Positions 1-64,000 of a DNA stretch of 64,000 bases are shown here, piece after piece (positions within the stretch are counted from its first letter, which is position 1; the number at the start of each line of letters is the position of its first letter). Under the pieces are notes generated by a model, which was not told the DNA's origin, made no database searches, and was given only the letters and a program-made list of their open reading frames with translations. The position numbers were made by a program, and so were the translations under genes. The stretch comes from Blasia pusilla (lineage: Eukaryota). Location: assembly GCA_050084515.1 (NCBI GenBank), contig CM114271.1, forward strand, positions 17,484,001 through 17,548,000, given 5' to 3'.

Positions 1-315
1 CCCTAACTATCATGACTCACATCTCTAGATCACTAAGAGCAAAAATATCATGTGCTTATGTAATCCCATCATTAGTCGCCTTCTTATCACCCATATCAAA
101 GACATAAGTCTAGATCTTTGACTACCTATGGTAAAGATCGGCGCTCCGTCAAAGGTAAAGGTCCTAAAAATCCAAACTCTACGTATAACCTAAATCCATG
201 ATTGACAACACATGCAACTGTGGAGTCAGAGTATTAAAGTATGTCCGGACCCGATCACATACCATATACCTAGCAACAAATTTTTCCCTTTAGTTTTCAT
301 GCATTGCCATTGATA

Positions 316-3069
316 TTATATATGGAGCAAGTTGTACGTCCGCAACAATAGAGCCCACCTTGCAAGCTTCCCTATAAGCTTGCTAGACTCCATCAACCAA
401 TTAAGTGGTTGATGGAGATCCCCATAAAAAATGTTTCTATCATGTCTGGATATCCCTGACTCGTGCATAAAAGTGGAACATTCTCTATTGATGTGAGTTT
501 TAGTACATCGTTTTTCCAAAGCCTTGATCCAAAAATTTTGACCATCCCCTCGCAAATGAATGAATAATCGATCGTCAAAAAAAGTGTCCATGAGATCGTG
601 CATACGACCCAACATTCACCGCTGGTCATATCCATGACCACACTTGATGCACACTTGCCATCACTTATGCTTGAATCGCCTAATAATGGGACGTTCTCCA
701 AAATGTAGGACTAGAATATATATATATATATATATAGGTAGGTAGGTAGTCTACACGTGTCAAAGAACTCGTAACATCTTGTAAAACATAGTTAACCTTG
801 GGTTCTGAAGACCCTCTATTGGCTAAACAAATTGACCTTAACATGATCATTGCCATTTCCAAATAAATCATATCAATGTTATCCAGATTCTCCATCCCCA
901 AAAAAAAAAAAAAAAAAAAATACATTATGATATCCCTTAACAATAGAAATTGAAAATAAATGAGGATACTATTGGAGTAGTCTTGACACATGGTGAAATG
1001 AGACTCTTTGTGCAATCTTATCTCCCTCAACGTACAAGTATTTTTGTAATCCCAATTCGACCTACAACAATATAGCCAATGTAGAACTAATCCCTCTAAA
1101 GAGATCTAGTACACGAACATCCTCCTCGGGATATTTCCACTTGATCCATGCAATGTCCTAGGCTATCATTGTCTCCACTCCTAGAGCATGTGGTACCTCT
1201 AATTGATCTCGCTCTAGAGCATAGGCTCGGTTGCAATCCTGCCTCACGAGCTTGTCTACGCTCCTCCGTAAGTTGATACTCGTCCCCCATAATATTAAAG
1301 AATTATTGCCAATAGGTGAAGTCACACTTGTCATTGCATGCCACCCCTTGAGACTAACCTCAACAAGAGTATCCTCTACATTGAGGAGTAATAAGAAGAG
1401 AGGAGGGAGCAGAGAGGAAGATATTTGCAACTCCTAGGGCTCTATTGGTTTGAAGAGAGTTTTTGTCAAGTTGGAGGGAGGAAAATTTTGACGAGCACCC
1501 ATAGCAAGTTTTTTTTTTTGGTGGTGAAAAAAATGCAAAATTTTCACCTTTTCAATGTAGCGGAATCCAACGGGTTGCTTTTTAGGAGACAAAGGGACCC
1601 ATCTAATTTCGAAGGGTTTCTTTTTAGGTATCAAAGCAACCCATTGGATTCTGACAAGTAGCTTTTTGTGCATCAAAGAAAACATTTTTTTTTAAAATTA
1701 CATTAAAAAAAAACCCAACCCATGCTCCCCCTCTTCCCTCCAAAATTTTTTTTTTTGCAACCCATCAAAAATCTGATGGATTGCACCAAGTAACCTCTCT
1801 TCAAAAAAATCCCCAAAAAAATCACTCACTTCTTATCCATAATCTTCATGTTTTTTGATTTTTTTTCCTTTTTTTAAGAGAGATTCTCCTCTCTTCCTCT
1901 CTTTCTGCCAAAATAGCATCCCTCCTCTGATGGAGATTCCCCTCTAGTTAATCTCCACAATAAGCTACTATTTTTGTTGTCAACTCTCACAGTGAATCGT
2001 CAAGTCTACCATCATGTTGCACGAGTAGCTTATTGGCTTGTCCCTCATCTAACTGTCAGCATAGTCGATAGGAGGTTGCCTCCTCCCAAAAGTCCAGTGT
2101 GAAACCTAGGGGTGGTTACCCCTACCAAAACATCATAAGACTTGACCGATATTACCATCACTCATATTTGTACCATTGCACTATCTATAGGATGGAGGGG
2201 CTAAATTCTCACTACAATCTTCTCATGCGTCATATACTATGTCAGGGAAGTGTCTCCCAATAATATTTGAATTTTGAAAGGATATGGTGTAATCTCACAC
2301 TTCTACAACCTTATCACTACTGATCTCACCTTCCCCAATATCAAGAATTGTGCTTCTGAATCAAGTAGCACTCGTTCCAATCTAGACTCCAATCTAGATG
2401 GACCAACCACTTGGAATATCCGAGCTTGGTTGTCCAAGATGACAACTCCTAGTGAGACGCCAACACGATCTCTTTTTGGTCTAGCTAGAAACTCTACCAC
2501 TCTAGCCATTGATGCATGGCAACTCTTTGTTGACCTCCTTATGAGATGTCACACATGTACCTACTCCAAGGATTCATCTACAACATCTCTTGTGCATACC
2601 TCTGCACAAGATCAACCAACACTATTTGTCTCACAGAGGGTTGCCCCAACCTCAAAATCTCAGTTTGTCAAACTCAATATATCACAAAATCCTTGGCTTA
2701 AAATAGTGGAAGTTTGCTGAAAGTCATCATCACCTCTAACAATGTGCTAGTACTAGGTTATGTTGAATGTTGTGTAGGCATGGTAGACATACTCGTCTTA
2801 TCCGCTCCTCTCAATATATGCATTGTGACAACAACCTCAGACAAAACCACTTTGCAATGGGCTTGTAGGGACTATAGTCAGGGTTCAAAGAGCTTCTTCG
2901 AAAGTAAATGATTGAGGAAGCCTAACCTACTGTCCTTGTTGGAGATCCAACTCCAAATTTTTCGTTGTGGCCCAAAATCCCCCATCGCATCTCTCATAAC
3001 CAATACATCTACATCCACTTGTATGGTATTGTAGATAAATCCCATGCTTCATAGATCTCTTGCCATATC
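316..3069 (-). mobile_element. Decayed copy of the methyltransferase-carrying Gypsy-type retrotransposon family (protease, DNMT and RNase H remnants)
   Basis: Minus-strand remnants match the intact-layout element at 27-36 kb: protease RVLLDSEAQFLILGK (in ORF 2303-2509), DNMT motif I DVRVLDLFRGIS (1086-1121), motif VI ENVPLLGD (~678-701), RNase H end HQPLNWLMESSKLIGKLARWALLL (~330-410). RT appears deleted. Confidence 0.8.
716..735. repeat. (TA)n microsatellite
   Basis: Direct reading of the TA dinucleotide run. Confidence 0.9.
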
Positions 3070-4700
3070 TGTCACGACACTCATAACCAAAAGCGGAACA
3101 TCTGAACTCTAGCGGGCTCATGCTAGGATGGTTTGCGCTTTGGAGTTAGAGAAAAATAAGTGCGAGACGTAAGCAAGGCGAGCATTTCAAGTGTTTCATG
3201 TGTTTATGTTTGCAACCAAGGAAAATGGAACCAAACGCGAAACCCAGACTTAAGAGAAGTAGAGTCTTGGAAGGACATGGCCAAGGGGTGAGAACCTGAC
3301 TTGGGACGCGGCTAGCATTTGGAGTTTTTGACTGTACTTTTAACCACAAATTTTAGTCCCAATATGCATTTGTATAAGTAAGATGGCGTTGGAAAGCTTA
3401 TGTGGAGCCGGTTCCAACGCACCAAAGATCTTGGCAAACGCTTAAGCAGAGGCTGAGATGTGAGCCAAAACCTAATGTATATGGAGTCGGTTGAGGGCCA
3501 AAAAGAGGGGCATGGGTGCCCTTTCCCAAAGGTAGGGGGACCCCGGGGATTTCCATAAGTACTAGTAAGGGAGAAGGTCTCCAAGGGTGCTTGGGACTCA
3601 AACCCCAATTTGGGCGCCACGGGACGACTCAAAGGCACGGAATGGATCTGGAGTTTTGGCGTTGGGATTCAAAACCCAAGCTAAGTCCAATAGAGTAGAT
3701 TTTGGAGGTCCCTATTGGATTCCAATTTTTGATTCATATTTTTGGGTCTCGTTGGGGGGCTCATGCGAGGTCTATTGGACAGTTGGAACCGCTAGGTACG
3801 CAAAGGCCGTTTTAGCTGCCTAGACTAACCAGAAAGTCTGTCCCAAGTCTCAAAAGACTTGCTTGTATTGGGAACCTAGGAATGAGGAAAGGTTGAGCTT
3901 GATGAGGTGCCAAGTCGAGGACTCGGTGGGCTGGAAGGCCGCTTGAACCAAACTAGACTAACGTTGGCGCGTTTGGGTGTAGGTTGGTGATGAGAGTGTG
4001 TCCTTATGAACATACGCTTCCGCATCACTAAGATTGACGTTCCAAGGGAGAAGGCGCACAACATGTAGTATCAAAGCTAATCCTTGGTGAGCGAGAACTT
4101 GGGGGCTTCGGAGCAAGCGGATTCTTGGAGAAGACCCAAGATAGCGGCGAGGCCCAAATGCTCGGGGAGGGACGCAAGAAACAAGGAGGAGATTTGAGTA
4201 AGGTGGCTTGAAGATGGAAACCAAGGGAGATGAACCACAGAAATTCCGAACAAAGCAAGGTGAACTGAGAGATGAACCGATGCCAGATTGAGAGCCGGTG
4301 GAGGAGACTCCGACTTGCGAGGTGCCAAATGCCACGCATGAGGCTGTCCCAAACACAGACCCTCCCACGGGGCCAACGGCTCCAAACTCGAGTGAACCGG
4401 CATTCTATGCCCAAATGATGGACTATATGAAGCTAATGACCAAGCCATTGTTCCAGCAAAGCAAGCAGATTGCAAAGCTTGAGTCAGACCGAGCTTCGAG
4501 TTTCGGAAAAAAGCTCTGCAAGCTGAACCTACCCACACCATTCACTGGAATGGGTCGTTCTCAAAAGTTGAAGGATTTCCTTACGGAGCACGAACTATAC
4601 TTTGAGGCGTAAAGGACAGCGGAGCAGGATAAGGTGACAGTGGGAGTCACCTTCCTAAAGGATCATGTACTATAGTGGTGGACAACTCAGTGAGAAGAAC
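3070..4700 (+). mobile_element. Truncated Ty3/Gypsy element: 5' LTR, tRNA-iMet-type PBS and gag fragment, nested in the decayed DNMT element
   Basis: TGTCACG at 3070 ... CACAACA ending 4063; PBS-like TAGTATCAAAGC at 4066-4077; gag-like LPTPFTGMGRSQKLKDFLTEHELYFEA*RTAEQDKVTVGVTFLKDHVL*WW (Retrotrans_gag-like, with stops). The LTR start is inferred because no second LTR is present. Confidence 0.65.
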
Positions 4701-4882
4701 ATATGATTCACCACGGAGTACCAAGCGCTTTGCGATATGGTAGAGCTTGCGCGACTACGGCAGACCGGGTCCCATATGCGTCTCGCAACCTCTCCCCCAC
4801 TCTCCGCTGAAATTTGATCATAAATCTGCTTCAACTTGTCGGTCCTCACCCCCTGGTGTTTCCTCCCAACTCTTGGGAGAAA

Positions 4883-5101
4883 TCAAGAGTTGGGAGGAAA
4901 CACCGCACTATAGATAGTGGCCGCCACTATGCCCATAACAGTACTCACCATATCATACATCACATGCCCAGCAAGGGACACATATCTTGGAGACCAATAT
5001 AGTCTCCATCCCTCAATCTCCTCCTCATGGAGAATCCAAAACTCGTGATAGTCATCTATGGGAGGGCCCTCCATGTGTTGAAATATTTTCTTCCATGCCA
5101 T
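4883..5101 (-). pseudogene. gag remnant of the DNMT-Gypsy family
   Basis: MAWKKIFQHMEGPPIDDYHEFWILHEEEIEGWRLYWSPRYVSL aligns by eye with LAWKGLFQHLEGPPMDDYREFRKDHVAEIEAWRQYWSPGYVSI of ORF 29015-29788. Confidence 0.85.
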
Positions 5102-6740
5102 AGGTTTCCTTCCCTTCCTTAGGTTTTAAATATGGGAAATTGCGCTTGTGTTGTTGCTATGGGGCATGAGTCCATGTCTTGGTCATACCAACCTAACCAA
5201 TTTGTCATGCATAAGTTGTTCTTAAGAACAAATGTGTGTGCTTGGGAGTGGCATGATCCGATAAAATAAAACCTTGTACATGCATTGTATGCTCTACGCT
5301 GGTTATGCTAGCAAGAATTTTGTTTTAAAAAAAATTGCATGAACATTTAGGGTCCTTTTTTCTGTGGTTCCCCAATATATTTAAGCATATACAAACATCC
5401 CCATATGTTTGCATTGTACTCCAAGTAGTACTATATTGAACGACGTGCCAACTCCACAAGGCCATGTTTGTGAAGCATGATGTGTACATCCCCACGCATC
5501 TAGACACAAAGTTGCATCTTCTTGCTATGGATGTGATGACTCGGTCATTCAAGGGGCCAACACAAGATGTTCAAGTGCTCAACCATAATCTTGAGGGGAG
5601 GTGGTGGTAGCAAGGGCATGGATTGGAGAACCAACTTTAGGGTCTCACGGACAAATTCAAAATATTCACACATATCATACTCAAAGGATGGCCTTGCATC
5701 GGCTCATATGTTGGAAGATATATTTCCAATACATACTTGGGTATCCATGCATACTTACAATTGATCGCACAAGTATGCACTTGCATGTAGATACTTACTC
5801 TGCCTCATACCAAAAAATCAGTAGAAGACCAAGGCTTCTTTGATGACTAGTACTTATGTTGGACCCACATGGTCTCGGTCGCATCATCCATATGTGGCGA
5901 CGTTGGTATTAACCTCACATATGTGCTCAAGCCTCTCCACATGACAACGAAACCATGGCACACGCACGATAGTTGCAAATGCACTTGAAAGAGACTTGCA
6001 ATCTTCTCAAAGTAGACTAGTAGGATACTCCCAGTGGACTCGAAAAATATACACACCATCACTTACCTTCAACCCCCTTCCCACTCCCCTCACGCCCCTC
6101 TATTTGAACCTTATTTAATTTTTGTGTTTTGACCCCAAGCTTGAGACCTCAAGATTATGCCAATAGTGCCTTTCTAGGAATTTGAAAATTAAAATTTGGA
6201 ATTCTAATTTATTTCTAGAGCATAAAAAAAATGACCCAATATTGAAGAAATTCTACAATGATCTTGTTGGATCAAAATGTGATAGAGATTTCATAAGGTT
6301 TTTGATATTGTCAAAATTGAGCTTTTTGTGAAGAAAGGGATGACACGATTTCTTGATGTTGCCTACTTTGGCACCTGATTTGTTAATTAAAAAACCCCCA
6401 AAAATTTCATTGAAGATAAAATCCTTGAAAAGAAAAGCGCCCGAAGGGATTCTTCACAATCTTCAAAGATCTGTTACCATGTAGAAATCACTAACTTTGC
6501 TAGACCTACACTCTCGTACATACACATACAAAGGAGAGATAACTTGCATAAACAAGAAGAGTGAAAATGTTCATAAAGAGAATTAGAGAGCCACTTTCCT
6601 ATCCCTCCATATGAAAGTGGGGATAGGAAGTGTTGAATCTAGAGTCCACATAAAAAGATTCATTTTGATGTTGATCTATGTACATATGTCACATAAAATT
6701 TCAAAAGTAAATTTAAATATCATTCATCTATCATTCTAAA

Positions 6741-6917
6741 TCTATATTATTAACAGAGGAGCATTTTCCTGATGGAGACACGGGAGAATTCACCACGTGT
6801 CGTGGCAAGGGGAGGGGGTACGGTGAGGGCTAGGGGGAGGGGGGCATTAAAGTACAAGGGCTTTAGGAACCATGGAGTGGACTGTGCGATGCACGGTCCC
6901 TCACGGGTTCTAACTAG
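6741..6917 (+). mobile_element. Miniature non-autonomous Helitron
   Basis: 5' TCTATATTATTAA after an A; 3' hairpin GGACTGTGC-GAT-GCACGGTCC followed by CTAG (6914-6917) and then T, i.e. an A|T insertion site. Confidence 0.65.
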
Positions 6918-8467
6918 TATCCTTATATTAGACATGATTTACTTTGAGCTTTGGCACATATCAAAAGGTGAATGATTAGGGAAATGAAAGAGATTGAATG
7001 ACCGTGTGCTCTCTAAAGAAGGGAGGTACATAATCACATAATCGAAGGGATCTCTCTTAATGAAAATGGATGGATCCTCCCAATGTTCCATTCATTCCTC
7101 CTCCCATCCAACCCTTGCACAACATTTTAAAAATAAATAAGTTCATAAGGCTATCTGGAATGAAAGAGTGTCCTAAGGGAAAAAAAATTGTTTTGGGGGT
7201 TGATTTTGACAAAATCAACCCCCTAAATTTATGATCGAATCGCCCCCTCATGTGTTTAATATGTACACGTGACTTGCCCCCACCTTCACAACACGTCACC
7301 ACTCTTACTTGCATATCACAACGAAAATGAGGTTGCATAGATTCATTTTGGGTCTTTGGAGTTATCTGCACATAAACTCATGGCTCTTGTATATTTTTTC
7401 TTTCAACTATACGTTCGTGGATGAGTTTATGCGTTCGAAGACACTCGCTTCGCTCGACGAGGTGAACCAAAAACCCCTACAGACTTAGGAAGGTTCCAAA
7501 CTCCCTCCATGGAATGTGACTTGCAACACCCGGTTACTACGGGATCAAATGAGTCACGGGCTTGAAGTGGCGATCTAATGAAATGAAAAATTTGGAGGCA
7601 ATCGTGTAGCACAGTTCATAATGGGGGTGACTAATTCACCTCATGACGACGGGAAGTAATTTATCTATACCCCGTTCTCCGTGTTGACATGTAGGCTTTT
7701 AAGCTTTTCGTGTTGACACGTGTACAAGAATATTTAATTAAGGGCTAGCAAGAAGAAGTAAAACGGGGAGTAATATCACGACTCATCGGGCCAGGCGCCC
7801 GATGTAATGTCCAGCGATTAGTTGGTCAACGTAGGGACGAGGGGAGTCATTGACGTCGGCGGTAACGGTAGTCTAGTCAGTGAGGGGTGAGGGTCGTCAG
7901 CATCGGGTTCCGTGCGGAGCTTTGGATCAAGAGAGTCGACGTAAATGATGATTGGTTGGGGTCTGTTAACTCTGCTCGTTTGAACTTTGAAGGTGGGTAG
8001 GTAGTTCACGGACTCAGGAGTAGTCCTTCCGAACTTGTCTACTCATCGGCGGGCGGGAAATAAAATTTCTTGGCTGCCCGTTTCGGCGAGAATGACGGGT
8101 CCGGTCTTTGAGGATCGTGTACCGGATCCACGCGTGCAGTCACTCATCAATAGTGCTCATGTCAGACAGGGAGTTGCGTAGGTGGTGGTGGGACTGGTGG
8201 CTCAAGTAAAAACGGAATTTCGGGTGGTTTTCGCGAGGGAGACGACCGGTTACACCAGTCGGTGATTAACTGCCACCGTGACGACCGGGGCAGGCAAAAC
8301 CACCCAACCCGGTGCCCACATTATTGCCACCAGCCTACGTGGTCGGATGAACGTGGAGTGACGTAACGGCTCATTTATAGGGGCAATCTGTGAATATTGG
8401 CGACGGGATTTTGTGACGGGAAATGTATATGACTATAGGAGAGTGTTGATTTAATAATAATTAAGAT

Positions 8468-9601
8468 ATGTCCCAATTCTTCTTCCTCTTGTTACACGAG
8501 CAGTTCTATCATTTATCAATCAATTGATTACGGAAGAATTCGATCGACTTCAAGAGCATATATTCGAGAATTTGTATCAAATCAATTTTCCAACATTCTC
8601 TCTGAAACATTCTCTAACACGCTCATCGAACTCATCTGCGTTCATGTGTGGTATAGAAGTCGGGGTGTGGCTTACTTCAAATCCTCTTCTTATTTTATTT
8701 CGTCTTCTTCGAAGTATATTCTCAACAACTTTGTGGTTGCGTTTTGAACTTTCCCATCCCTGTATGTTAGGTGTGTCGAATTGTGTTTGCGGGGACCCCA
8801 TTTATGTAAAGCGTATGCATATTCTCCAATGTGCACATTGTGGAGAATGAACGGCCACACGTGATGTCATTAGAGAGGCGCTACCATCGGTAGCTCGTAC
8901 TGCAAGGTACACCGTTGGGCAAGAAAACCTCCATATTCTTACCTTCAACTACACAAAAAACCTCTCGTCCGAGAGTTGATCTTGTTATGTCTCGGGGTGG
9001 TTTCTAAACACTATGTGGTGTGGTAGTTGCTGATCCAACACATTCTGACTTGGTGTGTCGAGCCGCACATACCAAATGTTCAACGGTCGAAGGAGTAGCA
9101 AGCATCAAGGAGTTAAGTTATGTAATGAGACATGCAATTGATGGATTTATTCCTTTTGCAGTGGAATTATTCGGTCCTTTACATGTGTCTTTTGATACTT
9201 TCCTAAAAACATTTGCTCATCACTCTCTCAAGAATTATCACCTTGCCCCTTCATGTAGTCCTTCTCTCTCTGTAGTTACTACTTACTTTCGGCAATGCAT
9301 CTCAGTGGCCTCACAACGTGCATAAGGCTTGGCATTAATACGTCGTGCGAAAGTGGTGAAGGGTTGCCCGCCTCGTCGTCCAGTCACGTCTTACCAATCA
9401 CTAGTATTATTGTCAGATTTGTTTCAGGCTATTAATGGTGTAGCTCGTTGAGTTGGTGTTTGTGTTGGCTACTTACCATTTTCTTTTTGCTTTCCATTAT
9501 GCATTTTTTGACTCTCCTTTGAGATGTTATTACCTCTCTTTGTCCTCTTTTGAGGTTTGTTATTATATTAAAGTGAACATCTTCCTTTTAAAAAAAAAAA
9601 A
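8468..9601 (+). mobile_element. 5'-truncated CRE-like non-LTR retrotransposon (zinc knuckle + restriction-like endonuclease, poly(A) tail)
   Basis: Translation shows CVCGDP...HILQCAH, RPRVDLV...VVVADPT...K...FIPFAVELFG...YFRQCISVASQRA; A-run at ~9589-9601; homologous to 50250-51000 (-). Confidence 0.75.
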
Positions 9602-9952
9602 CTCTTCTCGACACTTTCAATGAATAAAAAAATTTATTTCAAAATTTATTTAACATGAAATTTGAGATTTTGAAAATAAGTATTAGAGATTATTCAAATC
9701 CATGTACAACGTCGGTTTAGGTGTTTGGACTATGCAGAAAGTTTGTCCAAAGTCTAAGAAGTTGTTATTCTGTAGGGCTTGCACTACTATTTATAAGTTT
9801 AAAAATATGTGTTATTCTTATTTTTCCGTATTTTGAATTTAAAACGTTAAGATTTATAAACGGGGACTTTCAATTTTTTTGAAACCATTTAATTATAAAA
9901 TTTTAATTTAATAAGTTTTTCAATTATCTTATTTTCATGTTTTTATATATAT

Positions 9953-9955
<3 letters not shown>

Positions 9956-10018
<63 letters not shown>
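9956..10018. repeat. (AT)n microsatellite
   Basis: About 30 uninterrupted AT units. Confidence 0.95.
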
Positions 10019-10022
<4 letters not shown>

Positions 10023-11673
10023 CTGAAAAATATCTCAAGTATCTTTCTTGCATGAATAGGAAATTTGAAAAAATCAAGCCTTAAACTACCTTTAGAGTGC
10101 TACCTTTTATCCACTTCCCTTTTTTAAATCAAAATTCAGTTATCTTAATATGTTTTAATGTCAATCCTCTTCAAGAACTAATGTTATCTCTATGTTTAAA
10201 AACAAATCTCCATAGTAAAATTTAGTAATCATTTTGTTCTAAAATAATAAAAATTTGAACAAGAAAAGATAAATTTTAGGAGTTTGTCAGGAGGGCCAAA
10301 AAAAATCAAGAAGTTAGGATAAAAGCTCCTTAAAAAATAATTATCTTATTGTTCACTTTTTCCTTTCTTTTTTCCCCAAATGTCGGAAGGATTCTATGTG
10401 ACCTCAACTATAAGGATCAAAAACTAAGCTCACTATGAGAGCGCTCCATCGTTTGCACAAACACTTCCTCTTTTGTCGCTTGCTTTTTTCACACATTTTG
10501 CATTCTTGATCATTGATGCTTTGTGTGGTGTCATGTTGTTTTTGCCCACTTTGTGTTCTAGTTCACATCAGTTCCTAAAAATCACGCTTATAAGTTGTTT
10601 AGGAGAAAATGCTCGTCCATGCCTTTCATTGAGAAACCCATACATGAATGGGAAACTTAGAAGACCAAGCAAAATGAAGAAGCACAAGTTTTTTTAACTC
10701 ATAGCAATAGATTTTTAAAGTGCATCATTTTAATGACTCTAATCTATAATCTTGTCATCTATTCATCCAAGGTATAATTTTGTAAAAAAATCAATTGTGG
10801 GGTTGAGTTTTTCTCAACTTCCTTTGCAAGTGCTATTATACTTATGAAAAGATCCATCTTTCTTTCAAATCAACCAAAATCGCTCCTTATGAAAATTGAT
10901 ATGCAATGTGGATGAATGATTGAATAAACCACATTGGGGTTTTTTTCTCTCTTCTAAGCAATTTTGGCTTCGACTTCATTATACTTACGATGGAATTTTT
11001 TGCAATTGTAGTTTACCAAAGGAGGATAGGCATAAGAAGGAGTCACCATTAACTAAAATTGAAATAATTTTGTAATGGGATATATTGGTTGGAGTGCCAT
11101 ATCTCATAGCTAGCCTAGGGTATAATTAGATGCATTAGATGAGTAACGAGCTTGAGTGGTAAGAAAATTTTTGAAGCGAGAAGTTTTGAGCGTAAGAGTT
11201 TTGCATCAAGTATAAAAATTATTTGTACATTCAATGTCTTAGGGCCCGATTCCATGGGCCACGGGCTTGGGGTCGCGCGCAACCCCAAGACCCCAAGATC
11301 CGGCGAAAGGCAACCAACGCAAAGCCGAAACATGCGGCTTTGTGCCAGTTGCTGGAAGATGACCCACTAACCAAAAAACATGATTTTGATTACGGAATTA
11401 GCAACATAACTTCCCGCCCTTCCCCTAACCTTCAGAACTAAAATTCCCTCATTTTTTTCCCACCAGGATCTCCCCCAACTTTTCCAACCGAAATTCCCCC
11501 TTTGCCCTTCCTCACCCTCTCCTACAAGGCCATAAATATGGGCTCTTCTCCACTTTATTTTAGCTAGCTTCCTTGTAGTCATTGCTTCCTCTCACTCTTC
11601 ATTTAGTTTTAGTTTTATTTTTATTTTTATCTATTTTCTCCCCTATCTCTGTATTTCTATTATTTTTTTAATC

Positions 11674-12930
11674 ATGAATGCCTTAGATTTTGAGAGTAGT
11701 GATGATTCGATGTTGATGTTCTTGTTATCAATGTATTCTTTTCTATTAAGTCAAATTGTTTCTCTTTGTCGTCTTCCTCTTCTTCAAGCTAGACGTAGGA
11801 GCTCCCTCCATCGTTCTCGTGCTCTCTTGTATCTCCAATTCATGTTGAATGATAGTGCAGGTACCATGCCACGTTACATGTACTCTCCTTGGTATATCTT
11901 ACCACGATCCATTGCATTTACATGTCTTTTCATTGATGAGAGTGTCGTAAGAAGAGACCATCCACAGCACTTTAGAGATTTCTTTCGTGTTAGTGTGAGC
12001 ACATTTGACTTCCTTTGTGCAATGTTAAGGACTTGATTGACTACTAATCCTCCTCATGCCTTACAAGTTCTACCAAATAGGTTGTTGAGTGCTAAGAGAC
12101 AGGTCGCTATCACACTAAGACGTCTTGCCACAGAGGATCAAATGAAAGGGATTGGAGAGCTCTTTGGTATCCGCCAATCTACAACTGTGAAGGTTTTCAA
12201 CCGAGTGATTAATGCACTTGTGGAGGTGGCTCATGGGGCAGTGACTTGGCTAAGAGGACAACAAATGGATAGGGTGAGATTCGATTTCAAAGCACAACAT
12301 GGATTTTTAAATTGTTGCGGTACAATCGATGTTAATCACTTTCTCATTGAACTATCAAGAGGTGCAAATTCCACATTATGGTATAGTCACAAAATTAAAT
12401 CTTATGCATGTGCAATGCAAGCTATTGTTGATTCCACGCTCCAATTTTTTGATGTCTTCATCGGATATCCCACTTCTAGTCATGATACTTGCATTCTTTG
12501 AAACTCCCAATTCTACAAAAATGCCACTTCTTACGAAAGAGTCCTAGGTGGACTTTCACTTCCTCTAAGAAGTGGTGAGAGAATTCGAGTGTATATTATT
12601 GGTGATGCAAGATATCCACTCTTATCGTGGCTCATAGTTTCTTATCCTGGAGCATCCATCGGACAAAAGTATGTATGGAACTATTACCATTCTTCTATGA
12701 GGATGTGTGCAGAGAGAGCTTTTGGTTGACTAAACTCAACCGAGTCATTTACAAGCCCAACTTATGATAGATATGGATGATCCTATTATCGATGGTCTCA
12801 TAGATCACTCCTCCTTGGGAGGGATGCATGCTGCACGAGGTGGTAATTTTCCTCCAAACAATAAAGTAACACATGATGGAAAGAGAAATCGCGATGCTCT
12901 TTTCGAGCATGTCATGGGTGCAACTCCATA
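11674..12930 (+). pseudogene. Harbinger DDE transposase (HARBI1/ALP1-like, DDE_Tnp_4), with premature stops
   Basis: FRDFFRVSVSTFDFLC, QVAITLRRLA...IGELFGIRQST, GFLNCCGTIDVNH, MQAIVDSTLQFFDVFIGYPTSSHD, YIIGDARYP, NYYHSSMRMCAERAFG. Confidence 0.88.
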
Positions 12931-13089
12931 GTAATATCAATATTTCAATAAAGTTATATGATTACATATCTGCACCATAGTTTGTGACTTGTCTCACTAT
13001 CTCACAATCTTCCTTCAAAACTCCTACTAATGATAAGAGATAATGCTTTTGAGACCATTGTGAAAGCATATGCATTCTGTTGCATGACT

Positions 13090-14280
13090 TTTAATTCCAA
13101 GTTTTGCTACTTTGCATTCTATTGTAGGACTTGTAACTCCAATTTCCGCATCTCAAGGTCCTCTATCTGCCCACGATCTATAACATCAACCATGGAATCA
13201 GTGGATTGTTGGATAGCTTTGCCCAAAGAGCTCCTTTGTCGACGTTTACCTATAATCCCACTACCAAGGCTCCTTTTTTTCAACGTTTCCTCTTTACTTA
13301 CGTACAGAGGCGTTGCACGTCCTCGAGTCTGCATTAACACAATAAAAGTCATTACTTGAATTGATAACATCTCATTAATGTGAAAACATATATAAACATA
13401 TTAAAGGCGAAAGGCAAAAAAATAGGGCACCTTAAATATGAGGAGAGAATGGTGGTGGATTGGCAGACCTCTTCTGGACCCATTGGGGTCTCAAATGGCT
13501 CTTCCTCTATATTAGCAATCGATGAATTAGTAACGTTCTATATTTTCTTCACATGTAATGTTAAGTGCATGCAATGTTAAGCAATAAAGAAACATAAGCA
13601 ATGACATTGATATACTTGGAGTCACATGATCGATAGTGATGGGAGGAGTTTCTGTTCTATTTGAAGTTTCCTCCTCCACTAGGTATCCATAAGTACCTCT
13701 AAGGTCACTATTAAGATCAAGAAGAAGAGAATTATGAAAGCTTTGTACTCCCATGCTCTTTAGATCCACGTCTTGGCACTTAGGAAGCCAATCTACAAGA
13801 TCCTTATAGAACGTCTCTTCAAAGGTTGGAGGTAGACCTCGATCCTTTTGATCCTTTTTTAACATACGTGTATCAAACAAGGATAATTCCCCACTTGTGG
13901 CCTTGCATTCCCAATCATGAACCTGAAAATGACATGAGTATTAGATCTAAAAAATGAATTAAACCACATCATAATACATTATTTGTATGACAAAATTACC
14001 TTTTTGAAGTCTTTGACAAGAGCACTCCACTTCTTTTTGCATGTGTGGCCATCACGAATGGGTTGCATCATTCCTTTGTTGAAGCAATAATCGGTCATTT
14101 TTTTCCATTTTGTCTTTGCGCTGGCCATAGTAGATTGAGTAGTGTGATTTAGTTCTACTACTTCCATCTCATGTCATTTTGCCGCAATCAAAACTTTGAT
14201 CTCCGTAGGCGTCCATGTAATCAACTTGTCCTTCTGTTGTGGTACTTGCGAGTCAAGTATCACACAATCATCATCTACAA
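13090..14280 (-). pseudogene. Harbinger Myb/SANT-like DNA-binding protein (spliced, decayed)
   Basis: ITWTPTEIKVLIAAK...KWKKMTDYCFNKGMMQPIRDGHTCKKKWSALVKDFKKV, GT-AG intron near 13923-13999, then ...RGLPPTFEETFYKDL; convergent to the transposase as in many Harbingers. Confidence 0.8.
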
Positions 14281-17200
14281 GACTCGCTTGCTACAATGAG
14301 TACCACACAAAATGGAGGTGAGTACTAAAATTTTCAGAAGTAAGAAATAGAAGCTACCGGAATGTACATGATGCAAATTCATGCAAACATTTGCAGTAAT
14401 TAAAATTTCCATTGAATTTGATAATACTTTCTCCATGTTATAGATATAGTATTACTTGGAAAGCCTGAAATGAAGAAAAACATTTGGTGAGTTTCTTTCT
14501 ATTAGGATTGGATTAATACAATAATACACATTAGGGACAATTTTTTGATGTAGGGAGTATGTAGTATAGCTGATCTCTCAGAGTAAATTTCTCCAGAGAG
14601 TCGGTTGCCTTGGCATACATTCACCAGATGGTATAGCGAGTAGAGAGACGAGACGAATATCTGGAATATCTAAGGGATTAGATTAGGGACATTTTTTTTT
14701 AATGCAAGTGAAGAGAATAGCTCACCAAGCTTCTTTATTACAAACACAGAAGAGCCCTGAAGAGTGACTCTTTCTCGGCATCTTATGAAAATCCCCGTTA
14801 TGGGGAGGGGGGGTTCTTTTGTCTGTTTGTTGTCTCTTCCACGTTCTCTAGGGAAGAGGTAAAAGGAGGATGTGAGTTTTTGGAGCGTCCGGATTTGGGG
14901 ATGATATGCTCTAGTTAAACACTCAAGCCCTAATTATGTTGCGATTCCACATGTTGCGTTATGCAGGGGAATGTGTAGGAGGGCCCGCTTCATTCGGGAG
15001 TTGTGACACAAATATTTCCATGGGTTTCCTCACCTTCAATACTCATTTATATTTCCAAGATTAGCTTCTCTTGCCTATCGATGGTAGTGCATATCTCTAC
15101 GTGTCTGAGCCTTGGCTGAATCAAAATTAGGATAGTCTAGCTTAGATCTTGATCTTAGACTTTTGTGACCGTGGGAAATTTACAATTTACATTGGCACGA
15201 GTTACAATGCTCTCTTCCCCATCTAATGTTGAAAACCAATGTAGAAGATACTTTCGAGACATACCAGATAGCGGGCGGGTTGGGCTGCTCACATCTGCTT
15301 ATGCTCTTCCACATCACGTAGCTATCCACTTGAAAGGACAGGAGACAAAATTGCCAAATTGAAGAAGAAAAAACAGGGTACAAAATCTTTCATATTTCAC
15401 TCATGTAGCTCCAATTCGTGGTCCTATCTCTATGTACGAGTCATTTGATTCCATAATCAAGTAAAATTATGACAGAGTTTCAAATTCGTGCTCAAAGATT
15501 CTTGCATAAAGTCAGGCGGCCACGGACTGAGGTGTTTGTGAAAGATCGAGTGGTGCCTGAAGCAGAGAAAGATAAGGGACAGAAGGAGAGGGGAAGGAAC
15601 AAAATCCCCGAATCAGTAAAGGGTTCACATTTGGTCCCTCAAAGTAGCTCACGCTATGAACTAAATACCTTCCCATTATGCAACATGTTGCTTTGAGGCA
15701 AGCCGGAAACAAATTTAGTGAAGTCAATATGGGTAAAGATCTTCTCAAGAAGTATTGCAAGCGTGTAAAAGACCTATGATGACATCACCGTCTCCCACAA
15801 CCTGGAGCCGTAGAACTTATAATTTGGAGAGAAACGCCCACCCGTGAAAACCATCATATGAAGGCTTCCGCTCCCCCTAACATGGCAACGTGAAACATTG
15901 AAAACCTTTTTCTGGTGACTAATAGTATATGTGTAGGATTCTTACTATACATGCGGCCAGTAATAGACTTAGGCTACTGGTTATTTGCTTCTAAGTTGTC
16001 AATGGGAATCATGACCTGACCGCTAGTTGTGACTCTGAGCCGCTTTATGCTTTCAAGACGTAATTATTTCAAGCACACCCACTCTTATAACTCATAGCGT
16101 GTTGGATGATTTGCAACCAAACTCTAAGCCGGGGTTTTAGAACATAACAGATTGTGAGGCATGGTACAACAGAAGAGTGGAATTCTACGATCCTCCTCTT
16201 CCATTGCAATGGAACGGGGATTCAAAGAGTGTCTTGTCTGTTCACCATCTCAATCTTAGGATTGAGAAGATTTATTCATATGTTTTCGACCTATCGTGAA
16301 ATGGAAAGTGAGAAGAGAGTGTACGAAGATGTATGTGGATAGAGGAATGGTCACACTCGAATTCAAAGAGCAAAACAAAATGTAAGGTACCGAAAATGCG
16401 AAAAAGGCGATCCATGTGATATTTTGTGTGAATTTATCATCGTATTGGTCAATTTCCGTACCTCGATGTGATTTAAGTGAATTATGTGGGAGAAATCACA
16501 AGGGTGGAAAATTAGTGGAAATCTCTACCTTGGGCTGATTCGAAGGCAAAATCGCCTCTACACCACCAATCTCTACCTATAGATAGATATTCCCATGATT
16601 GCTCTCCACTCCTGCAAGCTCAATCTTGCGCCCCACCCTAACCCATACTCAGGCGGACATAAATGCAAGTAATGCAACCACAATTCTCATGGCCCTATTC
16701 GAATTCCAATTCTGAAAAGATAGTGGACGTCTCATCAAGCAAAGAACGGCAACATACAAGAGCCCATGCAACGGAACACACAAGAAACCTGAGTACCCCT
16801 GGTCAATAGAACGAAATCGCCCTACGGAAAGAAACCCAAGAACTGGTTTGGGCTGATTGTTTTCAAATTAAAACCGGCGCCGGAAGGTATCAAATTTTTC
16901 CAAGACGACACAAGAATTCTTGCGCCTAAAATTTATGGTCGCAAGAATTTCAAGGACCCCGCCAAAAACCAATTAAGGACGCCGACGAACAGTTGGCGAC
17001 TCCGATTGTTTCAAAACAATAGAGACCGTCGGATTTCTCTGATCAATCGTATCTACCAGCTAGCATCGCAAAAAAACCTTGGCCTATGGAATCGGGCCCT
17101 CAAGCAGTCTGTTGACTCAATTTCCAATTTTATCTATAAACACATAACCCATTCATTTATTGACAATCATGAAAACACTCAAAGTAGATGAGCCACAAGC

Positions 17201-19494
17201 TTTAGCCTCTTGTGGTGATTAGAAAGATCAAGGTATAGGATGTTGATGGAAGGTAATTCTTTGCCTCCATAAGCAGTCTTGAAAGTGAAAGAGAAATATG
17301 ATTTTATTGATTGTTCAATGTTATGAGCATAGGAACAAATTTAATTGTTTTATCTTCATTTTCATTTCATCTATCCATCAAGATTTGATATTGGAATAAA
17401 ATTTAATGGGACAAAAAATCTAATCCAATCTAATCCATTATAACAATAGGTAGATAAGTCAACCATCGACAAGAATAAATTTTGTGCCACCAGAATAAAT
17501 CAATTTCAAGTGTAGTCCATTGCATGGAAGCGCAAAGTGCATGAAGATGGAGTCTGATTGTATATTGAAAGAAGGGAAGATAAGAGTGCATTGAGTTATA
17601 GTCTTAGAATAAATTATCACTTTAGATTTTATCAACTCTTTAGGATAGCATCATTAATACTATTATCAACTCCTAGAGGCTATGCTAATCAACAAAATTG
17701 TTTTATATTTTTCTTAGATTTTGACTCAAAAGAGAGAGTCAAGCTATAGTTAGACTAAAAAAAAAAGAACCTAGAGTTAAGTTACTTCGAAGTGGTAGAA
17801 CTTATGATGTGATCTACCCATATACTTCCATGAACTATGGGTTGAGTTACATATAATGGTGAAATGATGAAAAAAAGTGAAGCCTTGCATGAGTACCATT
17901 TCAACAAATCACTAAAAAAAGAGAGTTGCAACCATGGCTTGCACCATGAAATATCATTGAGACGAAGACACATCTCAAAGAGCATGCCATAAGATTTCTT
18001 TACCTATAGAGAAAAAACAATGTTAGACGTAGTAACCCTTCACATTAGATGAATTAAGTAAAAAATAATTAATCCAACCATAATTACTCACAAAAGACAT
18101 TTATGTTGTTGTCTTTGAGTCATCTTCAATAAACGCATAGTGTGAAAGTTATTTTATACAAAATGGTTCATGGTTGTTAGAGACTTCTTGAGGAAAGAAT
18201 CTTGGTTCCACATGTAAACATCCTTATTCACAATTTACGGATGAGTTTTGCGAGAAAGGGCATGGTTGAATTTTCTAAGGATCAATGTCACATCTTAGAA
18301 AGCAGATAGATAGGTAGAGTTTTATCGTATTGACGACATAGAGAGTAAGTGGGCTTTTCAAGCATGTGGTATGTAGGATACTACCCATTATGGGCCAACT
18401 CAGTCAGAGACCGTACTTGATAAGTTGTCTATATGGTTTGTTGAAGGTATGGTTAAGGAGGTAGGCTCCGTGATTCTCCATAGGGAGGGCATTACGTAGT
18501 AGGAGAGTTTTTTTGCAATATGCCATTTTTGGTTATGTATCTTGATGTGATGAGATTTTCAAATCCACCCCAAGTTGTCGATCAAGTTCCAACTTGTTAG
18601 CACTATGCTGATCTATGAAAAGATGGGTGATCCACACTAACAGTCTACTATGGGGTGCAAAAGGTGGTGACACACGCGCCAATGCTGATTGGTAGTCCGC
18701 GTCCACAAACAAGAGGTTCAAGGTGTTGTTTCGAGGAGATTCTCCATGGTTGCACGGAAACGGACATGTCAATCCATAAGACGGACATGCCCAACAAGTC
18801 CTCCGCCTCATTTTTTCAGTACCCTAGTGGACAACACGGGCTTGGGAGATAGGAACGGGTGCAGGCTCATATTAAGGGAGGCGGGCAAGAATTGACTCAC
18901 ACGTAGCCCGTACCGGCTTGCCTTAAGCTAGCATTGGCCTACGACAACCCTTGGGCCCGTATAGGGTAAGCTCAAGGACTGCATAGGGCTCGCAACCACG
19001 CGCGCATAAGGATCGTGCAAGGTAGGCTAGGCTTGTGCAGGGTGGGCTCTAGGCCCACATTGAGTCCGCCTTGCAGACACGCTGCAAACCAATGCATGCT
19101 TAGGGCGGGCTGATGCGAGTCAATGCATGCTATAAAATGGGTGATGGATTTTTAGAGTAGGTGCGGGCTAGTCAAGCTTAGAATTGTCGTGCCATGGAGT
19201 TTGCCATAACATATGGATTAGTTATTTTTTATTGTGCAATAGAGTGATCACATGTGTGTGTTCATTCAAGTCCCACTCTCGTACTTGTCTCTTGTCATTG
19301 AGGGTGTTGGGTATCAAGTAGAGTTATGCTAGATGGGGATAGAGATGGTGTTGAGTTCAAACTCATTTTTCTTGTTGCTTGTTTCTGGATATAAGGTGGT
19401 TGCACAAGTAGGGACCATGTGTATGACCCAAGTTGTTATTAGCTTATGTGAGTCACTATAAGAGGCTAAGGGTTGAAGACTAAGTCACAATCAA

Positions 19495-19676
19495 ACTCAT
19501 TGGACACCGAAACTGCTATATTTGGTACTCATGCAAAGTAGGAAAACTTAATTTTGGTTAATTAGTTAAGCGCGATTATCTCAACTATGATTAGTTAATC
19601 ACGGTTAGTCTAACTCAAGACTATGGTTAGGATTAGGGGTAGGTTTGCTTGTACATATCCTATATAATTGAGAAGG
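19495..19676 (+). repeat. Fragment of the Copia LTR family found at 54340-59679 (opposite orientation)
   Basis: TTAGTCTAACTCAAGACTATGGTTAGG...TGTACATATCCTATATAATTGAGAAGG is the reverse complement of sequence in 54445-54620. Confidence 0.8.
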
Positions 19677-21517
19677 AGACCATCCTCCATTCATTGAAGA
19701 ATTTTGATCTCCATGGTGACGTGTGAGTGTAAGAGTCGTATCCCTCCATTTATGCTTCTTTAGCAGTTTTCTACAAGGGGAAATTAAAATGGAGTGTAGA
19801 TCAACAAGTTGAGTATGAGAGTCTATGGGAGGCATTCACGTGCATAAAATGGCGAATCATTGCCACTAATGCATGGAAGGATAGAGGCATAAGCATTCTT
19901 ATATTGGTATGAGGATCTGGATTAAGAGATGTTGAGGAAAGTTTGGGATGCGATGTCGCTTCATAACCACAAAGTCCACATTGAAGATGGTCTTCCAATT
20001 TTCAAAGGAGATTGAGCTCAACATGAGTAAGGATCATATTATGACCACATGTCTTAAGTTCTTGCGTGTACTTCTCCTCGATTCATCTTGAAGAAAACCC
20101 AATCTTGAGCTTTGCAAGTGCAAGACTTATATTGAGTCCCAAAGACTCAACCGCTTGTGTATTTTGTAGGTAGTTGAGAAGCCGCAAAGCGCTAATTGGG
20201 TCAATTCTACCAAGTGCATGCCATCTCCCTCTAAAGCCTCTCCCCAAGCCTCAACCAATCCCCACAAGTTGCTTGCGTATACCGGAGTGCCTTGGTTAAT
20301 TCCTCAAGGTGCGTCCCCTAGCTCAAACTTGAAACACGGCCAAAACATGCATCATAATTAGTTTTTGGTTCAAGGACTTGAGCGGGTAGAGAGGACGAGA
20401 AGAATTTCCCCCCCCATAAGTACTTGTGGGATTCTCTATGGGAACTCCACTTTCCCCATTGTCCCTCTCGGGCCTTTGATTTTCGCCCTCAACTCAAACA
20501 TGGTAAGCGACCTGCGGATCCGAGTTTGACTAGTTAATTATCCATCAAGATGCCTTGGCGGAGGCTTCATGCTGCTTATCCAACTCTCGGCTCCACAAAT
20601 GCATCGTGGATCTTGGACCCGCATTTCATATGTCTCATGGTTAGTGCCCATCTTGACTCCCCATTTGGTGTCTCATGGTTGTCTTTCCGCCCTTTCTGTT
20701 TCATGACAAATCTTATTTCATCTTGCCCATCTTGAATTGATTACTCATATGCTCCTTGCTTCTTGCCCTTGATCGACTTGGCGCTTGGCTCCAAGGTCTC
20801 AAATTGCATTCCTTGCCTCTATCCTAGCTTGCGAGTATCCATATCCCTTTCTCATCTAAGGCTAGTTACAAGACACCTACACATCTCCCCTAGCCTTAGT
20901 CTTGTGGTTGGTTTGGCCACCTTTCTAGTCTTGCGACTAGCTAACCTAGGTTTCAACTTTGGTAGATCGTACCAAGGTCTTTCCTCCTTAGGCCTGCAAT
21001 CATAACTCACTCCTTGTTTCCCTGCTAACGTGGGAGCCATAGACTTAGCTATTTAGGATGCCATGGGATTCCCACTAGAGTGGATGGGGAGGTGGAGTCA
21101 AAATAGACCTACACAGGCACCACCATAGATGTAGTGTGATCATTATGATCGATATGGTTATACGAGGGATAGGTGTTTCAAGCTTTTCCTAGAGGCACGT
21201 CCAAAGGTAGGCAAAGGTCATGGGGGCGGTTGAGTGGGTGGAGATCAAGGAGTGTATGGTCATGGTGATCATGGTAGAGTTCCACCAACAGTCAAAGGAG
21301 ATGGAGGACATGCATTTGTGGCTCATGTAGAGGATGCTACTATGGTGACTCATGACATTGTGAGAATGGCTCAGCCCTAGGGAGGTGGAGTCAAGATAGA
21401 TCTACATGAGAGGATTGATGGGCGTCAGGTCAGGGTTCCCTATAGCAATAATTCACATTTTGTGAGGCACTACACATCCCATCGATGGTGCTTTGATGAG
21501 TTTTTGGTACCCATAGG

Positions 21518-21604
21518 TAGAACATGTACGTTGAATCCTATTACAACTTAGATGGAGCCATAGAACATGTACGTTGACTCCTATTACAACTTAGATGGAG
21601 CCAT
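21518..21604. repeat. 43-bp tandem duplication
   Basis: TAGAACATGTACGTTGAATCCTATTACAACTTAGATGGAGCCA repeated twice with minor differences. Confidence 0.9.
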
Positions 21605-22204
21605 TTCATTAGGGATAGCCATCCTGGTATAACAGGATCCCATTGTTCTTTGCCACATATGGACTTGGCAACGGTAGAAGTTGGACCAAAAATGGTGTTT
21701 CGATTGGTTGCTATGATATGTGAGTGGATACCTAGAGATTACTACTTTTCTTGTGCAAGGTTGCACACGGATAAAGTGCATATCGATGGACATTCCCATA
21801 TCTACAGACTTATCTTCATCCCTAGGACGGAAATGTTCATATGGGCTAAGGTACCTTAGCATGCCCAACCCCACAACGTAGACCTAGGCTTGGCTAACCC
21901 ACAGCTAGTCTAGGACCCCATTCACCATTTCTTGCCATCCGTTTTGTAGCTGCATGGTGGGCCTGCAATGGGCCAATCCGGGCTTAGTGTGGTCCGGTGC
22001 AGGCTTAGTGCGCGCCGTGCATGGGCTTCATGCAGGCTAGGCGAGGGCTCATAGCCCGCACACCCATCCAATCTCTAACTGCCTCAAGCTCCCTTAATCT
22101 TAGACCGCACTCATTCCTACGTCCAAAGCCCACACGGGCCACTAGGGTACACAAAAAAATTGGGCATAGGACCTGTTAGGCATTTTCGTTTCCATGAAAC
22201 CTTG

Positions 22205-23480
22205 CTCATATGGAAGTAGTGTTTGAGGATGTGGTGGAAAACTACTCGGAGTAGGTGCTTGGGACATCCCTCACTCATTCTTCGTAGATTACGGCTACTA
22301 GGTTTGTTGATATGCTAACTAGACACACCAATGAGCAAGACATGATGACACTAGGTATGATGTTATTGGACAACCAAAGCGAGGTGTTCTCCTTGGTTAG
22401 CCCTACAAGTATGTTGTACCAACAATAGTGTGTGCTACTTGATTCGGAAGCATAACCCTTGATGTTAGGGAAGGCAACATTTAGCATTGGAGTTACAAAA
22501 ATATGATATTGAGCCATGTCCCTTCAAGATACATACCTCCATTGGGGGTATGTCACTCACATAGTTCATGACTCGAAAGGAGCTACTTGTCATACTCCAT
22601 CTAGAGCATTCTTTAGATAGTGCGATTGCACGTAGTCATACAATTATGACACCAAACTAATCGTACAATGTTATACCACCTTGATTACATCCTTAATTTT
22701 TGGGAGGAGACGGTTTCTTATCACCCAAGATGGCGATTAGGTGACAATTGGGTAAACATCTACCCATGCTATTTGCAAGGCGTGATGGTGGTGGTAGTCT
22801 AAGAGGTCAAACAGTAACCACGTTGGAAACATTCATATGTAGTTTTAGTATTAAGATGTCATATGCATAGATGCTTTGTTTACAAACAAAGCATCTATGC
22901 ATATGACATCTTGATACGAGATATTCCCATAAAGAGATATGCCATATTGGATATCTCTTCCCATGGTATGAAGACCTCTTCACTATTTTGGGGTATGAGC
23001 GTTGACTTGTTGAGGAGTGTAGATGAGCTCATGAGCCAAGCGTGGAGTTGTGCATCCATTTTGGAGTTAATAGAGTTAAATGATTGTCGAACTCTTCAAG
23101 GGGATACTTAAAACTCTTGGATACCATACATGTTGTGTGCCAATTTTTATATGAGGGTGTGAGAGTGCTTAATCTCTTCAAAGGGATAAGCATAAGGTTA
23201 GTTGAAGTACTGTAGGTTGACATACAAATGCAATTATACCTTTATGTTGAGAGAGATGAAATTGCATGCCGATTCTTATTTTTCTATGTGGATAGTACAA
23301 GTGATCCAAGCTTGGAAATTGCATATTCGAGCTTAAGATGTATGTTAAAGAGATTTGCAAGGGATGCAACCACCATATTGGTGTGTGATGGTTGATTTAG
23401 AGGGTGGCACATGTCGTCTCTGATCCCCTCTATTGATGCAATTCCTATAGGATAGTGGTTATATCCCAGATGTCTTTAAG
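22205..23480 (+). mobile_element. Second decayed copy of the DNMT-Gypsy family (protease and DNMT motif I remnants)
   Basis: VLLDSEA*PLMLGKA at ~22432-22477; EGVRVLNLFKG at ~23153-23186 at the same relative position as in the 27-36 kb element. Confidence 0.7.
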
Positions 23481-26400
23481 GTAGTAGAACATTTAATGTC
23501 GATATGATGTGTGCTACTTGGAGTTAGGGAACCCAATTTCCAATTAGGGGGTTAATTGTGTGGTCTTGGTGTACATGCATGCCGGTACTTTATTATGTGT
23601 GTGGATCTATCCGTATGTTGGGAAGATCGGTGATGTTTGGGGTTTAGATGTGATTAACGATGTGGATTATGTAGCCACGTGTATGTTGTCACGTCTTATT
23701 TATGCAACCTCAAGAAGTTTTCCTTTATCTCTTGAGGTTATCCTCTAATCTCCTTCAAAGGACCAAAGGTGCTCTACCAAAACTTATCAATCTATCCTAT
23801 AAGACGTGACATTGTTTAGGGCTATTGTGATGGAAAGATCTATTTTGGCTCTTCCTAAGTGTATAAAAGGTGGGGAGATGGCTCTCACTGACTATGTTTA
23901 TCATGTTGAGCCTTCACAACACTCATCCTTTTAGGTTTTGGTTGGATCTTGAGTGTTAAAGTATGGATTCCCTTATCACATAGGATTGACATGGCTTGAT
24001 GACTATACGTAGATTTGAGACTGCGTTTGGCCATGTGAGCCATTTTTACTTCAAATTTACATGAGAAAGATAGATAGGGCATGGGGATTTATTTTTTTGG
24101 TAGGTGGGTAGTTGAGTTGCCTGGTTGGAGAGCCCCTTCAAGATATATTGATAGGATTTTGTGTTTGTTTATGCTCAAAAGGCCATACGTAGAAGCGCTC
24201 CCATTTTTCACAAAATTTTGCTAGTGGCGGATGGATATAAGGAAGAAGCAAAGTTTTGTGGAGCATTACTTGAGTATAGCACATAGGGAGAAAATGTTAG
24301 AAATTTGGGAGAAAATGTTAGAAATTTGGGAGTAGTGAAGGATAGACATAAAATTTAGGGCAAGGCTAACCCTTGCTACCAACACAAGGGCTATCAAGTA
24401 AGGCCAATCAAAGATGCAAAAGCACAATCGAAAAAAGAAAGGGTATGAGGATGCAAGGCTATAATAGTGTAGATGAAGGCATAACCTTGCGGAGTTAGTC
24501 GAGAGTGGCTTTAGATAGATGTCTTCAAGTAGGAATGGACGAAAGGGCATGCTTATGGTAGCTGGAGGTTAAGTGCGTCTCCATAGCGGCGTCAACAAAC
24601 ACATGCATACAGTCTCATTAGCAAGCTTGATAGAGTTATTGGAGCACATGGAAGGAAGTGGAGCCATATATGTCGTTAGGCTCCATGAAGTATGTAGTAG
24701 ATAGTGGGCTACATGCATCATTGGAGCATCCGATTTGGTACGTGACCTACCATAGTAGAGGGATCAACCACGTACATGGCCTGCAAGATGGTAGTAGGTT
24801 GATTCGAGGGTAGATCTTGAGTATTGATTGTTGTATGACTCAACTTGATTGTGACCCAATCTTGTGATGTGAGTGGTCATGATTTGTTATGAGATTTTCC
24901 TATGACGTAGGTTGTAAATTGTCTCCCAACTTACTAGTACAGTGGTGAGTTGTGTGTAGATGAGTGATAAGCACCAACAATCCATATTGGAGTGCTAAAG
25001 ATGGTGATGCACATGCTACTATTAACAATGAGTCCAAAATTATAAATGTGAGATTGGACTTGTTGTTTGAGGAGGTTTTTACATCGTCCAATGTAGTTAT
25101 TGGACCGTGTAGAGGAGTGATGGTGCACACGTTCAAGTTATCGATTTGAGTCCTATTCCCATGTTTGTCTCTTCTCATTGAGGGTATTGGGTGGAGCATA
25201 TGATAGATAGGTGTAGTCATGGTGTTGAATGAAGACTCTTTTTCTGTGTAGCATGTGGGTATAGAGCGGTTGCCCAAGTAGGGGTCTTGTGTATGACTCA
25301 ATATTATTATTAGCTTAGGTGAGCTTGTACGGGAGGCTCAGGGTGAGCTCACAGGTTTATCGTCATCAGATTTCTTTAGCATAGGTGAGCTTGTGAGTAG
25401 TGAGGGAGATTGAGGGTGAGTATATGGGCTTGAGCCTGTGAGGAAGGGTTGTAATAAACATTCTTCCAAGGTTTGAAAAAGGGTAGTTTGAGTAGTAGGG
25501 GAGGAGTTATGAGGCATGAAGTGAGGTGTTGAGGGATTTTGAGTGAGGAACCACCTGATCCTTAGTTGGATTTTAACCATTGGATAGCGAGTCTAGTGAC
25601 ATGATCATAGATGGAAATAGTGGCAAGTGGAGAGATATGGATAACGTGAGCCATAAGGGAATTTCTTGAATGTGGTAGGTACCAAAAAAATTGATGATTT
25701 CAACCAAGAATTTGACATGTAATATGATTTCTAAGAAATACAAGCCTTGACGCAATTTAACCCTTTCATGGGATGAAGGGTTTGTTACAACATTTGTAGG
25801 AACTTCCAATGGATGATTTTTGTGAATTATGCTCTTTATATGATGTAGAGATTGATGGTTGGAGGGTGTATTGGGCTCCATATAATTTCTCTATCGGTGG
25901 TTATGAGACTTATGATGGGATACTGAGAGCGACTATACCTACACCAAGATTGAGGACCAGATGGAGATGATGTCATATATGGTAGGGGATGCCTAAGACC
26001 TCTAATACTAGTAGGCCACCTAGTTTCAACCCAATAATGGAGTTCTTTTGAGAGTTGGGGAGGAACTACGAAGGCATGTTGATCAATAAGTTGAAGTTTC
26101 CACAAGAATTTTAAGAGAGATCATGTGAGAGTCCATTGGAGGCATTCATGTACATATGAAGGCTAATCATTGCTACTCATTGAATGATAGATGCACATGA
26201 AGTTCAATCTTGGTATGGGATTTTGGACCGAGACAACATTGCATCTCAAACAATGGAGTTCTTTTGGGATGTAATTTTGTTGTACAACATCACATAGCCC
26301 ATATTGAAAGTGGTCTTCAAGTCTTCCAAGAGGATTGGGCTCAACATGAATGAGAAGCATGTAATGACCACAAGATTTCCACTAGAGTCAACATATTTTG

Positions 26401-27141
26401 ATAGCCCCATAGGTGCCCCAACATGCATTCGTACTACGAAAGAGATTTGGTGTGTCGAGAGAGCACAATGGGTATCGTGAGCCCATGAGGCAACAACCCA
26501 TACAAACATATTTTGACTAATAAGGGTTGGGTTTGTTTTTGGACATTTGGTGGATCCCACAGTCATAGGGACTAGAGACAACATGGGCGCCTCACATTGC
26601 TCAAGAGCCAATTTTGATGGTACCATTGTAGTTATAGTATGATCATTGTTATAAGTATGGTCATATGAGAGATACGTTTATTTTCATAAGATACACCCAT
26701 ATGGAGGCCAAGGTCCTAAGAGTGGTAGAGTTGGTGGAGACAGAGGAGGTTTCAGCGATGGTGGTAGAGCTCCACCACCTATTAGAGGGGATGGAAGATG
26801 TGCACTCGATGTATTGCTCCTCACTTGGATCAATCAATTGGAGCACATGATTATTGCCATGACAATGATGTAGCCAATGCTCGGATCCGAGCATTGGATG
26901 TATCATTGTCACGTAGCCGAGGCCATCCACTTCACCTTTAGCCTCCACAACATATCAAGATACAGGGGTTTATTTCACTAATATAGGATCTATATGTAGT
27001 GTGACATAGGTTTGTATTTCCACTTTGATGACTCAAGACAATGTGAGAGTAATCAAACCATGGGGAGGTGGAATGGAATTAGACCCACATTAGTGGAATG
27101 ACAATCGCAAGCGATAGGCTAGGATGCACTTCATACACCAT

Positions 27142-27507
27142 TGTCATGACCATACGGATTATGTCGTAGAGTATGGTGTGCTGGTAGAGGCCATTCCTTA
27201 TGTAGGACCGTAGTGGCTTGGTAGAGATGTGGTTCCATACATAGGGTTGGGGGTTACTTACTTGGGGGTGACTTTCCTAGTAGGGCCCGCTCTTAGGTTG
27301 GAGGATATAAGGTGGCTTGCCCTCAAAGAACAGTCAGTTCTTTGAGTTGAGCCTGTTGCGTTGGGAGTTAGCCTTGGTAGTGAGTAGAGCTCTTGGCTAT
27401 GGTGTTTCCCGCAAGCTTCGACCTAGATTCTCCCATCGTGGAGTGGGTTTGGCTCGATTGTATGTGATTGTAAACGTGTTTTATGACAATAGTTCTTTCA
27501 CGGATTT
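27142..27507 (+). repeat. Terminal repeat A1 (copy of A2 at 35687-36053)
   Basis: Near-identical to A2 by eye (about 8 differing sites); contains TATAA at 27306-27310. Confidence 0.95.
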
Positions 27508-27508
27508 C

Positions 27509-27521
27509 ACTCAAAGAACTG
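27509..27521 (+). promoter_or_regulatory. Putative self-priming primer-binding site
   Basis: ACTCAAAGAACTG is the exact reverse complement of CAGTTCTTTGAGT (27335-27347), which starts 29 nt after the TATAA; no TGG-type tRNA PBS follows the repeat. Confidence 0.7.
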
Positions 27522-29014
27522 GAGTAGATCGATGGTAGCTTCGATTGTAGATCAGTAGGATCTGGTTAGGGCTGATTGTGTACTCAGCCGTGGATGTTCG
27601 TGGCTTGTGGCCTATGTTGGAGGTATGAATCAGGTGCGTGGTTGGTTGGGAAAGAAGCGCCTTGCTGAGAGCTTTCCAATGCGCTGTAGATCGCCGGATT
27701 TCGTCAAGGGAGTTGGAAGTTATCAAGCATTGAAGATTCTGGTCGTGTTCGACAGTTTTCTGATGTGGAGAGCTTGGAGTGCGGAAGCTGTGTTGAAGTT
27801 CATCCAGATCGGGTGAGAGGTTCCTGTTGCTACTCGTATTGTGATCTCCTGTGAATCTATCTGCTCGAGTGCGTGGAGCGTTGCGGATTTCTGCGTGCAT
27901 GAAACTTGGCGGAAGCGCTGTCGGATTTGCGGTTGTAGAGGTGTATGGACAGCAAGTTTGTCTGATTTTTAGCCCGGAGTACGGAGCTCGGTTGTAGCTG
28001 AGTTTTTGTGGGGAGATAGCTATGGTGGTCAATTGAATTCTGATCGAAACAGATTTGATTTCGGTCACGTATTTGTGAAGTAATTTTGATCGAAATTTCG
28101 CGGACTAGCTCAAGGTCCGGCTATGGTGGGCAAATGGATCGGAGGGGCTGGTTGGTTGGTGACTCGTTCATTGTTGGAGACGCCTATCCCGTTGGGGGCG
28201 CCCTGGTTGGACTTCTCTCCATAGCGAAGCATGGCGAAGCGTGGCGAACGGGGCGATAGGGGCATGTCTCGGCGTTTCGAGGCTTCGAGGCAACTCGTGG
28301 TAGCTCGGGGCGAGTGGGCGTGAGAGGCGGAGTAAGGAGCAAGGAGCAAGCAAGCAAGCTTGCTTGCTTGGGCGTGAGGCAATTTTTGCAGGATTTGGGA
28401 TTTGAGTTTTGCATAACTGGTCACACATCTTTGGGCTATTCTGCCTGGAGGACGCTTAACTGCTGAGTTCTTAACTATGCCAGTGTACAGACTGTTGTAG
28501 CTCATTTGGTGCTGTTCGGAGATGTGTTGGGTGCTTTATGCATCTCAGGTTTTTGGTTGATGTACCTCTAGCGCATAGTACGGTGTAGCCTCTCCATACA
28601 AGTGATATTTTCAGGTGCTGCGAGTTCGACTAGCACGTCATCGACCCGCGGCGGAGTAGCTATTGCGTTAGAATTGTGTGGTGGGTTTTGTGGATTCAGG
28701 GGGCACCACGTTTGGTGGATTGTGTTACCTTGATTTCCATTTGCGGTTGGAGGGTTGTCGTTGGACTTCCTGTGTCTGGATCCCCTCCATCGTGCTTCTT
28801 GCTTGCGCGCCCATTGTTAGGGTTGACGCTGATTTCCAGAGTAGTGTAACTCCTGTGTGCTACCGGTAGTGAGGCTGGAGGGATGACGAGTAGATTGTGG
28901 GAGACTTCTTGTGGTGATGACAAGTTAGGTTGCCTACACCCATAGCTAGTAGAGCTAGAATAGTATAGCGACATCGACGTCACTTGGTAATTTGGTGGTG
29001 GTGCGGCATCGGCG

Positions 29015-29788
29015 TTGGTCATCACGGAGCTGTCGGGTGGTCTGGTTGGGGACCGTGGTGCGGACAGTGGTGGTTTCACACGGAGTGGATTTACGTATCG
29101 GCTACCTTTTCCACTTCCGACGGTTGATGAAGAGGAGGACCAGGGTGTTCCAAACACCGAGTCTTCTACGTTGTTATCGAGTGTTGCAGCTCCATTGATT
29201 TGGGACATGGACGGTGGATATGGGGCCATGAAGGGCCCACGACGATACTCGGGTGCAGTGGGTACCATTGAGTTGGAGGACTTCATGCAGGAGTTTGATA
29301 CGTGGTGTGATATGCAGATGTTGCGGAACGCCACGTTGTTTACATCCTTCTTGGCTTGGAAGGGGTTGTTTCAGCACTTGGAAGGACCACCCATGGATGA
29401 TTACCGTGAGTTTAGGAAGGACCATGTTGCTGAGATTGAGGCATGGAGACAATATTGGTCTCCAGGCTATGTGTCTATCACCCATGGTGGTATTGGTAGT
29501 AGTGCTCCTACTATGCCAGCCAGCCCGACGTTGAGTGGTACGAGTACGAGCCGGAGTGGGGGTACCAATGGAGGTACTAGTGGGGGTACTAGTGGAGGTG
29601 GTAGAGGTGGTAGGGGTGGTAGAGGTGGACCAGTGGTTGGAGAGCCTACGGTGGCTACCCCTACCACTACGACAGAGTCAGCTATGGTTGCCAGGATTGA
29701 GCAGTTGGAGCAGAAGTTGGCTACTATGGTCGGTATCCAAGATAGATCAGGTTCGGGAGCAGGGCTTCCACCTCTTATGGAGGGATGA
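29015..29788 (+). CDS. gag-like ORF of the DNMT-Gypsy element (start uncertain)
   Basis: 257-aa ORF with RYSGAVGTIELEDFMQEFDTWCD...FQHLEGPPMDDYREF, upstream of the protease; a homolog lies at 4883-5101. Confidence 0.7.
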   Translation: MVITELSGGLVGDRGADSGGFTRSGFTYRLPFPLPTVDEEEDQGVPNTESSTLLSSVAAPLIWDMDGGYGAMKGPRRYSGAVGTIELEDFMQEFDTWCDMQMLRNATLFTSFLAWKGLFQHLEGPPMDDYREFRKDHVAEIEAWRQYWSPGYVSITHGGIGSSAPTMPASPTLSGTSTSRSGGTNGGTSGGTSGGGRGGRGGRGGPVVGEPTVATPTTTTESAMVARIEQLEQKLATMVGIQDRSGSGAGLPPLMEG

Positions 29789-30289
29789 TCTCTCTTATAT
29801 GGCGAGTGCAAAGACAAAGGTTGAGGCATCGCCTACGAAGATTAGAGGAGCCACTCGGCGTCGAGCCACTCGGCGTCGAGCCACGTGGTGCTCTGTGGGA
29901 GTTGGACCCATAGAGGGGTGAGGCAGCTAGGCTTCCCGGTCATTCTTGTTATCGAGGTGCTTAGGACTCCATCCATGGTTCCTACGCAACCTATTGAGCC
30001 GAGTGGGGATCGAGGCATCTACATCGCGTGTAGTAGACACGGATGCAAAGATCAATGCAAGATTGCGGATGGCAACTTCAGTGTTGGGATCCCCATTGTT
30101 TTCGACCACGGAGCGATGGCTTTAGGAGTTGACTTAGCTCTGTATTTCGATTAGCGACCACGTTGTGTGAACGTGGGGGTATTCTTCGCTACACGTGTTG
30201 AGGTGGATGAGGGTGTTGCGGTGGAGTGACCCTCTATGTCGGGAGTAGCATTGAGTACCGGTGCTACTTGGCGGCGAGCGGCGAAGATG

Positions 30290-30740
30290 GATGCATTACC
30301 GGCCCGGCCAGCCATTGATCGTGAGAGGCTTACACTGGTGTATGTATGTTGGACAACCGGAGTGGGATCTTCCGATTGGTGAGTCCTACAAGACAGTGTA
30401 TAGACCAGATAGAGTCTTGTTAGACTCGGTGCCCAACCTTTGATGTTGGGAAAGGCATATTGGTTTGGGTATTCGGAGGTCGAGCTTGAGCCTTGCCCCA
30501 TTCAGATTCAAACATCACTTGGAGGAGCCAATGATAGGTCTCAATTCATGACACGGGAGAAGTTTTTGCATGCAGTTGAGACCGGATGATGCGAATGATA
30601 GCTCCCGGTTGGGAGTATCTGCATGTAGTCACATCGGCCGAGTCGTATGATGTACTAGTTGGAGGAGCGATTGTACCCGATGGGTTTTCAGATGGATTCT
30701 TCGGATCGAGACAGCGTCTTATAGACCTGGTTGGCAGTCC
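30290..30740 (+). pseudogene. Retroviral-type aspartic protease (frameshifted)
   Basis: RVLLDS(G)AQPLMLGKA at ~30411-30457 and YDVLVGGA at ~30645-30670. Confidence 0.8.
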
Positions 30741-31124
30741 GGGGATGGACGTATGAGCCAAGTTCTGTGAGATTTATTTCGGGGCTCGACAAGGAGGGTC
30801 TTCCCAACAAGTGTTAGCATATGTGGCTGGTTTTAGTAGAGTAGTCACTTGGCCAGGAGACTTTTTGGAGGGTAATGTTTCTACTATGGATTCTCTGCGC
30901 ATGAGGAGGAAGAGGAGGTCCCTATTTTTGCAGCAGTGGCATCCTCATCGTTGGATGTGCCACTTTGGAGTTCAGCGGTGCACTACGGCAGAGGCGATCG
31001 CCTAGTGCAAGAGGCTTGGTGTGAGGTGTTATACCTCACGAGGAAGAGGAGGCCCCACGGCGGACTCCTACTTCTGGCCTGATTGGGTTATCCCCTTTGG
31101 ATACTACACCCATTGTATGGGTAT

Positions 31125-32085
31125 CCGCGAGGGCATTTGTGTGTTAGATCTCTTTGGTGGGATTAGGTTTGGTTTGGTTTGGCCGCAATGTTGCAGGCCG
31201 GTATTCTGTCTTGGAGATACGTGTATGTGGAGCGAGATGAGACGGCCTGAGAGAGTCTCATCCCGACATATTGGTCGATTGATGCGGGTATCCTGAGTTG
31301 TTGCCGCCATCAGCTATTCGTGGGTACCGGCGTGCTTTTACCATCACACATTGCATTGTTGGGGGCGCAGGACCTTGAGAGAATTGGTCTTGTGGATTTG
31401 GTGATTCTTTGGATGGCCATGTCGGGTCATACACGTCTTTGGTCGGGATGAGGGATTACATGACCCTAGGTCTCGATTGTTTTGGGAGATGTTACGGGTG
31501 TTACAACATCTTCAGGTTCATCAGGCACGTGCTCTAGCTTACATTCTGGAGAATGTTCCATTGTTGGGTGACACTCGGACTCGGATGATGGCGAGTGTTC
31601 ATGAGGTCTTGGTCTTGGATTGGACCAGCGGTGTTGTTGGATGCTGTGCGAGTTGGCTCAGCGTGCACATCGTCCACGCTTGTGGTGGACAAACTTGTTG
31701 CCTAGGATGGTTCTACGTCGAGCATATGATGCAGTGCAGCGGGATCCTCGCCTTACAGTGGATAGTATCTTGGATACTGGGCGACTTTCCCAAGTGGTGA
31801 GGGTTATTGATCGGTCACCCATGGGTGGTGAACCGTGTGGGCGACCTAGGATGGCACTACCCACATTTGTGAGTTTTCCTCGTCACATGCCTACAGGGAA
31901 GGTGGTCTGGGGCTTGTATGGGATTCTCATGTGCGACAGTTGGTAGAGCCTAACGCTGATGAGAGAGAGCGTGCGATGGGATTTGCTACTGGTGTGATAG
32001 TGGTTGCTTCTATTTCTGAGGCTTCACGACGTCATGTGTTGGGTCAAGGCCATGGACCTGAATTGTTTGACTTGGATTTTGAGTC
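31125..32085 (+). pseudogene. C5 cytosine DNA methyltransferase domain, DNMT3-like, within pol (frameshifted)
   Basis: Ordered motifs: I VLDLFGGI (31141-31164), IV GWPC (31411-31422), VI ILENVP (~31543-31560), VIII AHRPRLWWTNL (~31665-31697), IX ERERAMGF (~31960-31984), X RRHVLGQ-AMD (~32027-32057). Confidence 0.9.
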
Positions 32086-32449
32086 TTGGTATGGCCGAGC
32101 GTCGACTTCGGACTATGTCTGTGGGTCTTCCACCCCTTGTAATGAGCTCGATGGCTAGGGACGGTAGAGGCATCGGTGGGGCGAGGAGAGTAGTATTTTG
32201 CATCCTTGGAGTAGATGGGATGTAATGGTGGGCATGTGGAGTTGGTTGCTCATCTTTGGTGGAGGAGTTATTTGCTCAGATGATGGTGTAGCTAAGGGTG
32301 TATCATCTTGTGAGGGGGTTGCGTAGCAGCCAATGGCATCATCCTCTCCCTCTAGTATGCCAGTGGAGGAGACTTGGGAGCCATTACTTGGGCCCAAGCT
32401 TATGGGAGGTGAGAAACGACGCTGACCGCGGTTCCTACGTGCTTATAGG

Positions 32450-33400
32450 AGTTGTTTTGCCTTTAGCATGAAGGAGTTGGGTTCTCTGGTTGGACCCGGT
32501 ATACGGATTGATTTGGCTAGTGATACGCCAATCTTCCATCGTGCCTATCGATATAGTGATATGGAGAGGACTTGATTGAGTAGGACGTTGGACCTTTTGG
32601 AGGCTGGATTAGTGGAGTTGTCGCATGGAGAGTATGCATCGCCCACTTTGTCATGCCTGCTAAAAAAGGATATGTATGGCAACTACACGGATAGGCGGAT
32701 GTGTGGAGATTACCGTCCTATCAATCGGCAAACCAAGGCCGATAGGTATGCCATGCCTACACTGAGGAGATCTTTGATGTGGTGGGACAGCAAAGATTTT
32801 CAGTTTTTGGATCTTGAGCGGCAGATACCATCAATTGCCGATTCGGGAGAGTGACAAGGCCAAGACAACATTTTGGGGTGTCAACTCTCATGGCAAGGAT
32901 TGTTTGTACAGTGGAAATTCTTACCCTTTGGGTTGAAGAATGCACTGCCGAGTTTCAAAGAGTGATGGACAGGATCCTAGCAGGTTGGATTTTGTTCGGT
33001 GTTACATTGATGATATCTTGGTGTTGAGAACACGGTGGAGGAGCATCGATACATTTGCAGATGGTGTTTGAGCGGTTGAAAGCTCATGGTCTACGTTGCA
33101 TCCAGGAAAGTGTAAGTTCTTCCATGAGGATGTTGAGTACTTGGGTCATGTGATCTATCCGGTGGTTTGGGAGTTCAACAAGCAAAGGTGGAGGCTATTG
33201 CACTTATTCGCGTCCGATAGATGTGAGTAGAGTTCGAGCATTCATGGGATTGGCGAACTACTATCGGAGGTATGTGAAGGGATTTAGTGCTATGGCAAAG
33301 CCTTTGAACCAATTGCTGAAATCAGATCAAGAGTGGCATCGGGAGATGATCGGGAGAGAGCTTTTGTGGAGCTTAAGGCCAGTTGGTGGCGGCGCCTATC
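32450..33400 (+). pseudogene. Ty3/Gypsy reverse transcriptase (frameshifted)
   Basis: RRMCGDYRPINRQTKADRYAMP, LPFGLKNA, YIDD (33003-33014), VEYLGHVI, VRAFMGLANYYRRYVKGFSAMAKPL. Confidence 0.95.
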
Positions 33401-33419
33401 TTGAGGAGACCTATCGAGG

Positions 33420-33790
33420 GCGCCCATTTTAGTTACACACCGATTGGAGTAGGTTGGGACTTGGAGCGGTGTTGACACAACATGATGATGAGCACATGGA
33501 GTTTGTGGTGGCCTATGCAAGTCGTTCGAATAATGCAATGGAGTCGCGCTATAGTTCATATGAGGGAGAGTGCTTGGCGAGTGTGGGTGTGGCACACTTT
33601 AGGTGTTACTTGTTTGGCACCACAGTTTACCCTTGTTATTCTTGATCACCGGCCGCTCAAGTGGTTGATGGAGTCGGACAAGCTTACAGGAAGCTTGCAC
33701 GGTGGGCTCTTATCCCTCTGAGTATGACTTCCAGGTGGTACATAGACTGGAGTTGCCAACCTTGATCTTTGATGGGTTGAGTAGGAACCC
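33420..33790 (+). pseudogene. Ty3/Gypsy RNase H
   Basis: LHTDWSRLGLGAVLTQ...VVAYASRSNNAMESRYSSYEGECLA...DHRPLKWLM...DGLSR. Confidence 0.9.
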
Positions 33791-34149
33791 ATGTACTAGC
33801 CAAGAGGATACAAGCGGGGCTAGATGGCATGGCGAGGTTGATGAGAAGATGGTGCCAGGTTGGCATGCATCCGCCTTTTATGTTGGTTAGGTGGACTCTA
33901 GTATGGAGGACCACATGATATCTTACTCTAGTCGGAGGGTAGATGGCCACCTTGAGATCCTAAGGTTGGAGATGGTGGTGCGGATCAGCGTGATATTCAT
34001 GATGATGCGTTGGTGTTGGAGTTCCCTTGACCAAGAGGGTGCCAGGCATAGTGAGTGCCAAGGAGTGAGACCGTGTTCTTCAACGTGCTAAGAGGTATCG
34101 ATTGGAGGGAACACATATTCTCGCGTGTGGGAGGATGGTAGAGTACAGT

Positions 34150-35240
34150 AGTGCCACATTTGGCTCAGAGAGAGCGCATTGTGCGACATGCCCATGAGGA
34201 GTTGGGACATTTTGGGGTAAAGCGTCGTATAGCTTACTCCTTGGCCAATATTGGTGGCGTGGCATGCATACTCAGTGCAGTGATTGGTGTCACGTTGTAT
34301 GGTTTGTGACCGGGTGAGGGCATCATTTAATGCCCCTACACCACAATTACACCCCTTGCCTATTATGGGGTTGGGTTACCGTTGGAGTGTGGACTTTATG
34401 GATATTACCGTTGGTATGCGACATCATCGATATGTGTTGGTGATGGTGGAGCACTTCTCCAAGTGGATTGAGTTGGTGGCATTACCGGACAAGGCAAGTG
34501 AGGAACGGCGTATGCGTTTGGATAGAGTGCTTAGTCATTTTGGTGCACCGGTGAAGTCTTGACCGACCGGTCTGAGTTTCAAGGTGAGTTTCAGGTCTTG
34601 TGTGACAAGGCGTTGATTGATCATCGGACCACGTCTCGAGATCATCCGAGGCGGATGGTTTGGCTGGCGTGTGGTTGACGGTGAAGAGGGCATTGCGCAA
34701 GTATGGCCTCTGAAGGGCATCTTGGAGACTATGATATTCGATTACCATGGTTAGCCATGGGGTATAGGTTCGATCGCCAAGCATCCTTGGCTTCCTTCTC
34801 ACCTTATTTTACATTATCGGCCGAGATCCGGACTTGCCAAAGACAATTGTCGGGAGTCTAGTGAGGTGGTGAACCTTGATGACCCAGAGATGTGGATGAG
34901 GGTGTGTTCTCAGCGGGCGGAGCTCTTAGGAGAGTTATGCCAACAACCTTTGAGAATCTTGCCATTGCTCAACACAGGGGATACGTTGTGGTATGCAACC
35001 ATTCGGGGTGGAGGTTATCGACCATCGATTCAGAGGTTCCATGTGGGGACTATGTCTATTTGCAGCAGATTGCCCGACAACGTTGGATGTGACGGCAGCC
35101 GCACTATTTTCTGAGTCGTGAGGTGTTAGCTTCCGGAGTTCTCATGTTGGAGGGTCGTGATGGAGTTGTTTGGAAGGACCATGTGCGTAATTGTGCGTCA
35201 TGTCATCTTCCAAATGTGGATGGTATCTTGTTGACCCAAG
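34150..35240 (+). pseudogene. DDE integrase (HHCC zinc finger + rve core), frameshifted
   Basis: HAHEELGHFGVKR...CMVC, LHPLPIMGLGYRWSVDF, YVLVMVEHFSKWIELVAL, VLSHFGAP...LTD...EF, VKRALRK. Confidence 0.9.
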
Positions 35241-35268
35241 CTTAGCCATGATACGTGCTAGCTTGAGG

Positions 35269-35408
35269 TGCATGTTGTGTGGGTCTGCTGTAACGCGGCC
35301 CGTATGTTGGTGTGTGATCGGTGTTCTAGGGGTTGGCACATGATGTGTTTGACTCCACGTTTGGATGTTGTTCCTCTTTGGAAGGTGGGTTTGTCCTCGA
35401 TGTACTTA
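35269..35408 (+). pseudogene. C-terminal PHD finger of pol
   Basis: CMLCG...MLVCDRCSRGWHMMCLTPRLDVVP...GRWVCPRCT* gives the C4-H-C3 spacing across two frameshifts. Confidence 0.85.
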
Positions 35409-35570
35409 GGAGAGGTAGATGACTTGATCTTTGCATGATATGGATTACGGATGTGCGACTAACGATGGGGCAACCTAGCACCCGGCCTTCGATTCGGGCA
35501 CCCAAGAAGGTGTATAGCATGTAGTAGATGTATAGGGCTACCAGGAGTTAGAGGACCTAACCGCTTGATT

Positions 35571-35580
35571 AGGGGGCGAG
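35571..35580 (+). promoter_or_regulatory. Polypurine tract
   Basis: AGGGGGCGAG abutting the start of repeat B1. Confidence 0.65.
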
Positions 35581-36161
35581 TTGTGGTACACTTGCGTTTG
35601 TGGATACTCTCGTCTATGTTATGTATGTATGTGCGTATGGTATGTCGGCGATGTATGTTGTATGACGATGTGGATTCGACGACATTTGTCATGACCATAC
35701 GGATTATGTCGTAGAGTATGGTGTCTTTGGTAGAGGCCATTCCTTATGTAGGACCGTAGTGGCTTGGTAGAGATGTGGTTCCATATATAGGGTTGGGGGT
35801 TACTCACTTGGGGGTGACTTTCCTAGTAGGGCCCGCTCTTAGGTTGGAGGATATAAGGTGGATTGCCCTCAAAGAACAATCAGTTCTTTGAGTTGAGCTG
35901 CTATGCGTTGGGAGTTAGCCTTGGTAGTGAGTAGAGCTCTTGGCTATGGTGTTTCCATAAGCTTCGACCTAGATTCTCCCATCGTGGAGTGGGTTTGGCT
36001 CGATTGTATGTGATTGTAAACGTGTTTTATGACAATAGGTCTTTCACGGATTTAAGTTGTGGTACACTTGCGTTTGTGGATACTCTCATCTATGTTATGT
36101 ATGTAGGTGCGTATGGTATGTCAACGATGTATGTTGTATGACGATGTGGATTCGCACGACA
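35579..36161 (+). repeat. 3' composite repeat B1-(TT)-A2-(A)-B2
   Basis: B1 35579-35684 matches B2 36055-36161; A2 35687-36053 matches A1; the B1/A2 junction reads GACA-TT-TGTC. Confidence 0.95.
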
Positions 36162-36900
36162 CCATGGATGGTACCTAGACAGTTGGTTGTACATACTAAT
36201 GTTATGGATGCATCAATATCACAAGGAGTTGAAGAGAAAAATCCCATATCGGATTAGGTGGAGCCAAAATATATGGTGGAAAACTAAAATTTATTAAGCT
36301 CCATTTGTTTCCACCATGGACTTGGTGATGGTGGGAGTTGGGCTAGTTGAGGTATTTCAATTGGCTGGCACATTGTGTAAGCATGGATCGAGAGGTTACT
36401 ACCTCTTTGTATAGAGGTGGTTCACGAGGAGGTGGTGGACTAGCTTGCCCTTAGAGCATGTACTTGGGATGTTGCCTATTGGCTTGTGGCAAATTGTAAC
36501 TGCTAGGTTGATGGTAGATATGCCAAGTAGACTCACAATAGAATGAGCCAAGGTGAGATGAGGCTAGGTGTAGTGTTCTTGGAGAACTAGAGTGGGATGC
36601 TTTTCTTTATTTTTTTTGGGTTTTGTATACCCTAAGTATGGCATCTTACTTCATTCGGGAGCGTAACCCTTTATGTTAGGGAAGGCAGGAGTTTGGAGGT
36701 GGGGTTATGAAATTGAGAAATTGAGCCATGCCTCTTCCAAAGAAAGACCTACATAGGATGTGTTTCATCCACACAATTCATGAATCAAGAAGGGTTAGTT
36801 GTTCGAGTCCAACGAGAGTATGCACTACCAAGGATTGAGGCGTTGATATGGCTCCATTACAAATTTATTTTTTCCAAGAGCGATTACTTCACAAGTCCAT
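36162..36900 (+). mobile_element. Older decayed relative into which the 27-36 kb element inserted (continues left of 27141)
   Basis: Protease remnant ILLHSGA*PFMLGKA at ~36643-36688; the rejoined flanks resemble the decayed sequence near 21380-21500. Confidence 0.6.
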
Positions 36901-37531
36901 AATGAATGTTATGTTGCATGTCTACTTCGTGTGACTCACATGGAGCTCATAACTTGCAAATTTTAGCTATAGGGACTCATAAGTTGCAACTTTAGGGGCT
37001 CTTGTTGGAGTCATAAGAACCTTGCAACTTGCGAATCCCCAAAATTGTAACTTGCATGCAAATTTGGGAGTCTTGCAATTTGCAAGTAATCATGTGTGAG
37101 TCTCGAAACTAAAACCTTGGCCATGAATCCTCATTTGGAATCCAAAATCCTCCATTCTCACTTTTTCTCTTAAATTTCCAAGACTCATCTCCTCACTTTG
37201 CAACTATTTTATTTCTATAATAGAGATAAGTCTTGAGAATTTGGTGGGTAGGCAAAACATTTTTAATGATGAAGGACATAAAGATGAATGAAGTTCATAG
37301 TATTAATACATTTTTTTCAAATTTATTAATTCTAAATGATAATAATTGAAGGAGGGGAAAACAATAAGCAAAGTCATCCGTAAGGAAAAATTGTAAGGAG
37401 TCAAATCCCCCTTAAAAAGTGCTTTGTAGACCCAAAAATGAGTTCAGTTTTTTGGCTCAATTTCAGACTCATAGGAAAACCTACTTTGCAAGTGGAACAA
37501 ACTACTCCTTGCACTTGCTATTCTATGACCA

Positions 37532-38910
37532 CTAGTTTAAGCCCATGCGATGCACGGGCTTAAATTACATCCCATAGTTCTCAAGTGCCATTTTAAATTG
37601 ATCTGGGCAATACTGTTGGTTTAGAAAGTAAACGATCTTATTACTTGAAAGTGCAAAGTGTCAAGATGAGAGGTGTTTGAAAAATAGAAGGACACTCTCC
37701 AATAATAGTTTAGATTTTGCAAGTGAGTTGTGAGTGATTTGTTGCAACTTATTTGTGACTACGTAGACTCATAATCATTTGCGAATGACTAGGAAAATGA
37801 TTCCTTGGTTTAGAATCCTATATTCTTAACCAATGAGGTTAATCGATATCTTACGAGATGATGAAGTTAGAGGTCTATGCATGGATAAAAAAATTACCGT
37901 TAATGTCTTTTGATCGCAACGGGAGCAAAGTATTTACCACAAGGTATGCAATAAACTTTAGGAAGAGACATTGAAGAACAAAGGGTGACAAGGGGAAGAG
38001 GTGGAAGGGGAATAAGGTGATGATAGATGATGTTATGGGGTAAGTGAGTTGGAGTAGGAGGAATGATAAGCGTAGAAAATATGGGAGTTGGGAGCAAGGG
38101 TTCATAAAAGATATGTGGGGATGACAAAGTACTAGTATGATTTGCTAGCAATAGGGATACAGGTTATGAAAAGTGGGAAAGATAAAGAGTGAATAAGAGG
38201 AGGATAAGAAATAAATATAAATATTACTTTCTTATACCTATTATACTAGTGTGATAGATATATGAGTATTAAGAGGAAAATGCCAAGATCAAAGAGGAGA
38301 AGGAGAACTAGGATGAGAGGTTATAGGTGAAAAAGGACATATGAAAGCACATAAACAAGAAGATAGATTTTTCAACTCCATGAAAATAAAATAAGATATA
38401 TTTACATTATTCAAGATGAGAGGGAAAATAATAAGAAATAGTAAAGGGAAGAATTAACAATAAGATCCATTATAAGAATAATGGGTTCCATTAAGAACAT
38501 ATTAAGATGGGAAGTATTAAGGTTAGATAAAAGTGATTTTATGATGATAAATCACTTCAAGCAAGATAAGAAGGAATCGAACATGAGGAAAAAGAAGAAG
38601 ATGCAACATACATGTTACAAAAAGAATCGGATCAAGAGTATGAATCTTAAAGTCCTTCCGGAGATAGCACGAAAGAACAAGGTTTGGCCATCATGTGTTA
38701 AACGGTTGAGAAAAGAAAGAGGAACACTTTCATATAGTTGTTAGCCTAATACTTGTGCTATTCACAAATGAAAAACACCCGTGAAAGGCCTCTTGCTCAT
38801 TGAGTTAAGCTTAGCTCAACTCTTCTCTTTTGTTATGTTAATTTAGTTCTTATGTTACACGTGTCATCACCAAAGGAGTCTAAAATGTACATGTGTCACC
38901 ATCGGAGGAA
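37532..38910 (-). mobile_element. Non-autonomous Helitron (3' end clear, 5' end uncertain)
   Basis: Minus strand: hairpin AAGCCCGTGC-ATC-GCATGGGCTT then AACTAG|T (37532-37562); sequence near 38890-38910 resembles the 5' part of the mini-Helitron at 6765-6785. Confidence 0.55.
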
Positions 38911-39316
38911 GGGATCTTCATATCCCATCCTCTTACAAAAAAAGTCATAAAAAGAATGCAATATATGAAAATCCCTATACCCCCGTTTGTTTCATGATGG
39001 ATTTTCCATCCAAATCTATACTATAATGCGAGGAGGGGGGGGGTTACCTCTTTTGGAAAGAAAAAAAATCCCAAAGAAGTGAAGCCCTCCATAAATAATC
39101 TATACTCTTAACATGGGGTTACTAAATGGAGGAAGGGAGAAGAAAAAGCCATTGAGTACTGTTATAAGGGACCCAACGCTAATTTTCCCGTCCCTAATCA
39201 AATCTGCTACCTAAAAGTGGAGTCGTTTCAGTTTCTGCTCCTTTTAGTTACATGTGTCATTGTGAGGAGGCACGGGCTATTGTATCCACACAATAGTGTG
39301 TGATAGTTACGATGTT

Positions 39317-41075
39317 TGGGGCTGCAGATGGGGAAGAGGTGGCGCACCTCGCCCACTCTCTTCCCCATCTGCAGCCCCAGATGCAGCGTGTTGTCTATGA
39401 GCCTCCGCGAGAATGGTGGTTTTCGAGCTTCGAATGCGCGCAAGTCATCCAGAGATGGTGGTGTCTTCGGGGCGGAAGCGGATTTTCGCCCTCCTGCGTG
39501 GATGAGCTCCGGCGCGACGGCGTCATGCAACTCCGGCGGGGTAGACGAACTCGTCGGCGTCTGCGAAGAGAATCCACTCGCAATCCGCCCTCCCAGCAGA
39601 GTGCGATGGGAGAAACCCGCCTCTTGCGTCTTGATCCAGGGCCACGGAATGCGATTATCGCGATCGATGTTGTACTTCCCTTCCAGGTTCTTGAGAACCT
39701 CACGATACGATGTCGTCGTCGTTGTTGTTGTCGTCGGTACCATTTCACTATCCCTAGAAATCCATGATAAATGATCCACTCTTTGAAAAGCGCACCCCCT
39801 CGTTCGAGCATGGTACACGCACAGATGTGGAACCTCCTTTGCGCCGGCTGCGGATTCATGGCGGCCTTGGGAGTGTCAAAGTACACGACTGTGCGGAAAA
39901 CACCGACCTTGGGGAGGAAGAGGCTCACAGGCGATCCCTTTAATTATGGAATGAGATCCGGAGGCGGTTGCTTGCACCTCACCACTTCTTGAGCGATCAA
40001 ACGAACCTTCGTGATGACTTCCGCCCCCGGACAGCCGAAACGGTAGCTCAATCGGTCCAGATCTTTCGAATGGTTGTTGGGTTTCCCTTGGATGTCCACA
40101 AGCCCCTTGGCGAACAACAACACGTCGTCGGAAAGGGTCACGGTCTCATAGACCAGTTGTCGGTAGGAAGAATTCGACAGGTACTGCGCCGTCGAATGTA
40201 GGACGACCTTAGAGTCCGTGAAGATGAGTGTGGCCTCTTTGGATTCAGACAGCAACCCATTCGGATGCTTGCACCTCACGCCACGACCGTTTTCGTCATC
40301 TTTCCACTCGACGGTGAAGATTCCGCTCTTGTACTTCTTACCGAACAAGCCTTTGGATTGCGTCCTTTCGGGCAGATTGGACACATCCTTATGTTTTTTT
40401 TCACCAACAAAGATAACTTCATCCGGAAATTCCACGATGTCTCGAATTGTCACTAGACCGGAGCTGTGGGGATAACATGGTAGGGATCCTCGACAAGATC
40501 CCGGGGCGCTTGCGGCCTGTCCGTTTTAGTTTGAATATGCCAACCCCCACGAGTTGTGCCGGGTGTTTGCACAATCATGCGATCATTCGCGACGCTTGGT
40601 CGATTGGCCTTGATCGATGACTCGGTCGGATCGCAGGGTTCCCTCACTATTACTCATTCGATTGCAGGGTTCCTTCACTATTAGTCATTCGATTGCGGGG
40701 TTTCTACATCGACACAGAGTGGTGGTGAAATTCAACACAATTGCTTCAAGGGTTCCACGGTGTCGATTCTACACTCCCCTCTCTCATCTCTGCTGCAACT
40801 TCAATGAGCATTCCTACTCTCTTACGCTCATTCCATGATCGATCATTGAGAAGTCGATGAAGGATTCGTTTCTTTCCCGGAGAGACCTCATCGGCTAGAT
40901 GCAATCTACTCTCTGGGTGTGAAAGGTACTCAACTTCGAAATCTTGACTGACCATGAGCGTCGTGGCCACTAACACCAAAGACATCAAAGCTAGGAGGAG
41001 AGTTTTCCATGATCCACCCAACCAGCTCGAGGCCGCCTTAGCTCTCATCGGCTTCCCTCTAATTGCTGGCGCCAT
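39317..41075 (-). pseudogene. Glycosyltransferase family 92 (DUF23) type II membrane protein pseudogene, 3'-truncated
   Basis: N-terminal signal anchor (LLLALMSLVLVATTLMV); LVYETVTLSDDVLLFAKGL, AQEVVRC, HICACTM...FKEWIIYHGFLG, WPWIKTQEAGFSH, CEWILFADADEF; spread over several frames with an in-frame stop at 39944-39946. Confidence 0.85.
40633..40703. repeat. 31-bp tandem repeat (~2.3 copies) inside the GT92 stem region
   Basis: GCAGGGTTCCCTCACTATTACTCATTCGATT at 40633 and 40664, with a partial third copy. Confidence 0.85.
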
Positions 41076-41639
41076 GCTTTAGGATCGATCCGTCCTGGTA
41101 ACAAACACGAGTGAGACAACGAAACTGCATCCGAACACACTCCTCTTCATCCCTCCGAACAATCTCCTCCATCCACGGTCTTCTCACTCACGAACCACAG
41201 TTAAAACTACATTTTTTGTCAAAGAAAAGCTTCCGAATACTTGCAATCCCAACTTTTGAACATGTAGTCCTCTCTCTCTCTCGGTGAGATGAATTGATCT
41301 CTCAGGAGAAAAATTGTGAACGCAAGGTTCTTTGGACTGTTGAGTTGCACGTCATAGCCGATCTTAGAAAAATGAGCAAGATTACGAGGTTGCTCTTGGG
41401 TTCAGGTTCAACTTGTAACATGCAATCTGGTCAGTGGAAGGCTAACCAAGAGATGAATTGGTTTAATTCACGCAATCAACTCATAATTAGCGTGAACAAG
41501 AATTCCAACCTCAATCGATCACTGAAGACACCACCACCGCTTATGCTCTGGTCAAGGAAGGCTTCAGATCAGTCTACCTAAGCGAGAAGTTGCAAATCGG
41601 ACTTACGCCGTGGACATTTGAAGGATACATCAAGCAACG

Positions 41640-42140
41640 CATAGGATGGGGCCAAGGAGCAATTAATGGAGCAATCCCAAGCCACATCGAAAGTCATGCT
41701 CGATAGGAAAAGCAAACTCAACTTTGACCTCAAAGTCCTCTACTTCTGGCACTCACGATATTACTTCCTCTCCATTGTGAACGTCATACTGTCTCAACCA
41801 TGTTCAGTTCTCTAATCTTCAAAGTCGATTCGAATCGATCGACCTCGAAAGTCGCCAACTCTTTCGGCCGGCCTAAACACAACCTCATCCTCTGGCGCCT
41901 CGCATGGATGTCCATGTGGCTAACGGTGCCCCAAAGGCGTCTGAGCGAAGCCGGGATGAATCCACCTTTTGGTGGATGACCCCCTTCTTTGTCAAGATGA
42001 TCATGGATGCTCTCTTCAACTTCAAGTCCACATTCAAGTTCGTGCCCACCAGCAATATCGACTGTAATGCCAGCCAAGGAAATACGTCTGCGCTCAAGAA
42101 GCAGTTGAGCCAACTCAAGCACGTAAAGTTCCATGTGTGT
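41640..42140 (+). pseudogene. Possible RNI-like leucine-rich-repeat gene fragment
   Basis: Coding-like sequence with LKVLYF, AGL..NLILWRL (across a frameshift) and MDALFNFKSTFKFV, loosely like RNI-type LRR periodicity; weak. Confidence 0.25.
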
Positions 42141-43911
42141 GACACCACGGTGATCCTTATTGTGGTTTCTTGTAAAATGTACTTTGCAGTCACCCAGTAT
42201 GGGATTCGCAATTGCACAAAATGCTTCTATGCAATCGGGCTGTCATTTTTCCTATCCTAGCTTCTAACAAAAATTTCTTGGTGGGTGCCAAGTCAGATCT
42301 TGTCGTAATTATGAGCCAAAAATTATCTCTTCTCCGATCCGGTGCATGCTTTACCATTGTCATTACCAACTACTGATTTAGTTAACTTGCTCTCTAGCAA
42401 CTATCCCTCTCTAAATTGTGAGACTACAATTTTGGACCTTACGTTCACCTCCTCTTGCACACATGTATTTCATTACTCCTGCACCTGAAAGTCTACTCAC
42501 AACTGATTGGGTCTTCCGAGCGACGGCCTTGTGTGTTTTGGTTGCGCGGTAGCAGGTTCGATAGCATGGTTCCAACTCTATGAGCGACAGGCGAAGAGCC
42601 AAGGTGGGAAAATTGGTTGGAGAGGGTCATATTCTTCATTGGTTGGAGAGTGTATTCGTGGGAGTCCTTTGGATTGAACACAAGAAAGTCCCATGCACGC
42701 CATTAATTTACAAACTTTTTTTTCTGAGGATCACATAGGATCTTATAAGTAGAGACTATATCGTCTCTGGCCATGGTGGACAGTGTGGAACGTTTGTGGG
42801 TTGAAGGCCAGAGGATTGGGAAGTTGCATGCTCGAATCTGAGTGCACGCAGGTTGGGTGTGAAATTGGACATATGTTATTATTTAAAAATAAAAAAAAAT
42901 TTTATTTTAGTGTAAAATTTGATGCCGTGCATCGTACGGACATTCTCACTAGTTTCTATTAAAATTTTTATGAATTTTCCATCCAAGCTTCTATTAAAAT
43001 TTATATTTCTAGACAAGCCATCTAAAACCGGACTACTCGCATACAACCTATCTAAGATTCTAAACCAGACTGGCTTTATTCGTGCGTGCTACCCGGTGAC
43101 GTGGTACGATTTCCGGTGTGATAGCTCTCACAATACGGTCCGGGCTTATTCAGCGCTGACTCACTCACTGACCTGTGCGGTGTGGTACAAATAAATATAG
43201 TTACTTTCTCCGTGTTCGAGATTCCCCGCTCAACGGGAAACCTACTCCCTAAGGAATGGGAATTGTGCTCACACAAGGAAGCGGCGGTGCAGAGTTCGTG
43301 GCGGAAAAAGAGGTCTCAATAACCCATCAAAGACTCAGAGAGTCATAGCCGGCCTTCACGTACTCAGGTTGGGGAGGCTGTGCCGTAGGTAAGTGGCGAA
43401 GAGGAGATGGAACTTGCACACTCAACACTTGTCGATACTCGGCAGTTACGTCTACTCTGGAAGGTGGATACGGTCTGGGAGATAAGGGAAAAAGTAGTCG
43501 TACTTTGGGCTATGTCGGGAGGGCACGTCGGAGTTGCGTAGAAAGTTAGAAACTGTGGGTCGTGGAGAGGAAGGGAGGAATTGAAGACATGGAGGTGTTG
43601 TAAAAGTGTGGAGACTCCGGTCCGTTCATTCATGAGACTCGGGGGAGACGCACGAGCGCGTGGAAGGGGACTGCACACGTCACTGGATTTCAGTGAGAGC
43701 TTCGTGGGGTGAGATCTTTTCGTCTCATTTCGAACAGGAGACTGAAAGGGAGCAAGCTGATCACTGCGAGTGGCCCGTCGTAGATCTCGTCACATTACTT
43801 TGAAGTGCTTAAGACGGCTCGATCACAGCGAACAGGCGAAGGGTTTTGTGCGGCGATAGGCGGTAGCAGTTTCGGTTGGGATTCGACATTAGTGATTTGT
43901 CTGAGGACGGG

Positions 43912-45110
43912 ATGGGAATTCAGGAGCTGCCTGAGAGAGGGCATCCTGAATTGAGGGCCGGACTTCCGCCCCACCCTCACAAATTTGGCTCGCGGCAGAT
44001 GAGAGCTCTTTCTGCACTGTGCGATACGTTCGTCCCTTCTCTTCCACTGGAAGCGTCTGGTCTTCCTCTCGACGTCAAATATGGCGAGGAGATTCGAGCC
44101 AAGAGCAGCTCTGACGATATCGCCGCCTTTTACCGTTTGTCGGCTTCTGATCTGGGGGTACCACTCGGGGTATATTCTTGCTTTCAGCCCTCACAAAGTT
44201 GTCAAATTTCTTCAGGTTGTCGACATCTGCAGTCCTCCTGGCACTGCAACATATGTGTGTACTGTTTCAGGCTCTTTTTGATCTTTTAGAGGGGGACGAG
44301 CGATTTTTCTCCACACTCCTGCAATCGAGCGAACGTCGCTCTCGTCTTACGCCCGTCCTCGAGATTACTTGTGATGTAAACTACGCAGCCGAGTAGAACA
44401 AGTAGTTGTGCAAGCGCTTCCCTGCAAAGAGCGTCCCCTATATCTCGTCCTCATCTCTACCAAGTGGGTCGTTGCTCTAGCTGAATCGAGGACAGGTTAT
44501 CCACACTTTTCCCACCGCGAACTGAGTACCATGTTTGGACTGGCATGTTCCTTGTCCTGTGATCTCTCGTCGCTTTTAGCTCGCATATCGGAGGAAGAAT
44601 CTGCGGACGTCTCTCGTTACTTGGTGACTTGTATCCGCGGGGAAGGAGCTCTCTTGTCTGTACATGAACCGAATCGGTCGGTAAGTTGGACGGGTCAGTC
44701 TCTCTTTAGCAGAATGCTGTCGTGAAATATGCGCGAGTTGGAGGGATAGAACGCGATGATGAGAGTTGGAGTGCTCTACTACGCCTTGGAACGCTGTCTG
44801 AGAGGGAAGACGTTCTTTGGGTGGGAAGAAACACAACGTAAAGTTGTGTAAGATACAGAGGACTATGAATTGTCAGGCCATCCTCCAAGAACTTCATACC
44901 GAATCTCCTGTGCAGAAGTTGACGTTGTATGGGAACGCTGTCTGAGAGAGGTGACTTTCTTGGATGGGAAAGGTTGGGAAGAAACACAAAGTAGACTTGT
45001 AAGATCTGAAGGAACCGTGCATTACCTGATCATCCCCCGAGTATCCTGTCTAGAAGTTGGCAGCGAATGATGGGATTTTGTATCATTTTCTGTGCATCGC
45101 TACTCCTGAT

Positions 45111-45147
<37 letters not shown>

Positions 45148-47406
45148 GAGTCGCCGAGCTCACGAATTCTCACATGTTGGTTTCATCATCGGTGCAGGTA
45201 GCGGGGCTCTTTTTCCTGCGAATTAAAGTTGCCGAACTGGCTTTGCTGAAATGGGTCTTCTGGTTGCTCTCCACTCGTCTGGGCACCTTCCTCTTGAGTG
45301 GAACTCGAAGTATCGCGTCCCAGTTTCCTTACCTACAGAGCTTTCCCGACCTACCGCAAAGTCGGCGTGAGCAGATCGTGACGGGCTGGAGTAGTAGCCC
45401 CTTGTCTAACCTCCAGAAACTCTCCAAGTTGGTCAGAGGCTACACCATGTTCGTCTACTATTCCACGGTACACTCCTCGATTGCCCACGATTCAAGCCTA
45501 TTCCAGTTCGCAAGTTTTTGGGTTCACTTCCGAGTTTCAGACTTGAGATTGCAGAGGCAAATGCCGGAAGTTCTCACGCGTGTCAACTGGATATTTGTTA
45601 TTGAGTCGTTTTGTATGTCCTTTAGGTGGACGCGGCAGGCTGGAATCCAGCTTGGAATGCGATTGGTTACAGTGGACCCCGACTTGAGTACGCGAAAAGC
45701 GACGTGTTGACGCCGAGGCCATTGGAGGGAAAAGTTCTTGACGTAGAATCTGTGGGTGACGAGGAGCTCCGCTCTTTTCTAGCAGGCGGGGATTTACCAT
45801 CCTGGACGACTTGTCCCATCTACGCCGCTTGTCCAGGCAAAGCGAGGCTGGAAAGAAGATCATTGCCGTGAGTTGTGATGCCGTGGTGGTTGGGTCGGGA
45901 TCAGGCGGAGGAGTGGTTGCCGGGGTCCTCGCAGAAGCCGGCAAGAAAGTTTTGATCGTCGAGAAAGGGCAGTATTTTGCCAGGGATGACCTCACTCTGC
46001 TAGAAGGGCCCTCACTTGCCGGGATGTATCTAGGAGGAGGTGTTCTGGCGACGGAGAGTGGGAACGTCGCGATTCTTGCTGGATCGACTGTTGGAGGCGG
46101 GTCAGCTGTGAATTGGTCGGCATCCTTCCGAACTCCCGACCACGTCCGCCGAGAATGGGCCGAGGATTTCGGGCTCTCGATGTTCGCTGGCAGTCGATAT
46201 AGAGAAGCCATGGATGTTGTCTGCTCGAAGCTCGGTGTGCACACCGTCTGTGAGCAGGAAAGTTTCCAGAATGCGGTTCTCAGAAAAGGCTGCGAGAAAA
46301 TGGGGTATGGCATGGAAGATATTCCGAGAAATGTAACGGGTCAGCATTCCTGCGGATTTTGCGGCTTCGGATGCCGAAAAGGAGCGAAGAAAGCCACCTC
46401 TGAGACTTGGTTGGTGGATGCTGTGAATTCCGGATCTCGGATTTTGGCTAAGTGTGAAGTTCGTGGGGTCCTACACCGCAGAAATTCCAAGCGTGGCTCA
46501 GAGAAGGAACGCGAGGCCGTGGGTGTAGTGGCTTCCGTAGGCAAGAACACACTATTATACATCCAGGCCCGTGCTACTGTGATCTCAGCCGGATCGCTCT
46601 GCACCCCACCACTTCTGTTGCAAAGTGGTCTACGAAATCCGAACATCGGGAGGAACCTGCACTTGCACCCGGTGCTCATGGTGTGGGGTTACTTCCCCGA
46701 GGGCCAAGGAGCCAAGGGAGTTTGTTATGACGGGCCGATCATGAGCGCAGTGTCCAAACAGTTCGCCAATTGGCAATCACCTTCGGCTTCTTCTGCATAC
46801 GGCAGTCTCATCGAAGTTCCCATTCTGCACCCTGGCAGCTTCGCCGCAGTGTGTCCATGGATCTCGGGTGCCGATCACAAGGAGCGCATGAGGAAATACT
46901 CCCGTACAGTGCACTTCCTCATCCTACACAGAGATCGGGGGCAGGGAGGAGTCGTGAAAATCAAAGGTAAATCTTCGGAGATCACGTACAGCGTCGACCC
47001 TCTAGATGTGGAGTCCATGAAGGACTCCTCCGAAGGGGCTTTGAGAGCTCTGGTGGCGGCGGGAGCCGTGGAAATTGGCACGCAACACCTTACTGGCGAG
47101 ACATTCCAGAGTTTGAACTGCAAGCCCGAGGAATTGGAGGATTATCTAAAGAGAGTTCGATCACAAGGTGTAAGGAAACTGGAAGTTCCTATGGCCTCGG
47201 CCCACCAAATGGGATCTTGCCGCATGGGCGCTAATCCCAACACGTCTGTGGTGGATGGCGGCGGAGAGACGTGGGAAGTGGAGCGATTGTTTCTGGCTGA
47301 TGCCAGTGTTTTCCCCACGGCCTCGGGCGTAAATCCCATGATCACGGTGCAGTCCGTAGCCTTCTGCATCGCTCAATCTGTGCTGATCAAACTGGAAAAA
47401 GAATAG
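43912..47406 (+). CDS. FAO: Long-chain fatty alcohol oxidase (GMC oxidoreductase, FAO family); exons 43912-44169, 45198-45467, 45626-47406; one apparent 1-nt deletion near 45780
   Basis: QMRALSALCDTFVPS (exon 1), LSTRLGTFLL...PYLQSF (exon 2), NPAWNAIGY, FAD motif CDAVVVGSGSGGGV, AGSTVGGGSAVNW, SAHQMGSCRMG, DASVFPTASGVNPMIT; two phase-0 GT-AG introns. Confidence 0.93.
45113..45142. repeat. (CT)n microsatellite in FAO intron 1
   Basis: Direct reading. Confidence 0.9.
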
Positions 47407-50249
47407 GATAAAGGAGGAAGGATTGTTTCATTTCTTCCCCGATGCGATTCATGGCCGTCACATTCCCCATAAGGCGGAAGACGGGAACAAAAGACCCCTT
47501 CCATTCATCTGAGCTATCGTCCTTCGAGCCGTGAACTCCTCTTTTGAACTCCCGTCATCATGCTCGGAAGGTATTATATTATCGGGATTATGTCGCGAGT
47601 TCGTGGCTTCCATTCGACTGAGCAGTCTTCTAATACCAGCCGAGCTCGTCACTGTAACTGCTTGCCTCCACCCTTCCCCTCCCCCGTATATAACGTATGG
47701 TGCTTCTGCTCGATGCACAGTTGGCAAAATCGTCACCTTCGGGCAGGACTTTTGGATACTGAAAACATGTACAAAAGAAGACAGGTGAAGCTGCTGGCTA
47801 TCAGAAGATGACGCCTCCAGGTATACCCACTGGTTCCAATGCTCGACTGGAGCTCCTACAATGCTCTATGTTGTCGGAGCTCCATCGTAAAGAGGAGAAT
47901 TTGAGCTATGATAAGTATAGTTACTACTAGATTACCTCCTGCACACACCAATCATAGCGCAGTCGACATCTGAGAAATTTTGTTTCCTGAGTTGTCTTCC
48001 CTTCGCAGTGCTGGACTGCAGTCCGAACCCATGTAAAGGCCGAGAAGGTCAGTTCTGCTCGAATCTGCCGGCGTGGGCGCGACGTATGTGATCTCGGATG
48101 TACGTGCACATTTCCTACTTGAAGAAATCGAGAAAGATTAGCAAGAGACTTTCTAATGCCAGTTTGAGTCGTCTCTGTCATCAAGTGTTGTACTGCGGGA
48201 GATCAGTCTCACTCGCTGGGTGAGTCACTCACTCCAGCTCAACCAGTCACATCATATCGCCATTTCCGAACCGGCGCCGTCTCAAGAAGGTCCTCATTTC
48301 AACAGACTTTTTGTTCTTATTGGCATCCATCCTGAAGCTCCTCACCGACCCCTACGCGTGCCATACTACCACGAATGATTTCCTCGGAGCCATTAGAAAA
48401 CAGCGACCAGTGCAATGGCACCTCTACCCTTAGCGGCCTTGGACACGGATGGTTAAGGCCATTTTCACATGGACCCGAGGGGGGGATTTCAGAGTCTTGG
48501 GCCATTGCCATCCTGACAGACTTGAGAACCTTGAGACGGAGAGTTCGAGACGCACTTGAGGGCGTCCGTATGCGCAGGGTATCTGATGGTTTTTCAAGGA
48601 AGCTATCGGGTGTGGATTTTAAACTTAGTATCAGTTGGGTATGACTACGGTACGCATTTTCCTGCGCTCAACGGTGGGAATTATGAATTTTCAATTTCTG
48701 TATGAGCTTGCAGATTTGTGGTTGGATATTGAAGGCGGTTGATGAATTTGGAAACTTGCTGGTTTTCCTATTGTCACTTGTCCATGGCGGCCGAGAGTAT
48801 ATGTACTTCACTCGGTACAGAAATAAAACTTGATGAAAACGCAGTAATTATGTCTGATGAATGTAACGCCAAGGTCTCGAAACACCCGAGTAGCAACAAA
48901 TATTCACACACAAGGTGATGATGGGTAGAGTGCCTATCCATTCCGAAGCCTTCCAATGCAAACAAACTCATCGATGGTTGACAGGTTGCAGCAAGTGCAG
49001 ACATATCAGATTTCGGAGTGTGTAGTGATCTCTTCCCTACGAAGGCGCTTGGTCGTAGTATACCAAGCTCAGCTCGGCAAGACGCTGCCACACCGCCGAA
49101 TCTGAAAAATGGGGCCCCAGAATTCTTCTCTTTCTCCATTGCAGACCAACCCCTCTCCTTCAAAACAACACAGTAAACTCACCTTCACCACCTTCGACGG
49201 CCAACTCCGCCTCCTGAAGCAATGTAGCCTCTTCCGAACATCTCGAACCATGATGCCACCAAACGAACTCGGAAAATCAAATGATACAGAACCCTACACC
49301 CATCGGGTTCTACAAAATGCTACCCCCTTGAGTTGAACCATAATAACAAATTCAAGCGGTCTACAAACCCGAATGACATCTTCTTCGTCTTCTACTTGGT
49401 CGCTGCGGCTGCGGACGGTTCTTCGGCTTCGCTCGGCGGTGAATACGGGTGCCCAGTCCACATGTAGATTGCGTACTCAGTTTACATTCTGTTCAGAGGA
49501 TCCGTCTGGGCCCGTTCCGGCCGATTTTGAACCGAAGTAGCCTTCTCGGGCAGTTCACCCTAAAGAGTCGACACTGCTCTGACACGCGCAGGCTGGGCAG
49601 AGGGCCAAGGGAGGGAGGGAGGGAGGGCTCGAATCGAACTCGCCGCGCGAGAACCCACGTCCGAATCTACTACGTGGAAAGGTGGGGCCAGCCGAGTCAG
49701 GAGTGGCGAATAGATTGCGTTGGACGCTTTTAGTGTTGGAGGCAGGTATTTTTTTAAAGTACAATCTATCTCATAAAAAGAATAAATAATAAATAAAGAT
49801 AGATAACAACATTTCATTTGAGTCACATTACAAAAATAGAAGGTTTCACTATGTCTTCTTTTGATTGGTTAATCCCAATTTATAATTTTTTCATAGGTTT
49901 TCATTTTGTTATTAATCTGTGTAATATCATTCAAATGGAAAAGTCAAGATACCCCCTTTAAAACCAGTATGTGACCCTGGTTTTTTTAATTTTATATGAA
50001 AAAAAATTAACACGGCCTTGTCAACGAGCGGTGGATGGAAATGGAGTTGATGCCACTCCTTATACCGTATGAAGGGAGCAACACAACATCGAGAGGGCGC
50101 CTGTCAAATTTTAGAGTGGAAAAATAATAACATGGGCCGTGTCTTTATTTTGGCTCACATCTCCATTCCCATCATACGGTTGAGAATTCACAGTGGAATA
50201 ACTTGCATTTTGCAGCCTCTACACTCCAAATTGACTTAGCGCCCAAGTG

Positions 50250-52930
50250 ATACTAGAATACGTGGCAAAGAGAGAGAGAGAGATAAGCACATGTTTTTAG
50301 GAAAATAGTAAAAGACATATATAAGTGCCAAAATACTTCCACTAAAACAGGAATAGATCCATCAATGGTATGCCTCACAACATAACTTAACTCCTTGATT
50401 CTTGTTGGTGCTTTGGCCACAAAACCTTTAGTATGTGTTGCCTCATACATCAAGTCAGAACATGTTTGATCAACAACCATCGCATCACCCAATATCTGAA
50501 AGCCAACTCAAGACATAACAAGATCAACTCTTTGATGAAATTTTTCTTGTGTGGTAGAAGGTAGGACATGTAGCTACTCTTGCCCAAAGATGTATCTTAT
50601 AGTATGAGCCATCGAGGCTACCTCCTTTCTAATCATAACTTGTGTTTTCGTTCGTTCTCCACCATGCATATGTACACATCGGAGAATATGGATACTCTTC
50701 ACATCAATGGGGTCCACGCATACGCAATTCAACACACTTAGTAGAGAAGATGAGGAAATCCAAGGCGTAACCGCAAAGTTGTCGAGAATATACTTCGAGA
50801 AAAAAAAATGGAAGAATAAGAGGATTTGTAGTAAGCCATATCCCTAATCCTACACCCATACATGCATGAACACAGACAAGCTCAAGTAGTATTAGAGGAT
50901 GCTTCATAGAGAATATTCAAAAAATTAATTTGGTGCAAATTCTAAAAGATATGCTCTTGAAGTCGATCAAGACCATCTAGAATCAATTACCTAATTGAGA
51001 TATAATTTCTTGAATGGTGAGATGAAGAAGAGCTTCGACAGATCTTAGTTATTGTTGGAATAATACATCCCCCTCCTTTATATGGGCAACATGTTCCATG
51101 AAGAGATGTACATATCCTTGGAAAAACCTTGAAGTCATAATCAGGGCCACCAAAGCCTAACTCCAAAAAAAAGGTTGAAGAATATGCGATTCTACAAGGG
51201 AAGGCATAAAGGAGATCATACCTAACATTTTGTAGGTTGGAGTTCAAGGTTTAACACAAAGAGTTGAATTGATCCATAAAATGGGTATAAGCAAAAACCA
51301 CTTAAAAAAAAAGGACCTATAATGAGTATCATTAGCAATAGAATGGAGGAGACAAGATGGAAATGCTTGGGCTTATGCTTGAAGGGTATAAAAATATGCA
51401 ATGGCAAAGAGTGAATCACCCATGGGATCAACTTGTCTTGTGCCACAATTTGATGGAAGAATACTATATTTTTTGTAAGTAGCATTGTGAGAATAGGTAA
51501 TAGGTGTATTGGAGGCATAGAAGGAGCACAGAAATAGAATGAGACTTGCAAGTTGTCCTCAAACAAAGCGTAACTACTTGAATATGGTTGTACGAGAAAT
51601 TGAATTGAATGCGGTAATCACATCAACTTGAATTGCAACCTACATTGGACAAATATTAATAGTGGAGTGTATACCATGAGCCACAACCACCAACGATGGC
51701 CACTCCAAATTTATAAGGAAATAAGTGGGTGGTAAAGTGAGGACAAAATTGCAAGTAGAGGGATCGACTTACCAAACAATATAAAACGTCTCCAACAACC
51801 AAAGGGTGAATACTAGAAGGAGACTAGGCTTATCCATAGCCAATGAATGATAAGCCCCCAAGAGCATAGAGATAGAATATGGATGAGGTGTGGCAATAAG
51901 TGCACATACCTTATATAGAGAATAAAGCCACTTGCAAAATCTTCTGGGAGAAAGCAATCACAAAGATGCTAGAAAACCATGCATGATAGCCCACTTGCTA
52001 ATAAGCAAAGAGTATGAAGAAAAACCCTTGTGAAAACCTCCAATTGAATGTCCAAGTCAAGATCCATTGTATAGTCTTCCACAAAAGATGACACACCACT
52101 ACTTGAAGGAGGATGAAGAGATTTTAAGAGTGCCATTATGTCTGCGCTTAAAATTTCCATAGAGAAAGAACTCAATGTTTGAGCCAGAAGCGAAAAACTT
52201 ACCACTTACCCTAAAATTCAACTATGTTGAAGGCATTTTTGTATTGAAGGACTCCCATGATTGGCATGTTAAGTGGGATGAGACGTTGCTTGGGACCACT
52301 GCTCAAAGTGAATGCTAATTTTGAATATTTTTCCAATCCCTAGACAAATAATTATAGAGATTGGGATTCTTTAGTATACGGTAGAGAGAGATGAGGAGCA
52401 TAAATTTTCTTTGTCTTGCTTGCAAAGAAAAAATAAATTATTTCATATGGAGCCTATTTTATCCTCTTCTCCTTCAAATGTTCTCAATGAGGTTGAGGAG
52501 GTTTAGGAAGTTGGAAGAGGCTAAGAAGTTGTGGGTACTCTCAATAGTGATGAGAGATACTCTCTAGAATTATGCCATGATCTCGGAGAACATGACGATA
52601 TAGAATACTCATGGTTGCACATAAACAGACAAGTCCTTCCTTAGGACGGACATGGATGGACAAGTCTGGATATGGGTTCCAAGAGGTGCAACCAACACTT
52701 ATAGTCCATGATGGAAGGCAAGGCAAGGATACGAGGAGCAATGAGAGAGGAGGGAGTAGAGGTGGAGGGGGAAGAAATGGGGGAGTATGGAACACAAAGA
52801 TAAGTAAGAGAAATGAGAAAGAAGGGGAAGGTGGGGCCCATATGGACAAGTCCTTCCATAGGACGGACATAAGTCAACGGACACAGACTTTGTCCACATG
52901 CAACCTTGAGAATACTCTTCCACCTCCCTT
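50250..52930 (-). mobile_element. Decayed, longer CRE-like non-LTR retrotransposon (RT + zinc knuckle + RLE endonuclease)
   Basis: LLASGLSCMVF, LLGAYHSLAMDKP, GTRQVDPMGDSLF...HSIANDTH (RT motifs), then a C-terminal region homologous to 8468-9330 (GIWLTTNPL, VVDQTCSDL...IKELSY...IPVLVEVF). Confidence 0.75.
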
Positions 52931-54339
52931 TATGATTCTTAGGGATGGTATGTCAGTGATAAGTTTGATAGGGAATACAGACATATCGATTTTAGGGATA
53001 TTGATAATAGTGGTGATAGTAGTGAGATTAGAGTTTTCATGTTTGATACTGTTTCGATCTCCTAATGATAAGTGAAATGATGATAGCAATGAGTGTAATT
53101 AGGCAAGAGACTCTATATTTTTTTTCGGGCCCTATACTCATATTTAAAACACTAGAAGAAAATATCACTTTTATGACTAAAAAGAATGACTCGCTAGAGT
53201 CATATTGTGCAAAGTATGACTAAGAATGACTAGTGACTCCACGAGTCTTAAAAGACAAGTCATATATTACAATGACTGAGTTGACTTGAGTCATTTAATC
53301 TTTCTCTGTCATCCATAAATGACTAATCTCAGGTTTGGATCGTACACGTGATATGGAGAAAATACGACACGTCGTTGCTGACATGGAATGCCATGTCACT
53401 TTTGTCGAATCACTAGATGACTCAAAGTGTATAAAGTAAATGACTCATTGAGTGATTATATGATTGAACTTTAGTGTGTGTCAAGCTTGGTGGAGTCATC
53501 TTATGACTCATATTTTCATAATATATGACTCACTAAGTCATGAATGCGTACAAATTGTTCAATGCTTTGACTCATTGAGTCATTGGATGATTCAAAAAGA
53601 TCAATATATATGACTCATGGAGATATTTTGTGTTCCGTAAAGTCCTTTCTTGACTAAGACTTCAAATTTGGATGACTCGTTGATACAAGCCATGACTAGA
53701 ATTTTAGCATTGTGACTGAGTGAGTCACTAGTGATCGTTTGACTCATAACCGAGACATGTTATGACCTTATCACTTGAATGTTATGACTCATCCTGTAGT
53801 CACATGACTCCTTGAATTTATAGTCAAATTTTAGTAATGACTTATTCAGTCACTAATTTGTGACTTAGTGAGTCATTGTTGACACTTTTGACTCTTAATC
53901 AAGACAGATCATGACTCTTTTGACAATATTAAGTTCAGTCTTAGAGTGACTCAACCTTTGTCATTTGTGTCTGAGAATCAATAATATGGCTCATTTTATT
54001 GAGATTGGAGTGATCATTTGATGAGTGGGGAGATCTAGATTCTACTCTTAAATTCTCATTGAATGAAACAAGAAAAGAAAAGTTAGAAGAATTGAAGTGT
54101 GTTTAATGTTTTGATAGTTTCTTAAAAGGGACCAATAAGCTATCCCATCTAGATAATCATTGCAAGTTGGACTACAATAGAACTTACTAAAGTACAGATC
54201 TATTTCTAAAGAAATGAATAGATTAAAATCCACATGATCAATGCATTTATAATGAAACCAGACCAGAAGGTAGTTTGAAAACCATTTTGTAAGACTCACT
54301 GAAAAAAAAGAAAACAATCACTTCTTCTGAAGTTATAGA

Positions 54340-57300
54340 TGTAGAAAACTGCTAAAGAAGCATAACTGGTGGGAAACGACTCTCACACTCACACACCACC
54401 ACGGAGAATGAAATTTGCAATGAGAGAATAAGCGGAGGCTAGTTCCCTTCTCAATTATATAGGGTATGTACAAGAAATCCTAACCCTAACCTTAACCATA
54501 GTCTCGAGTTAGACTAACTATGATTAACTAACCCTAATAAAGATAATCGCGCTTAACTGACTAACCAAGATTAAGCTTCCCTACTTTATGTGAGTACCAA
54601 ATGTAACAGTTCAAGTGTCTCATGAGCTTCATTGTAACTCAATCTTCAATACCCCCCTCAAGCTCAGATCGATCTCTCTAATGCCTAAATCATTTCTAAA
54701 CATCTCAAACTTATCTCTAGACAATGCCTTTGTAAAGATATCAGCAATTTGCTGATCTGTACCTATATACACAAGATCAATTTCCCCTGCAATCACTTTC
54801 TCTCTGATAAAATGATAGTGCATCTCAACATGTTTTATACGAGAATGAAACACAGGGTTATTAGTAAGCTTGATGCTACTAATATTGTCTGCATATATTA
54901 CACTAGATCGTAAGTTACTAACATCAATCTCAATAAGTAATCGATGAAGCCATACCACCTCATATGTTGCATTGGTTGCTCCCCTGTACTCAGCCTCTGT
55001 TGAAGATAAAGCAACTGTAGGTTGCTTTTTTGAAGCCCAACTTATAGCTACGCTTCTCAAAGTAAATGAATAACTAGATGTGGAGTGTCGATCAGACACA
55101 CTTCTTGCCCAATCAGTATCTGTGAATCCCTGTAATTGAAAACTCGGAGAAGGTTCAAATTGAAGCCCGAATTGAATAGTGAATTTCATATACCGCATAA
55201 TCCTCCTCACAACATTAAGGTGAGGTTTTCGAGATGCTTGCATAAACTGGCTCACTAGGCCAACAACATAACTCAAATCTGGTCTGGTTATAGTTAGATA
55301 GATTAAACTTCCAACCATGTGCATGTACATATTAGAATCTGCAAGCAACTCTCCTTCATCCACTCTTAGCTTCACGATGTGGTCCAACGTTATAGAGATT
55401 GGCTTACAAGCCGTCATACCATATTTTGAAAGCATATGAAGAGCATATTGTCGTTGTAGTAACCACATGCTCTCTCCAATCTTGATAAACTCAATACCAA
55501 GGAAGTACTTGAGTTCTCCCAAGTCCTTCATATCAAATTCTGCTTGTAACTTGAGCTTGACTTGTTGTACCATTTCTTCAGTACTCCTAGTACTCAGGAG
55601 ATCGTCAACATACAACACAATGAGAACCGTATGATCTTGTCCTCTTAAGACATATAACGAGGAGTCAGAATCATATACCCTAAAACCCAACTTTTATAGG
55701 ATGTATGTAATCTTGCCATACCAAGCTCTTGGATCTTGTTTGAGCTCGTATAGAGCTTTCTTCAACTTGCATAAGAAAAATGGAAACTTGGGATGCTCGT
55801 ATCCAAGTGGTTGAGTCATATATACCTCCTCGTATAGATCTTCATTCAAGAAGGTATTATTTACGTCCATGTGATGTAATCTCTACTTCTTACTTACTGC
55901 AACTGCAACCAGTATTCTTGTAGTCGCCATCTTTACAACACGGCTAAATGTTTCCTCATAATCGATGCCATATTATTGTGCATAGCCCTTAGCCACCAAT
56001 CTCGCTTTGTATCTGTTAATTGTACCATCTTGATTGTGCTTTATTTTGTAAACCCATTTGCAACCAATAGCTTCCTTATCGGAAGGTATATCAACGAGCT
56101 CCCATGTCTGTTGATGTCTTAATGCAGCAAGCTCTTCCTCCATAGCTTCAATCCATTCGACTTTACTTGCAGCTTCTTCAAAACAACTCGGCACCTGTTC
56201 TTGAAGGGTAGTCAGCATATATGCATGATGTGTTGCAAAGAAACCTTCATTTATGAAGGTCTACTTCTTTATCTACTTGATCTATAAAGTTGTTATTCAG
56301 AGGTAGATGCCTCTGAAATTTTACTCGAGCTCTGACTAGTGTCAACAGACTGAATACGTACTCTTCTCGTCCATGACTCACAGATTTAATTGATGAATCT
56401 AGGACCTCTCCTAATCTTGCACTAATACTTGAGGAAGTTGAAGACATTGTATGTTGGTTTATAGTCATATTCTCCTCCTCAACAAACAAGTTTAGAGGTG
56501 GAATAGGCTTAGATGGAGCATACCATGACTTTAGCTCATCAACGACAACATCGCGACTAATAATAAACTGCCTAGAGGATGGAATGTAGCACTTATACCC
56601 CTTAGTTCCATCAGCATAGCCAATGAAGATACATCTTTCAGACTTGGGGTCTAGTTTCTAATGTCAGAAGGAACATGAGCATAACAAATATGGCCAAATA
56701 CTTTCAAGAAGGAAAATTCAGGTTTACTTCCTCTGAAGACTTCAAATGGAGTTTTATCATGAACTCATGATGTTGGAGTTTGGTTGATTAAGAAGACTAC
56801 ATATGCTACAGCCTCTGCCTAATAGACCTTAGGCATGTTCTTCTCATTCAGAATAGCTCATGTCACTTCAACAATATATCGATTCTTCCTCTCATCCCTC
56901 CATTTTGTTGTGGAGTGTAACGGCAAGTCACTTGACGTTGTATGCGATTATGACATAAATAATCATTAAACTCTATTGAAAGATACTCTCCTCTTCCATC
57001 ACAAGGCAATTTCAAAATGTATTCTCCATTCTGCTTCTCTACTAGAACTCTGAATGTTTGGAACACTAAGAATACCTCTGACTTGGTTTTTAGAAAGTAT
57101 ACCCATATATACCTAAAGAAGTCATCAATAAATGAAATAAAGTACTGGCAACCACTAAGGCTATGTTGTGATGCTGTCCACACATCACTGTGGATCAACT
57201 CCAATATGCTGGATGCTCTTCTACCTTGCTTTGGAAAGAAAATCTAGCTTGTTTTCCAAATTGGCAAGTAGGATATATGTCTAAGGTAGCATGACTTGCT

Positions 57301-59679
57301 AATTTAGGGAGTCCTATTACTATATTAGATGATGAAAGACTCTGTAATCTTTGAAGATTCATATGTCCAATTCTTCTATGCCATACATTTAGATCTATAA
57401 CTTGTTGGCGGATTTGACCATACATTGATGTTTGAATCGTTGGCATAGAAACATCTAATTTGAACAATCTGCCAAATCTAATTCCTTTGGCTGTCGTAGT
57501 CTAGTCATCCATTGTTTCAATGAAACAACCATTTGTGTTAAACTTCACTTGATAACCCTGTTCTACTATCTGTCCTACAGAGATCAGGTTTCTTGCAATG
57601 GTAGGAACATAGAGAACATTTCCAAGAGCACAAAGATCATCTAATGCTATTGGAACTTTACTGGTATGCGTGATATGATGTTGAGTTTCATCTCCCGTGA
57701 GCACAATTGTAGGATCTTTGACCGGCTCCAAACTACTGAACCATTTAGCTTGTGAGGTCACATGATTTGATGCACCAGAGTCAATGTACCAATCTGGTGT
57801 CGAGTCTTTCTTAACCATTGCTCCCATATGATAAGTCATGACCAAGAGATGCTCCGTTTGTGAATGTTCTTATTCTTGGTACTGCTCTTGGTGTTGTTGC
57901 TCCACATAGTTTTGTTGTTGTAAGGCTCTTGTTCTCATATCTGCCTTTTGCATAGTGACCCTTTATCCCATAGTAATGGCAAGATCGAGGGACACTTGCT
58001 GCTGACCTCGACCAAGGGTTTCCACCATCACCACCTTGTGATTGTGTGTGGTACTGATTCGTAGTTGATCGTGCAACGTTATATTGAGTGCCTCTTCCTC
58101 CATATGCTTGATATCCACCACGACCACGGAAGTTTTTGCCTCGACCCCTGCCTCTGTTTGATCCATAACTTGCAAATAGCGTACTCTCTTGCAAACTAGA
58201 TGAGTTACCGCTGATTAACAAAGGGACTATCTCTTGAAAGGTTGGATACTTCTCTCTCACACAGATAGAGATCTCAAAGGACTTGTAATCCTTTGGAAGG
58301 CCTTGAAGAGTGAAAAAAATTAGATCAGCATCTTCTCCTTTCACTCCAATGTTATTCAAGTGATCAACAATATGTCTGATACTCAAAATATAATCATTGA
58401 TGCTCTCCGATCCTTTCCTCACTTCGTTCAATTATTGTTTCAATTGAAGCTTTCTGGCCTTTGTAGATGTCTAGAACAGCTTTTCCAATGCATCCCAGGC
58501 CTCCTTCGGAATATCAACATCTTGAACGTGACCTATGATTGGCGAAGTGGTCGTTATTGAAATGTAGTGGATTACTTGCCTTGCGCGTTTGTTCCAGGCG
58601 TGAACATTCAAGTCTGTTAAGTCATTTTTTGGCTTGGCCTCACCACTTGTGACAAGCTCCCATAGTTCTTGACCCATGAGAAATTTTTTCATGCGAAACT
58701 TCCAGACATTGTAATTCTGCTTATCTAGCTTCTCGATTGTGATTGCTGCTCAGAAATACTCCATGACGAATGATTTCACTCACAAAAATATAATTTCAGG
58801 ATTTATACTGCTCCAATTGAATCATGGACCACCCTACATATAAATAGATCTGAAATTTACCAAAATTGATCAAAAGTATGAAAGAACTAGTCGAAATTGG
58901 CATGTAGAGAGCAAATTGCACAACTTTTCTTAACTAATTGCACTTTCCTACACTCAAATTGCTAGTCCATGAGCTCAAAATGTCCGAATCGAGCGATTTT
59001 GGATGCGTTGGAAAGCTCTCAACCAGCTCTATAAGACGGCTGAACTAGTGGAGATCCAGATGGCTAAATCAACTGGGAAAGCCTTCAAGAACGCCTCCTA
59101 AGTTTTATCATCATTAGAGCTCCATATGAAATCTGCATCCATTGAGCTCTGAATAAAACTTCCTTCTCCCAAACTGAAATTGTGCCTTCTCTTGCTTCTC
59201 TTCTTTCCTCAAACACCAAGAATTTCAAGTGATGTTCTCCTATCGCTTTGATACCATGTGGAAAACTGCTAAAGAAGCATAACTGGTGGGAAATGGCTCT
59301 CACACTCACACACCACCATGGAGAACGAAATTTGAAATGAGAGAATAAGTGGAGGCTAGTCCCCTTCATAGTTAACTGGATTAGTTAACTATGATTAACT
59401 AATCCCAGTTAAGTATGATTAATTGGGATTAGTTAATCATAGTTAGTCTAACTCGAGACTATGGTTAAGGTTAGGGTTAGGATTATATAGGGTATGTACA
59501 AGCAATCCTAAGCCTAACCTTAACCATAGTCTCGAGTTAGACTAACTATGATTAACTAATCCCAATTAAGATAATCGTGCTTAAATGACTAACCAAGATT
59601 ACGCTTCCCTACTTTGTGTGAGTACCAAATGTAGTAGTTCAGGTTTCTCATGAGCTTGATTATAACTCAATCTTCAATA
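54340..59679 (-). mobile_element. Full-length Ty1/Copia LTR retrotransposon (decayed ORF)
   Basis: LTRs 54340-54651 and 59257-59679; TSD ATAGA (54335-54339, 59680-59684); PBS TGGTATCAAAGC (minus strand, 59245-59256); PPT at ~54652-54667. Confidence 0.95.
54629..58764 (-). pseudogene. Copia gag-pol polyprotein (gag, protease, integrase, RT, RNase H) with stops and frameshifts
   Basis: WYIDSGASNH, WHRRIGH, LIHSDVW, RYTPQQNG, CKWVYKIK...RYKARLVAKGY, LYVDD, KKQPTVALSSTEAEY. Confidence 0.95.
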
Positions 59680-61507
59680 ATAGATTTGGTTGCATATAAT
59701 CCTGGAGGAAATGTTGATAGAGTAGAATGAAGAATCAATCTACTTATTTCTTAAGGTAGATTTCAGGCCAAAGTACTAAGGGCCAAGTGCATCACCTAAA
59801 ACATATTGGCATGCCTCATCGTGTTCATTAGCTTGCCATAATTTGAACTATGGCTCCAAAACAGTTGCCAAGTTAATACGAACTATACCACATGGGATCT
59901 CCTTCCCATGGAATAGATCCCTACTTGCCAAGCTTGTACCTACTCCATAAGCAATAATATGGTGGGTATTTCTCGGCTCGCTAAAGGAGACGTGATCTCC
60001 AATGTGCAGTTGAAATCAATGAGAAAACATGCACAAACATTAGCTCATCCTATTTAAGAAGAAAATAGTGTGCATAACAAATGCCAATGATATACACTGA
60101 CTATTAATGTCACAGTACCTTTTTGTAAGACCATCCTTCTAGCAAAAGCATCTTGTAAACTTCAAAACTTCCACATCAGAAATTTGCCAACAAACCGTGC
60201 TATCAATATCACATATATCATAAGGGACTAAACTATAAAGGAGTTTTGAAATTACTCTTTTCTTATTTCTCAGAGTAGTAGACTTTGGTTCACTCTCGTT
60301 TCCGTCAGTAGTATTAACCTGCATCTTGCTAATCTTCAATTTTTTCTTCTTGGGAGAAGATACTTGCACCAACGCTTCATCTTGATGAGAAGATATGCCA
60401 TCCTATTTATCTTCATATGACTTGAGCCCTTTCCCTATGACAAGTGTCAATTCAGAGGTTAGCATATTTGTTATGACATTCAAGTTTACAAGGTTGGGAA
60501 AAATTACCCAGTACCATTGAAAGAAATACTTAAATCAATTTGGCCTACCCTTGAGTGGTAAATCACCAGAACCAAATTTTGTGTTGGAGAGTGGCGTTGG
60601 GTTTTTTCCTTCTCTTATATACCTCTGCAAGCAACAAAAGAAGAGAAGATGGGAAATCTGAATGATCATGAAATGATAGTTGTAGCCACCTGAAATGCAC
60701 CATCTTAGCTTGTATGAATAGAGGCTTGTAATTGATTCATGAAATACCTCTCTCAACTTGGTTCTCTCCCTCCCCACCATAATCGTGCATTGGCGGCTCT
60801 TCCACGACTCTTGGCACCTCTGTACCAACATCATCATCTGAAAGAATGGAGAAGTTTAGAGGCCCACATAGAAGAAAAATACCAAGTATAGATGTGGTTG
60901 CACATGCATTAACATTCATCAAAAGAACTTATCCCTTAAGTTATAGTTGAGAGCATATAACTTACTCTGAAGTGTTGGAGTTTGAGTAACTATTTTTGCA
61001 AGGTTAGCCACCATTTTTGCAAGGTTGGTCAATTGTGAGGTTAACTGCTTTGTCTGCTCTCGCTGGTTTCTCTCCATCTTCTCCTCGATCTCAATTCTCA
61101 TGGCTTTTAGATCTGCATTCCATCAATTCTCTTGCTTCTCCAATGATGTTTGGTTTGTAGGTTGGGACTCGACGGGCTAACAAAGAGAAATGTGATGAGA
61201 GTATTCATCAACCATATATAAAATCTGTAAATAGTAGGAAACATAGATTATCTTGAATGCAAATTTGGAATTCTGAATGACTAATGAAAGGGTTGAAACT
61301 TTGGATACATACTCTTGCTTCACCACTTATTTGGGTCCCACTACTTGAAGATAGCATCCATCTTTCATAGATGGGGGTCCAAATGTTGTACTTTCTTGCA
61401 AAGGTACAATGGTTTTAGCTTTTTGGCGATGAAACAACAAATTAGACAAACTAAAAAATAGCAAGTAGAGAACATCGAACATATAAAAGTAAGAATCTCC
61501 TTTTGAT

Positions 61508-62070
61508 TTACAATTGGGACACCCACAAGGTGCTAAAGCCAATGTAGAATATACTTACAATCCCACCGGTCATGACATGTACATTGGACCACCCAAAAGG
61601 ATTTGCTCTCTCAACTTGCTGCCTTGCATTTCTCATCACTTTTGCTTTCATTTGGGCACCATTAGACATCCAATAATCTACCAATCTCTCCCATTGAGAA
61701 GCTTTGGCGGTAGGGTGACATTCCACTTGCCAATGACTTCCTTTATTCACCCAATAACTCTTCATCATATATCTCTCAGTCTTCAATAACGTGGAGATTT
61801 TTTTCCTCAAGCGTTCTTGAGTGAAGCTTGTTGCTCCAACGTAGTCCCATGCCTCATCCATGTGATTTCAAACAGTGGCCATGATAAGACTATCTTGCCT
61901 ATCTATATCCACACAAGAAATATCTAGCCATAGCATTGTCTATACTTTTAAATCAGATAACCAAGTCTCATAACCATGAGCTTCGGTATCTGCCCAACCG
62001 ATCTCCAACAACTCACACTTCTAAAGAATATTTTGAGAACCCCGCTCTCCTACTTCTTTCCTCCATAGGT
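61508..62070 (-). pseudogene. CACTA TnpA / Transposase_24-like exon remnant
   Basis: LRKKISTLLKTERYMMKSYW...CHPTAKASQWERLVDYWMSNGAQMKAKVMRNARQQVERANPFG resembles the Ptta/En/Spm pattern. Confidence 0.6.
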
Positions 62071-64000
62071 CCCGCTTTGTTCTCCGAGACCCGGTTTTTT
62101 GTAGTACACCATTAACAACATTAACAACAACATTCTTTAAAAACCAAACTATTATAGGAATTGAAACAAAATATGTGAAGGTCTGAATTTAGTCATAAAA
62201 CATGTACTATACCAAAATTGAACTCATGCTAGCTCTCTACATGGAGTCTATAGTTTTCTGAAGTCACTGATATTTTCTTACTTGTATCATGATCCCCTAT
62301 TGTTGTGTCTGTGGCACTTGGTAAATGTGTGGGAGTAGCACATGATTGACTCCTGCTGATCTGGTAGTCCATCGGTCTCTGTCACAATTTAAGTATTGTA
62401 AATTCGACAATACTCCAGAATTTGACAAGTAATGATATGAAATGATTCCTTAAACTGGAGAGCATAATTATTTATAGAAGCATAAACACGATGAATAGAT
62501 GAAACCATTTGAGTCTTTCTCTTACCTCATAACTCTTCTGTCCACTAATTGCCAAGATTCATATCCTTGGGGGGGTTGTTTGGTGTCACGGAGTTCTTTA
62601 TCCCCGCCAACATACGGATGGCCAAGCCCACCACCATAGGGGATGGAGGCATTACGTGCATATATTGAGGAGGCCCCAAATCCACCCAAGATAGGTCCAC
62701 TACTATTGAACTGGCTCTGAACACTATAAGAGCCTAATCCGTCTAAATCGCGCTTTGCCCAGCCAAATAAAATATATATTTTATTTGCGCTCTGAGATAT
62801 CGCCATAGCCATATCTATAAGATATGTGACTAGTATGTTGATCAAGGGTTCCAAACCCATATGGTTGGGGTCTTGAACCCCCATCCCAAGTATAGGACAT
62901 ATGGGACATGCCCGCTAGGTTTAACCCGACACCATATGGAGATGTGGTGGTCTTACCTCTCCACTCATCACACCATTCTCCACCTGAAGGGCGTTGATTG
63001 GGGGGAGCTATAACCATGTTGTCGAGGTGTTGGTTGGTTATACCAACCACCCATTGGCCCAGGCCAATGCTTAGGCTCTCCTTGCCATTTAATAGGGCCA
63101 TGGACAGGTTGGGATGCATTGTTTGGGGGAACCCTAGGTGCACTAGGAGGCAATGGGGAGGGAAGAGACTTTGACCCGTGTGTGTTTGGTTGTAGTGGTG
63201 GAGATAATGGCTTGTATGATTATCCTCCACTCTGCCGAGTAGTAGATGAATCTGCACCTACAACCCTTGGTGCAACCTGAGCAAAGCTACGAAGGTCCAC
63301 CATCCCCATCATCCAAGAATAACATATACAAACGGTAATATGTAAAAAGTCGGGTCCAGGTACGTGCAGGACACATAATACAAAATGCATGCAAAAGAAA
63401 AGGGATTAATAGACTAATGTGTAGAGATCTACATACATGAAAGGGCTCAATGTGTTCGTCTTCACTCTCACTCTCACTCTCACTTAAGGACATCTGGACC
63501 CCTTCAACTTCATAGTTAGGATCAGACTCCTCATCCCCTTGCATTGGAGAACCTTCCTCTAAGAATCTTTTTTGTTTGGCAATGCTCAAGAGTCATGCAC
63601 TTTGCCTTTGAGGCAATGTAGGATCCCTAACGATGATATCGAATGAGTGTTTTTTCCTTTGTGGCTTTGCTTCCTAAAAAAACACCACTACAACGTGCAA
63701 CACATGCAAGCCAAGTTCAGAGTAAAATTGTAAGGGTTCGGGTCATATAGATAATCATGTCAACTGAAACAACAAAAGGAAAACACCATATTGTTGGAAA
63801 TCAGAACTTTAGAGCCGATGAAAATTACACTAAAAGTAAAGCATCCCACAAAGTGTAGTAAATAAAAAAATCCTTGAATTTTTGGGCAAGCTTTGCCTCA
63901 GCCTCCTTCCTTCTCGTGATATTTTGAGCACGTAACTGGGCATATGAGTTAGTGTTAGAATCAACTCGTGATTCAATTTCCACAATACTATGATCATTGG

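Follow-up and report, generated by a model that had tools for sequence, protein, structure and literature searches.

KnitGypsy-Dnmt3 of Klebsormidium nitens has been described, in the accessible part of the publication, as combining DIRS-like A-coding-B-A-B repeats with the domain composition of a Gypsy element, and it carries a Dnmt3-type methyltransferase inside Pol (de Mendoza et al. 2018, PMC5890265). That part of the published text gives no mechanism, no anatomy of the polypurine tract (PPT) or primer-binding site (PBS), no end sequences and no att-like palindrome. A Dnmt3 domain in Pol is also recorded there for SymbioDIRS-Dnmt3 (PMC5890265), which, like the PAT-like, Ngaro and VIPER elements, encodes a tyrosine recombinase and a DIRS-type reverse transcriptase. 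Self-priming of reverse transcription has been predicted, in the available sections of a survey, for Tf1/Sushi elements and for the plant Tcn1 chromoviruses, the latter occurring in mosses and club-mosses (Neumann et al. 2019, PMC6317226). The integrases of PFV and HIV-1 were reported, in the portions of the papers at hand, to cleave two-LTR circles at the palindrome where the LTRs are joined, which yields processed linear DNA (Delelis et al. 2005, 2007).

The stretch analyzed here, 64 kb of DNA from the liverwort Blasia pusilla (the window), contains at 27142-36161 an element that can be compared with all of these systems (Table 1). It can be assigned with high confidence to a highly amplified family of Ty3/Gypsy-type LTR retrotransposons, of which it is a dead copy 9,020 bp long with the order [gag-PR]-Dnmt3-like methyltransferase-RT-RNase H-HHCC/DDE integrase-PHD, and to a green-plant clade in which A...B-A-B is a family trait, as in KnitGypsy-Dnmt3. 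The novelty implied in an earlier note on this DNA was overstated, because Gypsy domains together with A-coding-B-A-B repeats had already been recorded, in the accessible text, for KnitGypsy-Dnmt3 (PMC5890265). The Blasia element is a further case of this combination, from a land plant, whereas the single earlier record came from a charophyte alga. New here are the PPT adjoining B1, the 13-nt self-priming site adjoining A1, the exact U5-U3 joint and the palindrome at the B1-A2 joint.

Table 1. Features of the element and its borders, in window coordinates
Feature	Position	Strand	Basis
Target-site duplication CCAT, left copy	27138-27141	.	same 4 letters at 36162-36165
Repeat A1, starting TGTCATG; proximal U3, R and U5 of the LTR defined by reverse transcription	27142-27508	+	repeat search, BLAST, alignment
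TATAAG in A1	27306-27311	+	inferred from sequence
Candidate self-priming PBS ACTCAAAGAACTG, adjoining A1	27509-27521	+	perfect complement of 27335-27347
Putative gag, judged from its position alone; the longest open frame, 265 aa	28991-29788	+	inference
Dnmt3-like C5 cytosine methyltransferase domain, frameshifted	31100-32200	+	Pfam DNA_methylase E 0.0014, under curated cut-off
Reverse transcriptase and RNase H, across three frames	32430-33820	+	tblastn P0002 1199-1615, 1517-1963; Pfam RT_RNaseH E 1.8e-15
Broken integrase with HHCC zinc domain and DDE (rve) core	34100-35130	+	tblastn; Pfam rve E 0.0018, under cut-off
PHD finger, integrase C-terminus	35283-35384	+	tblastn; Pfam PHD E 0.0008, under cut-off
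PPT AGGGGGCG, adjoining B1	35571-35578	+	read directly
Repeat B1 (distal U3), ending ...CGACGACA	35579-35684	+	repeat search, BLAST, alignment
Palindrome GACA-TT-TGTC at the B1-A2 joint, same as the two termini of the inserted copy set next to each other; proposed target of the integrase	35681-35690	.	read directly
Spacer TT separating B1 from A2	35685-35686		read directly
Repeat A2	35687-36054	+	repeat search, BLAST, alignment
Repeat B2, ending ...CACGACA; A2-B2 is the joint of U5 end and U3 start	36055-36161	+	repeat search, BLAST, alignment
Target-site duplication CCAT, right copy	36162-36165	.	read directly

The two complete, identical LTRs expected of a Ty3/Gypsy element are absent; the 5' end consists of A only and the 3' end of B-A-B. 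A repeat search and BLAST confirmed this order, and A and B are each present in exactly two copies within the window. BLAST aligned A1 (27141/2-27507) with A2 (35686/7-36053) at 95.9% over 369 columns and B1 (35579-35685) with B2 (36055-36161) at 95.3% over 107 columns, and global alignment yielded 15 differences in 368 columns for the A pair and 5 in 107 for the B pair. Divergence is thus similar, and all four repeat pieces look equally old. The outer termini read TGTC...GACA and are of the TG...CA type, as in Ty3/Gypsy. The 4-bp flank duplication fits the Ty3/Gypsy range of 4-6 bp (n = 1 copy), the chance of such a 4-bp match alone being about 1 in 256 for this one copy. The flank match stretches to 7 nt (ACACCAT), with three of them belonging to the B terminus, and this could hint at microhomology instead of a clean duplication. 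A 70% repeat of greater age continues in collinear order on either side of the insertion (27022-27101 corresponds to 21339-21418, and 36647-36821 to 22436-22609), which indicates that B2 arrived together with the element. The layout had been read in the same way in the earlier note, with coordinates correct to within 1 nt, and direct reading confirmed the TG/CA ends and the CCAT that it had placed at the start of A1 and the end of B2. The A that it saw between A2 and B2 does exist at 36054, but it is better taken as the final position of A (where A1 has C, at 27508) than as a spacer, so that A2 adjoins B2 with zero extra bases.

The PPT and the primer site define the unit of reverse transcription. 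Both had been noticed earlier at the same borders. The PPT adjoins B1 here, and G-run PPTs do so in two relatives (L048 and L028) and in a relic at window 23541-23551. The candidate primer site at the end of A1 turned out to be a 13-nt self-complement that starts 1 nt after A1 and whose length was reached in 0 of 5000 shuffles. Minimum free energy and centroid folds both pair 27509-27521 with 27335-27347, and the RNA is predicted to start near 27335 in A1. The 64-kb window contains no tRNA gene, and no second purine tract precedes A2. As the PPT adjoins B1 and the primer site adjoins A1, the LTR defined by reverse transcription is B+A, and A2-B2 is therefore the exact U5-U3 joint. The fold-back complement lies at the position expected of a primer site, which recalls the self-priming predicted for Tf1/Sushi and Tcn1. 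Those elements, however, possess a chromodomain and LTRs of the usual paired kind, in place of which the Blasia element shows a methyltransferase, a PHD finger and repeats in permuted order.

The interior is a decayed Gypsy polyprotein on the plus strand, to which all Pfam matches in six frames were confined. The putative gag had no Pfam match and no tblastn match to the gag of protein P0002. The tblastn alignment of P0002 is collinear over window 31865-35375, with the Pol order RT-RNase H-integrase as in Ty3/Gypsy, and residues 1965-2335 align to 34284-35375 (E 1.3e-74). The closest proteins bear RVT_1, RT_RNaseH, Integrase_H2C2 and rve, and P0002 has the order PR (663-711), DNMT (953-1137), RT (1443-1596). 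The HHCC and rve integrase proposed in the earlier note is borne out by Pfam and by tblastn to P0002; the HHCC residues and the DDE triad are invariant in all three intact relatives, whereas the window copy itself is broken. The note had seen no recombinase, and Pfam searches returned no Phage_integrase match in six frames of the element, no recombinase in any of the three intact relatives and no Phage_integrase in the plus-strand flanks of L048. The note had overlooked two Pol domains, a Dnmt3-like methyltransferase and a PHD finger. The DNMT parts of P0001 and P0002 matched window 31411-32050 in tblastn, and the best solved matches of the P0002 domain are DNMT3C/3A/3B (E 4e-9), with M.HhaI behind at 1e-5.

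Split direct repeats A1-B1-A2-B2 are, as far as the accessible descriptions go, common to the Blasia element and to PAT-like, Ngaro and VIPER elements. To our knowledge, elements of the DIRS order (DIRS1-like, PAT-like, Ngaro, VIPER) generate no target-site duplication, whereas CCAT is present on both sides here (n = 1). The element further differs from that order in its DDE integrase, Gypsy RT/RNase H, TG...CA ends, PPT and primer site, and in the lack of a detectable tyrosine recombinase.

The A...B-A-B layout is a family trait: two metagenome relatives share its 3' B-A-B end, and the published KnitGypsy-Dnmt3 has the same order of repeats. Among the 80 metagenome loci kept, the PHD end was present only in L048 and L028, and in both of these independent loci a G-run PPT is followed by B, A and B. 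Their alignment (76.7%) stops where B2 ends, which shows that they are separate insertions that both end at B2. No A or B was found within 10 kb upstream of L048, and among the sequences compared, the A1 side, at the 5' end, is seen in the window copy alone. Relatives of the family range from chlorophytes to Marchantia. In the host plant the family is very abundant: contigs from four runs were used, none of the listed holders being recorded as RNA, and 221,207 contig pieces of run X1 fall on the element, with a depth of 0 at 26500-26843. The two edge bins have 0.144 and 0.086 of the neighboring depth, where termini at 27142 and 36161 predict 0.134 and 0.087. Among the matches listed, one contig of run X12 continues ahead of 27141 into 255 nt that are unrelated. 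The run data contain at least 24 listed loose contig ends and 2,570 more, and both ends with their flanks are readable in one copy only.

At the B-A joint, the palindrome GACA-NN-TGTC has the spacer TT in the window, AT in L028 and GC in one run X7 contig (among the matches listed), and it is degenerate in L048. The motif GACANNTGTC alone is not rare (3 matches versus 1.14 expected; at least 3 in 13 of 100 shuffles). As in PFV and HIV-1, to the extent that the available parts of those papers allow the comparison, a DDE integrase is combined with an internal palindrome made of two element ends side by side, its cleavage being a proposal here. The retroviral palindrome is the U5-U3 joint, and its cutting restores an ordinary linear genome; in contrast, the present palindrome lies inside U3, and a cut would permute the genome circularly. 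A joined LTR-LTR intermediate that is opened by the DDE integrase at this internal palindrome seems to be the best explanation of the layout, and we give it an even chance.

The stepwise scheme for replication and integration, which we would put at slightly below even, could run as follows. A would supply the promoter (TATAAG), R and U5; the RNA would start near 27335, and its first 13 nt would fold back onto the site directly after A1 and prime the minus strand, as in Tf1, while the plus strand would be primed by the PPT ahead of B1. Reverse transcription would then produce ordinary B-NN-A LTRs at both cDNA ends, and the two ends would be joined, U5 end to U3 start, to form the A2-B2 joint, as in a two-LTR circle. 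The integrase would assemble on GACA-NN-TGTC inside U3 and nick after each CA, and the opened molecule would be inserted with a 4-bp target duplication. A-int-B-A-B would arise only by opening at the LTR adjoining the primer site, and it would be the sole permutation that keeps promoter-R-U5-PBS on the left and PPT-U3-R on the right and hence could replicate again. The scheme predicts the dead permutations A-B-A-int-B, A-int-B and solo A-B. In known retroelements two-LTR circles are minor by-products, and an obligate circle route would be unusual. Closing of a two-LTR circle followed by opening by the integrase, as the earlier note had suggested, would be the best inference, with biochemical precedent in retroviral integrases.

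Alternatively, the permuted DNA could be made by the reverse transcriptase, with the internal B1-NN-A2 templating the joined termini and template jumps generating a linear cDNA from the start of A to the end of B for ordinary integration, as proposed for PAT, Ngaro and DIRS. Split direct repeats are, in the accessible descriptions, the hallmark of elements whose internal repeats are said to couple with terminal ones, TGTC...GACA resemble ordinary integrase ends, and a B-A spacer that varies by copy (TT, AT, GC) would also fit a joint that is remade in each cycle. However, with the primer site after A1 and the PPT before B1, the standard two-jump scheme yields B-A LTRs and never copies B2, the second purine tract ahead of A2 is missing, and at A2-B2 the U5 end is followed exactly by the U3 start, as expected of joined full-length ends. 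We therefore regard this route as unlikely.

Integration by a tyrosine recombinase, whether encoded by the element and undetected or acting in trans from DIRS/Ngaro-type elements of the same genome, would mean that the DDE integrase does not set the layout. All other known A-coding-B-A-B elements, as described in the sources at hand, encode such an enzyme; nevertheless, the failure to find Phage_integrase in six frames of the element, in three intact relatives and in the plus-strand flanks of L048, the HHCC and DDE residues kept by the integrase in all three relatives, and the TG...CA ends with a 4-bp flank duplication, which are marks of DDE integration, make this very improbable. That an ordinary two-LTR element was rearranged once at this locus, or misassembled, is conceivable in so repetitive a family with a single complete copy with both ends, and yet it is scarcely credible, as both relatives from other sources have the PPT-B-A-B end, the layout was already published for Klebsormidium (PMC5890265, in the part accessible), A1/A2 and B1/B2 have diverged equally, and the element terminates in TG...CA with matching flanks and the collinear older repeat around it.

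Taken together, split direct repeats, hitherto treated as a signature of tyrosine-recombinase retroelements, occur here and in Klebsormidium with a conserved DDE integrase. Somewhat more tentatively than the scheme itself, we propose that in the green-plant Dnmt3 and PHD clade of Ty3/Gypsy elements, which reaches from chlorophytes to liverworts, the site recognized by the integrase may have shifted away from the LTR tips and into a palindrome within U3. Integration may then obligatorily start from a circular intermediate with joined LTRs, a DDE life cycle that would have converged on the tyrosine-recombinase repeat layout. LTR-finding programs built around a pair of equal LTRs will annotate such elements wrongly, and the element-borne Dnmt3 gene can be taken for one belonging to the host. 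Should each cycle generate the layout, replication would proceed via joined LTR ends, which are regarded as a dead end in retroviruses, and the integrase site would lie inside the LTR. The abundance of the family in its host and the relatives from chlorophytes to Marchantia make this question directly testable.

The positions of the direct repeats reported in the earlier note for the decayed Ty3/Gypsy retrotransposon (27142-36161, plus strand) were reproduced by repeat search, BLAST and direct reading (table), and the A-interior-B-A-B layout was confirmed. The element starts with TGTCATG and ends with CACGACA, B1 and A2 are kept apart by TT, and CCAT is present on both flanks (27138-27141 and 36162-36165). 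The flank match can be stretched to ACACCAT (27135-27141 and 36159-36165); the initial ACA is the terminus of B and is also present in B1, and the identity may be due to chance or to microhomology at the target. The A pair differs at 15 of 368 alignment columns and the B pair at 5 of 107, and therefore all four repeat pieces look equally old. No further copy of A or B was found by BLAST within the 64-kb window. The element sits in the second copy of an older direct repeat of about 70% identity (19269-22609 versus 25149-27101 plus 36647-36821), the first copy of which is a rough empty-site paralogue. Its two copies stay collinear on either side of the insertion (27022-27101 matches 21339-21418, and 36647-36821 matches 22436-22609), which shows that 27142-36161, including B2, came in as one unit. 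A palindrome (26860-26911) lies 230 bp to the left of the element; it has perfect spacing, no loop and 26-nt arms that are 88% complementary.

Coordinates of repeats, protein domains and related fragments (P0002, intact relative protein; L048 and L028, metagenome loci with relatives)
Feature	Sequence	Position	Strand	Identity or source
Repeat A1	window	27142-27507/8	+	95.9% identical to A2
Repeat B1	window	35579-35684	+	95.3% identical to B2
Repeat A2	window	35687-36053/4	+	95.9% identical to A1
Repeat B2	window	36055-36161	+	95.3% identical to B1
3' end, first B	L048	10279-10457		
3' end, A	L048	10458-10809		
3' end, second B	L048	10810-10994		
3' end, first B	L028	to 3151		
3' end, A	L028	3152-3542		
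3' end, second B	L028	3543-3678		
Protease	P0002	663-711		Pfam
Methyltransferase	P0002	953-1137		Pfam
RT	P0002	1443-1596		Pfam
RNase H	P0002	1685-1789		Pfam
H2C2	P0002	1925-1977		Pfam
rve	P0002	1996-2090		Pfam
PHD	P0002	2300-2344		Pfam
Fragment, methyltransferase motif I	window	933-1112	-	
Fragment, RNase H piece	window	328-444	-	
Fragment, DNA match	window	4977-5100	-	76.6%

The interior contains numerous stops and frameshifts. When stops were read as X, the plus strand yielded a Pfam match to RT_RNaseH (E 1.8e-15) and sub-threshold matches to DNA_methylase, rve and PHD, and the three minus-strand frames gave no Pfam match. From 3,322 candidates, a word-index search yielded 13 proteins. The top two matches (about 37% identity), the intact relatives P0001 and P0002, contain DNA_methylase, RVT_1, RNase H, Integrase_H2C2, rve and PHD domains. 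P0002 is collinear with 31665-35375 (best E 1.3e-74), and the best matches of its methyltransferase domain among solved structures were DNMT3C/3A/3B (E 4e-9), followed by M.HhaI (1e-5). Neither the HHCC nor the D, D and E residues vary among P0001, P0002 and a third relative, P0003. The gag and protease of the element are putative, assigned by position. P0003 (3330 aa) shows no Pfam methyltransferase match where the other relatives have one, and about 270 extra residues follow its PHD finger. In L048, three 191-bp tandem repeats (4438-5010) lie just upstream of the protease.

The coding strand of 27142-36161 is rich in G and T (A 0.21, C 0.18, G 0.32, T 0.29), the opposite of the usual A-rich bias of retroelements, and for this reason the opposite strand contains long spurious frames. 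Hypermutation was considered as a cause and rejected, as the element differs from other copies by transitions of either direction. In the contigs of sequencing run X1, the transition places relative to the element were 59 A>G, 51 G>A, 47 C>T and 48 T>C, and this balance between copies shows that the G+T richness is a property of the family and not the result of hypermutation of the window copy.

The limits of the LTR were derived from the PPT and the candidate primer site. The PPT AGGGGGCG adjoins B1, as G-runs adjoin B in L048 and L028, and thus U3 begins with B. Repeat A contains TATAAG (27306-27311), and 29 nt downstream of it the 13 nt at 27335-27347 (CAGTTCTTTGAGT) complement 27509-27521 without a mismatch; the latter stretch begins 1 nt past A1. 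None of 5000 shuffles reached 13 nt, and both the MFE and the centroid fold pair the two stretches. Judged from the sequence, this is a self-priming geometry and a candidate primer site; self-priming is described as known for Tf1/Sushi and as predicted for Tcn1 elements of mosses (PMC6317226). No tRNA-type primer site was identified, the first TGG being 12 nt after A1, and the window contains no tRNA gene. With a self-priming site right after A1, U5 would end with A, and the LTR defined by reverse transcription would be B-NN-A. If the base at 27508/36054 (C versus A) is assigned to the end of A, A2 adjoins B2 with no extra base, and such a contact is a plain joint between U5 end and U3 start. 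A hairpin (27322-27347; CTCAAAGAAC, a 5-nt loop, GTTCTTTGAG) begins just ahead of the predicted RNA start (near 27335) and extends over it, and its first arm repeats the primer-site core 27510-27519. The RNA is predicted to end within A2, ahead of B2.

Given a primer site after A1 and a PPT ahead of B1, reverse transcription by the standard two-jump scheme would generate B-A at both ends. B2 would never be copied, and could therefore arise only from joining of the left to the right cDNA end. The B1/A2 joint reads GACA-TT-TGTC, equivalent to both termini of the integrated copy set side by side. If a joined molecule were opened at this palindrome in the LTR on the primer-site side, exactly A-interior-B-A-B with TG...CA ends would result. 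The GACA-NN-TGTC motif is also present in L028 (spacer AT) and in a contig of run X7 (spacer GC), and it is degenerate in L048; a variable spacer between conserved flanks would fit selection acting on the latter. Taken alone, the motif is no rarity: the window contains 3 matches versus 1.14 expected. The integrases of PFV and HIV-1 reportedly cleave the palindrome at the joint of two-LTR circles (Delelis et al. 2005, 2007), and thus internal cleavage by a DDE integrase has precedent. In contrast to these systems, the palindrome of the window element lies inside U3. All steps after reverse transcription are ones that we infer, and the mechanism proposed in the earlier note, a closed cDNA circle opened by the integrase, is plausible but unproven.

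Three other explanations were weighed against opening of a joined cDNA. Template jumps might produce a permuted cDNA, which we consider unlikely. A recombinase might act in trans. The earlier note had seen none in the element itself, and its absence was borne out: Pfam detected no tyrosine recombinase in any of the six frames of the element or in the three relatives. Action in trans appears very improbable.

A one-off rearrangement or an artefact is the least credible of the three. In a metagenome scan 80 loci were kept, and the DNMT/PHD clade comprised only L048, L045 and L028, with the methyltransferase in L048 and L045 and the PHD end in L048 and L028. Both PHD-end loci have a G-run PPT followed by B, A and B. 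Their alignment (76.7%) runs as far as the end of B2 and stops there, which makes them two separate insertions, each terminating with B2. None of the three loci includes a 5' end bearing repeat A, and because neither A nor B occurs upstream in L048, the 5' half of the layout is confirmed in the window only. Together with the published remark on KnitGypsy-Dnmt3 of Klebsormidium nitens, an element with DIRS-like A-coding-B-A-B repeats and Gypsy domains, the 3' half in these two loci indicates that the layout is a family trait beyond the window. Alignment-based scans found no relative in viral contigs or genome contigs.

The family is very abundant. At a likeness of at least 90%, 221,207 contig pieces from run X1 aligned to the element, 3,612 from X3, 93 from X7 and 90 from X12; this alignment comprised contigs only, with 24 loose ends listed and 2,570 more, and is not a census of layouts. 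None of the sequencing runs listed for the element is recorded as RNA. Contig depth was 0 at 26500-26843, and the edge bins were consistent with ends at 27142 and 36161. Among the matches listed, one X12 contig carries unrelated sequence upstream of 27141, and one X7 contig reads GCACGACA-GC ahead of the start of A. From 2,871 candidates, a search with the methyltransferase domain yielded 57 proteins, many of which contain rve and PHD as well; the named sources are Marchantia polymorpha, Haematococcus lacustris and Monoraphidium, and thus the clade is widespread in green plants.

The window also contains an older relic of a related element (23288-23700, plus strand), in which a PHD finger (23288-23473) is followed by TTAGGGGG, which shares the PPT core, then by a B-like stretch with the end ...GATGTGGATT... 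and by TGTCACG, an A-like start. A TATA box lies near 23860, and a second B was not found downstream of the relic. Minus-strand fragments of another related element (328-1112 and 4977-5100) are cut by the window start. A 548-aa open frame (45760-47403, plus strand) encodes a long-chain-alcohol oxidase (GMC oxidoreductase), with best matches in the liverworts Riccia (63%) and Marchantia (62–64%); as homologues have about 780 aa, its N-terminal part must be in another exon. A Ty1/copia element (54632-58431, minus strand; RVT_2, Retrotran_gag_2) and a Harbinger-type DDE_Tnp_4 fragment (12037-12498, plus strand) were also present.

KnitGypsy-Dnmt3 was described as an LTR Gypsy element with Dnmt3 within Pol (de Mendoza et al. 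2018, PMC5890265), and the accessible text of that paper already has the combination of split repeats and Gypsy domains, only as a remark. The novelty claimed in the earlier note is lowered accordingly. The name KnitGypsy was not found in the literature searched beyond that paper, and a search for split direct repeats with Gypsy and integrase gave, judged by title, only recombinase elements or general reviews. The window element is a further case of a known, barely studied kind, in a land plant and at very high copy number. Under the end-joining model, dead permutations and solo A-B units are expected, and the anatomical detail of this element turns an unexplained remark of 2018 into a testable model.

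Follow-up and report, generated by a model that had tools for sequence, protein, structure and literature searches.

In Tf1 of Schizosaccharomyces pombe, the sequence adjoining the 5′ LTR matches, as a complement over 11 nt, the first bases of the transcript made by the element itself, and both the RNA start and an RNase H cut between nucleotides 11 and 12 have been shown experimentally (as described in the main text of PMC7175516). Self-priming has likewise been predicted for Tj1 of S. japonicus (main text of PMC4600332). In plants, a working criterion of at least 10 bp, starting 0–5 bp past the 5′ LTR and complementary to the LTR, has been used, and self-priming has been predicted for the Tcn1 clade of mosses and club-mosses and for TAR Copia elements (Neumann et al. 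2019, PMC6317226); the main text of that survey makes no mention of DNA methyltransferase (DNMT)-carrying Gypsy elements among the self-primers. Such elements are known from Klebsormidium nitens, where KnitGypsy-Dnmt3 combines Gypsy domains with a Dnmt3 in pol and a DIRS-style repeat order, A-coding-B-A-B (de Mendoza et al. 2018, PMC5890265). The terms ‘primer binding’, ‘PBS’ and ‘priming’ have 0 occurrences in the main text of that paper. Self-priming is an accepted alternative to tRNA priming that is still sparsely documented.

Here we describe an element that shares features with both groups. It lies in a stretch of 64 kb, referred to as the window. We put at roughly 0.65 the probability that positions 27509–27521 are the primer-binding site of a DNMT-carrying Ty3/Gypsy-type element whose primer would be the 5′ end of its own transcript.

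Domains, repeats and insertion of the element

The element spans 27142–36161 (9020 bp) and is built around direct repeats in the order A1-internal-B1-A2-B2 (Table 1). Identity is 95.9% between A1 and A2 (35687–36053) and 95.3% between B1 and B2 (36055–36161), and the spacer between B1 and A2 reads TT in the present copy and GC in other copies. Bryophyte proteins aligned to the window bear out the domain order gag, DNMT, RT, integrase, and a search with the DNMT piece returned 25 related proteins at E ≤ 0.001, the named ones being from Marchantia polymorpha and Sphagnum. The forward reading frames are broken, which indicates that the present copy is not itself active; the family is nevertheless highly abundant, with 30078 contigs of run X1 aligning to the 1.2 kb from 26900 to 28100. 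Chromoviruses carry a chromodomain 3′ of the integrase core. The 62 forward ORF pieces of this degenerate copy gave no chromodomain match; the segment 3′ of the integrase core gave a weak PHD match, and a search for longer relatives of that piece returned 0 proteins at E ≤ 0.001. The sequence marks the element as a degenerate Ty3/Gypsy retrotransposon whose pol includes a C5 DNA methyltransferase, and by domain content and repeat layout we place it with the Gypsy-Dnmt3 type. Indeed it shares with KnitGypsy-Dnmt3 the Gypsy domain composition, the C5 DNMT inside pol and the A-coding-B-A-B arrangement; it differs in that copies are few in K. nitens (main text of PMC5890265) whilst the present family is very abundant, in that its protein relatives come from Marchantia and Sphagnum, and in that its DNMT is assigned to the C5 level.

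Table 1. Positions of features in the window, for the main element, the older related element O and a third related element.
Feature	Position	Strand	Remarks
Target-site duplication CCAT, 5′ copy	27138..27141	+	paralogous empty site has a single CCAT
Repeat A1	27142..27509	+	368 bp, TGTCATG...GGATTTCA; promoter part of U3, R, U5
TATAA	27306..27310	+	sole TATAA of repeat A
Upstream hairpin arm CTCAAAGAAC	27322..27331	+	identical to core of primer-binding site; upstream of predicted transcript start
Putative self-primer CAGTTCTTTGAGT	27335..27347	+	predicted RNA 5′ end
Putative primer-binding site ACTCAAAGAACTG	27509..27521	+	from last base of repeat A1
Leader and broken gag-pol	27522..35566	+	Pfam; tblastn with bryophyte proteins
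gag	about 29207..29503	+	78% identity to first 99 residues of P0012
C5 DNMT	about 31031..32236	+	PF00145 at 31405–31797, 24.5 bits (cut-off 22)
RT	about 31901..32761	+	tblastn with bryophyte proteins
RNase H, RT-linked type (PF17919)	33433..33718	+	Pfam
Integrase zinc finger and core	34142..34722	+	H2C2 34142–34314; rve 34284–34559 (Pfam)
PHD, weak match	35262..35435	+	24.7 bits (cut-off 24); 3′ of integrase core
Polypurine-like tract GATTAGGGGGCGA	35567..35579	+	immediately 5′ of repeat B1
Repeat B1	35580..35686	+	GTTGTGG...ACGACA, plus 2-nt spacer ahead of A2
Repeat A2	35687..36055	+	own copy of hairpin and primer sequence at 35868–35893
Repeat B2	36056..36161	+	ends CACGACA, the right end of the integrated unit
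Target-site duplication CCAT, 3′ copy	36162..36165	+	4 bp
O, internal end	23303..23449
O, polypurine core	23545..23553		followed by B-like part
O, A-like repeat	from 23687
O, self-primer analogue CTATGTTTATCATGT	23892..23906	+	starts 30 nt past TATAAAA (23862)
O, site analogue ACATGAGAAAGATAG	24059..24073	+	complementary to 23892–23906 at 13/15 positions; followed by leader
O, gag	from about 25728
Third element, gag	about 5098..4775	−
Third element, DNMT	about 1382..672	−
Third element, integrase	about 414..158	−

The limits of the inserted unit can be set to the base. Both flanks align to the second copy of an older relative, O (21.1–22.5 kb), in which the empty site near 21479 reads ...ACACATCCCAT/CGATGGTG with one CCAT; since CCAT stands on both sides of the element, the inserted unit is exactly 27142–36161. 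It starts with TGTCATG and ends with CACGACA (TG..CA), an inverted repeat at 6 of the 7 bases. The unit as a whole therefore reads as one insertion that bears the footprint of an integrase and not that of a recombinase. The simpler view that the LTR is B+A, with a truncated 5′ LTR and a stray B past the 3′ LTR, was discarded on account of this single TG..CA insertion with its duplication.

O encloses the main element; its gag-like sequence reaches the left flank (25728–26393) and picks up again past the right one, at 36298–36684, at the expected distance. O itself (21072–26393 and 36166–36684) consists of two copies in head-to-tail order with one B-A repeat at their junction, a tandem array of the kind expected from recombination with circular or linear cDNA. 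The core of the polypurine-like tract, ATTAGGGGG, is also found ahead of the B-like part of O (23545–23553).

A third related element lies on the minus strand at about 158–5100; it is rearranged and is without the RT region, and ahead of it, at 7215–7232, stand a polypurine-like AAATTTAGGGGGTTG and a hairpin of 18 nt. Neither an LTR nor a primer site was located for it; its best complement, of 10 nt with 1 mismatch, was set aside. The window also contains a Ty1/Copia element (54339–59679, minus strand) whose LTRs are about 92% alike and carry CCTAACCCTAACC runs and an internal inverted duplication; it has an RT/RNase H ORF of 354 aa (54629–55693) and a gag ORF (57811–58431), and a related LTR fragment is present at about 19490–19790. 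Finally, an uninterrupted frame of 548 aa at 45760–47406 has a GxGxGG dinucleotide-binding start; by eye we take it to resemble a GMC-type oxidoreductase or long-chain alcohol oxidase, and presumably it is a host gene.

Complementarity at the edge of repeat A1

The first-pass annotation had reported that a 13-nt stretch just after repeat A1 is complementary to one within the repeat, and the pair was recovered in full, ACTCAAAGAACTG (27509–27521) being the perfect reverse complement of CAGTTCTTTGAGT (27335–27347). When 26900–27700 was searched for inverted repeats, these arms (13 nt, 100% complementary, 161 nt between them) formed the only inverted pair of at least 11 nt. The placement just after A1 holds in that the site begins at the last base of A1 (27509), with the qualification that A1 is only a part of the LTR as reverse transcription would define it. 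The spacing that had been given for the upstream segment was also correct, its first base lying 29 nt past TATAA (27306–27310), and the sequence TCAGTTC (27334–27340) around the putative primer start is one we take to be Inr-like. So too was the absence of a TGG of the tRNA type: the first TGG past the repeat end is at 27520–27522, and there is none 0–5 nt downstream. The local hairpin that had been described forms between CTCAAAGAAC (27322–27331) and 27337–27346, and the segment 27315–27355 folds at −16.1 kcal/mol. On the plus strand of the element this 10-mer occurs in 3 places (27322, 27509 and 35868).

To judge the pair against chance, mononucleotide shuffles of the 368-nt repeat were scored for complements whose start was offset by −1 to +5 relative to the end of the repeat; at least 13 nt were reached in 1 of 20000 shuffles and at least 10 nt in 93 of 20000, and on these counts the complementarity is real and not a matter of chance. 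By the criterion used for predicted self-primers (PMC6317226), the element qualifies as one, with a complementarity that runs over 13 nt without a mismatch from the last base of A1. In this respect, and in having a host that its protein relatives suggest is a plant of bryophyte type, the element is like the Tcn1 and TAR elements, from which it differs in that those (chromoviruses and Copia, respectively) carry ordinary LTRs.

The right-hand end of A also bears on where a primer would sit. The A2/B2 joint reads TTT(C>A)A/GTTGTGG in the present copy and TTTCA/GTTGTGGTA in run X7; A2 and A1 share their last base, and A2 runs on into B2 and not into CTCAAAG. We read this joint as the end of U5 joined to the first base past the polypurine tract. 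With 27509 as the last base of A in either copy, the cDNA end is placed at 27509/27510, and with it the primer 3′ end. No tRNA CCA end is compatible with a primer that finishes in ...GAG(U), and the TGG at 27520 cannot begin the primer site because CTCAAAGAAC would then belong to the repeat, which it does not. Tracts of the tRNA type can be recognised in the same DNA: immediately past the 5′ LTR of the Ty1/Copia element stands TGGTATCAAAGC, which we take to be a site of the initiator-tRNA type, and tRNA-type sites are thus plainly visible in the host genome where they are present.

Conservation of the pairing, on which the first-pass annotation had made its reading depend, was observed in contigs of three organisms, in which both segments and the decoy arm are unchanged whilst U3 drifts. 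In a run X7 contig covering 27142–27446 there are 14 differences, all within 27175–27321 and none in 27322–27446. A run X6 contig has 0 differences over 27281–27365, another from the same run has 9 over 27480–27825 with none in 27494–27624, and a second run X7 contig (27480–27600) has 2, at 27489 and 27493. Amongst the best-supported 40 of 137 variant places in four runs, none falls in 27322–27421 or 27494–27530. Since both segments are invariant, there is no covariation within the family. One low-depth contig of run X1 (3.85) joins 27309 to 27364 with GTGT between them; this is a family variant without the hairpin and the self-primer segment, presumably a dead copy. A contig of run X12, possibly an RNA run, covers 27324–27604 and so has its left end close to the predicted start; it was considered as evidence for the transcript start and set aside, contig ends being uninformative and other X12 contigs spanning U3. 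Searches for more copies gave 4 loci, 0 of them related to the window by blastn, in a metagenome scan with an 18-mer from R, no match in a protein-guided scan of viral contigs with P0024, and 22 stretches, 0 confirmed, in a protein-guided scan of genome contigs with P0012.

Variation in the letters of the pair is found in the older relative. In three of three MAFFT runs the main element's primer site is matched by 24059–24073 of O, where the A-like repeat ends, and a segment complementary to 24059–24073 lies downstream of a TATAAAA (Table 1). With the comparison anchored at the primer 3′ end and the site 5′ end, and with one degenerate O copy to compare, the 13 pairs divide into 6 in which both partners differ yet remain complementary, 5 without any change and 2 in which pairing is lost; in shuffles, the O score was reached anywhere in the two search windows in 3 of 300. 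MAFFT, unlike our own anchoring, sets the primer side of O 14 nt further downstream, and for that reason pair counting between the families on the basis of MAFFT was dropped. The minimum free energy (MFE) fold of O uses a neighbouring register, 23892–23902 with 24073–24084, and not the one with 13/15 matches. O appears to have the same geometry with different letters, which lends moderate support to self-priming. The start of its A-like repeat (23687–23811) contains a perfect 13-nt inverted repeat of its own, TGTCACGTCTTAT/ATAAGACGTGACA. A further promoter candidate, TATAAGGTGG at 19390, was rejected, as it is leader sequence of the O family beside the Copia LTR fragment.

Folding predictions place the pair in a larger structure. 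Both the MFE and the centroid fold of 27336–27560 pair nucleotides 1–12 with 27509–27520, closing the R-U5 domain, and when the RNA is taken to start at 27335/6 and to stop at 27530 or 27560, the pair probabilities of the helix are 0.57–1.0. With a longer 3′ context the helix probability is 0.09–0.14 (27336–27700) or 0.63–0.90 (27335–27700), and the local hairpin competes in any transcript that includes 27322–27331; with a start no later than 27322 and an end at 27700 it prevails, with a probability of 0.96–1.0. The total fold energy is ordinary (z = −1.35).

Self-priming and other accounts of the pair

If the element primes itself, RNA polymerase II would initiate about 29–30 nt past TATAA, at C27335 or A27336, and the first 12–13 nt of the RNA would fold back onto 27509–27521. 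RNase H would then cleave behind these first 12–13 nt, as in Tf1, and the freed 3′ OH would be extended through U5 and R, to be followed by ordinary strand transfers with the polypurine tract at 35567–35579. The upstream arm (27322–27331), being a copy of the site, could mask the primer sequence only in RNA that contains the arm, namely longer transcripts or the 3′ repeat; transcription of the 3′ repeat always includes the hairpin, which may thereby keep the 3′ primer copy off the site. The likeness to Tf1 and Tf2 of S. pombe lies in the lack of a tRNA site and in a site that matches the element's own RNA start, predicted here to do so over 12–13 nt. Experiment has established where the Tf1 RNA starts and where RNase H cuts it, whereas here both are predicted from the DNA; the present element adds to the Tf1 plan the DNMT domain, the A-int-B-A-B repeats and the decoy-like hairpin arm. 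The first-pass claim that the element self-primes in the manner of Tf1 is retained, as probable, for the mechanism only, where geometry, conservation, the repeat boundary, the absence of a site for a tRNA end and the diverged relative all speak for it; it does not extend to membership in the Tf1/sushi lineage, no chromodomain having been found in the 62 ORF pieces of this degenerate copy.

Several other accounts of the pair have to be weighed against self-priming. Ty5 is a user of a half-tRNA primer. A host RNA, be it an internal tRNA fragment (half-tRNA) or a small RNA, might act here in the same capacity, the copy in the LTR being incidental or regulatory; the 3′ end of such a primer would match CCAGTTCTTTGAG(T), complementary to 27509–27521. 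Half-tRNA primers are indeed known in plants (1/2 tRNA-Met and 1/2 tRNA-Ile), but in the main text of the survey that describes them they are reported only for Ty1/copia lineages (PMC6317226). It would also have to be explained why the element itself carries a perfect 13-nt copy of such a primer, at precisely 29 nt past TATAA, and why O differs in its letters on both sides of the pair, which a fixed host RNA would not permit. A search of 27100–27700 against Rfam returned no family, with one chance-level match to a miRNA hairpin (E = 9.6), and the 64-kb window contains 0 tRNA genes. Priming by a host RNA is considered unlikely on these grounds. The pairing might instead be a long-range structural helix, such as a stem between U5 and the leader or a packaging/translation switch, that exposes or masks the region, with priming taking place in some other way. 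In the predicted folds the helix encloses the entire R-U5 domain, which would suit such a role, as would the competing local hairpin, a feature of RNA switches; no alternative candidate primer site adjoins the repeat end, however, and the cDNA end deduced from the A2/B2 joint falls exactly at the edge of the helix, as is predicted for a primer, so that a purely structural role seems quite improbable.

The repeat order raises another alternative. DIRS-order elements depend on a tyrosine recombinase and insert without a target duplication. In replication of this kind the complementarity would bring cDNA ends together, the 3′ end of the minus strand annealing to the copy of the site, and would help to build a circular or permuted form instead of initiating reverse transcription; the A-int-B-A-B repeats are indeed those of DIRS-order elements (main text of PMC5890265), the A1-internal-B1-A2-B2 layout being shared with the Ngaro and PAT types. 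The present element departs from these in its DDE integrase, of which the zinc finger and core (H2C2 and rve) were found whilst none of the 62 ORF pieces matched a tyrosine recombinase (PF00589), in its TG..CA ends and in its 4-bp target duplication; moreover, the polypurine tract and the primer site occupy the positions that are classical for LTR elements. We regard DIRS-like replication as a distinctly remote prospect. As to the match being functionless, whether by chance or as a by-product of a duplicated motif, the three plus-strand occurrences of CTCAAAGAAC would offer local duplication as a source; set against this are the single shuffle in 20000 that reached at least 13 nt, the invariance of both segments in three organisms beside 14 differences in U3 and the recurrence of the geometry with other letters in O, and this explanation is scarcely credible. 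Self-priming from the transcript's own 5′ end thus remains the preferred reading.

A possible permuted integration product and its meaning

In LTR elements, the stretch from the polypurine tract through to R is U3. As the tract lies directly 5′ of B1, reverse transcription would make LTRs of the form B+A, and the layout of the integrated unit would then be a permutation of the cDNA. The B/A joint, as seen in runs X6 and X7, reads CACGACA-GC-TGTCATG, a near-palindrome in which CA and TG stand two bases apart, and loose ends in the same two runs show ...CACGACAGC ahead of 27142; the two spacer bases are missing at the ends of the integrated unit. Retroviral integrases have been reported to cleave the palindromic LTR-LTR junctions of 2-LTR circles (PMC1905944, PMC1180852). 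CACGACA-GC-TGTCATG resembles such an uncleaved pair of integrase recognition ends, with the difference that the palindrome here lies inside the LTR as defined by reverse transcription (B+A) and not at the joint between cDNA ends, and that its cleavage is something we infer.

A tentative model for the family, and by extension for the KnitGypsy-Dnmt3 type, is that these elements are self-primed and that their normal integration substrate is not linear cDNA but end-joined cDNA, in the form of a two-LTR circle or concatemer; we hold this to be possible though doubtful. The integrase would open the joined cDNA at the internal near-palindrome, with loss of GC, and would make the 4-bp duplication, whilst the second palindrome would stay uncut as the B1/A2 joint. 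The integrated unit would accordingly be a two-LTR cDNA with its ends joined, opened at one B/A palindrome, and the hairpin arm, with its copy of the primer site, would serve as a decoy that holds the 3′ copy of the primer sequence off the site.

The priming mode itself is already known and the novelty in that regard is modest. As far as searches of the literature (main texts) go, what is new is probable self-priming in the DNMT-carrying Gypsy type, together with this reading of the A-int-B-A-B arrangement. A self-priming signature in such an element would extend this mode of priming beyond the Tf1/sushi-Tcn1 and TAR lineages (as covered in the main text of PMC6317226). The site would fix the exact end of the cDNA, and with that end in place A-int-B-A-B becomes readable as a permuted two-LTR product; if true, an end-joined substrate would account for split repeats of the DIRS type in an element that carries an integrase, and the odd layout described from Klebsormidium in 2018, in a main text from which priming is absent, becomes a testable replication model. 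The DNMT-carrying Gypsy type described from Klebsormidium is also present, at high copy number, in a bryophyte-like host, and with a primer that is independent of tRNA, silencing of primer sites by tRNA fragments would not touch the family.

Follow-up and report, generated by a model that had tools for sequence, protein, structure and literature searches.

Layout and decay of the Blasia pusilla element

The stretch of Blasia pusilla DNA analysed here (64,000 nucleotides, hereafter the window) contains a 9.0-kb retrotransposon (27142-36161) that, like all of its parts given below, lies on the plus strand and carries within its pol region a DNMT3-like C5 cytosine methyltransferase domain (31119..32105). 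The element is bounded by a target-site duplication of four bases, CCAT, found at 27138..27141 and again at 36162-36165. It opens with terminal repeat A1 (27142..27507), which begins TGTCATGACC, a start that is conserved in Sphagnum-type loci. A long leader (27508..29206) without any match to the B repeat runs from A1 to the start of gag, and only short stretches of it can be aligned with Sphagnum-type elements; no tRNA primer binding site was recognised by eye in the sequence 3' of A1. At the opposite end, repeat B1 (35579..35684) stands directly 5' of a second A repeat, A2 (35687..36053, 96% identical to A1 over 369 columns with 3 gaps), and B2 (36055..36161, 95% identical to B1) closes the element with ...CGCACGACA.

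Between these repeats we found the remnants of gag and pol. The gag remnant (29207..29790) was delimited by alignments to the Marchantia polymorpha proteins P0011/P0017 and to Sphagnum-type elements. Its N-terminal part is intact (29207-29651, with neither frame changes nor stops in a frameshift-tolerant alignment), and the capsid-like core together with the CCHC knuckle has been deleted, a loss of about 750 nt: residues from about 148 to 304 and beyond are skipped in the alignment to P0011/P0017, and the Sphagnum-type elements have about 760 nt extra between window positions 29513 and 29592. The following segment (29929..31118) comprises a pre-protease region, an aspartic protease identified by HMM matches (about 30325-30753) and a linker; a frameshift-tolerant alignment to P0017 gave 215/357 identical residues, 15 frame changes and 3 stops. 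Beyond the methyltransferase come a reverse transcriptase that has kept its YIDD and an RNase H (32522..33924, also matched by tblastn), with 332 of 452 residues identical to P0006 and 18 frame changes and 3 stops in the same type of alignment. The DDE integrase core (rve, 34284..34816) was located by tblastn to residues 1941-2117 of the metagenomic protein P0178 and by an integrase HMM (E 1e-16), and its match to PF00665 (E 2.1e-5, 25.2 bits) stays under the Pfam cut-off of 32.6. Finally, a PHD finger (35262..35435; PF00628, E 2.3e-5, 24.7 bits for a cut-off of 24) is found at the integrase C-terminus.

The rest of pol is as broken as the methyltransferase domain, and no pol protein can be made from this copy. 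We put at roughly 80% the probability that 27142-36161 represents a dead copy, with an internal deletion, of a bryophyte family in which the order is gag-aspartic protease-DNMT3-like methyltransferase-RT-RNase H-DDE integrase-PHD finger, and which has A...B-A-B repeats, TG...CA termini and a target duplication of 4 bp.

Further copies of the family are present in the window. An older and more diverged one with the same architecture (328..5098, minus strand) was recovered by tblastn with P0017, P0006 and P0023, and consists of gag (5098-4817), protease (2656-2120), DNMT (1331-599) and a scrap of RNase H (414-328). Another decayed copy on the plus strand (19860..23446), found by tblastn, retains gag pieces, the protease (22294-22781), the DNMT motif I region (23093-23290) and a match to the PHD region (23375-23446). 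The main element itself appears to have inserted into a third, older copy, whose gag was matched by tblastn at 25728..26393 (plus strand) and whose protease resumes at 36298-36693, since the coordinates of the matches are roughly colinear on both flanks. In the three decayed copies that the window has besides the main element, DNMT motif I lies just downstream of the protease. No A/B-type repeats were found around the other decayed copies of the window. As to base composition, copy-specific hypermutation was considered as the source of the G+T-rich sense strand and rejected, as the window element differs from other copies by ordinary transitions that run both ways, and the G+T skew is the same in Sphagnum-type copies.

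The methyltransferase domain

The six C5-methyltransferase motifs all occur between 31147 and 32063 in the canonical order, non-permuted as had been originally predicted, and are spread over three reading frames: DLFGGI (31147-31164), GWPC (31411-31422) and ENV (31549-31557) in frame 0, RPRLWWTNL (31671-31697) in frame 2, ERERAMGF (31961-31984) and RRHVLGQ (32027-32047) in frame 1, and AMDLN (32049-32063) again in frame 2. The string given for motif X in the original prediction, RRHVLGQAMD, is thus present in both its parts, but it spans the change from frame 1 to frame 2. The piece covering motifs IV to VI (31405-31800) matches Pfam PF00145 with an E value of 2.2e-5 (24.5 bits, for a cut-off of 22 bits); the remaining three pieces gave no Pfam match when scanned singly. 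A piece of 113 aa (31605-31946) retrieved 39 proteins with E values down to 1e-26 and 55-76% identity, many of them containing PF00145, and this excludes chance as the origin of the resemblance. When the whole domain was aligned to the family member P0008 allowing for frameshifts, 248/323 residues (76.8%) were identical, with 12 frame changes and no in-frame stops. The window copy has therefore no continuous frame able to yield the enzyme. The predicted place of the domain in pol held, with the protease upstream and RT (from 32522) downstream on the same strand. The claim that the element encodes its own enzyme fails for this copy, given these frame changes and the deleted gag core, and the catalytic cysteine, reported as retained, is indeed there in GWPC but sits inside a broken domain.

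A way to place the domain among the known methyltransferases was to compare it with proteins of solved structure; the assignment to DNMT3 comes from profile searches of PDB sequences and from Foldseek, our tree being one of family members only. With profile A2, DNMT3A was the best match (2.6e-12), followed by DNMT3B/3C; DRM was reached at 6.9e-7 through its permuted half only, DNMT2 and HhaI at about 1e-3, and DNMT1 gave no match at E<=1. The AF2 model of the domain (pLDDT 82.6) led to the same proteins, all 36 Foldseek matches listed within the top 50 being DNMT3A/B/C, with a best E of 5e-20 and a TM to target of about 0.8. By sequence profile and by predicted fold, the nearest solved proteins are thus DNMT3A/B/C and the domain is non-permuted, in agreement with the original prediction. 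The catalytic domains of animal DNMT3A/3B/3C share its motif order and have similar wording in motifs VIII, IX and X, but identity to them is only about 20-23%, and the family domain lacks PWWP and ADD and is embedded in a retrotransposon polyprotein. A protein atlas returned generic C5-methylase clusters only, two of them labelled viral and one streptophyte. The cysteine of PCQ, the glutamate of ENV and one arginine of motif VIII are invariant across 28 diverse domains of the family. In decayed moss copies dN/dS had medians of 0.59 for the DNMT, 0.35 for RT-RNaseH and 0.77 for the protease-linker, a constraint on the methyltransferase that is only moderate and weaker than that on RT.

A bryophyte family and its known counterparts

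The domain is not peculiar to the window. P0178 is one ORF of 2188 aa on a metagenome contig of 6,816 nt, a length that leaves no room for introns. It comprises zf-CCHC, Asp_protease, DNA_methylase, RVT_1, RT_RNaseH, Integrase_H2C2 and rve, and shows the methyltransferase in frame with protease and RT, the check that had been proposed for other copies. The Marchantia polymorpha proteins P0011, P0017 and P0006 have the order gag-PR-DNMT-RT, although as gene models they may be spliced across defects. The order PR<DNMT<RT<INT<PHD is found in all four complete genomic elements (the window element and loci L014, L054 and L064), with the PHD finger in the same position in each, and PF00145 is present in 8/9 of the relatives scanned. 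A second architecture, RT-RNaseH-DNMT-integrase-PHD, also occurs in the family.

Organisms were named for 12 of the 39 first-search matches (Marchantia 5, Calypogeia 5 and Sphagnum 2). In Marchantia polymorpha at least 11 gene models belong to the DNMT-bearing family, and 73 moss-type metagenome loci have its architecture; together with the Sphagnum and Calypogeia proteins they correct the expectation that such a domain would be exceptional in land-plant Gypsy elements, at least as far as bryophytes are concerned. Matching cluster representatives numbered 4161 at E<=1e-3 and 286 at E<=1e-30, and the DNMT region is covered by contigs of three organisms. The family is also very abundant in the genome from which the window comes. 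Elements of this kind are common in liverworts and peat mosses, and the family's pol has the methyltransferase as a fixed component of ancient standing and not as a captured fragment. Most of the bryophyte copies seen are decayed: only 2/53 Sphagnum-type loci (those with at least 300 of 330 residues covered) have an intact DNMT, and the longest ORF across it among 36 loci measures 449 aa. The family may therefore be extinct in some hosts. At the DNA level the window element and the Sphagnum-type copies are 77% identical, which hints at horizontal transfer.

The ends of the elements do not follow the canonical scheme. The A...B-A-B layout, with no B at the 5' end, is found in the four complete copies (4/4), each flanked by a 4-bp target duplication (CCAT, TCTC, AAGG and CATA), and the termini read TGTCATG...CGACA except in L014, where the 5' TG is TA. 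Thus, there is no pair of identical long terminal repeats flanking an internal region, but rather A - internal - B - A - B. The pol order PR-RT-RNaseH-INT with a DDE integrase, the TG...CA ends and the short target duplication are those of Ty3/Gypsy elements, whereas the tyrosine recombinase of DIRS elements is missing: rve and Integrase_H2C2 are present, and a scan of 8 long polyproteins gave no Phage_integrase match. The original designation as a Gypsy-type element is accordingly borne out by pol and its integrase, but not by the repeats.

Both features have a precedent in KnitGypsy-Dnmt3 of the alga Klebsormidium nitens, described as having a non-permuted Dnmt3-type domain in Pol, a Gypsy domain composition (de Mendoza et al., 2018, Nat Commun 9:1341; PMC5890265) and, in the legend of its Fig. 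4c, "A-coding-B-A-B" repeats. As far as the accessible text describes it, the window element is of the same kind, with a Dnmt3-type domain in Pol, Gypsy domains, A...B-A-B repeats and a streptophyte host, and what is new is its occurrence in land plants (liverworts and Sphagnum) rather than in an alga. The kinship rests on architecture and repeat layout and not on a tree, since no Klebsormidium protein was among the 39 matches of the first search or the 38 of a second one (8000 candidates scored). The bryophyte family has in addition the PHD finger, a term with 0 occurrences in the main text of PMC5890265. In the literature available to us, DNMT-bearing retrotransposons of streptophytes are treated only in that paper and in one sentence each of PMC12344493 and bioRxiv 10.64898/2026.05.21.726589; bryophytes are not named in their accessible passages, though their supplementary trees or tables may include Marchantia or Sphagnum.

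Other known systems, taken from the accessible parts of the same sources, resemble the family in part. SymbioDIRS-Dnmt3 of Symbiodinium, whose enzyme had CG methylation activity in yeast (PMC5890265), shares the Dnmt3-type domain in Pol, the A-coding-B-A-B repeats and the existence of two domain orders, but it uses a tyrosine recombinase, where the family described here has a DDE integrase (rve) and target duplications of 4 bp, and its host lineage is unrelated. Chromoviruses (Ty3/Gypsy) likewise have a histone-reading module fused to the integrase C-terminus (bioRxiv 10.64898/2026.05.21.726589); theirs is a chromodomain and not a PHD finger, and the bryophyte element adds the DNA methyltransferase. 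The EpiLTRs of Cymbomonas and Euglena, also LTR retrotransposons, bring a cytosine methyltransferase and a chromatin reader together as well, but their DNMT is sister to DNMT4, lies at the 3' end of pol, is accompanied by an adenine methylase and by a chromodomain, and is considered by the authors distinct from the streptophyte Gypsy-DNMT3 (bioRxiv 10.64898/2026.05.21.726589).

Possible roles of the methyltransferase

Two readings concern the window copy itself. That its methyltransferase is a one-off capture, a fragment of a host DNMT3 or an unrelated insertion inside one element, has in its favour only the prior that accessory domains are rare in land-plant Gypsy elements, and can be taken as refuted: the same order recurs in the 2188-aa ORF and is shared by bryophyte gene models from three genera, by three other complete genomic copies and by three other copies of the window, and the DNMT tree within the family splits cleanly by architecture with a single change. 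It is also very unlikely that the frame changes stem from errors of the assembly (long-read indels left unpolished within a repeat) and that the copy is far less broken, perhaps even active. Nearly all the damage does consist of 1-nt indels, with 45 frame changes for 6 stops over the DNMT, protease-linker and RT-RNaseH segments, and in Sphagnum-type copies it is mostly stops within one frame that cause the damage. However, the indels are unevenly distributed (0 in 445 nt of gag, 18 in the 1.4 kb of RT-RNaseH), their contexts are not long homopolymers, a host ORF of 548 aa in the same window is uninterrupted, and the deletion of roughly 750 nt in gag is no error of this type. Along these lines, of 185,795 short-contig pieces from run X1, 53,583 matched with >=99% identity, and at 0/12 of the indel sites listed (12 of 232 sites) was the majority against the window.

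With regard to function, cytosine methylation is the main weapon of the host against transposons, which makes a transposon with its own de novo methyltransferase puzzling. In intact members the domain would be translated within Gag-Pol and hence carried into the particle alongside RT; the protease would release the enzyme, which would then be packaged, and the PHD finger might steer integration by reading the histone H3 tail. That the methyltransferase acts on the new cDNA of the element or on its fresh insertion is a tentative proposal, to which we give somewhat less than even odds; protease release, packaging and cDNA methylation together match a hypothesis that is already in print (PMC5890265). 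It is doubtful that the enzyme is aimed instead, once integration has taken place, at host chromatin in and around the site of insertion, or else genome-wide, the benefit being that the new copy limits itself or is camouflaged. Insertion-site effects and a self-limiting role have been discussed (PMC5890265), and the PHD finger suggests action on nucleosomal DNA, but the location of the DNMT beside RT within Gag-Pol would favour packaging together with the cDNA. Rather improbable, too, is a module that is non-catalytic or does not act on DNA, either a tether to chromatin or DNA that guides the pre-integration complex with the PHD finger, or a cytosine methyltransferase of the element's RNA. No methylation could be detected in yeast with the KnitGypsy-Dnmt3 enzyme, the only relative of this kind to have been assayed, a result called inconclusive by its authors (PMC5890265); the PHD finger indicates a family that invests in chromatin reading, RT is under stronger constraint than the DNMT, and the DNMT2-type enzymes, weak profile matches with the same fold, methylate RNA. 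Against this, the three invariant residues of the 28 members would be needless for a mere tether, and the nearest solved proteins, far ahead of DNMT2, are DNA enzymes.

Action on the element's own cDNA could also form part of a broader scenario, unlikely when taken as a whole, in which a green-lineage clade with an integrase-PHD fusion has long held a DNMT3-type writer in two pol positions, horizontal transfer has carried its PR-DNMT-RT branch among liverworts and mosses, the PHD finger of active members reads histone tails and so picks the landing site to which pre-methylated cDNA is delivered, and the only canonical DNMT3-type catalytic domains of Marchantia-type liverworts are those borne by transposons. 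The accessible part of a listing of Marchantia methyltransferases includes no DNMT3.

The streptophyte case, previously one alga with few copies, now extends to land plants (Marchantia, Calypogeia, Sphagnum and Blasia pusilla). Marchantia polymorpha is transformable, so that the question gains genetically tractable hosts. Besides the enzyme, the PHD finger on the integrase, the two alternative positions of the DNMT and an A...B-A-B repeat layout demonstrably inserted by a DDE integrase are features that can be tested. A more practical consequence concerns annotation: Mp8g17980 (UniRef name "DNA (cytosine-5)-methyltransferase") and similar gene models are fragments of transposon pol, which comparative surveys could wrongly count among the DNMT3 genes of the host.

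A broken methyltransferase domain in the window element

Three-frame translation and stop-to-stop ORFs revealed the fragmented coding region of a retrotransposon on the plus strand at ~29.2-35.4 kb. The six methyltransferase motifs that the original prediction had placed between protease and reverse transcriptase (RT) could all be found there, in canonical order (31147-32063). They are spread over three reading frames of the plus strand: DLFGGI (31147-31164), GWPC (31411-31422) and ENV (31549-31557) in frame 0, RPRLWWTNL (31671-31697) in frame 2, ERERAMGF (31961-31984) and RRHVLGQ (32027-32047) in frame 1 and AMDLN (32049-32063) in frame 2. When ten ORF pieces were scanned against Pfam, the piece with motifs IV-VI matched PF00145 (E 2.2e-5, above the curated cut-off), the integrase piece reached 25.2 bits with rve, below the cut-off of 32.6, and the other eight had no Pfam match.

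Frameshift-tolerant alignment of the DNMT domain (31119-32105) with the family protein P0008 gave 248 identical residues of 323, with 12 frame changes and no stops. By the same approach the protease and linker contain 15 frame changes and three stops, RT-RNase H 18 and three, and the first 445 nt of gag none of either; about 750 nt, corresponding to the capsid-like core and the zinc knuckle, are absent from gag. The domain claimed for this element is therefore present, but because of the frame changes, the stops and the gag loss this copy is predicted to make neither the methyltransferase nor any other pol protein. Between 29900 and 34000 there are 45 frame changes versus only 6 stops; the Sphagnum-type copies described below are mostly broken by stops.

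The breakage consists almost solely of 1-nt indels, as could result from unpolished assembly errors within a repeat or from trans amplification of a defective master copy. Four points speak for genuine indels and against assembly errors: they are unevenly distributed along the element, their contexts are non-homopolymer, numerous near-identical short-read contigs exist, and a nearby host ORF of 548 aa is intact.

As for the kinship of the domain, the Marchantia polymorpha protein P0017 alone found DNMT3A as its top match among PDB sequences (E 2.3e-6). With a ten-sequence profile, DNMT3A (2.6e-12) was followed by DNMT3B and 3C; plant DRM appeared at 6.9e-7, with a match limited to the half permuted in that enzyme; DNMT2, HhaI and HaeIII lay near 1e-3, and DNMT1 was absent at E<=1 among the 53 matches listed. 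The AlphaFold model of P0020, built with 28 sequences, had a mean pLDDT of 82.6 (>90 across most of residues 1-328), and each of the 36 Foldseek matches listed through rank 50 was DNMT3A, 3B or 3C (best E 5e-20, TM to target 0.77-0.81). By its closest matches in sequence and predicted fold, the domain is thus DNMT3-like and non-permuted.

Repeat layout and domain order

The window element was delimited from its direct repeats, A1 (27142-27507), B1 (35579-35684), A2 (35687-36053) and B2 (36055-36161), all on the plus strand, with 96% identity between the A and 95% between the B repeats. The internal region spans 27508-35578, and no B repeat adjoins A1. The outer ends read TGTCATG...CGACA, with CCAT on both flanks (27138-36165 overall). 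After the integrase there is a PHD finger of 58 residues (35262-35435; PF00628, E 2.3e-5, 24.7 bits against a cut-off of 24). From repeats and domain matches, the order is A, leader, gag, protease, DNMT, RT, RNase H, integrase, PHD and then B, A, B.

Among 25 longer metagenome loci with Sphagnum-type copies, the full A...B-A-B pattern was found in three (L014, L054 and L064), with spacings nearly as in the window, and its part as far as the contig extends in L005, L020 and L046; the other 19 had neither. In all four complete copies, the window one included, a 4-bp duplication flanks the entire unit (CCAT, TCTC, AAGG and CATA), and the order PR<DNMT<RT<INT<PHD is kept, the PHD finger lying after the integrase at L014 9920-10213, L054 9722-10069 and L064 14378-14725. 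Window and moss-type copies share the conserved terminal words TGTCATGACCATA... and ...TTCGCACGACA. Since the duplications surround the whole unit, a DDE integrase inserts a DIRS-like repeat layout with TG...CA ends. Chromoviruses carry a chromodomain after the integrase, in the place where this family has a PHD finger. The sense strand is G+T-rich in window 24000-36000 and in the L014, L054 and L064 elements (GC skew +0.25 to +0.27, AT skew -0.11 to -0.17, C only 17-18%), a skew absent from the older minus-strand copy.

The strongest link to a published element is the A...B-A-B layout, which is shared with KnitGypsy-Dnmt3 of Klebsormidium nitens, described as A-coding-B-A-B in a figure legend (de Mendoza et al., 2018, PMC5890265). 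In the accessible text of the literature, streptophyte DNMT-bearing retrotransposons appear only in that paper and, in one sentence each, in PMC12344493 and a 2026 preprint (bioRxiv 10.64898/2026.05.21.726589); bryophytes are not named there for such elements, and the supplements may contain bryophyte sequences. To a known kind of element this family adds a PHD finger, an A...B-A-B unit inserted by an integrase, two architectures and a possible transfer.

Concerning the two architectures, local HMMs sorted 266 family proteins into those compatible with PR-DNMT-RT-INT(-PHD) (48), those compatible with RT-RNaseH-DNMT-INT-PHD, the commoner order in this set (87), those with DNMT alone (128) and others (3). 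The second order (P0167, P0183, P0187, P0188, P0194, P0255 and others) was confirmed by Pfam in six long proteins, one of them 'pol [Scenedesmus sp. PABB004]', and the PHD finger is present in this branch too, including the Scenedesmus protein. In a DNMT tree limited to the 39 rows in which the DNMT envelope spans 270-420 aa and a flanking domain is present, one branch (SH-aLRT 96) splits the architectures, with one change.

Spread of the family and possible transfer

A 113-aa piece of the window domain (31605-31946) matched 39 proteins (E down to 1e-26, 55-76% identity), 12 of them named to organism: five from M. polymorpha, five from Calypogeia fissa and two from Sphagnum. PF00145 was found in eight of nine matched proteins scanned, P0006 having RVT_1 and RNase H as well, and P0011 and P0017 are each a single model running from gag through a DSG protease and DNMT into the beginning of RT. 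Against 1.84 billion cluster representatives, a ten-domain profile gave 4161 matches at E<=1e-3; of these, 1020 reached E<=1e-10 and 286 E<=1e-30. Many of the matches are polyproteins of 1.2-3.4 thousand residues. P0178 (2188 aa, from a 6,816-nt metagenome contig) encodes in one ORF a zinc knuckle, aspartic protease, DNA_methylase, RVT_1, RNase H, Integrase_H2C2 and rve. A 28-sequence profile recovered at least 38 long proteins, with at least 11 M. polymorpha gene models and one from Sphagnum fallax. Close relatives are encoded at 73 metagenome loci, which we term Sphagnum-type because of their identity to named Sphagnum proteins (up to 92%) and common 90% clusters.

The window itself contains three further decayed copies with DNMT motif I right after the protease, at 5098-328 (minus strand), at 19860-23446 (plus strand) and one split into gag (25728-26393) and protease (36298-36693) with the main element in between. 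The halves are roughly colinear, so that the family looks to be nested inside its own older copy. Short-read contigs from three organisms cover the DNMT region and its flanks, and in one of these the family is very abundant (185,795 aligned contig pieces, 53,583 of them >=99% alike). A one-off capture, the case named against the original prediction, is contradicted by the single ORF of P0178, the gene models and the window copies, where the domain follows the protease; judged by these sequences, the methyltransferase is a family trait and not a captured fragment.

The M. polymorpha models P0017 (Mp_8g17980), P0329 (Mp_4g09160), P0337 (Mp_6g11220) and P0006 (Mp_2g26090) are pol fragments of this family, some labelled DNA (cytosine-5)-methyltransferase or reverse transcriptase in UniRef, and risk being taken for host DNMT3 genes. 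The accessible text of a Marchantia methylation paper lists five methyltransferases, none of them DNMT3.

The window element (29592-36161) aligns with L014, L054 and L064 in a single piece of ~6.8 kb at 76.7-77.3% DNA identity, and the A and B repeats at 73-80%. In a frame-following comparison, its DNMT shares 71-73% of residues with that of Marchantia and 73% with those of Sphagnum and Calypogeia. Given the age of the divergence between mosses and liverworts, non-coding DNA that still aligns and such star-like identities do not match vertical descent; they make horizontal transfer among bryophytes a live hypothesis, with hosts assigned indirectly on both sides.

Constraint, possible function and neighbouring genes

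Three positions are invariant across 28 diverse domains (29-85% identity to the first): the cysteine of PCQ, the glutamate of ENV and one arginine of motif VIII. Among Sphagnum-type copies, median dN/dS (NG86, stop codons excluded, values inflated by post-insertion decay) was 0.59 for DNMT (32 loci, 488 pairs), 0.35 for RT-RNase H (18 loci, 148 pairs) and 0.77 for the protease-linker (26 loci, 320 pairs), which shows at the sequence level a moderate constraint on DNMT, weaker than that on RT. Only two (L005, L015) of the 53 loci covering >=300 of the 330 domain residues have an intact DNMT and five a single stop, and the longest ORF across it has 449 aa (36 loci); most of these copies are dead.

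In intact members DNMT lies between protease and RT, is in frame with Gag-Pol and keeps its catalytic residues. The enzyme would then join the particle together with RT and methylate nascent cDNA or the fresh insertion, while the PHD finger may tether the integration complex to certain histone states. We give methylation of the element's own cDNA a probability of roughly 35-40%; an action on chromatin after integration seems unlikely, and a non-catalytic or RNA role somewhat more so. Methylation of cDNA or insertion is a hypothesis in print for DNMT-bearing elements and, in the accessible part of the same paper, CG methylation in yeast is reported for Symbiodinium DIRS enzymes and none is shown for the Klebsormidium enzyme (PMC5890265).

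Elsewhere in the window there are a putative PIF/Harbinger-type DDE transposase (12037-12501, plus strand; a weak match, below cut-off), a Copia-type element (54629-58431, minus strand; RVT_2 and copia gag matches) and a host long-chain-alcohol oxidase gene (45054-47406, plus strand) with GMC oxidoreductase N and C domains. The best matches of the latter are from Riccia and Marchantia (61-64%), then Calypogeia (56%), with no moss proteins among the 120 listed. These matches point to a bryophyte as the host, most likely a liverwort other than the species named among them. Its uninterrupted 548-aa ORF (45760-47406) is probably the last large exon, since the Riccia and Marchantia relatives have ~780 aa.
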